From contig OX597821.1 in the NCBI GenBank assembly GCA_951406725.2, forward strand, positions 59,830,001 to 59,894,000: 64,000 nt of DNA, in the 5' to 3' direction. Within the stretch, counting starts at the first letter, position 1, and every line of letters begins with the position of its first letter. The translations under genes and the position numbers were made by a program. The notes below the pieces were generated by a model. That model searched no databases. It was not told where the DNA came from and was given only the letters and a program-made list of their open reading frames with translations. Source of the DNA: Octopus vulgaris. Taxonomy: Eukaryota. Positions 1 to 64,000 of this stretch are shown here, in pieces.

Positions 1-1596
1 TTCAGTAGCATATATACTCACAAGTCATGGTCCTGCATGAGAACACGACTTCATTTACTGACGGATGCTGAACAAAAAGGAAAATGACAGTAAAATATAA
101 AAAAAGTTTAAGACTGAAAGTTAGTCATGACTGGTTATGAACCCTAACGGATTGTTCTTTCTTTAAATCTTACAAGTAAGCTTTGCAATATAAAAAATAT
201 ATATTTCCTCCCAAATTCGTCGTTTTTGAAGAACGGGTTTATCAAAATATTTTGTTTCCAAGCTGAGAAACAAAGAAAGCAATGATTAAGCCGGTTATAT
301 GAATCAGTACATAGTAATAGATGGGATATTTTTTTAAAAAAAGTAGTTTCAGCAAAAAAATAACTAGGAAATTTTTTAAATTTAGCGAATTACTTTTGAC
401 TAAAGAAATTCAATTTTTTAATGAATTTTCATTTGGCAATAAGTCAAGAATAATAATACAGAACACGAGACCAGAGAATTTTTAAAGCCCTGCTCAAAAC
501 TAGATCTTGAGAAAAATATTGCATCACTTAATGTTAATCAACTTAGTTATGAAATATACCAATTGTATTTCGTTAGAAAGGGTTTTTATATTGCAAAATA
601 GATAACTTCAGAGTAATTAGATTTGAAATCAATATACATAATAAATTCCGATATTTAGAAAATACTAAACTTAAAAACTAAGGACAAAAAAAGAGAAGGC
701 TGGATTTTCTTATTTAATATTTTATTGGGTGATTATTATGTGGCCAAGAAAGTAAAGCGCTCCGGTTAACTCAATGTATTTCAACATCTATGTTCCTCTC
801 CAAATCCTGCCGAGATCGACTTTTTTTAATTTTATTTTTAAGCGTCGATAAAGTAGAATCGATCCAACTGACTTGAACCATTTAGTGAACTAATCAATTT
901 TCAAACTTTGATAAGCTACATATAGGGCAGGCGGAGATGGGGGGGAGACAATTTCAAATTTGAAACCCTGACATTGTTTGTCGGTATTCCGAAAACAAAC
1001 CACTGGTGAGAGGACAGTAAAGCAACACTTTCCTGGAGAAATGGAAAGAGAGAGAACGAGAGAGAGAGAGAGTAAAGCAACCCCCTTTATATCCAAGACT
1101 TAGGCCAGAACTAATTGAAACGTGATCAGTGTCAGTAGCGAGAGAGAGAGTGAGAGGAATTCACACCGATTGGTTGACACCAAACAAACCAACAACTTTA
1201 AATTCGTTGTCTTTAGGGAAATTAATTCACACATGCAACAATAATACACCAAATAAAACGTGCTAAGACACGTGAATATAACACTTTCCGTTTATGAATG
1301 TCCTCAAATTAATTTTACTCAAAATAAATATACAAAACGCAACTAAAAATAGAAAAACAACGCTAGAAAAAAGTTTAGTGTCCAAAATTAAAAGATATAT
1401 TAAACAGGTAAATCATGCTAATTTATAAATTACTTTTGGTAATTATACAGTAAGCGTTAGACATACAAGGAATGAAATAAAAATTATTCGTCAATTCTAA
1501 ATAATTTCGAAGAGTTTCATCAAGAGAGGCAACAAAAAGAAAACAAAATTAAACACCATATGATGAAGTTTAATTATAAAAAGAAAAATAATTTAC

Positions 1597-1733
1597 CTGT
1601 CAGTTCTAAGTTCACTTAGGTTCATCGCCAGATTTGTAACAGGGGAATGCAAGTTTCCATTGTTTTCGCCTTTAGTTATCGACGAATTACAATCTAAAGC
1701 CATTAGTTGTAACGATCTTCCAAAATTAGACAT
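1597..1733 (-). CDS. CDC25: Probable first coding exon of a Cdc25 (M-phase inducer) phosphatase; remaining exons probably lie left of the window
   Basis: ATG at 1733 opens MSNFGRSLQLMALDCNSSITKGENNGNLHSPVTNLAMNLSELRTD, ending at a strong CAG|GTAAAT donor (phase 2). SPVTNL..(M/L)..L matches the conserved N-terminal motif of Cdc25 (human CDC25A LSPVTNLTVTMDQL). The catalytic domain is not visible. Confidence 0.65.
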
Positions 1734-2069
1734 TTGAAGAGTTTAAACGATGGTGCTCAGCTGAAATTCGATATATTTACGATATAACAAGCAAGAACTA
1801 CTCAAACTAGACTTTCTGGTAAATATCAACAGAAATTTCTTGTTAACGCTGTCCTCGTGTCTCTAAATCTCTCCAAGAGGGTTTAATACCGATTATTTCA
1901 ACCACAAAGAAGTGTTTAGTAAATAGCTGTAGGCGTGATTAAATAATTTTTTTTTAAAAAACTCATTCAACCTTATTTTTTTTTCTACAAACTAAAGAGG
2001 CACAGGCGTTTTGTGGGGGGTTTTTTTGTTTGCTATAGGGTAAATAAATAAACGTTACAAATAGTTATT

Positions 2070-2440
2070 ATCGCAGATGACGTGTAAATGTACATTCGTG
2101 GTTTTTAACGCCAATTCGGTGTGCTAAAAGAGCACTAGGGTGGCGACTGGCCTAAGATTATCTTGGTCAACTAACAAGGATTACTTAGAAAACGTCGGCG
2201 CCACAATTTTCAAACATAAATTTATTCGAGCCAATCAACAACCAGCATTTACACAGCTCCCCTTATTGCATATAGTTATACACACTTGAAAATTAAAATC
2301 TCCAGAAAAATATATTTTGTTCATTTACACCCGTCTTAATTGTGATTTCGATTCTAAATCTAGACTTTATATAAAAAAATAATTCGATGTTTTATTTTGA
2401 TTTTGAGTCCGAAGCGCATGCGCCATGTTTGGCGGGAACT
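2070..2440. promoter_or_regulatory. Bidirectional TATA-less promoter shared by cdc25 (-) and SLBP (+)
   Basis: Lies between divergent ATGs at 1733 and 2474. Motifs seen: TGACGT ~2078; CCAAT at 2111 and 2231; GGCGCC at 2197 followed by TTCAAA (reverse CHR TTTGAA) at 2209-2214; NRF1 GCGCATGCGC 2414-2423; YY1-like CGCCATGTT 2421-2429; E2F TTTGGCGGGAA 2428-2438. CpG is visibly retained. Confidence 0.7.
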
Positions 2441-2473
2441 TATCAGTTGATTACCAGTCATACAAATATTAAC

Positions 2474-2556
2474 ATGGATTCGTTATCGGCTGCCACTTCC
2501 ATTCATAATGTATCTTTTCCTGATAATAATAGAATGACCACTCCGCGCAGGAACAA
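2474..2556 (+). CDS. SLBP: SLBP exon 1 (predicted): MDSLSAATSIHNVSFPDNNRMTTPRRN(K)
   Basis: AACATGG start just downstream of the E2F/NRF1 cluster. Phase-2 donor AA|GTTCGT joins in frame to the exon at 5238. Contains a TTP motif like the SLBP phosphodegron. The donor is non-optimal; the alternative start is the ATG at 5254. Confidence 0.55.
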
Positions 2557-5237
2557 GTTCGTATTATCACATCAGTTTTTTTATCGTATATTCCTTGTTG
2601 CATGCGAAACTGAAATCTTACTGCTCTGCTGAAATTTATTTCAGTCACTTGACAATCTTTCATCAACCTTTACAGTTTATATTATTCTATTTTAGCGGCA
2701 TGCTACCAAAGCCTTTCACCGCATATTACCTTCTTGAGATCTATTAATTTCACATTTTTATTTATTTCACACAATGGTTATTAATTTAGATATAATTGAA
2801 AATAGGAATTACAGTGCGAATTGGAATTCTTCTGAAACTCGATCGCTTCGAAATATTTGTTTTAAGCTCGCAAACTTGTTTCCCTACAAGTGGATGGAAC
2901 GATCGGATCCAGAAGGTTCTTTGTACATAATCCTTTATAGTTTAGCTTTCTTGTGTATTAACTGCTAACACTGAAGTCCAGCGATTATCCATATCGCGCC
3001 ATCTTAATACTCTCCCCTCCTTTTTGAATCCATTTCGACATTGTTTATGTTTTTCTTCATCTGGCGCTCTTTGCTGATCGAATGAAATTCTACAACGTAA
3101 CGTTCAGGACCAACGGCATAAATTTAGGCGGTTATTTATCAAACCACGAAATCTTCAATTCGGTTTTTATAATTACAAACAAACATTTTTTATTTTATTG
3201 TTTTAGAAAAGAAAATAATGACAAATAATTAAAAAAAAAAAAAAAAGAAAGCACAGGAGAGGATGAATTCATTAAACAATATTAAAAATCTGTTTCCTCG
3301 AGAACAATATCGAAGAAAAGTTTACGAATCAATTGAGACAAAAAAAATTGGGTTGTTTTTTTTTCGCGGGATAATGTTATAAGCGATCGTTGAAATATTA
3401 ATCAAAGGTCACACATCTATGAAAGGGGTCAACCGATAATTGTGTGGAAGCTCGATTAATATATTATCCCGAATTTTGGCATCTCCTTCCACTTGTGGAT
3501 TTTTTAAAGTTCTTATTTTTCAGGTTATAGAAGCACTCTCAATGATGTCTTTATTTTTACTATAGGATGGTCTCGCGGCGTAGCGCAATTAATTCTAAGA
3601 AAGAATCAATTCCAGGACCAGAACTTTCTCGACCATGGAATTTGAACTTTGCACAGAGTGCCGCAAGGTATTTTATCTAACACTCTGCCAAACGGTTCAA
3701 CTTGAAGGGCAGACTCTATAAAGCCATAGAATATTTCTTCCGGCTCTTCAAATCCCGCCAAACTCAACCCTGCTTTTTATCCCTCCGGCATAGATAAAAT
3801 AAAATACCTATGCTGTGAACAATAAGCTAGTTGACAGCGATGGGTTCGCAAAATCTGTGTTCAGTCGAGGATCATCATTGCATTTAATCCTTCCAAGATC
3901 AATATCGTGAATACACGAGTTAATCTAGTCATCTGTACACATCGTCTAAATTTGACTAGTCTCTTATTTTATTGTCATAATAAAAACGATTCCGGAATAA
4001 ATTGTAAAGCCCAAGCACTAGGATTTTGTTAACTTAGTTTGCGTGTATATACTGCTGCAAGAACATGTTTTATAAGATTTTACTTTTTTTTTTATATTTC
4101 AATTACTGCTATAAAGAATAACACAGGTTCAGGCGTGAACATCTAGTTTTTTGTTTTTTTCTATACATACATATGGTTTAAATGAAGATGGTACATTTTC
4201 ACTTGAAGATATTCGGTTTCCATTTCTTTAGCAACAAATCTTTTGCCTTTGTTTCAATAAACCACTTTAATAGGAAATACACATCCACATATATATATAG
4301 TGATCATTTTGCGTCCGATTTTCGTGGTAGCATGTTTGACGGGCCCTCACAGTGTGCGCTCGTGTTTTAATGCGTATTCTGGATTTCAACGTGGAAAATT
4401 AATTAAAATGGGAAGCAACTCGAATTTGAAATCTTATGGCGATTTGGATAGTTTGAAGAATAACTGATTGGAAAATAAAAAGCTTATGTTTATGAACTGT
4501 CAGTGTTTGTGGAAAGGAACTTAGAAATTACAATAAGATCAAGTTCTGAAAAATTCCATTGTATCCCTTTTTGCATTTGTAATGAATATATTTGTCACCA
4601 TCCACCGGTTTGAGAGTCGGTGTTTCGGTCTAGACATAATCGTCAAGGGGAGAGAAATAAACATTATATTGAATCAACATATTTTGTTATCATTAAGCAC
4701 CAGGCTGACGTTAGTCGGAAAAAACTATGATTAAAGATGTTCCAGTTGTGACTACCTCATCTTTTTACGGGTATTTAGAACTATATTATCGAATATGTGA
4801 TCTGAGAATATAATTGACGAAAAGGTGAAATAATTTTTAGAGAATCTGTTGCTTGTATTGCGCTTATGTGCAGTTCGGTATTTAGCTTCGCGTTTCCGAA
4901 TTCGGGGTCGATAAATGGGTACCAATTAGATGTCGGAATACTTTTTGATCGAGTGTGACCATTTTATGGAATTGGTCTTGTTGAATAGCAGAAATTTTCT
5001 GTCACCTGTGCTCTAATTAATTAATGTATGGATATTGCTCATTTTACTTTACATCTCCTATAGGAATGAAGTATGAAAACCTTTTTACTTCATAAATATA
5101 AAAGATCTGATCTGATATTGTAGTTATCTTGTCACATAATATTTTGTTATATTCAATTAACCAAGTTAATACCTTACTTGTCTGAATTTTCTCCCATAGT
5201 TCTTGTTTCACCTGGTAACTTTTCTTCATTGTTTCAG

Positions 5238-5324
5238 AGATGATCGAAGACAAATGAGTGAGAATTCCAGTCCATTACGTAGTCCACTCAGAAGAGACGA
5301 CGCCTGTGCAGGACAAAACTCAAG
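5238..5324 (+). CDS. SLBP: SLBP exon 2: DDRRQMSENSSPLRSPLRRDDACAGQNS(R)
   Basis: TTTCAG acceptor, AAG|GTCTAT donor, 87 nt, phase 2/2, in frame with the next exon; SP sites. Confidence 0.7.
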
Positions 5325-8300
5325 GTCTATTTTGCTTTTTATTTCCTACATGTTCTGGGGAAAACACAGAATAAAGGTCTGTGCTAGATACTGAGTGTAT
5401 CATTATCATTAAATACCCAGTTTCCAAGCTGGCCTGAACCGGACAGTTTGACGGGATTTGGCATGGTCTCTGAATAGTGGGGGGGGGAAACCCTCACGAA
5501 TAACTGGTGCTAATATTTGAAAAGGAGGTGGCTTTATATCAGGTGAAGAAAGCCAAAGTATCAGTGGGACAAGCACATATGTCTTCATAAAGGAAATACA
5601 TGACTATCCAACATAAAGGACAGGTGGTAAGTAGTTGGGAAGAAGATAAAGATGGTAGTGATGGAGTGCCAGAGAAATTTTTCAATGTCCAAGAAGGTAA
5701 GCATAAGAGAGGGTACCATCTGCTTTCCATGCTGGGTAGTGTAATAATATCAAATCCTGCTGGGCTGAAATTTTTCTTGATATCTTCAGGTAAAGGAACC
5801 ACATAGGCTGCCTCTATCTTATCACTCAGCCTTCTAGGAATATTGGCTTCCCTCAATACAATACTGCACAAAAGTGAAGCATAGACTATTACCAGTTTTT
5901 AGCGCTCTTTTTCTTATGCTCTATTAATATTGTTGGGTAGGGAATGAAAGTAAAAATATTTTTGCTGAAGTAATTGACTTTTACTAATTTTCACTAACTG
6001 CCTTTTGATGCATAGAAAGGTACCTAGAGAAAGCAGAGAGAAGTAGTTAAATGTTTCAAGGTTAAAAGTGGTTATATGCTGAGGAAGTCAACTCAGAAAG
6101 AAATTTATAGAGTTGAGTGAGTGAGTTTGCAGTGGTGGGTGAAAGAATATTGGGAGGTGTTCTCACATTAGTAACAAAACTGTATGTATACTCTGCATAT
6201 TCAGCAACATGCAATATACAGTGAAGCAGCTAAGCTAGAAAAATGCTGTTGCTTATTTATAGGTAAAAAAAAATAATGCTACCTGTTGGCCTTGCTCAGC
6301 TGTAGTGTAATACATCTAATGTTACTAGGTCTGTGCACATTAACAGTTATATATTTCTGAAATTTAGTGATCCTGCCTGTGATCTCACAAAGCTTCTACC
6401 TGTCATTGTGTGGGTGTCACCACTGTTTCCGATGGATTGACACCCAGGGTAAGTAGCTGTCATGTGCTCTGCTTTGCCAAAATGTAGCTAATGTTTGGTT
6501 CAGGGCAGCTTATTGCCATATTCACTGCCTGTATGAAGAAATCATTCCACTATCCTCTACCAGGGGTTCTCCAGGTTAGAGTTCTTTCTCCTAATCCTAT
6601 TATCATCATTTAATATCTGTTTTTGATACTGGCATAGGTTGGGTGATTTGAAAGAATCTGATGAGTTGCAGAGCTGCATCAAGCTCCAATAACAGCTTTG
6701 CTATGGTTCCTATAGCTGGATGCCCAACACCCATCTCCATGCAATTGGTACAAGAGACTTGCAAACACTCTTCAGCAAAGTGGAAAAATCCATGAAAGAT
6801 GAGTGAATGTTATATGTCTTTCATTATGTATGCAAGGGGCAGGGTCACCGTATCTAGTTGGGTGTTTATCTGATTTAGCAATTACACTCACAGAGTGGTT
6901 GGCGTTAGGAAGGGCATCCAGCTGTAGAAACATTGCCAGATAAGACTGGAGCCTGGTGCAGCCTTCTGGCTTCCCAGATCCCCGGTCAAACCGTCCAACC
7001 CATGCTAGCATGGAGAATGGATGTTAAACGATGATGATGATGATGAATGCTTGACTATGAATGGCATTGGTGCTGGTGCAACTCCTGGCATTGCCAGCAT
7101 GGAAAACTGATGTTAAATGATGATTATAAAACTAGTTTTTGTATCTTATATATACTGTGTATACACTGAAGCAGTGTTTTAGCATTAGCTACTTTTCAAG
7201 AGCCAATTTGTATTATGTCGTAGAAATATTAACATCGTGTGTTGGATCTACTCAGAAAAGACATATGGTTACTTCATGACCTTAGTAGCAAAGGGGAGAG
7301 AAACTTGAGGCCTTGTCCAAATTCTTGCAAATATGCACTCTGTTAAATGAAACCAAAGGCTGCATATTATATTTCCTATTTGGTGCATTCAACCATTATG
7401 TTTGCTGATTGAATTACATATTTTTATTTTCCTCTTGCTCGTTTTTATTTGTTCTTTCATATATTGAGATTTTTGCATTGGTCTTTGTATTCATTTTAAA
7501 TCTTGTGTATATTACAGAGATAATAATCAAAAGCTTCATCAACGACGTTATCGCTATAAGCCCCAGGAATTTCCTCCTCTTCCGACTACTCCAGAATGGT
7601 GAGAAATTTTCTTTGTATTTTAAATGCGTTTGTGTCTGAGCAACTAAAGTGGGTTCAACTAGGCTACTAAATGGAATCTCAAGCAGTATCATTAGGTTTG
7701 GTGCATTATTTCCTGTTTCAGTCAACTAACTTAGATATAGAGAATCCAGCTGTGTAATATTTGTACCAAATGTCCAGCAATAGTATCCTATCACTTGCAG
7801 GACCATTGAACCATAAGTGGTGTAGAAAAATATTAAACATATGCATTCTGTGGGTTGCTGAATGAGGGATCTTGAAAAGCTGTTTCAGCAATAATGTACT
7901 TATAATGGTTGATACAATTTTATGGTTCTTCGTAACCCTGTCAGTGCAGGTTCCACTTATGAAGTGGTTGGCATTTGGAAGAGTATCCAGCTGTAAAAAC
8001 TTTACCAAAACTGACCTTCCCTGCTGTGCTTCTGCCACGTAAAAAGCACTAAGTCCACTGCTTGGTGGTTGGTGTTAGGAAGGGCATCCAGCTGTAAAAA
8101 TTCCTGCCAAAACTGTCACAGGCTTCTGGCTGGCCGACTCCTGCCAAACCATCCTACCTATGGGAGGTGGACATTCACCTGTGCTGTGTGGTTGTTGTGG
8201 CCTTTGTAACAGTTGCTGTATGTTTTACTTTGTATTCTAATCATCATCATCGTTTAACGTCTGCTCTAACTTGTTCTTAATTTCTGGAGAGGCTACATTA

Positions 8301-8663
8301 TTGATTATGTTGTAAGCATATTCTTTTTCTATAGGTGCCATGTCCAGAATGTAGGACATAAGCGATCATGCCTTCCCACAATTCTCTGACTGTCTTTCTT
8401 TTGTTTTTTACTTCTTTCAGTCATTGGGTTGTGGTCATGCTGGGCCACTCACTGCCTTGAGTGTGTTAATAGAATAAATCAACCCTTGTACTTATTCTTT
8501 TGTTTCTCTTTTGCCTAACTTAAGTTACAGGGGACATAAGCACCAACATTGCTTGTCAAGCAGTTGTGGGTGACAGACACACATGCATGATGGGCTTCCA
8601 CACAGTTTCCATCTGCCAAGTTCACACACTGTGTACATTGCTGTTACTTTCGTTTCCTTGCAG

Positions 8664-8795
8664 GACTCCTCCAGCTCAGGCTACAACAGGGGTTGAGTGG
8701 TCCAAGAGAGCCACTCCTAAATCTGAGGTTGACTTAACATGCGATCTCCAAGATTACGAACATCGAGCCAGGCAAGAACATAAAAGCTTAAAAAG
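8664..8795 (+). CDS. SLBP: SLBP exon 3: TPPAQATTGVEWSKRATPKSEVDLTCDLQDYEHRARQEHKSLK(R)
   Basis: Polypyrimidine tract plus GCAG acceptor, AAG|GTAATA donor, 132 nt, phase 2/2. Confidence 0.8.
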
Positions 8796-8896
8796 GTAAT
8801 AAATTGCTTTCTTTGTTGTTTCATTTATATCGTCTCGTAGAGCAGTTTGTTCTAATAATGCTGATGTTTACTCATTTACTTTTGCTTATTCACCAG

Positions 8897-8944
8897 GTAT
8901 TGCCGTAAACTAGAATTGAATCAGAGAGGAAGAAAGAATACAGA
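8897..8944 (+). CDS. SLBP: SLBP exon 4: YCRKLELNQRGRKNT(D)
   Basis: CCAG acceptor, GA|GTAAGT donor, 48 nt; RYCRKL aligns with the vertebrate SLBP RYKRKL cyclin-binding motif. Confidence 0.85.
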
Positions 8945-10589
8945 GTAAGTGATTTCCTTTTTTTAATCATTAAGTTGTTGAGATTTTAAATCTGTGGAGA
9001 TAGAGAGGATTATAAGGGAGCTATATGCATGGGTCAGATAGGATTTAGTGAAACGGATTTTCTACAGCTGGATGTTTTTCCTGTCACTAACTCACCCCTG
9101 CTTCCAGATATGGTAATATTTTCCCACAGCTAGGCATCTTTTGTTCATAGGTGACTAGAAATCAATAACTTTACTTGTATAACAGTGACATTCATTTACA
9201 ACCATCATGTGATGTTATAGCATAGGGACACATATAGAGAGAGGGGTTTATATGGTGGGTGTCTTTTACTTTCCAGCTACTGAATCCTCTCTCAAGGATT
9301 TTGTAGGCAGTGGACACCCATGGTGCTGCACAGTGGGAGTGATCCAAGAATCATGGTTCGGAAGCAAGGTTTCCCAAGGAGTTTTTTTATGAGCAAAAAG
9401 TGGGAGTTGCATTATATTTGAGATACGGTTATTGGTAGTGCCCCAGCATGGCAGCAATTTAATGACTGCAACATGTTATAGAATATGAGTGTGTACATCT
9501 GAACATAAGTTAGTGTGTAGAATAGAAGCATGCAAAAGAAAACATACATTTGACATTACCATGTTGTATGAGAAGGCAATTGTCATTATTATCATTTAAT
9601 GTCCATGTTCCATGCTGGCATGGGTTGGATGGTTTGAGAGAGTCTAATGGGTTCAAGAATAGCATTGTGCTGTCTGCTTTGGCATGGTTTTTAATGTTGG
9701 ATGGCCTTCTTTATAGTGTATACTGGCTGTGTTTTTTTTCATTCAACTAGCACTAGTGAGTCCGGTTACCTTGCACCTCATGAAACTACAAACCTTGAGA
9801 GGTGGGGTGCTTTATGCTATGATATAAGAGGGTGGAAGCTGAGCAGGTTCTTCTTGTAGAGGTGCTACATGGCTGCTCTCATTTGAAGAGGGGGTAGGAA
9901 TAATCAGTAGGAGCTGCAAAGAGAAAATATTTTTATTGGATGTTTTCAAACCAGTCATCAGGAATTGGGGTTGTGGGTAGGAGTCCATTTAAATTGACTG
10001 TACCTGGCCAAAATAATCTACCTGTTTTATCTTCAAATTGGCCATATCCAACCTTACAATAACCCTAAAGTATCATTGTAGAAATAAACAGTCGCATTAA
10101 AATCTCAAAGCTACAAGGCGATGCATAGCAAGTTCAAATCTGTGTAAATGAATAAACATTACTATTGACACAAATCTGAATGCCAAAGAGATAACGTACC
10201 TGATATGCTTAGCTGCAAGTCAGCTCTGTGGGAGCAGTTACCCTTTTAGCATTCGGGTTATGTTGGAAAATGTAATGCTTATCATTGTTTTGAATTAATC
10301 ATGTTTTCTAGTTTTGAGATTGTAGTGATGTGAGAGACTGGATCTGGTCAGTTTGATCATTAAACAGGTAAATTAATGATTAAAGATTTATATACAGATA
10401 AATTGTTCTAACATCCACTTTTTCATGCTCGCATTGGTCAGAGTGCATTTGTGGAAGCAGGTATGGTGATATTTCCCTGTAGCCAGGCATGTTTTCACTG
10501 AAGACTGAAAATGAAAAGTTTCGCTCGTACAACAGTGACAGCTTGGTAAACAGTAATGATGATGATGATAGCAACATAGGCAGTATTAA

Positions 10590-10813
10590 TCCTTTAGCCT
10601 TTAAGCCAGCCATATCTGGGCCATGCATGCTACCTGTTTTATTTTCTAACCATCCAGATCCGGCCTACCACACTACCCTTCAGAACCATTCTGAAAATAT
10701 ACAATCACATCACCAAAATTTCATACCCATGAAATAATGCGTGATTAATAAAAAAATAAATAATTTGAATGAAAAAGTATTACATTTGGCAGAATTATCT
10801 GAATGCTAAAGGA
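10590..10813. mobile_element. TTAA-specific (piggyBac-like) MITE; further copies ~13748-14112, 15599-16183, 48170-48330, 48715-48927, 61390-61597
   Basis: TTAA flanks and (C)CCTTTAGC...GCTAAAGG(G) TIRs; internal sequence shared across copies. Confidence 0.75.
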
Positions 10814-11139
10814 TTAAACATGGCTCTTCTGTTAGAACAGACTATACTGTGGTAGTTATCATGAGAGAAATTCTCATATTGGCTTTTAGTGCAAAATATA
10901 CTCTTGTTTATATTGCTGCTGAGGAGAGACATCCCCACCAGCACCAAGATCACCAGATTCCGTAATTTCAACCTTTCTTGGTTTTGTCAATGATGGATGC
11001 TTGACTGCTAGAGATAGGGATTCAACTCCCAATGATATATGGAATAACAATGCCAGAAAATATGCTGGTGTTGTGATTAGCCACTGAGCTTGTTAAAAAT
11101 ATAATTTTTAACAAGCTCACTGGGTGTATGTCATTGCTG

Positions 11140-11540
11140 GCAGGTTTATGCAGTTGAGAAGCTTGCTTCCCAACTACATCGTCACAAGTTCAGGTCCACT
11201 GTGTGGCACCTTGGATGAGTGTCTTCTACTGTAGTCCCAGGCTGACCAAAGCCTGCCTCATGGGTGAGTTTAGTTGAAGGAAAGTGAAAGAAGCCAGTCA
11301 TGTATGTGTACCTTTTACCTTGACCTCACATGATGGCCGTAAATGAGCATCACCATCATACAAGGGGTGTTGATTGTTTCTGGTCTACCATGGAAAAATG
11401 TGTCTGTTCATAGGAAATATTAACTTGCTTGGAAACAGGTGAGGGCTGGGGACAAAAAATGTAACTGGCTGTTGAAAATATACCTCAACAAATTCCATCT
11501 GACCCATGCATGCATGAAAAGGAGGGTAGATGATAATGAT
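11140..11540 (+). mobile_element. SINE with a family-A head and an RTE-type 3' tail; other copies ~55760-56135(+), 56870-57200(+), 9050-9370(-), 46545-46915(-), 50390-50775(-)
   Basis: Same head as family A, but ends GACCCATGC..GCATG(G)AAAA...(GAT)n. Confidence 0.7.
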
Positions 11541-12813
11541 GGTGAAATGCTGCACAACTTTGGAAACCGTCTTTTTGGTCGTGATACTAGAGATATAAGG
11601 GACTAACAAAAGATTTTTCTGTACCCCATGTTTTCCATACTGGTATCATTGGATGGTTTGACAAGATCTGGTGAGCTTCAGGGCTGTGTCAGGCTTCAAT
11701 GTCTGCTTTGGCATGGTTTCTACAACTGATGGTGAAGGCCCCCTCAGCTTTGTAGGTGGTGGGTGGGTGGGTACTTGAGAGGGCAGGATTATACTAGATT
11801 TCAAGAGGTGTCTTGCTATAGAGGAGATGCATGGCTATCAGGTATATTATATAAAGGTGAATGGGAATAGCTGGAAAGGAACTAGAGATGGTGGTGAAAT
11901 CTGGAATGAATTCATTCTCACTTCCAGTGTTTCTGCTAAACTTGGTATCATCATCATTTTTTACTTCCTTGTTGGCATTGGTTGGATGGTTTGAAAGGAC
12001 CTGGTCGATGCCCTTCCAAACGCCAGCCACTATACAGTGTGTACTGAGTGCATTTTATGTGGTATCAGCACCAATGCTTTGTTATCTCTACTGGAAATAG
12101 TCAATGAATGTGATGCGAGTATTAATTTAGTTCAGGTGTAGAACATTATAAAGATGATGTGTGGACTGGAGGAATGTCTCTCCTCTCCATCCCACCCACC
12201 CCTAATTTATTTGGCACAAATTTCAAATCATGAAATGTTAGGAAAGGTTCAGCATGCATGTGTTTACCTTGTGAGGTCATGTTATCACGAATGGAATATA
12301 AGGTTCATGGCCCTAGAAACCTTCTCAAGTCCTGACAGACTACGCAACCCATGCCGGTATGGAACATGGATGTTAATTGATAATGATGATTTATAATTAC
12401 AGGCAGTATTTAGTGGATGGGTTGGTAATTAAGGACATTGAGTGGCAGGCTGTTAAAACAATTATATTTTTCAGATGTTGATGATTAGTAGCAATGCTAA
12501 TGATAGATCTCTTTGGGATTCTGGTTGGGTTTTGATATTATTTGGAGCTCTTATAGTCTGTGTCTTATTTTTATCAGTAGTAGTAGTAGTACAGCATTGT
12601 GCTAAGCAGATTTGTTATGTCATTGGACAAAATGCTCAGCAGCATTTCTTTCTGCTTTATGTTTGTGTTCAAACTCCACCAAACTTTGCTTTTCGTCATT
12701 TTGGGATCGATAAAATAGGTACCAGTTATGCACTTGAGTCAATGTAATCACTAATTTTCTCCCCCAAAAATATGGGTCTTGTGCTTATGGTAGAAAGAAT
12801 TATTATTATTATT

Positions 12814-13140
12814 ATTACCTCCATCTTAGCGAAGGTGGGGGTATTGTTTTCATTCGTGTTTGTTTGTCTCAAGAATCACTGGATGAATTCAGATGAAACT
12901 TTCAGGGATGTTTGGCACAAATTGATTAGATTCGGGGATTGGTCTGGTACCCGACAAGGATTCTGGTTTATTTTTCCTGTTCTTTTACTTTTTGAGAGCA
13001 GTCGGGTTCATTTTTAGTATTCTTATTTGTGAGAGCAATCAAGTTTATTTCAGATATTCTCAATTTAAAAAGCATCTCAGGCTAATCGTTGAGAGAACAT
13101 TGGTGTTGCTTTGGAGGTTTGCACTCTATGAGTGTTCTTG
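12814..13140 (+). mobile_element. Helentron-associated (HINE/DINE-like) element; second partial copy ~36032-36225
   Basis: Subterminal ACCTCC...GGAGGT inverted repeat plus 3' hairpin GCACTCTATGAGTGT. Confidence 0.6.
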
Positions 13141-13199
13141 TTGTTGTTGTTGCTATTGGTGGTGGTGGTGGTGGTAAGAATTATCATTTTTATTTTTAG

Positions 13200-13310
13200 C
13201 AAACCGACTGAAATTGAAAGTGATCCAAACATTCTGATGAGGAGACAGAAGGACATTGATTATGGCATGAACACAATTGGTTACGACAATTACGTCAAAG
13301 TGATTCCAAG
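13200..13310 (+). CDS. SLBP: SLBP exon 5, N-half of the RNA-binding domain: KPTEIESDPNILMRRQKDIDYGMNTIGYDNYVKVIP(R)
   Basis: Clear match to human [38 protein letters not shown] acceptor and AAG|GTAATA donor. Confidence 0.95.
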
Positions 13311-13451
13311 GTAATATTTTCTTTTCACTTAAACAATTCTTGTTCTCAAATTTTACAGATTTATTTTATTTTAAGAATATTCACAAATGCTGTATAAAAC
13401 ATGTAATATTTCATCAATGGTGGGTGCTCATCTTCTCTTTATTCTTTGCAG

Positions 13452-13583
13452 GCATAAACGGAAAAAGACTCATCCCAAAACTCCTAATAAGTACCAGAAA
13501 TGTAGTCGCAGGTCATGGGATGGACAGATGAGGAATTGGCGTATTGCACTCCATCAATTTGATAACGTTACTAGTTTATCACG
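13452..13583 (+). CDS. SLBP: SLBP exon 6, C-half of the RNA-binding domain: [43 protein letters not shown](R)
   Basis: HPKTPNK and SRRSWD..W..ALH hallmark motifs; TTGCAG acceptor, CG|GTAGGT donor. Confidence 0.95.
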
Positions 13584-14125
13584 GTAGGTACTCTAAATTT
13601 GGTACATAACTGAGTTCTTAACTATTTTGTAACCAGAGCAAGCAGCGATGTTTGTTTTCACCTAAAAGCAAAATCTTACAGGTACCTCCTCCTGCTCTTC
13701 GTTTTGACTTAGTAGTTTACTGCTGAAGCAAGTTGTATATCTTTAAACCCTTCAGCATTTAATCTGATCAGATCTGGCCTCTCAAACCCACCCCACAATG
13801 TCATTCTAAAAATAAACAGCAGCCAACCAAAGCCTTGTGAGTGAATTTGATAGGAAGAAACTGAAAGTAGCTCGTGTGTATATTTGTGTTTTGTCCCCCA
13901 CCACCATTGCTTGGCAATCAGTGTTGGTGTGTTTACATCCCTGTAACATAGTGCTTCAACAAAAGGGACTGATAGCATGAGTCCTGGGGTTAATGTCTTA
14001 GACTAAAACGCTTCAAGGCAGTGCCCCAGAATGGCCACGGTCATATGACTGAAGCAAGTAATAAAAGAATAAAAGGACATTTGACTGACAGGGTAATCTG
14101 AATGCTGAAGGGTTAACTGCTGCTT

Positions 14126-14487
14126 TCACTGTTAAGGATATTGAATGGAAATAACAATCGCAGTGTGGAAGGTGTTTATAAGCCATTTACAAACACAAGA
14201 ATCATTAGATTCACTTCAACATTTAAATTTTATTTGCCAAAATATTTTCTTGCTTCAAGACTGCTGACAAAATTCCGTGCTGCGGAACAGAATTTTGTCT
14301 GATCAGGTCGCAGTCTCAAAGTGACAAAAATATTTTGGCAAATTAAATTTAAATGTTGAAGTGACTCTAACAGCTTTTGTGTATTTTTTAAATGGCTTAC
14401 AAATACCTTCAGTGCTGCAATTGTTTTTGTTTCAGCACACGATTTCATATCAGGTCACTTGCTATGCAAGTGCATCTCCGTAACTGA
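14126..14487. mobile_element. Foldback/palindromic MITE in the last SLBP intron
   Basis: ~110-bp inverted arms (14153-14262 / 14310-14425) around a central small hairpin. Confidence 0.75.
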
Positions 14488-14566
14488 AAATAAATTTTAT
14501 CTTTAAAAAAAAAAAAAAATAATAATTGCTTAAGAATTTTGTTAAATGTTCTTTTGTTCCTTTCAG

Positions 14567-14810
14567 AAGTGACTCAGTTACATCTGATAATTCGTCTGAA
14601 ATTTCCAACAGTGCTGTCAGTGAAGAAGTTATTGAAGAAGAGGATATTGGTTTTGATATTGATATTGACCTTGCTCTTGAGTCACCTCCATTGTCTCCAT
14701 CTAAGGATAGCCTGGCTTCGCCATTGGAAGAGACAGTAATGCTTACAGATCCATCTTCAGAGAATCATGTTCCTCGTGCAGTTCTAAGTGCAACTGATAA
14801 CATCGAATAG
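14567..14810 (+). CDS. SLBP: SLBP last coding exon: acidic/Ser-rich C-terminal tail ending at TAG
   Basis: TTTCAG acceptor in phase 2; SDSVTSDNSSEISNSAVSEEVIEEEDIGFDIDID...NIE*; acidic tail typical of SLBP. Confidence 0.85.
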
Positions 14811-15116
14811 TATATTGTTTTGAGCAGCATAAAAGAGTTTTCCATCATATAAAACGATTTAGTTAAGCTTCCTTCCTCATATAATATAATATATTTAATA
14901 TTATATATAAAGCACAGACGACATTTTAACTTAACTTGATTCTCACTTATTCATTCATGTGTGTGTGTTTGTAAATTTGTGTGAGTTGATGGCTTTAAAA
15001 AAAAAAAGGCCTATCCATAGCTACACTATCCGGAAAGCTGATGTGTCCCCTAAATTTTTAATCTTCATATATTTCCATTCTATTTTATATTTAATGTATC
15101 ATTGATTTTAATTTCT

Positions 15117-15160
15117 TGTAAATAAATTGAATTTGATTAAAAAGTTGTTTTTTATTTTTC
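15117..15160 (+). terminator. SLBP polyadenylation signal
   Basis: TGTA followed by AATAAA (15121-15126) and a downstream GT/T-rich tract, ~310 nt after the stop codon. Confidence 0.65.
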
Positions 15161-15706
15161 TCTCCTTATAGTCTACAGAAATATTATTAATGGGTGGGGC
15201 AATTGGTTTGTTATTTTGTCCATTGGTTTTGGTTATTCAACCAAGACTGTTGACATTGTAATCACAAAAGGTAATGTCAAGTTAGGTGTGGTTTGAATTT
15301 AGTGTGTGACTAAATAATGACATTTCATCTAACACTCTACCAATTGTGCCCGGCATTCTGTTGGTGAGTGATGAATTATGTTCAATGAGTTTTTCTTTTG
15401 GTTTCTTGATGCAGGATGTTATTGTTACAAAATCCTAATTTTTTAATATTGATATTTAATTCATTTATGTATGTCACTCTCCTGAACTTACTACCTACTC
15501 TCCCTGTCCAGTTCTTTGTACTACTTGTGTTCACCTTCCTGTAACTAAAGGTATTCTCAGACACATCTTCACAACCTCTTTTCCAAATCATACTTTAACC
15601 TTATAGCATTTAAACTGGTCCAAATATTCTGTTTTGTAAATTAGAAAATTACTATTTTTAAATCTCACAACGTGAGATATTCAGCAACAGTACTTTGTAG
15701 TAAAGG

Positions 15707-16032
15707 TTGTTTGCCAACATAACATGGCAGTCCTGGTTTAGGGCTAATGTTGCTGTGATTTAGCCCCAGGAGCCATCGTCTCCAGCTGTGTCCTTGTATT
15801 TTTGAACAAGGGAATCTAGCACCCCCACTCAGCTCAAAACAATATCTGTGTATCATGAAGTAACCCAGAAATTGCAATACAAAGATATTGTTTTAAGCTG
15901 AGTGTGGGTGCTAGATTCCCTTGTTTGAAAATATAAGGACACAGATCATGTCATATAGCCAGCTGGAGACGATGTCTCCTGGGGCTGAATTACAGCAACA
16001 TTAGTTCCAAACCATGTTATGTTGGCAAACAA
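15707..16032. repeat. ~325-bp inverted repeat (foldback element)
   Basis: Arms TTGTTTGCCAACATAACATGG... / ...CCATGTTATGTTGGCAAACAA with a ~25-nt loop. Confidence 0.9.
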
Positions 16033-17282
16033 TTCTGTTTTGTGTTCAAAGATCTGGCCTCTTACATTTACCCTGTAGTGTCCTGAAAATATACAATCAC
16101 AATTTTGAAGCTACTACGTGATTAATTTTTTAAAATGTGGGTAAATAAGTATGAAATTTGACACTAATCTGAATGCTAATGGGTTAACTTTCTATTACTT
16201 GCCATAAAACTGCTTCCCTCGAAACTACTCACCAGTGAAGGGACCTTGGTGACACATAAGCATCCAGTACACTCTATTATAGAGGTTGGTGTTAGGAGGG
16301 ACATCCAGCCATAGAAACCATGCCAAAGCAGACATTTGCTGTTTGGAGCAGTCCCTTAGCTCTTGTCTGACTGTCCTATCCATCACAGCAAATGTAGAAA
16401 ATATGTAAGTAAGAAGACAATTGCTGAGTGTTAAAGTTGTACAAAAGAGGGAGTTGACTGGGTGCTTCCAGAGACAGTAACATGGTGAGAAAGGAAGTAC
16501 ATGGTATACAGCTTAATAGCTGAAAGGTACTTAGACCATTGTTTTTGAAATAGAAAAGTCAGGGAGAATGTTAACAGATTGTGTTTTCTAGTATTATGAC
16601 CTACTTGTATTTTCTTTTTAAGGCCTTTTCCACTTTGTTTTGATGATGATGTTCCAGAAAAAATTGTACATGCCATCAATATTCTCTTGAAAGACTCAAT
16701 GGGCAATATGAAAGCTGTTTTGTTTGTTTGTATTTAAAGAGTTACAATCGCATTAGAGTATGCTGCAATTATTGCAGCTGACCAATCTGCCAGGTTTTCA
16801 CTTCCCAAAAAAGATGGGGCAAGATATTGCATTGTTATCAGATCTAGTTTAAGGTCAACTACTGCTGAGAACAGAAATTTCAGTTGCTCAAATTAGCCGA
16901 CACTGAGGGGGAAGATTGTCGATTTCGTTTTTATGATGCCTGTTGTGAGATGATTGAATGAATCTCCCCCCCCCTCACAATGTAAATAGAATAAAATGCA
17001 GACCACTGATATTCCATTTGGTTAGCTTGACTTTAATACCAATCGCAAACGTCACAACCTCACGTCTTATAGAATCTACTGAGTGCTTAACTAATTTATT
17101 TGCTTATTCATTTGGTCAATAAATCAGAATTTGTCAGTCCTTTTGTCACCATTCACAATTTTGTCAATGACATGTCTCCTCTACTCATGGTTTGTCTATT
17201 GAGTACTGATGAATTACACCTCACCCATGCAGAGCATATAATACTATGCACACACAAATGTGTGTATATTAATCTACCAATG

Positions 17283-17790
17283 TACAAGGGGGTGCTGAAA
17301 AGATCCTGGCTTTGGTAAAAATCATTATCATCATTCTACCGTGGTCAAGACAATGGAATTTACTATGTTATGCCAGACCTCACGGTCCATCATAGCATTA
17401 CGGAGGTCCTATTGCTGGATGCCTGTATCCATGGAGATTACATCAGGATAGGAGAGTGTGCGCTCTCTGGTATTGTGAGTAGATGGCTTCCAGAGGAGAA
17501 GAGTAGAAATTACCTCGTTTTCAGCCCTACAACAATGTCCAGCAAACTGGACTCTTCTACCTTTCACAAGAGATGATACAGTTGGTAATTTCCCATATAT
17601 TTGTACTTTGGTTGGATGATGCTTCCATGAGAGAATTTGAGTAAAAAAGGAGGATCAGTTAATTATGATTTTATTCAACATATTCCCCTTTCAGATTCAT
17701 CCACTTATTGCTGTGGTCCTTCAGTTCTAAGTCCTTTAAAAGAACACAGAAGGTTGGGCCTCCAATCAAGCTTTTCAGCATCCTACATAT
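17283..17790. mobile_element. Decayed mariner-type non-autonomous element
   Basis: Degenerate TIR pair TACAAGGGGGTGCTGAAAAG ... CTTTTCAGCATCC; GEYVE* transposase C-terminus on the minus strand near 17690. Confidence 0.5.
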
Positions 17791-19134
17791 GTTTACTAAT
17801 ATATCTGTGTGCATTTATTAATCCAACATATAACCCTTTTTTTTTTTTTTTTGCTTTTCGTCTGGTTGGTAAGGTGGGCAGAAGCAGTCTGCCATATCTA
17901 CTGAAATACCAGATTTATGCTGTGGTGTTTGAACAGGTGTGTGTATACATGTGGATTCGTAAATGATTTTATATGGCTTTTTTTTTCTTTTAATGTGATG
18001 GTTTCCATTTAATGTAATCTCTTGTATGGGTTATAAAGATGTGTCATGGTTGTATTTAAATGATCTTTATGCCAACATTACTCAGCATGCCATCTTTATC
18101 CTTAGCATGCTGATAGAGTACTGAGTTAATGTTTTATCACAATGTTCCTTCCAATGATCATCCATTCTTTCAGCTGGACTCCTTGCAGTCTTACCAGTAA
18201 CTGCTGTTGTGATCAAGTTCTTCTATTCACCCCTTCCTTACATTTTAATTAATAAACTACTTAAAAATTTGATTATATTTTGTGGACAATATATATTGGT
18301 TTCAAATTGTGGCACGGGTCCAGCAATTTCAGGGGATGGGATAAGTCAATTACATTGACAAGTATTCGTTTTCATTTGAGCAAACATGTAACATAAAATG
18401 AGTGGTTTGCTCCAGAACACAATTCTCTGTCCAGTACAAGAATGAAACTTATGATCTTAGTCATATTTGCTTACCTTGTGGGAAAGACAATAATATTAAA
18501 AATGAATCTTTGTTCTTCAGATTAGTCAAAATATGAGACTTGCTTACTGCTTATGATAGCATTGATCTAAGACATTCATCTTCCTCTGCCTCCAGCATAT
18601 CATTTCTCATGGGAGTAGATGTGGATGATAAGGCTGTTACCAGTTAGGCAGATCCTGTGACACTGGGAGCACTGAAAGTGACCCCAAACAACAGCTGCTC
18701 TACTTCACCACTACCACTTGCCAAAAAAAAAAATAGAAATGCCATTTACGAACATATTTTATGTATAGACTTGGTTTTTTTATTTATATTCTCAATATAA
18801 ACACACACACCAGCTTTTCCCCATTCAGTGAATAAAATCACATCTAACTGTTCCAGTCAGCTGTTACATGATTCTTATCTTCTGTGGACATTTACCTCAA
18901 TGGTTCTCAACCATTTCTTTTGCGTATGGACTTCTTTGGTTACCATTTAACTATGGTGGAAACCGTCCACCCCTCCCCCTAAATATTTGTTGTTTAAAAA
19001 ACTAGTTTCATACATACTTCTTCCAAAATTTCTATTTTATTTTTCATACATTCACTTGTGTACATTTGCAATAAACATTCACAGAGAGAACAATTTTTTC
19101 AGTGGCCAGAAACATCCTAAACTACAAACTTAAT

Positions 19135-19355
19135 GGCGGCAAGCTGGCAGAATTGTTAGCACGCTGGGTGAAATAATTAGCGGTATTTCGTCTGCCACTA
19201 CGTTCTGAGTTCAAATTCCGCCGAGGTCGACTTTGCCTTTCATCCTTTTGGGGTCGATAAATTAAGTACCAGTTATGCACTGGGGTCGATGTGATCAACT
19301 TAATCCCTTTGTTTGTCGCCTCTATGTTTAGCCCCTTGTGGGCAATAAAAAAATA
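19135..19355 (+). mobile_element. tRNA-derived SINE with a Deu/Nin-like domain; other copies 31860-32075(+), 33085-33303(-), 21095-21670(-, tandem x3)
   Basis: GAGCTGGCAGAAT..TTAGC head, GAGTTCAAATTC B box, GCCTTTCATCCTTT.GGGGTCGATAAA.TAAGTACCAG core. Confidence 0.85.
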
Positions 19356-22193
19356 AGAAACATCCTAAACTACAGAACATCAGAGAAACTGATCTGTTTC
19401 TTTAAATAAATACATTTACAGTAAAATTTTATCATGAACCTTTAAAACATTTCTGTCGATCCCCAATTTACTATTTTCCTTCTGTAGACTCCCTTCCCTC
19501 CCACCAAAAAAAAACTTATAAGGACCAAGTTGTAATATTCTACAATAGATATACCATTTATTAAAGTTAAGTAATTACAATGTAAAAAGCAGCCGACTTT
19601 CTTTGTGAAATTCCCCTGAAAACTTTCTCCCAAGGCCTTAACACATCTACTTTTACCAATAGCTTTTACTCAATTACACACAGTAACAATTATCCAAGTG
19701 TTCATTATATTATAGACATACTCCACTCCAAAATATTTTGATGTCTCTATAATGGTCCAATGTAACTTTCCTTTTCTCTACATCCTGTGCGTCTAATGTT
19801 CTATCTGCTGCTAAAATGTCTTTTGCTGGACATCCACTTCCTGGAATGAGACAACTGGGTGCAGACTGAATGCTGGACATTCAACCTGTTTTGGTAACAA
19901 TATCTTTTTGCACTGGAAACAGACACACACATACACATGTATGTGTGCACAGAATTATACGCATACAGAGAGGAGTGTGACATTACAATTTATTAATTGG
20001 ACATGGCTAATGTAAACACTTTCTCTCTCTTCATACACGTGAAGAGAAATATAAGTAAAAAGAGAGAGAGAATGTGAGAAACATTAAAATGTCTGATGTC
20101 AAATTGCATTGAATCAACAATGACAAACAGGCAGGGCAAAGACACCTCATACCCTCTACTTCTTCCATTGGCTTGACTTCCAGGCAAAGCTGTGTGGTAA
20201 GAAGTTTGCCTTCCAGTCACATAGTTCTGGGTTCAATCCCAGTGTGACACCTTGAGCAAGTGTCTTCTACTACTGCCCCAAGCCAACCAAAGCATGAGCA
20301 GATCTGGTAGATGGAAACTGAAAGAAGCCTGTTGTATGTGTGTGTATGTATGCATCATCATCACTATTTAACGTCCGCTTTCACTGCTGGCATGGGTTGG
20401 ACAGTTTGACAGATGGCTGCACCAGGCTCCAATCTGATCTGGCAGAGTTTCTACAGCTAGATGCCCTTCCTAACTGCATAGACATAGATATATCTGTATA
20501 CATGATGGAGTCTCCCATTGATGATGATGTATGAGTGTTCAGCTTTTGCTAAACAACCTGCACAGCTAATTTGTTTATAGCAAAAAAAAATAAATAAATA
20601 TCAAGCTTTGAAAAAACTAAGTATTGGTGTCAATTCATTTGACTTCAAGGCGGGGCCCCAGCATGGCCACAGTCCAAAGACTGAAACAGGTAAAAGATAA
20701 AGCTCAAACAGTTAAATAATGTTTAATAATATCAAAACATGAATACTATGTATTCCAAGAGATTCCTAATAGAAGGTTGGCCCTTTAATTACATATAATA
20801 TTGCACATTAAATTATAACTGTCATCTTCTACAAGTCTTACAGTTATTAATATTTCAAAAACCACATCAAGAAGACTTGCCTTCCTTTTAAAGAAATACT
20901 TCAGTTCTGAGCAGCAGTTGACACGTCACAATCTCTAGTGTATTCTTATCATTAGAATGATATACTTCTCTTTGTAAGTAGAATCCTTCAACATATTCAC
21001 AACTAAGTCACAGACAGAACTGCCAGATTTCCTTTATTGTAAAACACATACAAAGAAACAAAATTTTAAGAAGCAGAACAATAGAATATTCCGTTCTACT
21101 ATAGGCACAAGACCTGCAATTTTGGGGGAGGAGGCTTGTCGATTACATCAACGCCAGTGTATGACCGGTACTTAATTTATCGACCCTGAAAAGATGAAAA
21201 GCAAAGTTGACCCTGGTGGAATTTGAGCTGAAAATGTAAATGTGGCTAAGCATTTTGTCCAGTGAGCTAATGATTCTGCCAGCTCATTGCCTTAACTTTG
21301 CTGCTATAAGCACAAGGCCTGCAATTTTGGTGGAGGAAACAAGTCGATTACATTGACCCCAGTGCATGACTGGTTCTCTTAATTTATCAACGCTGAAAAG
21401 ATGAAAAGCAAGGTCAATCTCAGCAGAATTTGAGCTGAGAACAGAAATGCTGCTCAGGATTGTATCCAGCATTCTACCTGCTCATTGCCTTAATAAGCTC
21501 TCTACAATAAGTTCAAGGCCTGTAATTTGGGGAGAAGGCGCCAGTCAATTACATTGACCCCAGTGCTGGATTGGTCAAGAATAAAAGGTACAGAATTTGA
21601 ACTCAGAATGTAAATATTGCTAAGCATTTTGTTCAGCATAGTAATGATTCTGCCAGCTGGTTGCCTTAGAACAATAGAATAACAAATAGCATTTAATATC
21701 TATATGAATTTATATAAGATTGATTCTACTGTATCCAAAATGGTCCCGAATTCTTCATTTAAGTGGCCGTCAAATATGTACCAGGGTCAAAAATTCTAGC
21801 ATATTAAGTCTGAGCCTCTGAACTGCCATTGAAAATCACATCATTTGTGAATATATTTGTTGAATATTTCTAACTAAAAACAAGTTGAAATGATGGCATA
21901 TCATCATCATTATCAACATCATCAATTAACTTTCATTTTTCCATGCTTGCATGGATCAGATGGAATTTGTTGAGGTAAACAAATTCTATCTATGTCGCAA
22001 ATAGCCAGCAAATTAATTATTTGCAACGGCTTATCAAAAATTAATTATAGTGATATTCTATATATCACAGAAACGAGATTCAACTGGCAAACAGTGATCG
22101 GATGCCTCCCACTGATGATTTCCAGTAGAATGAAATCATGTGATACAGGAATTCTGATGCTCATGACAGATGATTCTCATTTGCTACAGTCTA

Positions 22194-23043
22194 CAGGGTT
22201 CGAAGGCTAAATTGTCACCATTTTACGCATGCACATTGTTTTTGATTTTGTCGTCTATGTGGTATAGCAGGGCTAGATGGGCACTATCGGTGAGAAAAAC
22301 AGCACCATGACACAATTCACTCTGCCAGAAATTTAGAAACGACATGCTGTACTGCCTAACATTCACACTGGAAGCGCCAATACAAATATTTCAGAGTGTT
22401 TGGGTGTCAATCTGATGATAGTACAATCTGAGGACATGTACCAAGAGTGATAAAAATCAAACATCCAGTCAACATCATGGTGTTTGGAGTGATCACTAGT
22501 GCTGGCGACATTATACTTCCATTCATCTTCCCACATGGCCTCTGACTCAACACAGAGGCCTACATTAAGTGCCTGGAGCAGGTAGTGCTGCCCTGGGTGA
22601 AGAAGGTGGCTGCTGGAAGTCCCTATGCCTGGCAACAGGGCTCTGCACCATGCCACACAAGCAGGAGAACCCAGTCATGGCTGTCAGACAATTTCTACAA
22701 CCACATCACTCCTAACATTTGGTGATGTAACTCCCCAGACTGCAACCCCCTTGATTATTATGTGTGGGATGCAGTTGAGTGAGAGACCATCGAAACCCCT
22801 TGTAACACCAAAAATGAAGTGAAGGCAAGGATTATGGCAGCATTCACCAACTTAAACAAGGAGATTCTGAAGTCATCTGGAGGCCCTGGTTGAAGCCAAT
22901 GGCAATTTTATTGAATAAATTTACTCTTTAGTATTTCAAGATATTTTTATGTAATTTTGGTAAATATATCTGTTAAAATAAGATGTCAGTGTTATTTTCA
23001 TGTTTGCGTAATCTAGAGAAAATAGTTTATTCACTGCACTCTG
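22194..23043 (+). mobile_element. Internally deleted Tc1/mariner-superfamily element (DD37D/maT type)
   Basis: TA|CAGGGT... left end and ...ACTCTG|TA right end, imperfect TIRs, degenerate transposase (MVFGVITS, WQQ..APCHTS). Confidence 0.8.
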
Positions 23044-23061
23044 TATGTGTGTACTTTAATG

Positions 23062-23325
23062 CAGTGGTTCCCAAAGTGGGCAATATTGCTCCCCTGGGGG
23101 CAATGGAAAGTTCCAAGAGGGCATTGAAGAAAAGTGGGGTGATAATGAGGTCGCAATTCATGTAAAAACAACAAAATAATGTTAAGTTTTATTTGTGAAA
23201 TACAGTTGCTTTGAATTTGCTTCAGAAAGGGTCTATGTTTGTGATGGTTTGTTGGGGTGGGAGCACTAAGAATTGTGGCCTGGGTGTCAAGGGGGCAGCT
23301 GCCTGAAAATGTTTGGGAACAACTG
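23062..23325. mobile_element. hAT (Charlie-like) MITE
   Basis: TIR CAGTGGTTCCCAAA / TTTGGGAACAACTG; 8-bp TSD CTTTAATG / TTTTAATG. Confidence 0.85.
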
Positions 23326-23700
23326 TTTTAATGCACCAAGCACCGATATGAGAGGACCTCTCAAAGCTAATAATGCAGTATATTGTGTTCTAACAAAACA
23401 TCCATGCTAAGTTGGATATAAAGATTACATTTTCATATATACATACAGATATATCTTTTATCTTTTACTTGTTTCAATCATTAGACTGCAGTCATGCTAG
23501 GACACCACCTTGAAGAATTTTAGTCAAATTGACTCCAGTACTTATTTTTATTAAAACATGGTACTTATTCTATCAGTTGTTTTTGTCAAACTGCTAAGTT
23601 ATGAAGATGTAACCACACCAGCACTAGTTGTCAAGCAGTGGTGGGAGACAAACACAGGCATAAAGACATACACACATAAATATATATATATATGTATATA

Positions 23701-24780
23701 CTAGCTGGTGTACCCGGTAATTCCCGGGGCAAAGATGTTCTATTGAAATGTCTTATTACTCTGATATAAGAAAGCAATTTCGTTATAACTGCCACAAAAG
23801 GTTATTTTCCATCACTAGAAAGTACAAAAACTGTCAGCTGAGGAGGGAGAGATTGTTGGGGGTTGGCAAGAGAGGTTTTCGGAGGATGGCAAGAAAGATT
23901 GTTGGAGGTCAGTGAGAGAAGTTGTCCAAGGTTGGTGAGAGGTAAATACATTTTCTACTTAGTAAAGGCATCTAAGAAATGTATAACTGCTATCATTCAC
24001 AGAAAAACTATTGTTTTAACATGAGAAATGCGCTGTTGAAGTGTTAAGTGAAATTTGGCAATCAAGGCTTGAATCCATGCCATGCCTGAATGAAGCCACT
24101 ACAAATCATTGTGGAATAAAAGTTTATCTACTGTCATGGAAAAAGTATAACTGTAAAAATGCAGAATTATTGGAGTAATGAGCATTCAAAAAAGTATGTA
24201 TATATAGAAATGTATGAATGAAGTCTTTAATGTTTAAGATTCAAATTAAAGAAGTGCAATAATAATGTTTAGCCGTTCAAAACTGTGTAGTGAAATGCAG
24301 AATTAGGTTGGCTGATTGTGAGAATCAAATATTGACCACTTCGCTAAAATCTGCAGGTGGTATGGGTTATTTCCCTTGAGTTGTTTAAATAAAATATTAG
24401 TAATATGTAGTAGATAGAAGGGTCCATTGGAAGGGCCTTGTTATTGATTTTTTTTCAACAATCTAAGTATGTCACGAGGTTTCCAGACATGAGTGCTACT
24501 CATGTGTCAAATAAAGCATAAAAGTGATATTGTCTGCAAAAAGTAGACATAGAACAACACAAAGAATCAATATTGAAAGTAATCGAACATGAACAATGAA
24601 ATGGGTTATTTCCCTTGAGTGTTTAAGAAAAACATTGCACAAGTGCTATGGGTTATTTCCCTTGGGTGTTTAAAAAATTATTTACATGAGGTAGATTTAA
24701 CGGTCCCTTCCAGGGGCTGTATTATCGATTTTTTAAATTAATTTATTTTACCCTTATTATTATTGACTATATATATATAA
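23701..24780 (-). mobile_element. Non-autonomous Helitron-like element
   Basis: CTAG terminus at 23701 next to a CCCGG/CCGGG hairpin, (TA)n at the other end, internal repeats of TATGGGTTATTTCCCTTG. Confidence 0.6.
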
Positions 24781-24829
24781 ATGATATAGATATACATACA
24801 TACAAACATACATACATACATACATACAT

Positions 24830-26645
24830 CATAGCTGCATCCTCATTACATGAGAAAAGCCATTGCCGAGAAAGACTTACTGAAATGATTCACGATTGTT
24901 GCCATGTGATGCCCTTATTTGACTTTTAAGCCTGGCCAAGCTTTTACACATTTTATTACATACTAGACAACTGTACTGGCTGGCAGTAGATTCAAGTGCC
25001 ACCATATGCACTCTCTTAACATGTTTTTTTTTAAACCTCCAACTGAAGGCACACCCTTCCACATTTTACACATGTACTGTTGAGAATTTTAATAGCCACA
25101 TCACTGTTTATCATGGGTCAATTTCTGTGAGATTTTTCGTGGCTAACCATGCCTGCACAACTCAAACACCTCCTCCCACAAACCACACACATGAAAAGCA
25201 ACACTCTCTCACTTTCCATAGGTTCCCCCCTTCTAAGCCCCCTCCTAATTCTCTCATACTTCACTCTCTCCCTCTCAAACCTTGAACAACTATCATGCAC
25301 TATCTTCCTCCATCCATCACAGTCTTGTGCCTCCCTCTCCCAATTACTAGCTGCAATTTCTGTCTGTATTAGAGCATTTTTAAGGCAATCCTTAAACCTT
25401 AGTTTAGGCTCATGCGCTGGTCTCCTGCCATCTTCCAGCTCATCATACAATAGCTGCTTGGGCAGTCATTCATCACTCATCTTTACCAGATGTCCCCCCA
25501 CCCCAAACGTCTTTGCAAAATCATTGACTCTATACGTCTACTGCCACTCCTCTCAAGCACCTCCACATTACTGATGGTCATTTTCCAGTTTATCCCCCAA
25601 ATTTTCTCAGACAGTATTGATGAAATTGTTCCAATTGCCTTACCTGCCTACTCTAAACAACCCATGCCTCACTTCCATATGGTAAAGATGGGAGGATGCA
25701 TGTGTTATATACCTTAACTTTAATTTGTGAAGATATATTATGTTGTTTCTACAGACGTCTAACAAGCCAACCAAAAGCATTACTAGCCCTGCTGATTCTG
25801 CATGAATTTTCATCCTCAAGACCAGCAGTGCTCAAGGTACTTCCTAAATAAATAAATCTAGGTGCAGTCTCCAACCTTTGACCACTCACAGTTATAAAAG
25901 GTTCCACATACATCTTGGAGGGAGCGGGCTGGTACATTATAACAGTTTTTTCTAGATTGATTGTTAGACCCAATGCTGCACATACTGCAGAAATCGCATT
26001 CACCGTGTGCTGCATATCTTTCTGGGAATGTGCCAACAGGTCACAATCATCTGCATACAGAAACTCAACGAGGTGAGAATGCAGAACTTTCATTTTGGCA
26101 GAGACTTTTGATATTGAACAGTTTTCCTGTTGCCCTATATCTTTAAAAGCTATTTGAAAGACTATTGCAAAATATATAGCAAACAGTGTAGGAGCAGGAA
26201 TATCACCTTGCTTTATACCATTTTCTACAGAAATTGGATCTGATAAGGTACCTCTAACATTAACTCTCACTTCCATCTTGTCATGAAATTGTCTAAGCAT
26301 TCTCACAAATTTTTCAGGGCATCCCAGCTTTTTTAGGATCTCCCAAAGTACAATTCTATTGATAGAATCAAGCGCTTTTGTTAGGTCAATGAAAACTTGG
26401 TATAAATCCATATCCTATTCGATGCACTTCTCTTGCAACTGTTTAGCTGAAAGTATTATAACCATAGTACTCCTGCTATCCCTAAAGCCACATTGCGATT
26501 CTGGTAGAACCTCATCAGCAATGTGCAGAAGCAATCTATCCAGCATTACACTACAGAAGACCTTTCCAGCAACAGCTAACATACAGATGCTGTGATAGTT
26601 ATCACAGACATCCGTTCCATCTTTAGATTTATATAGTATCTCCAC
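24830..26645 (-). mobile_element. 5'-truncated, decayed RTE-clade LINE (reverse transcriptase plus C-terminal C2H2 zinc fingers)
   Basis: LPESQCGFR, FIDLTKALDS, GCPEKFV, QGDIPAPTLF, FLYADD, FIYLGS motifs; CVVCGRRC..H..SH and CLVCNKMC fingers; frameshifts and stops; (TATG)n tail. Confidence 0.92.
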
Positions 26646-26863
26646 ACTTGCAGGTATTGCTGGAGGGGAAAAAGAAATGGACATCTTGTATGTATAAGGC
26701 TGGCCGAAGCTTAAAAAGGTACACCGAAACAATGAAAGTTCATATCGATAATGAAGCAAATGGCAAAAAGGGCTCTGAAATATTTTGTTCTGTGGTCTGG
26801 CCCAGCAGGTGTCCCAGGGCACCACAGCCTGGATCCAGTCGTCATCCTGCATATATATATATA

Positions 26864-27264
26864 TTGCAGCTGTGATACCAGTGCCGGTGGCACGTAAGAG
26901 AACCATCTGAACGTGGACGTTGCCAGCGCCGCCCTGACTGGCCTCGTGCCAGTGGCACGTAAAAAGCAGCATCCGTTCGTGGCCGTTGCCAGCCTCGCCT
27001 GGCCCCCATGCCAGTGGCACATAAAAAGCACCATCCGATCGTGGCCGTTTGCCAGTCTCATCTGGCACCTGTGCTGGTGGCACGTAAAAAGCACCCACTA
27101 CACTCACGGAGTGGTTGGCGTTAGGAAGGGCATCCAGCCGTAGAAACATTGCCAGATCAGACTGGGCATGGTGCAGCCTTCTGGCTTCCTAGACCCCAGT
27201 TGAACCATCCAACCCATGCTAGCATGGAAAGCGGACACTAAATGATGATGATGATGATGATGAT
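26864..27264 (+). mobile_element. Same RTE-tailed tandem-unit element (4 units); further copies 28040-28440(-), 33620-34180(-), 29870-30082(+), 6885-7046(+, 3' end)
   Basis: Repeated GTGCC(G/A)GTGGCAC(G/A)TAAAAAGCACC, then GGAAGGGCATCCAGC, 3' stem-loop CCATGCTAGCATGG and (TGA)n. Confidence 0.85.
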
Positions 27265-27467
27265 ATATATATATATACTGACAAGATTAAAAATAAAGAT
27301 TACCTCGAAGTAGCAACAGCATTACCTTTAATTCTATAATTATATACTGCCTTTTAAGACCAACACATGTTTCAATAAGAACTTTGTGTTAACTTTTAAA
27401 TAATATACTTTGAATACCTAACTGAGAGCAAACTTGTAATCACCTTGGAGTAATCCCTTACTTTTTA

Positions 27468-27509
<42 letters not shown>

Positions 27510-28459
27510 AACATACATACATACATACATACATACATACATACATTCATACATACATATATACATACTTCTTTAATGTAATTGATGGACATAAGGGAAA
27601 ACGGGACCTTATATTTAAGTTTTTCTTCTGGAAATCCTCACTGGCTTTAAAGATTGACCTCAAGTTTACAAATCTATATCTCAGACAGAATACAAAATAG
27701 CAGATACATCAAAACACAGACCAGCTGTTACATAATAGCAAAGACAGAAATGTCAACTCTACATAACAGTTACTATGATAGATATATTACTGCATGTGAG
27801 AAATTTTGAGAAAACTTGTTAGAATGCAGCAAACAAATTTCTATGAGCCAAACATTTTTTCATTTTTGATATCTAAATCTTTTAATGTTAATGTTAAGAG
27901 CAAAGCTAATATTTACAGCATTTATACTGAAATTTCAGAAATTGCTTGATTATTACTGTTCTGAAAAGATCTCAATTGCCTGAACTCAAAGTGCATTTTT
28001 GTGCATATAGTTACACACACACACACACCCATATATATAATCATCATCACCATCATCATTATCGTCATCGTTTAATGTCTGCTTTCCATGCTGGCATGGG
28101 TTGGACGGTTTGACTGAGAACTAGCTGCACCATGCTCCAATCTGATCTGGCAAGGTTTCTACAGCTGGGTGCATTTCCTAATGCCAACCACTCCAGGAGT
28201 GTAGGGGGTGCTTTTTATGTACCACTGTCATGGGAGCCAGTCAGGCAGCACTGACATCAGCCATGCTCAAATGGTGCATCTTAAGTTCCACCGGCACAGG
28301 TGTCAGTTAGGCGGCACTGGCATTGGCCATGCTTGAATGGTATTTTTTGCATGCCACCGGCATGGGTGCCAGTCAGGTAGTACTAGCATTGGCCATGACT
28401 ATGATTCCACTTGGTTCAATAGGTCTTCACAAGCATGGCACATTGGTCAATGATTGAAG

Positions 28460-28938
28460 GGTGCTGCCCTTGCTCAAGAGGGTGGCTGCTGGAAGACCCT
28501 GTGTCTGGCAACAGGACGCTGCACCATGCCACACAAGCAGGAGAACCCAGTCATGGCTGTCAGACAATTTCTGCAACCACATCACTACTGACTTCTGGCC
28601 ACCTAACTCCCCAAACTGCAACCCACTTGATTATTATGTGTGGGGTGCTGTTGAGCGAGAGACCAACAAAACTCCTTGTAACACCAAAGATGAACTGCAA
28701 GCAAAGATTATGGCAACATTCACCAACTTAAACAAGGAAACCATCCAGAAGAGTTGCAGGAGATTCCAAGCTGCCTGAGGCCATGGTTGAAGCTAATGGC
28801 GATTTTTTTGAATAAATTTACTTGTTAGTATTTCAAGATATTTTTATGTAATTTTGGTAAATATATCTGTTAAAATGAGATGTCAGTGTTATTATTATTT
28901 TTGCGTAATTTAGACGACAATTTATTCACCGCACCATG
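28460..28938 (+). mobile_element. 3' half of the same DD37D/maT element
   Basis: WQQD(37 aa)PLDY spacing counted as 37; WPPNSP motif; right TIR followed by TA. Confidence 0.85.
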
Positions 28939-30819
28939 TATACACACACACACACACATGCGTGCACGTACACACACGCACACAGTGTCCTTACTGACTG
29001 CAGCAGACAGCTTTGCTAAGCTGAACTAAATTAAATTAATATCATTGTCGACTGTAAAGTGTTTATGTGTTTTATTTTAGTTTATTTTATCCTCTTTAGT
29101 ATTTTTTTGTTTTTGCTTTGACATGGGAGACATTTTAGATTTATGTGAAGAATATGCCCTCCTTCACCTAAATTTAAGTCTAACAATAGAAGGGACCAAT
29201 AATTGAAAACGATGAGAGGAAACTAGAAGTTAAGAAGAGTTGAGGCAAGTGATAGTCTTGCCTTGGTCATCTTAGTTTTAACAATTGTGACCTAGAAACT
29301 TAACTGCCAGAGATATGAACTTCATTTTGCCTTCTTTTTCAAGTATGCTACTTGTATTATATTTTATTTTTGGCTCTTGTGGAATTAAATACAAAAACAA
29401 ACATAGAACCATGTATGCCATCAAACATATCTTCTCCTATTTATTTTCTTTTACTTGTTTCAGCCATTAGACTACAACCATGCTGGGGTACCTCCTTGAA
29501 TGGTGTAAGGTGAAAATAATCAAACCAAGTACTTATTTTTTAGGGTCTGGTACTTGTTCTCACTCTTTTTGGTGAGGTGCTAAGTTCGAGGGATGTAAAC
29601 AAAACAACACCAGTTGCAAAGTGGTTGTGGAGGAACAAACACAAGCACAAAGGCATTCCCTTACTCCCCATACTCACAAACGACAGGCTTCCTCACAATT
29701 TCCATTTACCAAATTCACTCACAAGACATTGACCAGCCTGGGAATATAGTGTAGAAATTTTCCTCAGATATGCTGCACAGTGGGACTGAACCCAAAACCA
29801 CATGGTTGCAAAGTGAGCCTCTTAACCACACAGCCATACCTGCACTTGTTAGCACATTTCAAAATACAAGGATCACCTTACTGGCACGTGAATAAAACAT
29901 TCGAATGAGGTAATTGCCAGTGCTGCTGGATTGGCTCCTGTGCAGGTGACATGTATAAAACACCATCTGAGCGTAGCCGTTGCCAGTACCACCTGACTGG
30001 TCCTTGTGCCGATGGCACGTAAAAGCACCCACTACACTCTCGGAGTGGTTGGCATTAGGAAGGGCATCCAGCTGTAGAAACTGGTCTGTTTATGTCCCCA
30101 TAACCTAGCCCTGTGGAAAAAGTAACTGATAGAAGTACCAAGTCTGAAAAAAAAAAGTCCTGGAACTGATTCGTTAGACTAAAATTCTTGAAGGTGGTGC
30201 TCTAGCTTGGCCACAGCCAAATGACTGAAACAAGTAAAAAGACAAACGAAACAACAATAAACAACAAACAAATAAACAATAAATAAACAACAATAAAAGA
30301 CAAACGAAATAACAATAAATCTTTGCTGAAAGAGAGAAAGCAGTCAGAATTTTAGTCAGTATTTCATACCATACTGGAGCAGTATTTCTTTCATTCACAA
30401 GGGCACTTCATCACTTAAAATCAAATTTGTGCCTTGACACATGAAAAAAAAAAAACAGAAAGAAAAGCTGTCAGCATTGACAAAAATTCATTTGCTCTCC
30501 ATCAACTTCTGCTGTCAACTGAAGATGACATCTATTGTATGGAGTTATATAGAGTTAGATAATCAGATTAGAAGTCATACAGTTGGTTATGCAATGTCTT
30601 GTATTCCTCATCTCCAGTCCTACTATAGCTGGTATAGCTTTCCAGCTACCAAATGTCCAATAAAATATTCATCAGTAATATATTGTGTTTTAGCCAACTG
30701 ATTACACAAAACTGTTGGATAAAGGAAATGTTTATATTATACAAATATGGTAAATTTTACATGTAAAGTAAACCCTGAATATGATGCAATATAATGAAAA
30801 TAAAAATAATTTTCTTTAT

Positions 30820-31190
30820 AGCGTAGGAGTGGCTGTGTGGTAAGTAGCTTGCTTACGAACCACGTGGTTCCGGGTTCAGTCCCACTGCGTGGGACCTTGG
30901 GCAAGTGTCTACAACTATAACCTCAGGCCAACAAAAGCCTTGTGAGTGGATTTTTTAGATGGAAACTGAAAGAAGCCCGTCGTATATATGTATATGTATA
31001 TATATATGTGTGTGTGTGTTTGTCCTCTCAACATCACTTGACAACCAATGCTGGTGTGTTTATGTCCCCATAACTTAGCGGTTCAGCAAAAGAGACTGAT
31101 AGAATAAGTACTAGGCTTACAAAGAATAAGTCCTGGGGTCGATTTGCTCGACTAAAGGCGGTGCTCAAATAACTGAAACAAGTAAAAGAG
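30820..31190 (+). mobile_element. tRNA-derived SINE with a CORE-like domain (family A), near full length; other copies at 44996-45362(+), 47331-47722(+), 29445-29845(-), 40880-41146(-), 32436-32716(-), 58970-59310(-)
   Basis: A box GTGGCTGTGTGGT, B box GGTTCAGTCCC, CORE-like ACCTTGGGCAAGTGTCT, internal (TA/TG)n, AAGTAAAAGAG tail. Confidence 0.9.
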
Positions 31191-31199
31191 TGTGTGTTA

Positions 31200-31470
31200 T
31201 CTATATATATATCTAAAACTGAGAATATGTGTCTGTCTGTCTGTCTATCTGTCTGTCTATCTGTCTGCCTGTCTGTGCGAATCCCTAAAATTTGAGAACT
31301 ACACAACCAATTTCATTCAAATTTTACACATGCCTTATGTAGGATCCATGTAGTGTCATGGGCATAAAAAAGTTTTAACTTCTTGCCTAGGGGCGAGCCC
31401 ACAGCAATATCATATCTTCTCCACTATTTCAGTATTACGTGTTAAAAGTGAAACAAAAACATCTCTCTAT
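31200..31470 (+). mobile_element. 5' part of a Helitron/DINE-like element with a (GTCT)n microsatellite
   Basis: TCTATATATAT start, (TGTC)n tract, CAACCAATTTCATTCAAATTTT motif. Confidence 0.55.
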
Positions 31471-31613
31471 TATATTCTGAGTTCAAATTCTGCTGAGGTC
31501 AACTTTGTCTTTCATCCTTTTGGGAACGATGAAGTAAGTACCAGTTGAGTACTGGAGTCGTTGTAATCGACTTACGCCCTCTCCCGAAATTGCCCTATGC
31601 CTATATTAGTAAG

Positions 31614-31852
<239 letters not shown>

Positions 31853-34800
31853 TTTTAGACAGTGAGCTGGCAGAATTGCTAGCATGCTGGACAAAATGCT
31901 TAGAGGAATTTCTTCTGGCTTGAGTCTTGAGTTCAAATTCTGCTGAGGTCACCTTTGTGTTTTCATCTTTTGAGGGTTGATGAAATAAGTACTAGTCAAG
32001 TACTGAGGTCAATGTAATTGACCAGCATATACATCTCCCCCAAAATTGCAGGCCGTGTGCCTATCATAGAAAGGAGTTATAGCTTTATCTACTTTCAATT
32101 CTAAGGGTAAAAAAAAAAAAAAATACAGAAAAATTTACTTCATATCTCTCAAAGTTTGCAAATTCCTGATACATAAATACTTTTTTGTCCTTCATTCCAG
32201 CAGTTTCGTCTTGGCTTCAAACTGCAGCCATTGTGTAAGTAATTTATGAGGAGGCACAGGAGTGGCTGTGTGGTTAGAAAGCTTCGAAATCATGTGATTT
32301 TGGGTTCAGTCCTATTGCACAGCACCTTGGAGAAGTGTCTTCTACTTTAGCCTCTGGGCTACCAAAACCTCACAAGTGGATTTGATTGACAGAAACTAGA
32401 AGTCCACCATATATATATATATATATATATATATGGTGCTAAGTTACAGGGACATAAACACACAAACATCAGCTGTCAAGCGATGGTGGGCAGGAACAAA
32501 CACAGACACACAAATACACACACACACATACACACACACACACATGTATATATGATGGGCTTCTTTCGGTTTCTGTCTACCAAATCTATTCACAAGGCTT
32601 TGGTCAGCCCAAGGCAATCGTAGAAGACACTTGCCCAAGATGCCACACAGTGGGACTGAACCCAGAACCATATGGTTGGTAAGCAAGCTATTTACCACAC
32701 AGCCACTCCTGCACCTATATAAAGATATATAAAGATTTCTAACATTTGGCACAGATATACAGCCTTAAGAAGCAATCAATTCAATAAACCTAGTATTGAA
32801 CTGTTTCTATTTTACTGACGACACTGGATGAAAGGAAAAGTGATCTTCAGTGAAATTTGAACCTACACATCGATGTATTGCATTTTCTGGTATACAGGTT
32901 CATAATAGGTAGTGTAAATATTCAAACACCATCATTATCTTTCCAAATCTTGCTGCATTTCATGTGGAATTTTTGGTCCTCCAAAATAGTCTTGGTGTAG
33001 AAGTCAGCCTATCTTTCCTTGGCTGTAAATTTTGGTCTGAAAAATTCAACTTGTATTCCAGAAAATATGGGAGGTGAATATTGGTTTCACATTTTGGCAC
33101 AAGGCCAGCAATTCAGCAATTTCAGGGGATGAAATAAGTCAATTACATTGACCCCAGTACTCAACTGGTACTTATTTTATCAACTGCAAAAGGATGAAAA
33201 GCAAAGTTGATTTCAGCAGAATTTGAACCAAGAACATAAGATAGCTGTAATGGTGCTAAACATTTTACCCATTTATAGTAAAGATTTTGCCAGCACATCA
33301 CCTTGTGGTAGGTGAATATTGTCAGGTATTTTAATTCTCAACTTTTATTGTATTTACTATTCACTTTTCCCCAGTAATTTACTGAACGAAGCAATTACTT
33401 CATGGAAGATATTAACTCAAAAGTAAGGTTGTTTATCAGGTTATTGAAGTAAAATAATTGATCAAGTTATTGAGGCTTACTAAAGGATGTAACTAACCTA
33501 CTAGCACCAGTATTCCAGTTGATCCAATCAACAGAACAGTGTGCTTGTAAAATTAACATGCAATTTGGTTGAGCACTCACAGACACGTGTACTCTTAACA
33601 TCCCCCTCCTCTTCCTCCACCTCATCATCGTTTAACATCCGTTTTTCAAGCTGGCCTGGGTTGGACGGTTTGACTGAGGTCTGGAGAGCTAGCGGCAGCA
33701 CCAGGTTCCAATCTGATCTGGCAATGTTTCTACAGCTGGATGCTCTTCCTAATGCCAACCACTCCGAGAGTGTAGTGGATGCTTTTTACGTGCCACTGAC
33801 ACAGGAGCCAGCCAGGCGGCCCTGGCATCGATCAAGTTCAGATAGTGATTTTTACATGCTGCTGGCACTTGGGCCAGTCAGGGGTACTGGCATTGGCCAT
33901 GTCCGGTTGGTGCTTTTTACATGCTATCGGCACAGGAGCCAGTCAAGTAGACCTGGCATCGACCATGTTCAGATGGTGCTTTTTAGGAGTCACCAGCATG
34001 GGAGCCAGTCAGGGGTCACTGGCCACAGCTACGATATTGGTTTTATTTGATTCAACAGGTCTTCTCAAGCATATTATATCACCTGATGCATCAGGGGTAT
34101 TCTTAACAGGGCTGGACATGCATAGCTGCGATCTCACTTTAGTTGCTGGCTCTTCTCAAACACAGCATATCTCCAAAGTCTTGAACATAGTTCACAAAGA
34201 AATTCAATGTGACACAGACTGTGACAAGTCTGGCCCTTTGAAATACAGGAACTTCTCATTTTTGCCAGCTGAGTGAACTGTTCCAGTCAATCCATTCAAT
34301 GGAACAGCTTGCTTGTAAAATTAACATACAAGTGGCTGAGCACTCCACAGACATGTGTATCCTTAATGTAGTTTTCAGGGAGATTTAGCATGATATGGAA
34401 TATAACAAGGCTGGCCGTTTGAAGAAAAGATAGTTATTCATATTTGCCTGTTGAGTAGAACAGGAAAAATGTGAAATAAAGTGTCTTGCTCAAGGACACA
34501 ACACCCTGCTGGCTATTGAACTCATAACCTTATGATTGTGAGTTGAATACCCTGACTGCTGAGCCATGCATTTTCACTAACTAAACCTCTGTTACTTTTT
34601 ATGTCACATCCTGAAGAAAACAATCAATTTAATAAACTCTAGTATAAGACTGGAGCTAATTTATTGACGCTGGACAAATGAAAGGTAAAGTGAACCTTAG
34701 TAAAATTTGAACTCAATAAACTGATGTTACAGTCTAATATCAGGTATTTAATCCATAACTCTTAACGATTTTGCTAAGTCATCATCCCTCAGTAATTTGC

Positions 34801-35648
34801 CAAACAAAGCAATTATTTCATGTAGTATATTGACTCGAAAGTAAGGCTGTCGATCAGGTTACTGAGGGTTACTAAAGGATGGAAGGAAGGTACTTTTCCT
34901 TTGTAAGAGCTGGAGCAGAAGCAGCTGTTTACTTCCTTTGTCGCCTCCCTCCATATATTAATGTCAATTCAAGAATACTCCCTCCCACTTCAATTTCGAC
35001 ATGCTTCAGTAATCAAAAAGTTAAGTTAACAGCTGTTACATGCTTTGAAAGACACATAGCTGTTAATGGCTCATAAGGCATAGCTTAACTCAGTTAAAAT
35101 CTTTCGATGAACATCATTTGAGGAATAATAAGTTAATTCAGACTACCTGATCTCTAGACATGCTATGGGAAGACAAAAGATTTCAGTTGTTGGACACAGT
35201 GTGAGACAACTGTTGTTATCGTTAGGCCTAACTCATTGTAAAGTCAATACCACCATGACTGGTATCCAAACTATAATGGAGAAGGCTAACCACTGGATTT
35301 GGTTAAAAAGAGACGATGAGCAATGGCTAGAGAAATAGTGAGCTTTATTTAACAACCAGTTGATCTAGCAAGCGGGGCCTGGTTTGTATTGATGTCATCA
35401 AGAGGTAGGCCTCGAAACGGCGCGCATTCTCTCCTGATGTCCCCATACACTTGCTGGCTTCTGGTATGCGGAGTTCTTGACTGGTAGCACTTGCATGTGC
35501 AAGCTGTTTGCAAGGCACCAATAATCCGAAAGATTTTAGGGACTCGTCAGTGTATTATGTCTTTTTTGAGTTGCTTTGCTGGAGTCACCCATCATTGCCT
35601 GAAATTGTGTAGTATTTATACAGCGGAGAACATCTTTAAAAACAATTG

Positions 35649-35684
<36 letters not shown>

Positions 35685-36769
35685 AACAAATAAAACTAAT
35701 AATAATGATAGTTTCAAATTTTGGCAAATGGCCAGCAGTTTTTGAAGTGGTGTGATCCCAGTACTTGACTGGTAGTTATTTTATCAACTCTGAAAAAATG
35801 AAAAGCAAAGTCAAATTTGGTAGAATTCCAACTCAGAATGTAAAAACGAATGAAATGCTGCTATTATTATTTATTTATTGTTTATTTCCCTATTTTTATA
35901 TCCTTTAGTGTGGTAGTGTCTCCCTTTGGTTGATGTAAACCCCACCTGTTTTGCTTTTGTGTGTTGTAACTCATCCTTTGATATTGTCCTCTATGAATTG
36001 GGGCCTTGCGGTCAATAAAAAAAAAATGGGTATTACCTCCGCCTTCGTGAAGATGGAAGTATTGTTTTCAGTCATGTTTGTTTGTTTGTATGTTTGTCCA
36101 TGGACAAGATATCTCAAGAACTGCTGGATGGATTCAAACTTTCAGGGATGTTTGGCCTCAAGATTGGCATGAACTGATTAGATTTTAGGATTGATCCAGT
36201 ATTGGACAAGGATTCTGGATTGTTATATTTACTTTACATGAAATATTATGATCTTATGTTGACTTTCAAGTCTTTCTCTGATCATCTCCCTTGAAAGCAT
36301 GCTGATGGTTTTCATGTAAGTTATGGTGGCATTGCTGTTTCCAAAGTTTTATTTTTATTTCTCTATTATTAATTTTACTCGTGACTCTATCTTAGTATAA
36401 ACTGATGGATAAAGAAATCAAACTACGTAAACAAACGGCAGCAAAACCGTTCAGAAATTAAATAACACTAACATATTCAGTAACAATAATAAATTTAATC
36501 CATCCTCGACAATTTTTAGATTTACCAATTTTGAATATATTGCTCCTGTTTAAAATCTCTTACCTACTTGACAATTGCATTTCTAGCTCTGCCTTGAAGG
36601 AAGTTTTACTTCTTGGACTCACGTTTTTGTGTGCAACGATGTTGTTAAACCTACAGCAGCGTATTTTCTTTCACACATGGATACATTTTTCACTATAGAC
36701 CTTAATGGTCGTAAAGATGATATATCAGTGGATGGACTAAAAAAGGCCTTCATAGAGAAAGAAACACTG

Positions 36770-37115
36770 CCTGCCCTTCCTGACTGAAGAGAGGTGCTTG
36801 GGTGATCTTCATTATGGACTCAGCTGATAGCCAGATATATCCTACATGTGACAGCAGGTGTTCAACACAAACCTACAAGTCAGCAATGCTTGGGCACCAG
36901 ATGAGAGCATGCAGAACAGTCTCATTGCTCTGCACACACCTCAGGCAAGCCTGGTTGATGGCACTTGCATACCTGTAGAGTTTATCCTAATCTAGCAATG
37001 CTCCCTGGTAGCACTGCCAGGTTAGGAATTTCAGGAAATTATGCATGGGCCCTGGCCCGAAAGTCCTCTGGAACAGACTAGCAAACTCATTCTCATTGAC
37101 ATCCAGAGTCTCCCC
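36770..37115 (-). mobile_element. Tx1/L1-clade LINE fragment (zf-RVT region)
   Basis: Manual translation WQCYQGALLD*DKL...CLRCVQSNETVLHALIWCP with in-frame stops matches the CxxC...ETxxH...C zf-RVT motif. Confidence 0.7.
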
Positions 37116-37132
37116 AAGAATATTGTCACACA

Positions 37133-37137
37133 ATAAT

Positions 37138-37185
<48 letters not shown>

Positions 37186-37488
37186 TAATAATAATAATGA
37201 TTTCTTTCCTTTGCCACCAGGGTGAAGGATGAGGGTGACAAACAACAACATCAATAATAGATGGATAGAAGAAATAAGCATAAAACCTAGATTAGTGCAG
37301 CTCCAGACATTGATATTATTAGGGACGGGTAGGATACTTAAGGAAGGTTCCTGGTATCTAAGGTTACTTATTGTGACTTGATGTTAGGAATTTTTTCCAA
37401 CAGTCTAGTGTAAATAATAATAATGATGATGATGATGATGATGATGATGGTGGTGGTGATGGTGATGATGATGATGATGATGATGATG
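37133..37488. repeat. (AAT)n at 37133-37197 and (GAT)n at 37423-37488
   Basis: Direct reading. Confidence 0.95.
37270..37425 (+). mobile_element. 3' remnant of an R4/Dong-like LINE in a (TAA)n context
   Basis: LQTLILLGTGRIL resembles the QKxxLLGTxxILR C-terminus of R4-clade elements; short 3'UTR then (AAT)n; another (AAT)n tract upstream. Confidence 0.45.
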
Positions 37489-37914
37489 AATAAGATTACT
37501 ATTATTAACACCATCTTTGCCATCATTTCATTTAATATCAATTTTCTATGCTTGCCTAGCAAAGAAGTGTATGTGCTTAGAATTATTGACTGCTGTGTGT
37601 CACCTTTACAAATGAGTGTTAAAATTGGGTACTATTAAAACTGGGTACCACACAGCTAAGCTATTCCCTACAGCTTTAGAATAAGTGTGTTAAAAGCATG
37701 TATTGAAGCTATCTGCCACAGCTGTTTCATTTTGTCCCTAGGCAAGAATGCAACTTTACTTGAATGCCTAAATAGAAATCATTATAGTTGCCATTATGAG
37801 AAAATTGGATTGATTAGTGGTTTACAGTGAAAAGCTTAATGGAGAGAGTGAGGAGAGAGAGAGAGAGATGTATATGTCATCATCATCGTTTAATGTCTGT
37901 TTTCCATGCTGGCA

Positions 37915-37938
37915 TACATATATACATATATACATACA

Positions 37939-37997
<59 letters not shown>

Positions 37998-38009
37998 GTA
38001 TGTATATGA

Positions 38010-38063
<54 letters not shown>

Positions 38064-38172
38064 ATATGTATGTATATATATATATATATATGTATATATA
38101 TGTATATGTATGTATATATATATATATGTATAAATATATATATATGTATACATGTATGTATATGTATGCATG

Positions 38173-38203
<31 letters not shown>

Positions 38204-38216
38204 GTGTATGTATGTA
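37915..38216. repeat. Compound (TA)n/(TATG)n/(TG)n microsatellite
   Basis: Direct reading. Confidence 0.97.
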
Positions 38217-39463
38217 TCATCATCATCATCATTATCATTTAGCGTCCGTTTTCCATGCTAGCATGGGTTGGACGGTTCAACTGGGGTCTGGGGAGCCCGA
38301 AAGCTGCACCAGGCCAGTCAGATCTGGCAGTGTTTCTACAGCTGGATGCCCTTCCTAACGCCAACCACTCCGAGAGTGTAGTGGGTGATTTTATGTGCCA
38401 CCGACACAGGTGCCAGATGAGGCTGGCGAACGGCCACGCTCGGATGGTGTTTTTATGTGCCACCGACACAGGTGCCAGACGAGGCTGGCAGACGGCCACG
38501 CTCGGATGGTGTTTTTATGTGCCACCGACACAGGTGCCAGATGAGGCTGGCGGACGGCCACGATCGGATGGTGTTTGTTACGTCCCCAAAGCACGGAGGC
38601 CAGTCTATGCGGTACTGGCTACGGCCACGTTCGGATGATTTTCTTGTGTGCCACCGGCACTGGTACCACAAAGATACAAATTCCATTGATGTTCATCTAT
38701 TTTGATTTGTTTTGATTTGATTTGATTTTCACTTGCCTCAACAGGTCTTCACAAGTGTCACAAGAAGGAAGGTATGCACAGGTGGACTGACTACGTCCCA
38801 GGTAGGGGCCACGGGTTATGGCCTGACTAGTCTTGCCGGGTCTTCGGATGGTGTTTTTATGTGCCACCGACACAGGTGCCAGATGAGGCTGGCGAACGGC
38901 CACGATCGGATGGTGTTTGTTGCGTGCCCACAGCACGGAGGCCAGTCGATGCGGTACTGGCTACGGCCACGTTCGGATGGTTTTCTTGTGTGCCACCGGC
39001 ACTGGTACCACAAGATACAAATTCCATTGATGTTCATCTATTTTGATTTGATTTGATTTGATTTTCACTTGCCTCAACAGGTCTTCACAGGTCTTCACAA
39101 GTGTCACAAGAAGGAAGGAAGGTATGCACAGGTGGACTGACTACGTCCCAAGTAGGGGCCATGGGTTATGGCCTGACTAGTCTTGCCGGGTCTTCGGTTG
39201 GTGTTTTTATGTGCCACCGACACAGGTGCCAGATGAGGCTGGCGGACGGCCACGATCGGATGGTGTTTGTTATGTGCCCACATCACAGAGGCCAGTCGAT
39301 GCGGTACTGGCTACGGCCACGTTCGGATGGTTTTCTTGTGTGCCACCGGTACTGGTACCACAAAGATACAAATTCCATTGATGTTCATCTATTTTGATTT
39401 GGTTTGATTTGATTTGATTTGATTTTGATTTTCACTTGCCTCAACAGGTCTTCACAAGTGTCA
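38217..39463 (-). mobile_element. Non-autonomous RTE-tailed element with tandem 62-nt units and a higher-order ~345-nt repeat
   Basis: Units start at 38393, 38455 and 38517; larger repeat starts at 38502, 38844 and 39194; (GAT)n tail at the left end. Confidence 0.85.
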
Positions 39464-39473
39464 TAAGTAGGAA

Positions 39474-39504
<31 letters not shown>

Positions 39505-40191
39505 TAGAGAAGGAAGGAGGAAGAAAGAAAAGGAGAGATAGAGACGGAGTGAGAAAGAAAGACGAGAGATAGAGAGGAAAAGATATAGAAAGAGTGAGAT
39601 AGAGAAATAGAGATAGAAAGAACGAGATAGACATAAGGAAAGAAAGAGAAGGGGAGAGAGAATGATGGAGAGAGAGAGGAAGACAAACAGACAGACAGAC
39701 TGGTGACAAGAAACGGAAAAAAATATGCACAAACACTAATGCTAAATAATCTATATATTATGAGCAATAAATAGACATGAAAATATAGAAATTATGGAAA
39801 ATATACATATACAGTGATATTCAAAAAAGCAAAACCCCAGCATCTTTAGACCAAACAATACTGTCTAATCAAAGAGAATCCCAAAGTTTCAAGCTATATA
39901 AAAAAAGAAAAAAAATATTATGAAGAACACAAAGACAAAACAAGCTTTCAAAGAGTCAACAAAAAAATCTTGTATAAATTTCTATTTCGTTCGGGGTTTA
40001 TAAACAACTCCACAACCACCACCAACATGATGACGACGACCACCACCACCACCACTACCAACAACCATGATGACAACCTCCATCACCAACACCACGACTA
40101 CCACAACCACTGCCGCCACCACCGATACCACCAAGATGATTACTATGATGACGATGACCACAACTACAACCTCCAATATTTCCCCCTAGTG

Positions 40192-40235
<44 letters not shown>

Positions 40236-40236
<1 letters not shown>

Positions 40237-40622
40237 TAGCAGTATCGCCTGGCATTGCTCGGGTTTGTTTTGACCCTTTAGAATTGGAATTTTTGAAAAG
40301 TAAAAAATTTGCACTATGTAGCTTGTTATTCTCTTTAAGTGAACATTTTTCTGGTTGAAATACACCAAAAAATGGCGACACAGCAGTAAAAAAATCGTAA
40401 AAAATAGGGATTTTCATAGAAAAAAAAGCACCTTTTTGATGTTAATAATTTTTGATGCTAACATGGGCCGATTTGAATGTTTTCGTCTAGGGAAGGAAGA
40501 GCAAGCCTTCTTCTATCATAATCTCAATTTTGGTTAACTTGCGCTGCAGGGTCTCGGAGAAGATAGTGTTAGTTGAAGGCTACCAAACCTGCCATACAGA
40601 CAACTTCAGCTTTATATATATA
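40236..40622 (-). mobile_element. Non-autonomous Helitron-like element
   Basis: Minus strand reads TATATAAAGCTGAAGTTGTCTG ... CCCGAGCAATGCCAGGCGATACTGCTAG|T (3' hairpin plus CTAG). Confidence 0.7.
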
Positions 40623-41819
40623 TATATCTCGCCAAGAAAAATTTGAAACCACCTGATGAATGACTGCAACTTAAAAATTTGATGACAGCAGCCAGGAAAC
40701 GATCGTAGTGGATATTAATTATATTTTTTTAATAATTGTTACATATTTAAATAATATAAATTAATTTATGTATTGGCTTAAGTCTTTCATTGTTTGATTT
40801 GCCTAATAGTGGTTTTGTCTCTAATTTAATATAATATATATATATATATATATATTTGTATATGTACTTTTTTTTGCAGTTATTCTTTTATTTGACTGTG
40901 GCCATGCTGGAGCACTACCTTTAGTCAAACAAATCGACCCCAGGACTTATTCTTTGTAAGACTAGTACTTATTCAATCGGTCTCTTGCTGAATCGCTAAG
41001 TTATGGGGATGTAAACACACCAACAGCTTTGGTTGGCCTGAGGCTATAGTAGAAGACACTTATCCAAGGTGCCATGTAGTGGGACTGAACCCAGAACAAG
41101 GTGGTTGGGAAGCGAGCTACTTACCACACAGCCACTCCTGCGCCTATACTTATCTATTGTTGTTGTTTAATTACTAATATCAATATGAATTACTGTTCAA
41201 AGAGAAAGTCATAAATGCCAGCTGGTTCTTAGTTTAATGAGTCAATTTTTATTAGTTTATCTTTATTTGGGAATTATCTTTCAACTATCTACTCCTTGAC
41301 TACGATCTATTTTATTTGGGTGCAAGGAAGGTTTTTTTTTTAAGGGTTGGGAGTAGAGTTTTGATCAACCATTATTACTTAAAATTTTGAAAAAATCCCA
41401 TGACAGCATGGATAACAGACATTAAATGATAATGTTGTTGATGATGATGATATGGATGCATGGTTATGAAGGTTCAGCCTCTCAAAGTCAACCAAACATC
41501 CCCACCCGAAATAATTGAAAGAAAATTGAATAGTAAGTCTATGTGTTTCACTTGTTTCAGTCATTGGACTACGATCATTCTGGGGCTCCACCTTGAAAGG
41601 TTTAGTTGAACAAATTGACCCCAAAACTTATTTTCTAAGCCTGGTACTTATTCTGTCAGTCTCTTTTGCCAATCTCCTAAGTCATAGGGATGTAAACGAA
41701 CAGTTGTACAAAGACACATATGTGCATACAGACATTATACATATTGTTACTCTCTCTTATATATATATGCATATGCATATATATATATATGCATATGCAT
41801 ATATATATACATATATGTA

Positions 41820-42164
41820 TATCATCATCACCATCATCGTTTAACATCCGCAGTCTACCTTTTACTCTGAGCGAGAGGCCCTTTGTCACCAGCAGAGGTA
41901 AGAGCTCTCTGAACTTTGCCCAAGCTATTCTTATTCTAGCAGCTTCACTTTCAGAGCACCCTTCCCCGCTACTGACTTGGTCACCTAGGTAACGGAAGCT
42001 ATCAACTACTTCTAGTTTTTCTCCCTGGAATGTGGCGGAAGTTGTTCTCTGCGCATTTTCAGTGTTTATTGCTCCTGAGCATCTGCCACATACAAAAACT
42101 ATCTTTCCAGTTAGCCTTCCTTTGTTATTACTGCACCTCTTATGTGTCCATAGCTTAAACTGAG

Positions 42165-42174
<10 letters not shown>
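41820..42174 (-). mobile_element. Internally deleted RTE LINE fragment (Cys/His finger plus RT thumb) fused to its 3' tail
   Basis: IRCTQFKLWTHKRCS...FVCGRC...LEVVDSFRYLGD...AARIRIAWAKFRELLPLL, then directly CGGATGTTAAACGATGATG... Confidence 0.85.
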
Positions 42175-42203
<29 letters not shown>

Positions 42204-43446
42204 TTCTCTGCTGGTTGCATATCTGACTTTTTGGATACTCCATCTGCCCCACAGAAACAACTGTTCGGTTTGAAAAAACATGCTTTGCCCCCTTAGTTTT
42301 CTGTAATTTTTGTACTCCATGTAAATTTGTTCTGTAAATATATAAATATTTATATGCTCATATATGTCAAAGAATAGGCCCAACATTGTCCTCTGCATGT
42401 TGTAAAAGACGACTAAAAGAAGTTGAGGTATGTTTTGAACCCTGACCTTATAAAACCCTCACCAGCAACAACTACTCAAACAGAACCATGAGTTGGAAGG
42501 TTGTCACCCGAATGGTGTAGAGGTTTCATCCACCAGGAGTAGGAAGGAATCACCAACATGCTGTTACAACACGTGCCTCCATACTACTACTACTACTACT
42601 ACTACTACTATTTCTTCTTTCTGCCAAGTTCTCAAATTTCCTTTTCTTTTATCAAAATTCTTGACTCCACCCATCCATAAAACATCAAATGTGATATTGA
42701 TAAGAAAGCAGCTGTGCTACAATAACAATAAATGTAGCCTTGGTTGGTGTTAACCCTAATTGAGCAAATCTACAGTCAAAAGCATTCCATTCATGACAGT
42801 TCCACCTTTGTATATCATCATCGTTTAATGTCTGCTTTCCATGAGGGCATGGGTTGGATGATTTGACTGAGGACTGCTGAGCCAAATGGCTGCACCAGGC
42901 TCCAATCTGATCTGGTAGAGTTTCTACAACTGGATGCCCTTCCTAATGCCAACCTCTCTGAGAATGTAGTGTGTTGGCCATATCAGGCCTAAATATTCTA
43001 CTGGTTTTATGCTCAAACCAATCAGATCCAACCTCTCACACCTATCTAATGATGTCATTCTAAAAAATAAGCAACCACATCATCAAAATCTCAAGGCTAT
43101 GAGATAGTGCATGATTAAGACATTGTGAATAAAGAAGCATTATATTTGACCGAGTAATTTGAATGCTAAAAGATGAAAGATTTGTAGGACATTATATTTA
43201 GGTCTGTCATAAACCCAAGGGTTCATAAGGCTGGACTTTAATCTGGTTTCCATGGCATATAAGTGACGGAGAATACAACTCCCTCCTGAGTGAGATGCAA
43301 TCCATCACAGTGTTAACTTCCCAGCAATAGCTGGAACACATTTACAGCTGAACAGACTGCTGCAATGTGAAATGAAGTGTTTTGCCTGGTACAGGAATTA
43401 AAACCATGATCTTGCGCTTGGGAGTGTAACACCTTAACCACTAGGC

Positions 43447-44221
43447 CAGTGGTTATCAACCAGGGTCCATATAAGATTTTGTTATTAGAATTTATGTGCA
43501 ATAAATTGGTTATACTTTGACAAAAGCATAACTGTCACAATTGAGGTCAATGAAAGAAATTTGGGTAATTTATGAATTAAGGAAGCTATAATCATATACA
43601 GACTAGGGCCCCAAATTAACAACAGGCTGGAGGTTGGTAATTTAATTACCAACCTATCATTTGGCAACATCTGGATGCGTGTATGTTCATTTTTGATAAC
43701 ATGCTCATGTATTACTTAAAAAAAAGAAAGAAAAAAGAAAAAGGGAAGCTGCACATGTAACACATAACTTAGAAGCAGCGCTAGGGATTTGCTAGCACAC
43801 ACGAGATTGAGACATGGTTGACCTCATGCACTTCTCATGAGGAATTCCAGAAGGAGTTTCATAAGACCACTGCTGAGACGCTTCTGAAAAAACAAAGAAA
43901 AGCCATTGGCAAACCGATTATAACAGCGACTCTATCAATTCCTAGGGATATCTGAAGAAGGAATTTTATTCCGAAATATCATATCAGACTATGGATGATT
44001 AAATTAGAACAGTTCTTATAGTCCATTATTTGTATTATAGTGCATTGTTGTGTCATTCAAAATATTTTATTCTTTACCAAATAAATTATTTTATAGAATT
44101 CTTAATAATATCTAATAATAAAGATATGAAGTTTTTTAAAGCAACAAATGGTTATGAGGGTCCATCTGAATGAAACATGAAGCAAGGGGGTCCATAGGGG
44201 AAAAGTGGTTGAGAACCATTG
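43447..44221. mobile_element. hAT MITE carrying an internal insertion with a Penelope-like hammerhead
   Basis: TIR CAGTGGTTATCAACC / GGTTGAGAACCATTG; CACTAGGC repeated on both sides (43439 and 44232). Confidence 0.75.
43946..43991 (+). ncRNA. Degenerate minimal type I hammerhead ribozyme (Penelope-like)
   Basis: CTGAAGA-A-GGAATtttATTCC-GAAA-TATcATA-TC|AGAC: core and stem II intact, stem I poorly paired. Confidence 0.55.
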
Positions 44222-47200
44222 CATATCATTGCACTAGGCCTTAACTAGGGTATACTCACTTTCCACTTATTTAAGATGGCATATAAAAGAGGTAGAGTTG
44301 CTAAACAGCTATTGAGTCAAGTAGCCATGCATAGATGTCTTCACTGGTTTATATTTTAGGTTGTAAACATAGGCAAGGCTGTTTGTGGCTGGAATTTTGG
44401 GTTCATTCTACTGCATAGCACCATGGAGAAGTGTCTTCTGCTAAAGCTTGGGATAGACTAATTCCTTGGTTAAAACTGGAAGACAGAAATTGTATGGGAA
44501 CCCATTGTTTATATACAGCTACCTTAATCATTTACGCATTTCAGCCATTGGACTGTGGCACTACCTTGAAATCAATCCCAGAACTCATTTATTTTGTTAA
44601 GTCTGACACTTACTCTATCGGTCTCTTTTTGCCAAACTGCTTAGTTGTTGGGAGGTAAACAAACACAAAGAAACACTTGCATAAATATATATACGACAGG
44701 CTTCCACACAGTTTCCATCTGCCGAATGAACGAAATTCATTCATAAGGCATTGGTTGACCTTGAGTGCATGGAAATAAGACAATGTAAATTCAATGACAA
44801 AATGAAACAATGGAAATCTCTCAAGATACAGGTTATTTCTAGGTTCTTTGTTAGAGTGGCTCGTACTGCTTTTGTTTAGCCCCAGGTCAATTGCTCTCAA
44901 CCAGGATCCATATGACGTTTTAGGGGTCCACGTTAGTAGTAAATTGGGGATCCACAATAGTATTCTAAGGGTTTCTGAAAAAATTTTGCTTCTAAGGTGC
45001 AGGAGTGGCTGTGTGGTAAGTAGCTTGCTCACCAACCACATGGTTCCGGGTTCAGTGCCATTGCGTGGCACCTTGGGCAAGTGTCTTCTACTATAGCCTT
45101 GGGCTAACCAAAGCCTTGTGAGTGGATTTGGTAGACAGAAACTGAAAGAAGCCTGTCGTATATATGTGTGTGTGTTTGTCCCCCCAACATCGCTTGACAG
45201 CTGATGCTGGTGTGTTTACATCCCCGTAACTTAGCGGTTTGGCAAAAGTGACTGAAAAATAAGTACTAGGCTTACAAAGAATAAGTCCTGGGGTTGATTT
45301 GCTTGACTAAAGGTGGTGCTCCAGCACGGCTGCAATCAAATGACTGAAACAAGTAAAAGACTAAGGTTTTTAATGCAAGAAACAGACAAGTTTCTTTCTC
45401 TCACATTTTACATAGCTCAACATGTTTCTAGCAAGTGAAACACGTTCCCTCAGAGAGTGTTTATTGCAACCAACACAAATGAATGCATGAAAAGCAACAG
45501 GAATTTTCAAAGAAGTACCTATAAAACTATTTATTAAACATTGCTGTATTTGGGGATGGTCATGTTGCCAGTTTAGCCCATAAAAACACACACACTATAT
45601 ATTTGGTGTTCATTTGCTTCAGCTTTATTTTATATTAATTGTATTTTGGCCAGAGTTCTTTTGTCACAGTTCTGTGACCTCAACAGTGGTCCTTTGCTTT
45701 CTTCTTTCTTTTTGTCAGTCTTTCCTTACTAATGATCAGCCATTTTGTATACAAAATGGCTGATCATTTGTAAGAAAAGACACACAAAATAGAAAGAAGA
45801 AAGCAAAGGATATTTATCAAACATCAAATGACAATAAATGTCCACTAGAATGAAATAGTAATCAAAGAGGTCCATAGGTAAAAAAAATGGTTGAGAACTA
45901 CTGCTCCAGGTCAATCAAGAAGGCTTGTGATCAACAACATTCCAGCTGAAGATATACTGTAAAGGAATGTAGGGCTATAATACCTAATTCATCCTTTCCT
46001 TATTTAAGATAGTTGTGTTATACGAGGGAGATTTAGCTGATATTGCTAGCATGATGAGTAATCATATAAAGGTTCATAGTTTGTTTGTATAATGAGATTA
46101 AATTACTTCTTCATTAAGGGAAAAGTAGTAGATAATTATGTAGGTAATAACATAATACTGTAATGAACGGCAGTGCTAATTAAATTATAACGAGCGTTCC
46201 AATTGTAATCACCCCACCTTTTTTTTTTTTCCCAAAAATAAAAATGATAGGATATGTTTCAGGAAGAATCAGCTGCTATTATTGGTAGGTCAGACAACTA
46301 CATAGAGGCTCCCATGTTGACTTATGTGCTTAATAAAGAAGTTCTGTAGTTTCAGGAATTACCATTTCTGTTGGTGACAAGGAGTTTCTTGCTAGAAGAC
46401 TATATACTTACCCAAAGGATGCTACTACTTGGAGAGTCAAGTCTAAAGAATCATTGAATATGCAACGTGAAGTGATATTTTGATTGTTAACATAAATGAC
46501 TTCAAGGAATGGATATTGTCATCATTCCTGATATTCTACTTTGGCCATCATCATTTTAATGTCCACATTTCCATGGTGCAGATGGAATTTGAAGCAGATT
46601 TTTTTATGACGGGATGTCCTTCCTGTCACCAAGCCCTCACCTGTTTCTAAACAAGGCTTTATTTTTCTATGGCCAGACATATTTTTCACAGGAGCCTGCT
46701 TTACAAACACCACACAACATCAAGATATGTGGTGCACACTAACACATGCACATATATGAAGGGCTTCTTTCAGTTTCCATCTACCAAATTCACTCACAAG
46801 TCATTGATTGGACTGGAGTTTAATAGAAGACAGTTGCTCAAGGTGTCACACAGTAGGACTGAACCTAAGACCCAATGGTTGGGAAATAAACTTCTTAACC
46901 ATAGTCACACCCGTGCCTGCCAGTGCTATTTTAATCAAATACACTCAAATAGAGGTACTTTATTGGACTGATGGCCTGTGCCAAACTAAGACTTGTTTAA
47001 AGGTGAGACATCTGAAAAGCAATATGAATTCAGAGGGTTTTTTTTTAATTCAAAGACAGTCTTGTCCCACCATTCCAAAAAGCTGGTATGCAAATCACTG
47101 CTTTGATCCTATGGTTCTTCTTGCACTGGATGAAATACAAACAGGTGACTTAATACTGTTGAATTGGCAGTGGCATTTGATCATCACTACAGCATACATG

Positions 47201-47242
47201 TAGGTACAACAAACTGATAAGTCAACAAAAGAGCCCCTAAAT

Positions 47243-47881
47243 CAGTGGTTTTTTAACCATTTTTTACCTGCAAAGCCCCTTTGATCCCTAATTTACTCTC
47301 ATAGATGTTTGATGTTTAAAAAATCCTATTATAGGCGTAGGAGTGGTAAGTAGCTTGCTTACCAATCACTTGGTTCCGGGTTCAGTCCCACTGTGTGGCA
47401 CCTTGGGCAATTGTCTTCTACTATAGCTTTGGGCTGACCAAAGCCTTGTGAGTGGATTTGGTAGATGGAAACTGAAAGAAGCCTGTCGTATATTTGTATG
47501 TGTGTGTATACGTTTGTGTGTCTGTTTGTTCCCCCAACATCGCTTGACAATCGATGCTGGTGTGTTTACGTCCCCGTAACTTAGCTGTTCGGCAAAAGAG
47601 ACTGATAGAATAACTACTAGGCTTACAAAGAATAAGTCCTGGGGTCGATTTGCTCGACTAAAGGCAGTGCTCCAGCATGGCCTCAGACAAATGACTGAAA
47701 CAAGTAAAAGAGTAAAAGAGAGAGTTATAGTTTTATAATTAAACATTAGGAATTGTATAAAAAAAAATTGCTAAAATATTTTGTGTATTGTGGAAATATA
47801 ATCATTTTATTGCACAAACTTTAGCAACAAAATCTTATATGGACCCCCAACAGGCACATGAACCCCAGTTGAAAACCATTG
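47243..47881. mobile_element. hAT MITE with a nested full-length SINE
   Basis: TIR CAGTGGTTTTTTAAC / GTTGAAAACCATTG; TSD CCCTAAAT / TCCTAAAT. Confidence 0.8.
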
Positions 47882-48969
47882 TCCTAAATTATTGTTTGTA
47901 TAGCTAGAAATAACAGCCAAATCTCTAGCGTCTTAATTATAGTAAATGTAAGGCACATTAGACAATGTAGTCTTAAATATAGGAAAAAGGTTGTTCAAGA
48001 TGGTCAGAACACTTCTGATCACTTATCTGCTTAATCTAGGCTGACTTGGAGTTAAACAATTACAACAAAAGTATTTTATGTTAGACAGAAGAAAGCGAAA
48101 CCTGCTCACAGATGAAACCAGATTCTGACACCACATCTGCTTTTGTATGGACATTATTAATAACATAAACCCTTTAGCTTTTACATTGGTCAAAATATCC
48201 TGCCTATTTTATGTTCAAAGTGGTCAAACCTGGTCTCTCACACCTACCCAACAATGTCATTTTAAAAATAAAACAATCACATCATCAAAATCTCAAAGCT
48301 ACGAGATGCATGATTAATCCAAAACAATGAGAAAAAGATGTTGGGAAGGCAGTGGATTGGAAGACGCTATGAATTTAATATTATAGTACTGTATACAAAT
48401 TATATAATATATTAAATATCAGATTTATAGTATGTATAAATTAGTAAACTATAAGAAGGCTTGTGGTCAACAACATTCTAGCTGAAGGTATACTGTAAAG
48501 AAATGTAGGACTGTAATACCTAATTCATCCTTTCTGACTGGATGTCCTTCCTGTCACCAAGCCTCACCTGTTTCTAAACAAGGCATTATTTTTCCATGGC
48601 CAGATATATTTTTCATAGGGGCGAAATATTTTAAAATACTGTCTGACGTACCAATAATAATTACTATAAAGTCTAGTATAGTTCATTTGAGAGTAATGTG
48701 GATGCTAATGGATAAACTCTTTAGTATTTAAACTGGCCATATCTGGCCAAAATATTCTACCGGTTTTATGTTCAGACTAGTCAGATCCAGTCTCTCACAC
48801 CTACCCAACAATGTCATTCTAAAAATATCATCATTGAAATCCCGAATCTATGAAATGATACATGATTAATTTAAAACAATACAAATAAGTGTTGCATTTG
48901 AGAGAGTAATCTGAATGCTAAAAGGTTGAATAGCTTTACAGTACAATGCTAACAGATATTTGACTACAA

Positions 48970-49578
48970 TAGCGGTTCTCAAATATTTTAGGCCACCACC
49001 CACCTCATGGCCACATAATATACCCAGCATACCCATCCCTATTTTTTTGTATAAATAAATATCTTATATTTTACTAATTTATATATAATATGAATCTGAT
49101 ATTTAATATATTGTGCATGGCTCAGTGGTTAGAGCGTTGAGCTTACGATCGTGAGGTTGTGAGCTCGAATCCTGGTCCGGGCTGCGTGTTGTGTTCTTGA
49201 GCAAAGCACTTTATTTCACGTTGCTCCAGTTCACTCAGCTGTAGAAATGAGTTGCGACGTCACTGGTGCCAAGCTGTATCGACCTTTGTCTTTCCCTTGG
49301 ATAACACTGGTGGCGTGGAGAGGGGAGGCTGGTATGCATGGGCGACTGCTGGTCTTCCATAAACAACCTTGCCCGGACTTGTGTCTAGGAGGGTAACTTT
49401 CTAGGTGCAATCCCATGGTCATTCATGACCGAAGGGGGTCTTTACCCCTTTACTATATCCAATTCCTTCCTCTGTACGTCTCCTTTTACTATACTCCCCA
49501 CCTCCTTAGGCACTAGCACCCACCTGGGCTGTCTCAATGCCGACCAGGAGGCAGTACTGTCCACTTTGAGAACCTATG
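48970..49578. mobile_element. hAT MITE with a nested tRNA-SINE
   Basis: TIR GGTTCTCAAA / TTTGAGAACC; perfect 8-bp TSD GACTACAA. Confidence 0.8.
49113..49453 (+). mobile_element. Third tRNA-derived SINE family (V-SINE-like central segment)
   Basis: TGGCTCAGTGGTTAGAGC A box, GCTCGAATCC B box, GTGTTCTTGAGCAAAGCACTT, TTTACCC tail. Confidence 0.8.
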
Positions 49579-51369
49579 GACTACAACCTATAGTTCTAGT
49601 ATATCTTCTACCATACTTTAGTCTGGATCAAACTAAATTACACTTTGTTAAGCAGTGTTTACTTCTGTTAAGGTAACATCAGCATTTAATACCCATTTTC
49701 CATGCTGGCATGGGTTGGACAGTTTGATAGGATCTGGTGAGCCTCAGGGCTGCAGTATCAGCTATGGCATAGTTTTTATGGCTGGAGTCCAGTCTAATGC
49801 CAACCACTTTACAGTGTATTGGGTTACTGTTCTTTTACTACCAGCACTAGTGATGTTGTCAACTAGCAACAGAAGAAAAAAACAAAAATACTCCTGACTA
49901 AATGTATGTGGGAAGTATGAGAGGAGGTAGGTGGCTTTATGTCAAGTTTTTGTTGTGAGGTAAAGCATTTCAGAGGGATAAGCGTAGGCGTTTCGCTATG
50001 TAGAGATGTGGTTACCTCAATTTAAAGAAAGGGTAGGTGGGATTCGCTGGGAAAAGAAAGAAATGAGGTAGGTACCATAGCAAACTCCGCATACTAATTA
50101 GAATTGCTTACATCTTGGTATATTATGGAGCTTTCTCTGTCTTCTTTTTTTTTTAAACCAAAGTTTGAAATTTCAGCAGTAAATGCTATAGGGACTGATT
50201 AACTTGACTTGGACATTGCAGACCATATTACACTATGAAGTATCGTATTTCAAAATTACACAGAAAGATTTGAAAATAATGACTATGAAGAATAACCTTG
50301 AAAAGCATCCATGTGCAAATACACCTTTTTATTATTATTGAGAGAATTAACTTCTTATTCTTTATGGATTTTGGTTCATCAATAATAATCATCATTTAAT
50401 GTCCACTTTTCCATGCTTGCATGGGTCAGATGGCATTTGCTGAAGCAGATTTTCCACAGCTGGATGCCCTTCCTGTCACCAACTCTCACTCCTTTCCAAG
50501 AAAGGTAATATTTCCTCATGGCTGAACAACAGGTTTTTCACAGAAGATTGTGATTAAACCACCCCCACTTGTATGATGATGATACTCATTTACAACCATC
50601 GCATATCTCGACAAGAGCACACACAAACAATGGGAATCCACACAGTTTTGCAACCAAATACATTCACAAGGCTTTGTTTGGTCAGCGCTGGGCTATAACA
50701 GAAGTGCTGCACAGTGGGACTGAACCCAAAACCACGACTGGGAATCAAGCAGCTTAACCACACAGCTATATCTGCACTTATTAATGAAACTATAATAAAA
50801 CAACATTAAAAAAAATCCTATAAGAACCCTTCCTTATTAGCCACAACTCTGCATCATCATCAGAGATGTTATAGAAACAATTTTCCTTATGTTCCACTAA
50901 ATAACCAACACATATCTGGAGACCTTCCTTATCAACTATCATTTCTCAGTTATTGCCCAACATGCTACGAAACATTTCTATATTTCACTATATAACCAAC
51001 CAAAGGATATTCATCCAATGGAATCATGTATTATCTTACTTTTTAACATTTTGGGCTCATATATCACCCCATCAGCACAACTTATTCTTTTAGTAACAAA
51101 GCTAATCTGATATCCCCATGTAGCTTATGACCTCAAGTAGGTTATATCCATCATGGAATCTAACTATCTGTTTGTTAATTTCTTAACAATAAAGCAGTTA
51201 TAACAACTATATAAAAAAGAAAAACTATTTTAAAACTAAAATAAGCAATGAACTGATTCTAAAGGTATGTTTTCAATGTATGAATTCTAACCAGAAGAAT
51301 AGAGCTATATTAAAAAAAATTATGGCAATGGAAACATAAGAGAGAGATTCAGTTACTTAGAGTTAAAAA

Positions 51370-54300
51370 AATTACTTTATTGAAATCAAGGCTTTTTGCT
51401 GTTTTTCAGAAGAGCAAATTTGCTACACAAAAGGAAGACAATTGTACAAAATGCACACTGTATCATTGAAGTGAAAATTCTACGCAGTAGAATTTATTTA
51501 TTCATTATATATTTAAAAAAATTTTTTTCACAAGTTACAAAATATTCAATAAGCTCAGAGAGCTTTCTAAAGCAAACTGAAAAAAAAAAAAAGGGGGTAA
51601 AAAAGAAAAAAAAAACACTCTTTTATTATTATTTTTTTAAAGCATCCATTCCAAACAGCTAAATTAAATCAGAGCAGCAGGGTTTGGGAAGTTGATAGCT
51701 GGGGGAAGAAAGAATTTTACAAGAGAAAGACTGGGAAAAAGAAAAAGAAAAATAAAGGAAAAAAAAAGGAGAGGAAAAGTCCTAGGAAACAGAAGAAAAG
51801 GAAACTTTGACAGAAATTCCCAACTAGAGTCAGCAAGTGTGCACATTTTGTTAGTGAGCATTTTCTGCATGAGTATATATAATAACTCCAGCTACCCAAT
51901 CTGAAGTCTTGATTAAATAAAGCAGGTGATAAACTGTTCATAACTAATTGGCTGCTTCCAGGAATTCAACCCTTATTACCAGAAGGCACATCACCAAATC
52001 TATGCCAACACAAACCGATATTGCCAATCTCAGCACAGTTATATTTTACAAGGGGTATTTGTCAACATTTTCAGAAGAAAGAAAAAACAACTTGGGGCTA
52101 TGTACCATTATTTAGGAGAGAATATTAGTAAAACTATCGAAACTTAATTTAGAACATTCTAAAAAGGTTCAAATGGACCAAAACATTACAATATGATTCA
52201 ATTAAAATTTTAACAAATTTTGATGAAACAATGTTTATTTGCTATAATTGTAAATTAAATCTTACTGTAGCACTTAACTTTTAATAAATGAAAACAGAAA
52301 CTGCAAATCTACAATATCTTCCTGTAATAAATCATTCCTAAATTGCATTTGTAGTAAAGATTCAGTCCATAGCTGTTATATAAGTTGATATATAATGTAT
52401 GTGCATATTTATTCATATACACATATATACATTACTATGTTGCATGTGTACACACATGCACACACACACACATCCGTATACATACATACACAACCTATAC
52501 AAACTCTTAATATATTTCCTATCTTTCATTATTTGTATATCTATGTGGGATTAATGTATGCACACACTGTGCATCTATATAAATATATATTTATATAATA
52601 TAAATAATTATATGTAACAAAGATTTATATATAAAAATATACATATTTATATAACAAATACATTTGCATATAAATATATACATATTTATATAAATACATT
52701 TACATAAAATATATACATTTATATATATAAACATATACATTTATATATAAATATGTACATATTTATATAACAAATATATTTATATATTAATATATATATT
52801 TATAAATAAATATAGATATATATTTGTATAACAAATATTTATATAATATATTTTAATATCTTATACACACACATATATATTATAGATACATATATCCACA
52901 CATTCTTATCTTACATGTTCAAATATACAAAGATGGATAGGCATGGAATGGTTTTCTAGTACTTTATTATCCAGTATAGCTATTATCTTCCTAAAATAAT
53001 TCTATAGCACACATATTCCACCAAAGCAGAATGTTCCAAATCATGTGGCAACGAAAGGATCTCTGAAAACTTGGTTTCACTCGATATAATTGTAGACGAC
53101 CTTAACATGTGTAAGAATCAAGTTTAACAAAATATTCCCAGTGGTGACAATTAACAGCTACTTTTGCCCACTTTATTTAACAACAATTAAGTGTAATTTA
53201 TTGATTTTTCTTTCTTTTTTTTTAATACAAGAAAAAAAAATTGAGCCCATAGGGAATACATTGAAAAGATTTTCCTGAGAAATAATACAATTTCAAAATG
53301 GGGTGAGAGAGAGGCAGGACTGTTCTCTACCTGCTTAATCTGGTCACAATGAAAGAATCCAAACTAGAGCAGCATGTGCTAAAAGGGGGAATTAGCTTTT
53401 GGAAATTTATCTAAGATGAGATATTAAAGGATAAGGAAAGAATACAGTGGGTATATCACGTTAATTATGAAGTGTATGTCAAAAGGAAAGGAAACAAGTC
53501 ACTGAAAAAGTTTTGTTGATTCTCTAAACAGAGTGAAATTTTATAACCAACAATTTCCTAACTAGTTATAAACAATTTTGAAGCTGTTAATTGTAAAAGC
53601 AGCTCTGTTTTTTTTTCGTTTTTATTTTGGAGGAACATTATGTAACTGATTATAATTAGTGCTATTATATTAAAACAGCAAGAAATAAAGCAGTTGCAGA
53701 GAAATTCTCAACTCAATAATTTCTAATGTAATACTGTAAAAAAATATTAGCAACGAGTATAAAGTTGTTTCGGAAAAAGAAAGGGAATTGACTTGCAGGG
53801 CTGTTTTCGGTAAGAGATAAATATCGGTAAAGTCGAGGTTAATTCTAATTTAGTAAGCAAGAAGTAGAGAAGAAATCAAAGAGATAAGTAAAAGAAAACC
53901 AAGAATTCATTAATATTCCAAAGGCTAGGTTTTTCATGTTTTATTACAGGGTTAAGTTTGCACAGCTCAGTACACATTAGAGCTCTCAGACATTGCAGTT
54001 TCTCTGTCTCCAAACATTAGAAGATTTAACAAGATTCATATTGGAGGTATGAGATTATATTATTAACCAAGTACTGCTCCATAGGCACTGAAGACCATTG
54101 CTATTTGTATATAACTGCATCTTGCATTTATCCAGAAAGCCAGGTACTGCATCATTTTGCTTTTCGCAATACTTATCACAAAAAGTTATAGAAAGATGAA
54201 GTGGCTGTGTCTTTCACAAAGAGAGACGGCCACACAAGAAATGGGATGGGGGAGGGGAAGGGGTATTTCTTTTGATTAAGTTCTTAGATTACAGCATGTT

Positions 54301-54803
54301 GGACAAACTTCACATTTTGGTTATAAAGCCAACACTGCAGGATTTTTTTTTATTTATCTGTTTTATCAATCATGCATGATGCATACCTTTATTTAGTCTG
54401 ATGTAGCGCGTGCTTACTCACACGACATTCACACATGCATGCACGCACGAGTCAAGGATGAGCAAATTACAAACAAAAGAGTTGGCTGGGGGTAGCGAGT
54501 CGTGCAAAACGATATTGAAGCACAAGTGTGTATGTTTTAGTGTTAATGTGTACGTATGCTTGTGTTTAATGTGTTTCTGAAGTAAACCAGAAACTGTCTT
54601 TCTAAACAAATTATGCTGGATAGCTGTTTAACTGGTCTGGTTGCTGGCATAGATATAGTTAGATGCTTTTAGTAGTTGTACAGTAATGTTAAGTCAGTTC
54701 ATTGTAGAAAAGCAAACAATATTGCCAATAACAATGGTAATGAGGCAGATGAAATATTATGAACAGAAACTGATATTGCCATAGTTTATTGGGGATAGTA
54801 TAT
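51370..54803 (-). other. Probable long 3'UTR of the RNF38/44-like gene
   Basis: About 3.4 kb with no recognisable SINE, in contrast to the flanks; minus-strand AATAAA at 51381-51376 followed by a U-rich tract, and a proximal AATAAA at 54790-54785. Confidence 0.55.
52580..52870. repeat. AT-rich degenerate minisatellite (ATATACATATTTATATAA-like units) inside the candidate RNF38/44 3'UTR
   Basis: Recurring ACAT(A)TTTATATA(A) units. Confidence 0.75.
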
Positions 54804-54866
54804 TCAATCTCCTTGATTCACAACCTCTGAAGCATCAGCTCGGCATATCGGGCATGTCCGATTTGT
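54804..54866 (-). CDS. RNF38: RNF38/44-like last coding exon: TNRTCPICRADASEVVNQGD*
   Basis: NRTCPICRADASEV completes the RING-H2 domain; TGA at 54806-54804. Confidence 0.96.
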   Translation of the reverse strand, partial: TNRTCPICRADASEVVNQGD

Positions 54867-55358
54867 CTGAAAAAGCAAAACAATAAGCCATTGTAAAGAC
54901 ACAGGAATACGCGAGGTAGTATTTCATTTCATAACAGAATTTATAAAAGATCAAAGCTGTAATACATTAAACAGTATAATTTACCATACACAGTTTTACT
55001 CTAACCAAATTGACTTTTGCCTGTCCTGAATATCACATGAGATACACAAGACACATTGCTCTGGTATCCATGCATCATATGTGATACACATTCCCAATAT
55101 TTTTCAACCACTGCAGTAACTTGGGATTTATGAAAGGAAAACTTTATATTACACAGAATGTATGAAAGAAGAGTCTGAAAACAGGCATGGACATTTACAA
55201 TAAACTTAAGAAAATACTTTGGACAGGCAAAGGGTGAAAAGACTATAAAAGACTATTACAAAGTTGATTTTTTTTTTTAATACTTATTGCTGACATTTTA
55301 TATAAAACTTTACTTCTGTAACATACATTAATTAGATGTGTTACAGAGTATCTCTCTA

Positions 55359-55664
<306 letters not shown>

Positions 55665-56758
55665 CTAGAAAATAAAATCAAAGATAATTTTGATTAATCA
55701 TAACTAATTAAGATGGGGGAGTGAAAGAGAAGTATACATTTCAGAAGAAGAATTTGTGACAGTGTGGTTAAGAAACTTACTTCCCAATTACGTTTCTGGG
55801 TTCAGAAACATAGCACCTTGGGCAAGTTTCTTCTACTATAGCCAAGGGTCAACCAAAGCCTTATGAATGTGTGTATATACACATGTGAGAGAGAATTGAT
55901 GTTGTCTTGTGCTGACAGCGCATGACAGTTATAAACAAGTGTTATTGTCATACAACAGTGTCCATTTCTAATCCTCAATGAAAACATGTCTGGCCATAGG
56001 GAAATATCATCTTACTTATAAACAGATGAGGGTTAGTGACAGGAAAGGCATCTGGCAGCAGAAAATCTGCCTCAATGGATACTGTCTGACCCATCCCATA
56101 CATGGAAAAGTGGGTGAAATGACAATGATGAAGATGATGACAGACTGAGTGGTGCCAGAAGCCAGTATAGTGTTTTTGTAATCTGAAGTCCTGTGTGCCA
56201 GTCAGAGTCTAATGGAAATAAGAATATATCTCCAGAAGAGAGGATTGTCCACTTTGGTGTTCACAGCACTAGATCCAAAATGTGACTATTCATAAAACTG
56301 CAGTCTGCATTTGCTATACGTTGAAGAAAAGATTCAACACACATACACACACTGACTAAACAGCTATACGACAGAAATTAATATTAATCATACAGCTAAT
56401 ATGAAATAATATATATAGCATTTCATGACAGAAAAGCTGCACAGGAGTATCAGATGCACCCTAATTTCAGCAGTGCATAATCAAAGAAACAAGGGTTTTA
56501 GTGAATTAAAGCTTATGGAAGGCCCAACATCACATATAGGGATCAGGGTAATATTTTGAGACTTTTCTGTTGTTTTGAAAGGAAGTGAACCTTATATGCT
56601 GTCAAATACAGTATATATACATCTTTCTCGTTGAACACTTGGTTGCAATTAATATTAGAATTTTGTCCAGACAGCTTTGAAATAATTGTTTTATTTAACC
56701 CTTCTCATATTAAGTTTCACAAGGTTACATCTATAATTGCAATATAACCCATACCTCT

Positions 56759-56761
<3 letters not shown>

Positions 56762-56811
<50 letters not shown>
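56762..56811. repeat. (GA)n microsatellite in an RNF38/44 intron
   Basis: Direct reading. Confidence 0.98.
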
Positions 56812-56814
<3 letters not shown>

Positions 56815-57313
56815 ATTTTAAAACTAGTTTTTCATATACACAGATAGGCATGAGTCTGGCTTGTAATAGGCACAAGCACAGCTGTATGGTTAACAAGTTT
56901 GCTTCCCAAGCACATGGCTTCAGGTTCAGTGCTAATGCCTGACATCTTGGATGGACTAAAGCCTTGTGAGTAGATTTGCTGGATGGAAACTAAGAGAAGC
57001 CCATTGCATGTATATGTGTGTGTGTGTGTGTGTATTTCTTTGTCTTGACGTTGTAAATAAATGGTATTCATTTCCAATATTCTGCAAAAACTCGTCTGGC
57101 CACCCTTGCTTGGAAACAAGGAATGGTTGGTGACAGGAAGGGCATCAAGTCATAGAAAATCTGCCCCAAGCAAGCATGGAAAAGAGGATGTTAAAACAAC
57201 AATGAAATGAGAGGGAGGAATTATTCAAGTTCTAATATATTCTAGAACTTTCATTTGACACAGTTTTAATAATAATTAGGTTAGTTGTATGGTAATAATC
57301 CATAGTAATCTAC

Positions 57314-57398
57314 CTCATAATTTTCCACTTCAGCAGCAGCATCCTCATTCAGTTCAACATTATATGTAGCTGGCATGGGTGGGTTGCCCAACATTGCT
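57314..57398 (-). CDS. RNF38: RNF38/44-like exon: AMLGNPPMPATYNVELNEDAAAEVENYE
   Basis: Ends in the conserved EVENYE; phase 2 in, phase 0 out; canonical splice sites. Confidence 0.92.
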
Positions 57399-57457
57399 CT
57401 AAAAATAGAAAAAGAGGAAAATGAGCCTGAGAACAGTTTGAAAGCAGATCTGTTTAA

Positions 57458-57669
57458 CCTTTTCGTTACCAACCTGGCTAAAATCAGCTCTGAGTACAAA
57501 TGTCTTGTTTTTATAAGTTTTGAATTAAAATCTTCCTCCACACCTTAGTCACAATTTATGTTCCTAACACGCTGAATGATAACTAAGTTATTTTACTAAA
57601 TTCTTTGTTACATTTAAGGTAATTGAATGAAAGACAGAGCATCTCAAAATAAATACATTAACGAAAGGG
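57458..57669. mobile_element. Second TTAA MITE family, in an RNF38/44 intron
   Basis: TTAA|CCTTTTCGTTA ... TAACGAAAGGG|TTAA. Confidence 0.75.
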
Positions 57670-58159
57670 TTAAAATCTGAAGCCTGAAAGATAGTAACTA
57701 AATATCATATCTATATAAGTAACAAAAAAGAGTAATGAAATTTTGAAAGAGAGAAAAAAAAAATAATAAATAAAATTGTGTACCGTTATCTCTAAACTAT
57801 GTACATACATTTTGTTAAATGACGATGATTTGTACAGCATCGGATTTTTGTACATACTGACTACTAAAAATTAGAGGGCACATTGTATATAATAAGCAGT
57901 GAGTGTTAGTATTTCGACTTAGAGTAAAGGTGTGATTAGTCTGATTTATTATAATTACTCCATAAAATACATTGAAAAGTACTGATATCATAAATGGAAT
58001 AAAAACAAAAAAATTTTTTTGAACTTCACTGGTGCACTTGCTGTAAGTCAACATTTTAGAAATCACACTTTTCAATTTTTTTTCATGGAAAGTGCAAATT
58101 ATATAAATAAATATGGTAGGTAAATTACACTTTAATTAAGATTTTATCATTCAACTTAC

Positions 58160-58269
58160 AAGAAATGAAGTAGAAAGCCTGGGTAGGCAGTAGGTGGGGG
58201 TGCTGGAGCAAAAGCACGCATTCGGTTTCTACTAAGAGCCCGCCGAGGATATAATCGCGAAAACTGATC
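58160..58269 (-). CDS. RNF38: RNF38/44-like exon: DQFSRLYPRRALSRNRMRAFAPAPPPTAYPGFLLHF(L)
   Basis: TGTAG acceptor, TT|GTAAGT donor; resembles human PRRLTGRSRYRSQQPIPPPPYHPSLLPYVL. Confidence 0.88.
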
Positions 58270-58725
58270 CTACAATACAAAGAGAAAACAATAACTAATA
58301 CATCAGAATTTCTGGTAATAAATAAGAGTTAAATTTTATAGTTGTACATTTTAATTCCTTCATACAAAAGACAGGAATATTAAAAAATCACAATCAGCAA
58401 AAAATAAAGAAATAATGGAAAGGCTTTTGATAGGAGTCTGTCAAATCAGTTTGGATACAGGTACAACATTAGTTTTCGGGAACCATTGATTTCAAAACCT
58501 TTTTGGAGTAATGACTTTTTCCAAAGCAAGGATTACTTTGGTCAACACATACTAAAGTACTCAAATTTAAAATTTACCTAAATGATTAAATGAAATACGG
58601 ATAACTATACATTAGTGGAAGTTAGTGTGGATCATAAGAGGTTACAGACCACTAGTGTCTAGAAAGTTGGTGTGGTACCTATATGTTTGTCTTTCTTGTT
58701 GAAAGTGTGTTGCAGAATTACTTAC

Positions 58726-58872
58726 ATAAATGTCTTGTGTTGCTGGGTGAAGTGTTGATGGTTCCTGGAGCATAATTGGTGGTGAGGGATTGAGAGGAGA
58801 GACATGGTGTACAGGAGTAGTTAATGAATATGTTGGGCGATGTTCTGTGATTATCTGTACATCATCATCTGG
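58726..58872 (-). CDS. RNF38: RNF38/44-like exon: PDDDVQIITEHRPTY...PATQDIY
   Basis: TTTTGCAG acceptor, TAT|GTAAGT donor, 147 nt, in frame. Confidence 0.8.
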
Positions 58873-59633
58873 CTGCAAAACAAAACAAAACAAGGAAATT
58901 GTTTAAACGTCTTAATTCATTTTAATATGGAGACCAATAACAACACAGTGAATTATGCAATATCAATTATCAGACTGCAGCCATGATGGGGCAGTGTCTT
59001 GAAGAATTTCTTAATCGAATGATTCAACCCCAGTACTTATTTTTTTTTTTAAAGCCTAGTACTTATTCTATCAGTCTCTTTTGCTGAACTGCTAAGATAC
59101 AGGGACATAAACATACCAACACCAGTTGCCAAGAAGTGGTGGGGGACAAACACAGAGACAAAGGCGCACACACACATACATATATATATACATACAATGG
59201 GCTTCTTTCAGTTTCTTTTTACCAAATTCACTCACAAGGCTTTGGTGAGTCCCAAGGCTATAGAAGACACTTGCCCAAGGTGCCAAGCAGTGGGACTGAA
59301 CCTGGAACCAAGGTTCTCATCAAGCAGTCATATTATATTATATTATATTTGTTGTAATTATAGTTTTTATCTTTTACTTGTTTCTGTCAGTGGACTGTGG
59401 CCATGCCTCACAAAACCTTGGTTGGCCTGGGGCAATAGTAAAAGATACTTGTCCAAGGTGATGTGCAGAAGGAGAGAACCCAGAACCACATGGTTGCAAA
59501 GTGAACTTCTTAACCATGCGGCCACACCTTTAAAGAAATCAAACAATCTGGCAATGTGTGTGTGTGTGTGTGTATTCACTTTTTACTAACAAATTCCAAT
59601 TTCAAAGGAAAATAAATTGTAGTAAATACATAC

Positions 59634-60083
59634 CTGAGGTGGAGGTTGCGGATTAGGTGCAAACTGTGAAGGATGATGATGTGGGCCCGGGTGATGTGGT
59701 GGTCCAGGTGCTGTATTTATATGATGTTGACTGGACATATGTCGAGCAGCATGAGCGGCGGCAGCAGCTGCTGCAGCGGCAGCCATAGAATTCTGATGCA
59801 GCAGTGTTCCAGGAGGTGGAGCAGGAATAGCATGATGTGGAGGTGCATGTGGGGGAGCTGCATGATGACTGGCAGCTACACCTGGAGGAAGTTGTTGCAA
59901 GCTACAGGCCGGAATGTGCTGCATACTACATGATGGAATTGGAACACTGCATGGAGGAATGGACCATGTCGGCTGGCTAGCACACACTGGTAGGTGAGCT
60001 GTTGTACACACGGAACTAGGATGTGTGCCAGTACATACAGGAATAGCATATGGAGCAATAGTTACAGGAGCAGATACTGGAAC
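59634..60083 (-). CDS. RNF38: RNF38/44-like exon: VPVSAPVTIAPYAIPVCTG...QHIPACSLQQLP... with poly-Ala and His/Pro-rich segments
   Basis: 450 nt, phase 0/0, CAG|GTATGT donor; matches human [32 protein letters not shown]. Confidence 0.9.
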
Positions 60084-60378
60084 CTGGTAACAAAAGAAAA
60101 TTCAACTAAAATATCTTCTACAATATTGAATTAATTAAAACTAATCTATACTCAAATTATTCTATAAGCTGTTTCATTAAAATGTTTTTAGAAGAATATT
60201 TGAATTAAAATAGTCATCTATGTATCATAATAAATGTATACTGTTGACAGGCCATGCCTCAATTGCGCTTATTGGATTTAAAATATTAAAATTCAAAAAG
60301 GTTTCAAATTTTTACAGTAAAACTTAGACAAGTTTAGAGAAAAAAAACTGCATAAAAATGTTTGGAAAGAAATTTTAC

Positions 60379-60541
60379 CTGCTCCAAATCAAACATAATT
60401 GGTTGCTGGGGATTTTGGTGTCCCAGTAAGGCAGGGTGCATCTGGCAATTTGTTGCAGCTGTAGGTTGAAACGCTCTTCTATCTGGTGATTCACTGCGCT
60501 GAGTTGTGTTTCGTTCTCTAATACGCCGCCGCGTTATTGGG
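60379..60541 (-). CDS. RNF38: RNF38/RNF44-like E3 ligase internal exon: (S)PITRRRIRERNTTQRSESPDRRAFQP...PIMFDLEQ
   Basis: TTTCAG acceptor, CAG|GTAAAA donor; resembles human RNF38 SPPVRRQR...RAFHP...VMVDIHDQ. Upstream exons not found in the window. Confidence 0.8.
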
Positions 60542-63500
60542 CTGAAAGGTAAAAAGAAAAACAAAAATAATAAAAACTGGAATTTTATCTCAAAGAAACC
60601 TCAAAAGAACAGAAATCCATTAAACAATACAAAAATATTAATAAAGCACAATGCACATTTGCAAGCCAGCTAGCCAAGCTTAAGAAGCAATACAACTGAC
60701 TCAACACTAAAAGCAGGTTTCTTGTAATTCTTTACATCAAAATGTAAAGTAGAGGCTGGGAATAAGGTTGGAGATGCACAAGCCACAAAGTGTAGGCTCT
60801 TACAAACAGTAAAATTAATTTGTATGTCCTTGTATGGAAATGGTAAAATTATTGGTTATTGATTTTTGATGAATAATTATCTTTTACTGGTTTCAATCAC
60901 AGGACCTTGGTCATACTGGGGCACTGCCTTATGGCTAATTAGGGATAAACACACATCATCATCATCCATAGATTTCTTTCTAAATATATTACAGTAAGGA
61001 ATCTTAAAAAAAGGTCAAGACATTTCACCAATCTAAAACTATGGCATCCTCTTTGTTGTAGAATCCATTACCTTCCATTTTACACCAAACTCTCACATAC
61101 AAATTGTAGAAAATGCACTTGTCGTGATCAGGTGGATATACATTTCACAGAACAATGTTAAAATGATGGTATTTATCTGACCATGCTCTCTTTCCTCTGT
61201 TCTTTGTCAATTTGATTTTTATGACTATTTTTAAGTATTTGAAATTTACCAGGTCTTTCAAAATGTTCTAAAAGACACAATTGGAAGGAATTATTCTTCC
61301 CATTAGGTTAATCACTGCAAACATCACAAAAGGTTTTTGGAAAACTCTTAATAGTCATTTTATTCTCTCTCTCTCTTTTTTTTTCTAAACCCTTTAGCAT
61401 TTAAACCAACAATGTCAGGCCCAGGTATATGCTCAAACCAGTCAGATCTAGCCTATTACACCTGTACTACAATGTCATTCTAAAAATAAACAATCTCATC
61501 ATCGAAACCTCAAAGCGGCAAGATAATGCACAATTAATTCAAAACAATGTGAGTAAAATAAGCATTAAATATGAGGAGTAATCTGAATGCTAAAGGGTCA
61601 AAGAAGTGAAGACTTCCTTTTGTGCGGAGACAATTTTGATGCGGGCATTATCAAAACTGGAATCATGAAGCCCTAAGACAATACCTCAAGATTTAATCTT
61701 AGAACAATGAGGTATCAAATTAATTTTGGTGAAACATCTAACCTAGTACTCAGCTACCTAGGTCATATATATATATTATATATTTTAATTATCTTATTAA
61801 GGAGGAACAGTCATTTGAATCAAACCCAAAATAAATTATTGCTAATTCACTATGATAGAGATATTTATATAAATTACTAAAAATTTTAATACTTTTAAAT
61901 TCTTAAGATTATTTACAACAGCTAATATATCATTTAAAATTTTGAGCAATTTTTTTTTGTCACATAAAATATTTAGAACAAATATTTCTTCATCTTCAGT
62001 GTCATATTTTAGATAGCATTTCTTTGGCTAAGACTGAACTGAACATAGTCTTAGGGATTAGAGTAAAGAACTCCAAGATCTAATGAAGTTTGTGGGTCTA
62101 ATCATACAGAAACTAATGCAAAACATGGCACTTGAAATTAAGTAGAGATTACATAAATAAATAATTAATTAAAAAGTTAAATAGTCTAGTAAGGCCTCAT
62201 CTCAATGTCTAGAACAAGTTAAAGTTTGACTTTTTTCCTACTGTTCTCATATTGTTTTTGTCCTGAAGTTTTTACTGTATGAAAGTATTAAAGAATTATA
62301 TTTCTCCCTCTTTTTACCAACTCTACAGATAAGGAACAAGGCAATATAACTTGATTAATCAAGTAAAACACTAAATTCTCAAGATTAGCGACAATTATTA
62401 ATATATTTTGAATTTTTAAGCATAATTTGTTTGTATTGGTTGTCCAACATTTTCATTAAAAACCCATAAAGTAGTTGTAAAAGAATTACTGTTTTTATAT
62501 AAAAAGATAATATGGTTTTATTGTTTTAAACAAATTTACGTAACTAACACCAGATTTTGAATTTACAATTGGTATAAATTCAAAAAGATTATGATGAATT
62601 TCATCTCCAACAATAAGGTTGTTAGTCAATTTGTAGAAACTAATATTTCTTAATAATTATGACAATTTTCTCCAGCAATATATTTAATGCTAAATATGGA
62701 CTCATACATGAATAATTTAATTCTTAGTTAATTAAAAATAAATTTAATCAAATTCTTAAATGTATATATATATAAATTAATATCGATAATCTAATAGCAA
62801 TGGGTAATATTTGTACCCATTTTTACAAATATAAAAATACCAAATTGTGACAGCCTTCCATTCTATATATTTGTAAAACAAAACATCAGATCAGGAAAAT
62901 AAGACTTCTTATTTATAAATTCTTGGAGTACTCTTCAGATACTAACTACACAAAAACATGTCCATTAGCTTATATTTAAAAATTAGGCCAAAAGTTTCTG
63001 GCCTAATTTTATTGCTTTGAATATTGGATGAACTCTTTATGAGACACTTTATGAGAGATCAAATAGCTTTGCTTGAATGACTTGAAAAAAAAAAATTTTT
63101 TTTTACACAAAAACACTTCATGTTTTAGGATATGCTCTAAATAAAAATATTTAAGTAGAACAGCCCTGTTAATGAAATTTAGGCTTCTCTAATTTAATTA
63201 AATCATTTATGTTTGGGGGACGAGAGTTGATGTTAGAAGGATAGCATTTGTTAGTGTTATGGCAGGAACAGCTTATTGTGCAAGTATTGTAAGCAAGACA
63301 TTTTCATATTATATTTATTATAAATCTCACAGGTATTATAAAATACAGATTACTTGGTAAATACAAATGCAAACACAGCATATCTTCAATGACAAAATGA
63401 AAAAGCTTAAATATTTATTCATTTGCTATATGTTGACCTAAAGAGACCAGAGAAAGAGTGCATCTATATACAAGACCAATACATGAAGAGACATACACAC

Positions 63501-64000
63501 ACACTATGGCTTTATCAATATAAGCACTATTAAATATCCTTCATGTGAGATTGAAGAGTATTTAATTAAAAATAGCAATATTAATCTAATCTCCAAATTC
63601 AAATGTATTAAATTATTAAGGATTATGTTTCTCAAAAGCAGCAGTTCAATGTAAACACCATATTATTAAACTGCACCCATTTTGAGAACATTTCCTGTAT
63701 GGTTTTTGATCCAATAATATTAAATTGAAAAGTCGGGTCTTTGATCCAATTTTAAATTAAATAAAAGTTAAGGATTTTAAGAATTACTTTCCTCTTTCAT
63801 GTTTCAGTAAGCTTTCTAAAATATAGACACAAATCTAATGACAGCAATAAATGCCTTCTTTAATATTCTAAACTTTATGAATTATTGGACAGAAGTTACT
63901 TTGTTCTGAGAAGAAAAATCAATAAGAGTATTTATTTGACCTGAATGAAGTTAAAGGATATTGAGAAGAGGATGTAAATGGGTGATAGGAAAACCATTTG

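Follow-up and report, generated by a model that had tools for sequence, protein, structure and literature searches.

We propose, with a probability of roughly 0.6, that cdc25 and SLBP constitute an ancient gene pair and that a short promoter shared between them would drive SLBP early through E2F and cdc25 later through CHR/CCAAT elements, a reading modelled on the promoters of mammalian cell-cycle genes. The parts of this reading carry different weight: the linkage itself is, we consider, very probably ancient within the Bilateria, a phase-split promoter in which one element or more is shared is the arrangement that we moderately favour by analogy with mammalian promoter biology, and retention of the pair because of that coupling is put forward tentatively. 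The DNA analysed (the window) is a stretch of 64,000 nt from Octopus vulgaris (contig OX597821.1, positions 59,830,001 to 59,894,000), and a second animal is represented by the metagenome locus L005.

On the minus strand the window carries the first coding exon of cdc25 (1597..1733): an ATG at 1733 opens a 137-nt exon of 45 codons plus 2 nt, which encodes a conserved N-terminal SPVT-type motif and is followed after 1597 by a GT donor, the rest of the gene lying to the left of the window. Its peptide is 100% identical to residues 1–46 of P0001, an O. vulgaris M-phase inducer phosphatase-like protein, and 96% identical to an O. bimaculoides protein (two hits among four candidates), and the exon was also matched by 27 of 120 Cdc25 homologues (E<1e-3). 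P0001 carries the Pfam domains PF06617 (M-inducer_phosp) and PF00581 (Rhodanese) together with the Cdc25 active-site motif HCEFS.ER, the catalytic domain being encoded outside the window. Splicing was compared over 1200–5500 in four runs, all of them contigs which are recorded in no case as RNA, so that we can only guess whether they derive from RNA, and which reveal neither start site nor strand; contigs of X1 and X13 leave the window at 1595 in a loose end whose translation continues P0001, and X21 does not reach the cdc25 donor at 1595. The initial annotation had assigned this exon to Cdc25, and the assignment holds, given the full match to a protein with the rhodanese-fold domain and the contigs that join the exon to the next exon of that protein. 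At 1595 X14 has two contigs with differing loose ends (agreement 0.68), which a second acceptor or intron read-through may explain.

A long 5' leader of cdc25 is probable (1734..2200, minus strand, upper limit approximate): contig pieces at 1714–2145 (X13), 2021–2202 (X21) and 2141–2293 (X14) give a weak hint of a leader of ~400–500 nt, and a leader of that length would place the candidate CHR described below near the cdc25 start. Within this probable leader, minus-strand upstream ATGs at 1966 and 2095 open frames of 16 and 20 codons; upstream ATGs are also present in the L005 cdc25 leader, and translational control through them is possible. Extra short Cdc25 paralogues occur in several bivalves, abalone and chiton. 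In a catalytic-domain tree the cephalopod Cdc25 clusters with the short mollusc paralogues with modest support, and that tree does not settle orthology among the mollusc cdc25 paralogues, including which copy adjoins SLBP.

The plus-strand gene (2474..14810) is SLBP, as the initial annotation had it. Its eight coding exons (2474–2556, 5238–5324, 7518–7598, 8664–8795, 8897–8944, 13200–13310, 13452–13583 and 14567–14810) give an open frame of 305 aa, all introns being GT-AG, and the protein is identical at 302 of 305 positions to P0003, the O. sinensis histone RNA hairpin-binding protein. The histone stem-loop RNA-binding domain (Pfam PF15247) lies in exons 6 and 7, and the protein matches PDB SLBP chains. 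Exon 1 (2474..2556), which agrees with P0003, has a GT donor after 2556, and the joint from 2556 to 5238 (GT..AG) was observed in three of the four runs, whose RNA status is, as noted, a guess. Within intron 1 lies an in-frame, AG/GT-bounded segment of 102 nt (3566–3667, plus strand), and low-depth X13 and X14 contigs overlap parts of 3345–3727; we rejected the segment as an SLBP exon, since P0003 does not contain it and it is passed over in the observed joint, and it is possibly a minor exon or an intronic transcript. One X14 contig, inspected by eye, places letters of exon 3 (~7565–7593) ahead of exon 1 (2492) and off the splice sites, a join which we read as either a chimera or a circle-like product.

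Further along, an RNF38/RNF44-like RING gene on the minus strand (54804..60541, its 5' part extending past 60541) is convergent with SLBP; one of its exons is matched by three RNF38 chains (best E 8.5e-07), and the exon translations were also used. Between SLBP and the RING gene we recognized, by eye only, degenerate retrotransposon- or transposase-like pieces (~25300–26640, 22000–22900 and 28460–28900) and, likewise by eye, many short interspersed repeats.

Re-reading the geometry of the two genes upheld the head-to-head layout of the initial annotation: the divergent ATGs of cdc25 (1733) and SLBP (2474) are 741 bp apart, and no gene was seen between them, either in the window or in L005. For both genes the spliced contigs start with the first coding exon, and an intron in the 5' UTR remains compatible with them. 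An X1 contig runs unbroken over 1595–2556, a span which we discarded as a single transcript because X1 covers introns too. Both first exons stand at the centre of a CpG-rich domain (1..5000), with a CpG observed/expected ratio of 1.11 versus 0.30 in 5001–64000, and to judge from this ratio the domain is probably unmethylated.

Every motif that the initial annotation had named in the interval was found where it had been placed, and we assessed 17 patterns against 5000 dinucleotide shuffles of 1734–2473, the NRF1 and E2F patterns having been set before L005 was read. For NRF1, YY1 and NF-Y we used the strings that we take to be their consensus. The definitions of E2F and CHR elements follow the available sections of PMC5716687 and PMC4176359. 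Strongest is a palindrome of the NRF1 consensus at 2414..2423, a candidate shared activator site with a counterpart in L005: the exact form arose in 0 of 5000 shuffles and the degenerate form at P=0.0006, and it alone among the patterns clears the 17-fold correction. A predicted E2F site (2428..2438, plus strand), ~40 bp before the SLBP ATG and likewise with a counterpart in L005, reached P=0.008–0.014 for the two tighter of three patterns and 0.14 for the loosest; in the whole 64 kb, NRF1 has a single occurrence, as does each of the two tighter E2F patterns. The overlapping YY1-like motif (2421..2429, plus strand; P=0.023) is not conserved.

The elements on the cdc25 side are individually less distinctive. 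The candidate CHR (2209..2214, minus strand; TTTGAA on the cdc25 strand, TTCAAA at 2209), a predicted MuvB/DREAM site, is at chance level when taken alone (P=0.80 for the hexamer), and its candidacy is supported by a predicted CHR on the equivalent side in L005. A CCAAT box in NF-Y consensus context (2229..2237, plus strand, with CCAAT at 2231; P=0.063) lies ~20 bp upstream of the CHR with respect to cdc25, and upstream is where CCAAT boxes usually stand relative to CHRs according to the available part of PMC4176359; the other CCAAT (2111..2115, plus strand) lacks that context and is probably due to chance, the two together being no more than chance expectation (P=0.49). The initial annotation had also grouped GGCGCC with a CHR-like TTCAAA, and here one correction applies. 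The GGCGCC palindrome (2197..2202; P=0.033) is not a canonical CDE because a 6-nt spacer separates it from the CHR and because it lies 3' of the CHR on the cdc25 strand, the canonical CDE being described in the same source as sitting 4 nt upstream of the CHR (PMC4176359), and the hexamer itself is at chance level; a CDE/CHR tandem with a 4-nt spacer was found nowhere in the 64-kb window.

A metagenome scan with an SLBP alignment returned eight loci (L001–L008), among which only L005 combines a genuine SLBP gene with a sufficient length of DNA upstream of it; L001–L004, L006 and L007 were set aside, each having <1 kb upstream of the match, and L008 was rejected as an SLBP locus on account of its weak match (SLBP profile E 0.96). 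In L005, SLBP starts at 4896 on the plus strand and its RNA-binding domain PF15247 was confirmed. A further probable SLBP exon at 8849–8990 (plus strand) carries a tryptophan motif which, we presume, resembles the SLIP1-binding motif. Contig scans of genomes and viruses gave no SLBP locus. They did give one unrelated viral gene: a viral contig (L009; gene-dense, 19% GC, with no SLBP nearby) encodes at 9962–10543, without introns, a short catalytic domain resembling that of Cdc25 (37% identity, E 6e-25).

Opposite to SLBP, the minus strand of L005 carries exons that agree with the profile of the Cdc25 N-terminus. In a ranking of 4315 six-frame peptides, the five places directly behind the window exon go to collinear L005 minus-strand pieces (E 2e-4 to 0.68, one of them in another frame than that finally used), and the exon peptides joined with X scored 74.6 bits (E 6e-25) against a profile of 98 sequences, where the highest score was 5.6 bits among 200 shuffles and 67.6 bits among 200 permutations of the exon order. 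The intron after the SPVT motif is identical in position and phase in L005 and octopus. Tested singly, none of the five exons matched a Cdc25 Pfam model, and a tblastn search of 120 Cdc25 proteins against L001–L008 overlooked them, the list of open reading frames and the profile having detected them; L005 Cdc25 is known from its N-terminal exons, its catalytic domain lying beyond the available L005 sequence. The splice sites read in the sequence suggest an intron in the 5' UTR of L005 cdc25, and ~370 bp separate the donor of this intron from the SLBP ATG. As to the animal itself, a quick tree places L005 outside 12 mollusc rows on a long branch, not separated among annelids and deuterostomes; the L005 SLBP domain is 49–54% identical to mollusc SLBPs, compared with 66–69% between octopus and bivalves.

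Read from the cdc25 side, the L005 interval holds a CCAAT at 4633, a cdc25-facing CHR at 4642, NRF1 at 4659, CCAAT at 4706, 4709 and 4726, and E2F at 4754 on the same strand as in octopus. NRF1 and E2F occur once each in L005, both in the intergenic interval (P=0.003 and 0.018), and jointly in 0 of 3000 shuffles; four CCAAT within 373 bp have P=0.012, and a CDE-like tandem, GCGG-N4-CHR at 4642 on the cdc25 strand, arose in 18 of 5000 shuffles. Neither YY1 nor GGCGCC was found anywhere in L005. Common to both animals is therefore the order CHR/CCAAT at cdc25, a single NRF1, and E2F at SLBP, so that the claim that E2F faces SLBP and CHR/CCAAT faces cdc25, made originally for octopus, is supported by its recurrence. 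An ordered-architecture scan returned 2 of 253 windows and 2 of 43, all of them on the promoter, a result which is not independent because the scan was designed post hoc. The two promoters do not align and their spacings differ: the element at 17 bp from NRF1 is E2F in octopus and the CHR in L005. These predicted elements suggest that the DREAM/MuvB promoter rules extend to lophotrochozoans.

The neighbourhood is also recognizable in mammals. In the gene lists available from the respective papers the order is GFRA3, CDC25C, SLBP2, FAM53C in cattle (PMC7764440) and GFRA3, CDC25C, SLBP2 in pig (PMC6487013), given there without remark on linkage. As in octopus, a CDC25 gene is thus directly beside an SLBP gene; the mammalian partner differs in being an oocyte-specific paralogue, which human, mouse and rabbit retain only as a pseudogene (PMC7226043, as far as available). 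The initial annotation had argued for linkage from the human FAM53 neighbours of CDC25C and SLBP; cattle and pig uphold the association of CDC25C with an SLBP gene, and the link that this argument lacked turns out to be the paralogue SLBP2. Vertebrates have not kept the arrangement uniformly, since in five teleosts slbp2 adjoins zmat2 in opposite orientation, cdc25 going unmentioned in the available part of that report (PMC7255616).

Three lineages therefore have the pair, namely cephalopods, the L005 animal and mammals. For a further cephalopod, Argonauta, the evidence reaches only as far as a probable location of cdc25 and SLBP on the same chromosome, both being on contigs whose length is the same, 63,092,018. 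The mammalian genes are presumably head to head as well, an orientation that we take from human strand data. The proposal of an ancient bilaterian linkage is upheld to the extent that the L005 head-to-head pair and CDC25C–SLBP2 in cattle and pig both speak for it, its breadth being that of the three lineages sampled. Were the adjacency a coincidence with three independent origins, one each in cephalopods, the L005 animal and vertebrates, one would point to this sparse sampling, to the several cdc25 paralogues of molluscs, and to flies and nematodes, in which the pair is not known to be adjacent. We hold such a threefold origin to be extremely improbable, considering that L005 was retrieved by SLBP alone and yet its divergent neighbour is cdc25, that the chance of this per genome is ~1 in 10,000 if ~20,000 genes are assumed, and that orientation and motif order agree too.

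Taken as an ancient linkage, the pair would belong to the class of conserved ancestral microsyntenic pairs, and in particular to its head-to-head members such as HSPD1–HSPE1 (Irimia et al. 2012, PMC3514665): unrelated divergent genes, <1 kb apart in octopus, are linked across distant animals with a plausible shared promoter, and at most four intervening genes are allowed in that definition, cdc25 and SLBP being adjacent in the window, in L005 and in the cattle and pig lists. The available text of that study demands linkage in four or more major lineages, compared with the three found here, and our pair is unlike the class in that cdc25 and SLBP peak in different cell-cycle phases. The main text, as available, does not name cdc25–SLBP (PMC3514665), and the pair may already be tabulated in the supplementary list of ancient pairs. 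We found no paper on the linkage in the full texts searched, which leave out most subscription papers, and the supplements of PMC13508932, PMC9023564, PMC4595640, PMC9977687 and PMC11136973 gave no positional hit.

That the mammalian survivor is oocyte-specific (PMC7226043, in the part available) raises the alternative that the pair was kept for joint loading of maternal mRNA, serving meiotic resumption and cleavage, and not for somatic timing. Maternal cdc25c mRNA is, moreover, the topic of a reference title, and maternal loss of SLBP arrests early embryos in several animals according to the accessible portion of PMC6350959. Set against this are the somatic cell-cycle elements predicted in both invertebrate promoters and the TTP motif kept by octopus SLBP, which is absent from zebrafish Slbp2 (PMC6350959, same portion), and we consider an oocyte-based explanation improbable.

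Returning to the shared promoter, its proposed mode of action builds on the following statements from the accessible parts of the mammalian literature. DREAM represses early genes via E2F sites and late genes via CHRs, and E2F1–3 activates the early genes, MMB or FOXM1–MuvB the late ones (PMC5716687); a supplement row places human SLBP among the G1/S genes that DREAM binds and gives it an E2F-type element, and human CDC25C is a CHR gene (PMC4176359). In octopus, one NRF1 site plus NF-Y would keep the interval open; in non-dividing cells DREAM would repress both genes, SLBP by way of E2F and cdc25 by way of the CHR; SLBP would be fired at G1/S by activating E2F/DP, and cdc25 in S/G2 by MYB- or FOXM1–MuvB. 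Octopus SLBP contains TTP motifs, and cyclin A–CDK1, activated by Cdc25, would mark SLBP for destruction at the TTP motif, just as SLBP is degraded when S phase ends through phosphorylation of that motif by cyclin A–CDK1 (PMC6350959, in the section available). The pair would persist because its start regions lie a few hundred bases apart and a break would deprive one gene, or both, of elements.

The resemblance to the mammalian E2F (early) and CDE/CHR (late) promoters, which are bound by DREAM/MuvB, lies in E2F at the S-phase gene, in a CHR with an upstream CCAAT at cdc25 and, in L005, in the CDE-like tandem with its 4-nt spacing; what differs, as far as the available parts of PMC5716687 and PMC4176359 go, is that both modules here share one interval and face opposite genes. 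Octopus differs further in being without a CDE, and binding in octopus and L005 is predicted. The human head-to-head pairs described in the accessible text of PMC4176359 also differ, only one partner having been cell-cycle regulated.

This last point bears on the main rival, namely that the linkage is ancient but passive, two independent promoters standing back to back with nothing shared and breaks within a few hundred bases being rarely harmless. E2F at SLBP and a CHR at cdc25 would be equally expected of two such promoters, and what favours passive linkage is that a CHR did not make the partner gene cell-cycle regulated in the human pairs, acting on one gene only (PMC4176359, in part), that the timing of SLBP is controlled largely by translation and proteolysis, and so mainly post-transcriptionally (PMC3764509, in part), and that the pairing has been lost or degraded in vertebrate lineages (available parts of PMC7226043 and PMC7255616); the differing NRF1 position and spacings in octopus and L005 point the same way. 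Against it, a single NRF1 site stands between both gene-specific modules in each animal, and head-to-head layout and co-expression are over-represented among conserved pairs in general (PMC3514665, as available). On balance we judge passive linkage unlikely, and the phase-split promoter with a shared element remains our preferred reading. We add, as a more doubtful extension, that the bilaterian ancestor may have had histone mRNA processing and mitotic entry on one two-faced NRF1/DREAM promoter, with E2F towards SLBP and the CHR towards cdc25. Octopus and another invertebrate would still have this layout, and the oocyte CDC25C–SLBP2 pair would be all that vertebrates kept of it once their genome had doubled.

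Finally, conserved neighbours are known in bulk and few have a promoter logic that can be read. The present pair consists of one early and one late cell-cycle gene, and its order of E2F, NRF1 and CHR/CCAAT recurs despite promoter DNA that does not align, so that it offers a natural test, left open by the human data, of how one short interval times two genes differently; it also explains why CDC25C and SLBP2 are neighbours in mammals, namely as a remnant that was inherited. The pair would be an ordinary old linkage if nothing is shared. If the two-faced promoter is real, one set of elements would start the S-phase supply of histones and, later, the CDK activator that ends this supply through the destruction of SLBP.

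Follow-up and report, generated by a model that had tools for sequence, protein, structure and literature searches.

The window analysed here is a stretch of 64,000 nucleotides of Octopus vulgaris DNA (contig OX597821.1) with a GC content of 27-43% by bin and many microsatellites. At 26865-27277 it contains a short repeat, hereafter the focal copy, inserted in an (AT)n microsatellite, so that a target-site duplication is indistinguishable from the pre-existing repeat. One partial and three whole units of 62-66 nt (26865-27095) are followed by a small hairpin, a conserved core, a linker of about 50 nt and a 3' tail (Table 1). The leader in front of the units extends further upstream in other copies, as seen in loose contig ends. 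Tandem units of about 62 nt had been predicted from the sequence, and TRF recovers them as 3.4 copies of a 63-nt unit at 26882-27095 with 79% matches. A conserved leader and stem had been assigned to each unit. The GCCAG/CTGGC hairpin stem is indeed fully paired in 19 of the 20 whole units of the window, and four of its five changes keep pairing. The first unit of the focal copy departs from this pattern, having no hairpin and retaining the pseudoknot part, and one leader in the same copy reads CGTGGACGTT. An origin of the first unit by deletion between GTGCC repeats was considered; the alignment did not bear it out.

Table 1. Features of the focal copy, other copies of the family and the LINE remnant of the likely partner family (positions within the 64,000-nt window)
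Feature	Position	Strand	Basis or remark
(AT)n target microsatellite, 5' flank	26851-26864		Sequence
Leader cut at its 5' side and first, partial unit	26865-26904	+	Pseudoknot part alone, 26880-26904; no hairpin
Unit 2, long-loop type	26905-26970	+	Hairpin 26922-26942; stem 1 26945-26949/26955-26959; stem 2 26951-26954/26967-26970, 2/4 pairs
Unit 3, short-loop type	26971-27032	+	Hairpin 26988-27003; stem 1 3/5 pairs, stem 2 3/4; changes at CpG sites
Unit 4, short-loop type	27033-27095	+	Hairpin 27051-27066; predicted pseudoknot 27070-27095 with all pairs
5-bp hairpin CACTC/GAGTG, adjoining the core on its 5' side	27101-27113	+	Sequence; loop base 27106 variable
Conserved core	27113-27154	+	39/42 bases as in the 5'UTR just upstream of a LINE endonuclease ORF
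3' stem-loop tail	27204-27242	+	Common to the 3' end of the endonuclease/RT LINE
(ATG)n terminal repeat, then (AT)n target microsatellite, 3' flank	27242-27277	+	Sequence, TRF
Longest family copy	38216-39473	-	2.6 tandem 350-bp blocks (leader of ~185 nt, partial unit, two units), two more units, core, tail
Older copy	33622-34069	-	Four 66-nt units, core, tail
Older copy	28051-28433	-	Three 66-nt units, core, tail
Copy with two whole units and core	29882-30081	+	3' part absent
Copy truncated just 3' of the last unit	6883-7046	+
Copy truncated at the 3' edge of the last unit	42814-42974	-
Copy truncated within the core	20353-20474	-
Octopus RT LINE remnant, likely partner family	41851-42171	-	38% identity to the L024 ORF, E 1e-16; LINE group with the same core and tail

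BLAST and motif scans revealed eight copies of the family within the window. Their 5' ends are scattered: some fall in the core, some at the last unit's edge and others within units or the leader. Arrays with 3-10 whole units occur, and the number of units varies from one to ten or more; ten consecutive units are translated in protein P0022. Contigs matching 26680-27250 were numerous in three sequencing runs (18,913, 3,239 and 65,220), and depth climbs toward the element's 3' side. Two of the runs are tentatively taken as RNA, and the contigs reveal neither strand nor ends. Among the contig joints listed, some 61-64, 77-78 and 121-125 nt are skipped or repeated, which is about one or two units, and the unit number is thus variable. 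Raw DNA run X24 was left out of the copy number, with 35 matching reads in 1.9 Gb. Three RNA runs from feces and wastewater, in which the share was small, were also excluded. The focal copy is young and was found nearly whole under four organism labels.

In the longest copy, the 350-bp blocks at 38502-39473 (-) are 93% identical and all joined at one point after a unit, the outermost being cut on its 5' side. They could have arisen either from a concatemeric RNA template or by duplication after insertion. Five other stretches of the window, at 8024(+), 9711(-), 12071(-), 16247(+) and 49808(-), represent a sister family whose copies are old and few and carry no more than one pseudoknot-like segment each. 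Two of them have C as the first base of the 3' strand of stem 1, with the top of stem 1 broken and one more pair possible in stem 2. The core was matched 19 times in the window, and three of these matches lack tandem units and are preceded at a distance of 210-250 nt by a B-box-like head. Another family, at 46624(-), 48552(-), 50474(-), 56041(+), 57135(+) and 9082(-), shares the core and, in most copies, the tail; three of its copies carry the B-box-like head. In some copies of this family (the 46624(-) group), a CATG...CATG hairpin and an A-rich run lie about 50 nt before the core and resemble, by eye, the tail hairpin and stem 1.

The core was found directly upstream of the endonuclease ORF in the 5'UTR of the second LINE of contig G001:C269, with 39 of 42 bases identical. 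In the first LINE of this contig, the core stands upstream of an endonuclease/RT frame with a PHD-like finger, and the 3' tail aligns with the octopus tail. At locus L025 the core precedes an ORF with endonuclease and RT domains, and at locus L024 the octopus tail aligns to the end of the LINE. A single endonuclease-RT frame and a short microsatellite 3'UTR in the partner LINE fit the RTE clade (PMC2887409), to which it is provisionally assigned by architecture. The core match to a LINE 5'UTR, combined with the 3' tail of the same LINE group, thus points to an RTE-type non-autonomous element. The link to an RTE-type LINE proposed in the original prediction was upheld, and dependence of the element on RTE machinery is highly probable from the sequence relationships. 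It is an abundant, gene-less octopus retroelement, likely copied by the enzyme of an RTE-type LINE, and the focal copy is a 5'-shortened one. The RT remnant of the likely partner family matches its three best protein matches at 86-89%, two of them being named Octopus RT proteins. At 41830-41850 (-) this remnant is joined directly to the final 12 bases of the tail plus (ATG)n, by internal deletion or through a very short insertion. A second, decayed LINE RT remnant (RVT_1, E 1e-17) lies about 200 bp from the focal copy at 25118-26660 (-); with 27% identity to the partner group, it belongs to another family.

The element has no protein-coding ORF. In the antisense frame, apart from two unrelated proteins of low identity, the matches are translations of the repeat itself, either unnamed or labelled 'hypothetical', and the antisense translation of the focal copy matches O. 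vulgaris predicted proteins only (6/6). In the sense frame, neither a long homologue nor a translation fused to a LINE protein was found. Several of the public Octopus 'proteins' P0001-P0006, P0022-P0024 and P0037 are antisense translations of the repeat, some of them fused to real genes (P0023). In the five unit-bearing copies, neither ARAGORN nor a B-box scan found a tRNA-like head over the 330 nt adjoining the core, upstream of which the element continues further.

When genome contigs were scanned for the core, 20 loci were recovered. Of these, 18 have an animal-like repeat context; the other two, L005 and L011, were dropped for their bacterial coding matches. The units are dispensable, since elements sharing the core and tail and lacking units occur both in this window and in other animals. 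The non-octopus elements possess other modules upstream of the core, none of which resembles the unit (8 upstream regions, p 0.14-0.98). A by-eye likeness of the unit to the 5'UTR of the second LINE in L024 was rejected after no covariance-model match was obtained in L001, which contains that stretch (p=0.14). No unit homologue outside Octopus was found in viral contigs, metagenomes or non-octopus core loci. The viral contigs gave 0 matches for the unit and 0 for the core. The metagenome pseudoknot scan gave three matches, all rejected by eye: two lie in one plant-like inverted repeat, and one is antisense within an apparent LINE endonuclease frame. The LINE 5'UTR in L024 (G001:C269) has a 5-bp hairpin before the core, in the same place as in the octopus element and of other sequence. 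A different possible pseudoknot is located upstream of the core in L010, and L016 and L019 show tRNA-like heads on the same core. Among the GTDB bins behind L001-L004, L006-L010 and L012-L020, several are bacterial or archaeal MAGs with contigs of animal-type retroelements and microsatellites, likely as host contamination.

The consensus unit permits the GCCAG/CTGGC hairpin and an H-type pseudoknot of 5+4 bp with loops of 1, 0 and 6-7 nt. The compact pseudoknot of the original prediction stands as far as its ingredients are concerned: the complementarities CGTGC/GCACG and GGTG/CACC and the A-rich linker are present. Its pairing is incomplete in most units. Only one of the four pseudoknots of the focal copy is fully paired; in the others, stem 1 keeps 3/5 to 5/5 of its pairs and stem 2 keeps 2/4 to 3/4 (the first unit was read by eye). 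Of the 20 units in the window, 12 have an intact stem 1, 10 an intact stem 2 and 7 both, and five of these seven are near-identical repeats of one locus. The majority letters of the three contig runs restore the consensus at 26951, 26969, 27008 and 27013. Of 20,000 dinucleotide-shuffled versions of the consensus unit, 71 showed the pseudoknot geometry, a pattern defined post hoc; a lone 5-bp hairpin turned up often (6,782). A register shift of stem 2 in the units at 38.9 and 39.3 kb was set aside as a feature of one locus, the same unit type decoding to a normal loop in P0026.

Compared with shuffled sequences, whole units fold no better (sense z from -1.98 to +0.94, 20 units), and neither does the whole focal copy (z -0.52). 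Nested models give low stem probabilities, 0.04-0.48 for the hairpin and 0.05-0.24 for stem 1. By a rough estimate the pseudoknot (-6.9) is no more stable than the plain 6-bp hairpin (-8.6). RNAalifold folds the units into two plain hairpins, and its covariation term is unfavourable (+0.21). In run X12, C accounts for 41% and A for 34% of the depth at the one-base loop 1 of the last unit; with A, the sixth pair of the plain hairpin is broken and the pseudoknot is left intact. The 3' tail has an inner hairpin similar to stem 1 with its A-run (p 0.011-0.058 in four of five tails, p=0.38 in one); this likeness is marginal and uncorrected for both being hairpins.

The hairpin loop differs between units, as predicted, and falls into a 6-nt class and a 9-12-nt class, with much of the long-class variation at CpG sites. 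The 'variable loop' is mainly a matter of two or three unit types and CpG decay. The loop ACCGCATCG, which had been attributed to the focal copy, is absent from 26864-27264 and comes from the copy at 38.9-39.3 kb. The argument that constant stems with variable loops indicate selection on RNA structure was not supported. In a test on 14 of the 20 units, with repeats of one locus excluded, the pseudoknot stems were not significantly more conserved than unpaired columns (p=0.12). The hairpin-stem columns did vary less than unpaired ones (0.036 vs 0.179, p=0.0007), the units being anchored on that very stem. Covariation beyond CpG deamination, the absence of which had been set beforehand as counting against the structure, did not emerge: the score was 0.135 against 0.143 in shuffles, 348 of 500 shuffles scored as high, and stem 2 was out of register in 6 of 20 rows. 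Nine double changes were noted, of which eight keep the pair, seven of these being of CpG type on both sides. Another 44 units, decoded from 22 proteins with a bias toward the consensus, added one non-CpG double change. The recurrent stem-1 changes in them are C>T at pair 1 (22) and at pair 5 (7), both wobble-compatible. These structure tests rest on the window copies, the run contigs at the focal copy and the proteins translating the repeat. The sample is shallow, coming from one genus with most change being neutral decay after insertion, and RNA structure of the units is therefore unproven, not refuted.

The reading preferred here, with a probability of roughly 0.45, is a 5'-shortened LINE-dependent retroelement in which the tandem units, with their predicted hairpin and pseudoknot, would serve as non-catalytic, dispensable modules for protein docking or RNA organisation. 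Of this picture, the shared core and tail, the (ATG)n end, the scattered 5' ends and the variable unit number are directly observed. The rare pseudoknot geometry, the paired hairpin, the wobble-compatible stem-1 changes and the A variant of loop 1 count in its favour. The covariation score, the RNAalifold and nested-model folds, the conservation of the pseudoknot stems (p=0.12) and the lack of unit homologues in the material searched outside Octopus count against it. The endonuclease/RT of an octopus RTE protein would recognise the RNA at its 3' stem-loop and prime there; reverse transcription would proceed at a nick in (AT)n, with insertion at that site and frequent shortening on the 5' side. 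One ancestral module upstream of the core may have been multiplied through slippage or template switching, and extra modules would help the parasite RNA hold the LINE protein. The unit would be an accessory module, since relatives move without it. A protein-holding fold is favoured by analogy with the 5' pseudoknot of R2 (PMC6765202) and by the likeness of stem 1 and its A-run to the inner tail hairpin.

Near-neutral tandem expansion would account for the same arrays without any RNA structure selected at present: an old 5'UTR piece with relict or chance complementarity would have been duplicated by slippage. The lack of covariation in the present sample and the folding z-scores near zero are in line with it, as are the freely varying unit number (the contig joints, the ten units of P0022) and the relatives without units. 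However, chance seldom produces the pseudoknot geometry, the hairpin stem is the same in unit types that differ in loop length, and the hairpin-less first unit retains its pseudoknot part. This explanation is judged unlikely. The units could instead act as DNA. The 5' monomers of mouse L1 are tandem internal promoter units, and the octopus units might similarly be tandem RNA polymerase II promoter or enhancer monomers boosting transcription of an element without a tRNA head. The unit-bearing copies scanned showed no such head near the core, the B-box-like heads occur on core matches without tandem units, and conservation follows sequence and not pairing. Use of polymerase II by bipartite elements is also expected by Kojima 2018 (PMC5786205). 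Yet the units lie at least 185 nt inside the element, behind the leader, and the true 5' end lies beyond the copies seen, where a head may exist; a promoter role is judged rather improbable.

A ribozyme-like or exonuclease-blocking function, as suggested in the original prediction, obtained no positive evidence. The statement that the units do not match the hammerhead, twister, pistol or HDV consensus was supported by Rfam and by motif descriptors. Rfam gave no match at gathering over the window, chance matches alone appearing at E<=10 in two regions, and 13 related loci contained no Rfam ribozyme. On the sense strand of five copies and three consensus arrays, the descriptors for these four classes, run without a positive control, gave no match. 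The HDV-like fold (nested double pseudoknot P1-P4, conserved L3, catalytic C) had 0 sense matches in 8 regions under a relaxed descriptor, and its three antisense matches on the focal copy show the noise of that descriptor. For hammerheads and retrozymes (CUGANGA...GAAA in a three-way junction), no exact core was seen, and one-mismatch matches fell in the leader only and none in units. Twister (loop motifs, two pseudoknots) and pistol (P1 pseudoknot, P2/P3 insertion) had no descriptor or Rfam match.

Each unit might nevertheless be a ribozyme of an undescribed class, cleaving itself slowly or conditionally and thereby releasing the element from host transcripts. HDV-like or twister ribozymes sit at the 5' ends of RTE-clade elements (PMC6765202, PMC8501958), very small ribozymes are known (PMC11620745), and 350-bp concatemers occur at one locus. 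Efficient cleavage in every unit would, however, strip the upstream units from tail-bearing RNA, and inserted copies with 3-5 whole units and a tail, together with the scattered 5' ends, speak against an efficient ribozyme. Arrays of 3-10 whole units and the core/tail relatives without units likewise argue against efficient self-cleavage or an essential role. No tail-to-head joint stood among the 15 and 12 joints listed (194 and 264 further ones existed). The ribozyme reading is judged very improbable. Just as improbable would be its strongest form, in which the 62-66 nt unit is an undescribed, very small catalytic RNA, slow or cofactor-dependent, multiplied up to tenfold so that the RTE enzyme copies processed units. 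The pseudoknots might also block a 5'-3' exonuclease in the manner of xrRNAs or stall reverse transcriptase, leaving defined short RNAs or 5' ends. Two of the eight copies (6883, 42974) start at the 3' boundary of the last unit, but two of eight is within chance under 3'-biased truncation, Rfam gave no xrRNA match, and the contigs cannot show RNA ends. Such a block is hardly to be expected.

Bipartite RTE derivatives, in which a piece of the RTE 5'UTR is joined to the RTE 3' end, were described by Kojima 2018 (PMC5786205). The non-autonomous LINEs and RTE-dependent SINEs of this type (RTESINE, WALLSI3, Bov-A, RTE-N) resemble the octopus element in having no ORF, an RTE 5'UTR piece with the 3' end and a terminal microsatellite. 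Unlike them, the octopus element has, upstream of the core, 62-66 nt units in tandem that could form a hairpin and a pseudoknot. A search of the paper's supplement (PMC5786205) yielded neither the core nor the unit motif, except for one unrelated 10-base match. The class of the element is ordinary, and its unusual part is the tandem module of predicted structure. RTE-2_OV of Octopus (Petrosino 2022, PMC9115989) is an RTE-clade LINE with endonuclease, RT and zinc finger, a 5'UTR of about 600 nt and a microsatellite 3' end. It is autonomous, in contrast to the element here, and represents by analogy the kind of LINE that would mobilise it. The reason why RTE parasites retain pieces of the LINE 5'UTR is described as an open question (PMC5786205). 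The natural series of one to ten or more modules in front of a core common to animals makes their role testable by dose.

In R2, the protein binds a 5'UTR pseudoknot and cleavage is not needed (PMC6765202). The R2 pseudoknot and the R2 SIDEs share with the octopus element a pseudoknot in the 5' part of a non-LTR element and internally deleted parasites. The R2 structure is single, tied to an HDV-like ribozyme and experimentally shown (PMC6765202), whereas the octopus one is tandem, much smaller and predicted. If the octopus pseudoknot binds protein, the R2 precedent would be extended to RTE elements. HDV-like and twister ribozymes at RTE 5' ends are similar in their 5' position in RTE-clade RNA and in pseudoknot potential (PMC6765202, PMC8501958). 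The octopus units differ in being internal and repeated and in having no Rfam or descriptor match; true cleavage would mean a new ribozyme class.

Tandem units of this kind were not described in the titles or abstract openings returned by full-text literature searches. The Octopus SINEs OK, OR1 and OR2 were reportedly described by Ohshima and Okada in 1994. These tRNA-derived SINEs are likewise abundant short Octopus retroposons (PMC4824008, PMC4758252). OR1 and OR2 are cited as CORE-SINEs in these sources (PMC4824008, PMC4758252), whereas no tRNA head was found on the unit-bearing copies; the comparison is by description, and identity with one of them is possible. A literature motif search yielded primer-type matches and a zebrafish DANA preprint whose indexed text contains the core in reverse. 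In O. vulgaris, 11.6% of the genome consists of SINE-class repeats, and the recently active families are mostly unclassified, 893 of 900 (PMC13282606). A family so abundant is very likely already held as a consensus, perhaps unclassified, in repeat libraries (Repbase, Dfam, SINEBase, the Zenodo library of PMC13282606).

Elsewhere in the window, a DDE transposase fragment lies at 28458-28778 (+), and exons of a RING-finger gene are found at 55356-55664 and 59586-60101 (-).
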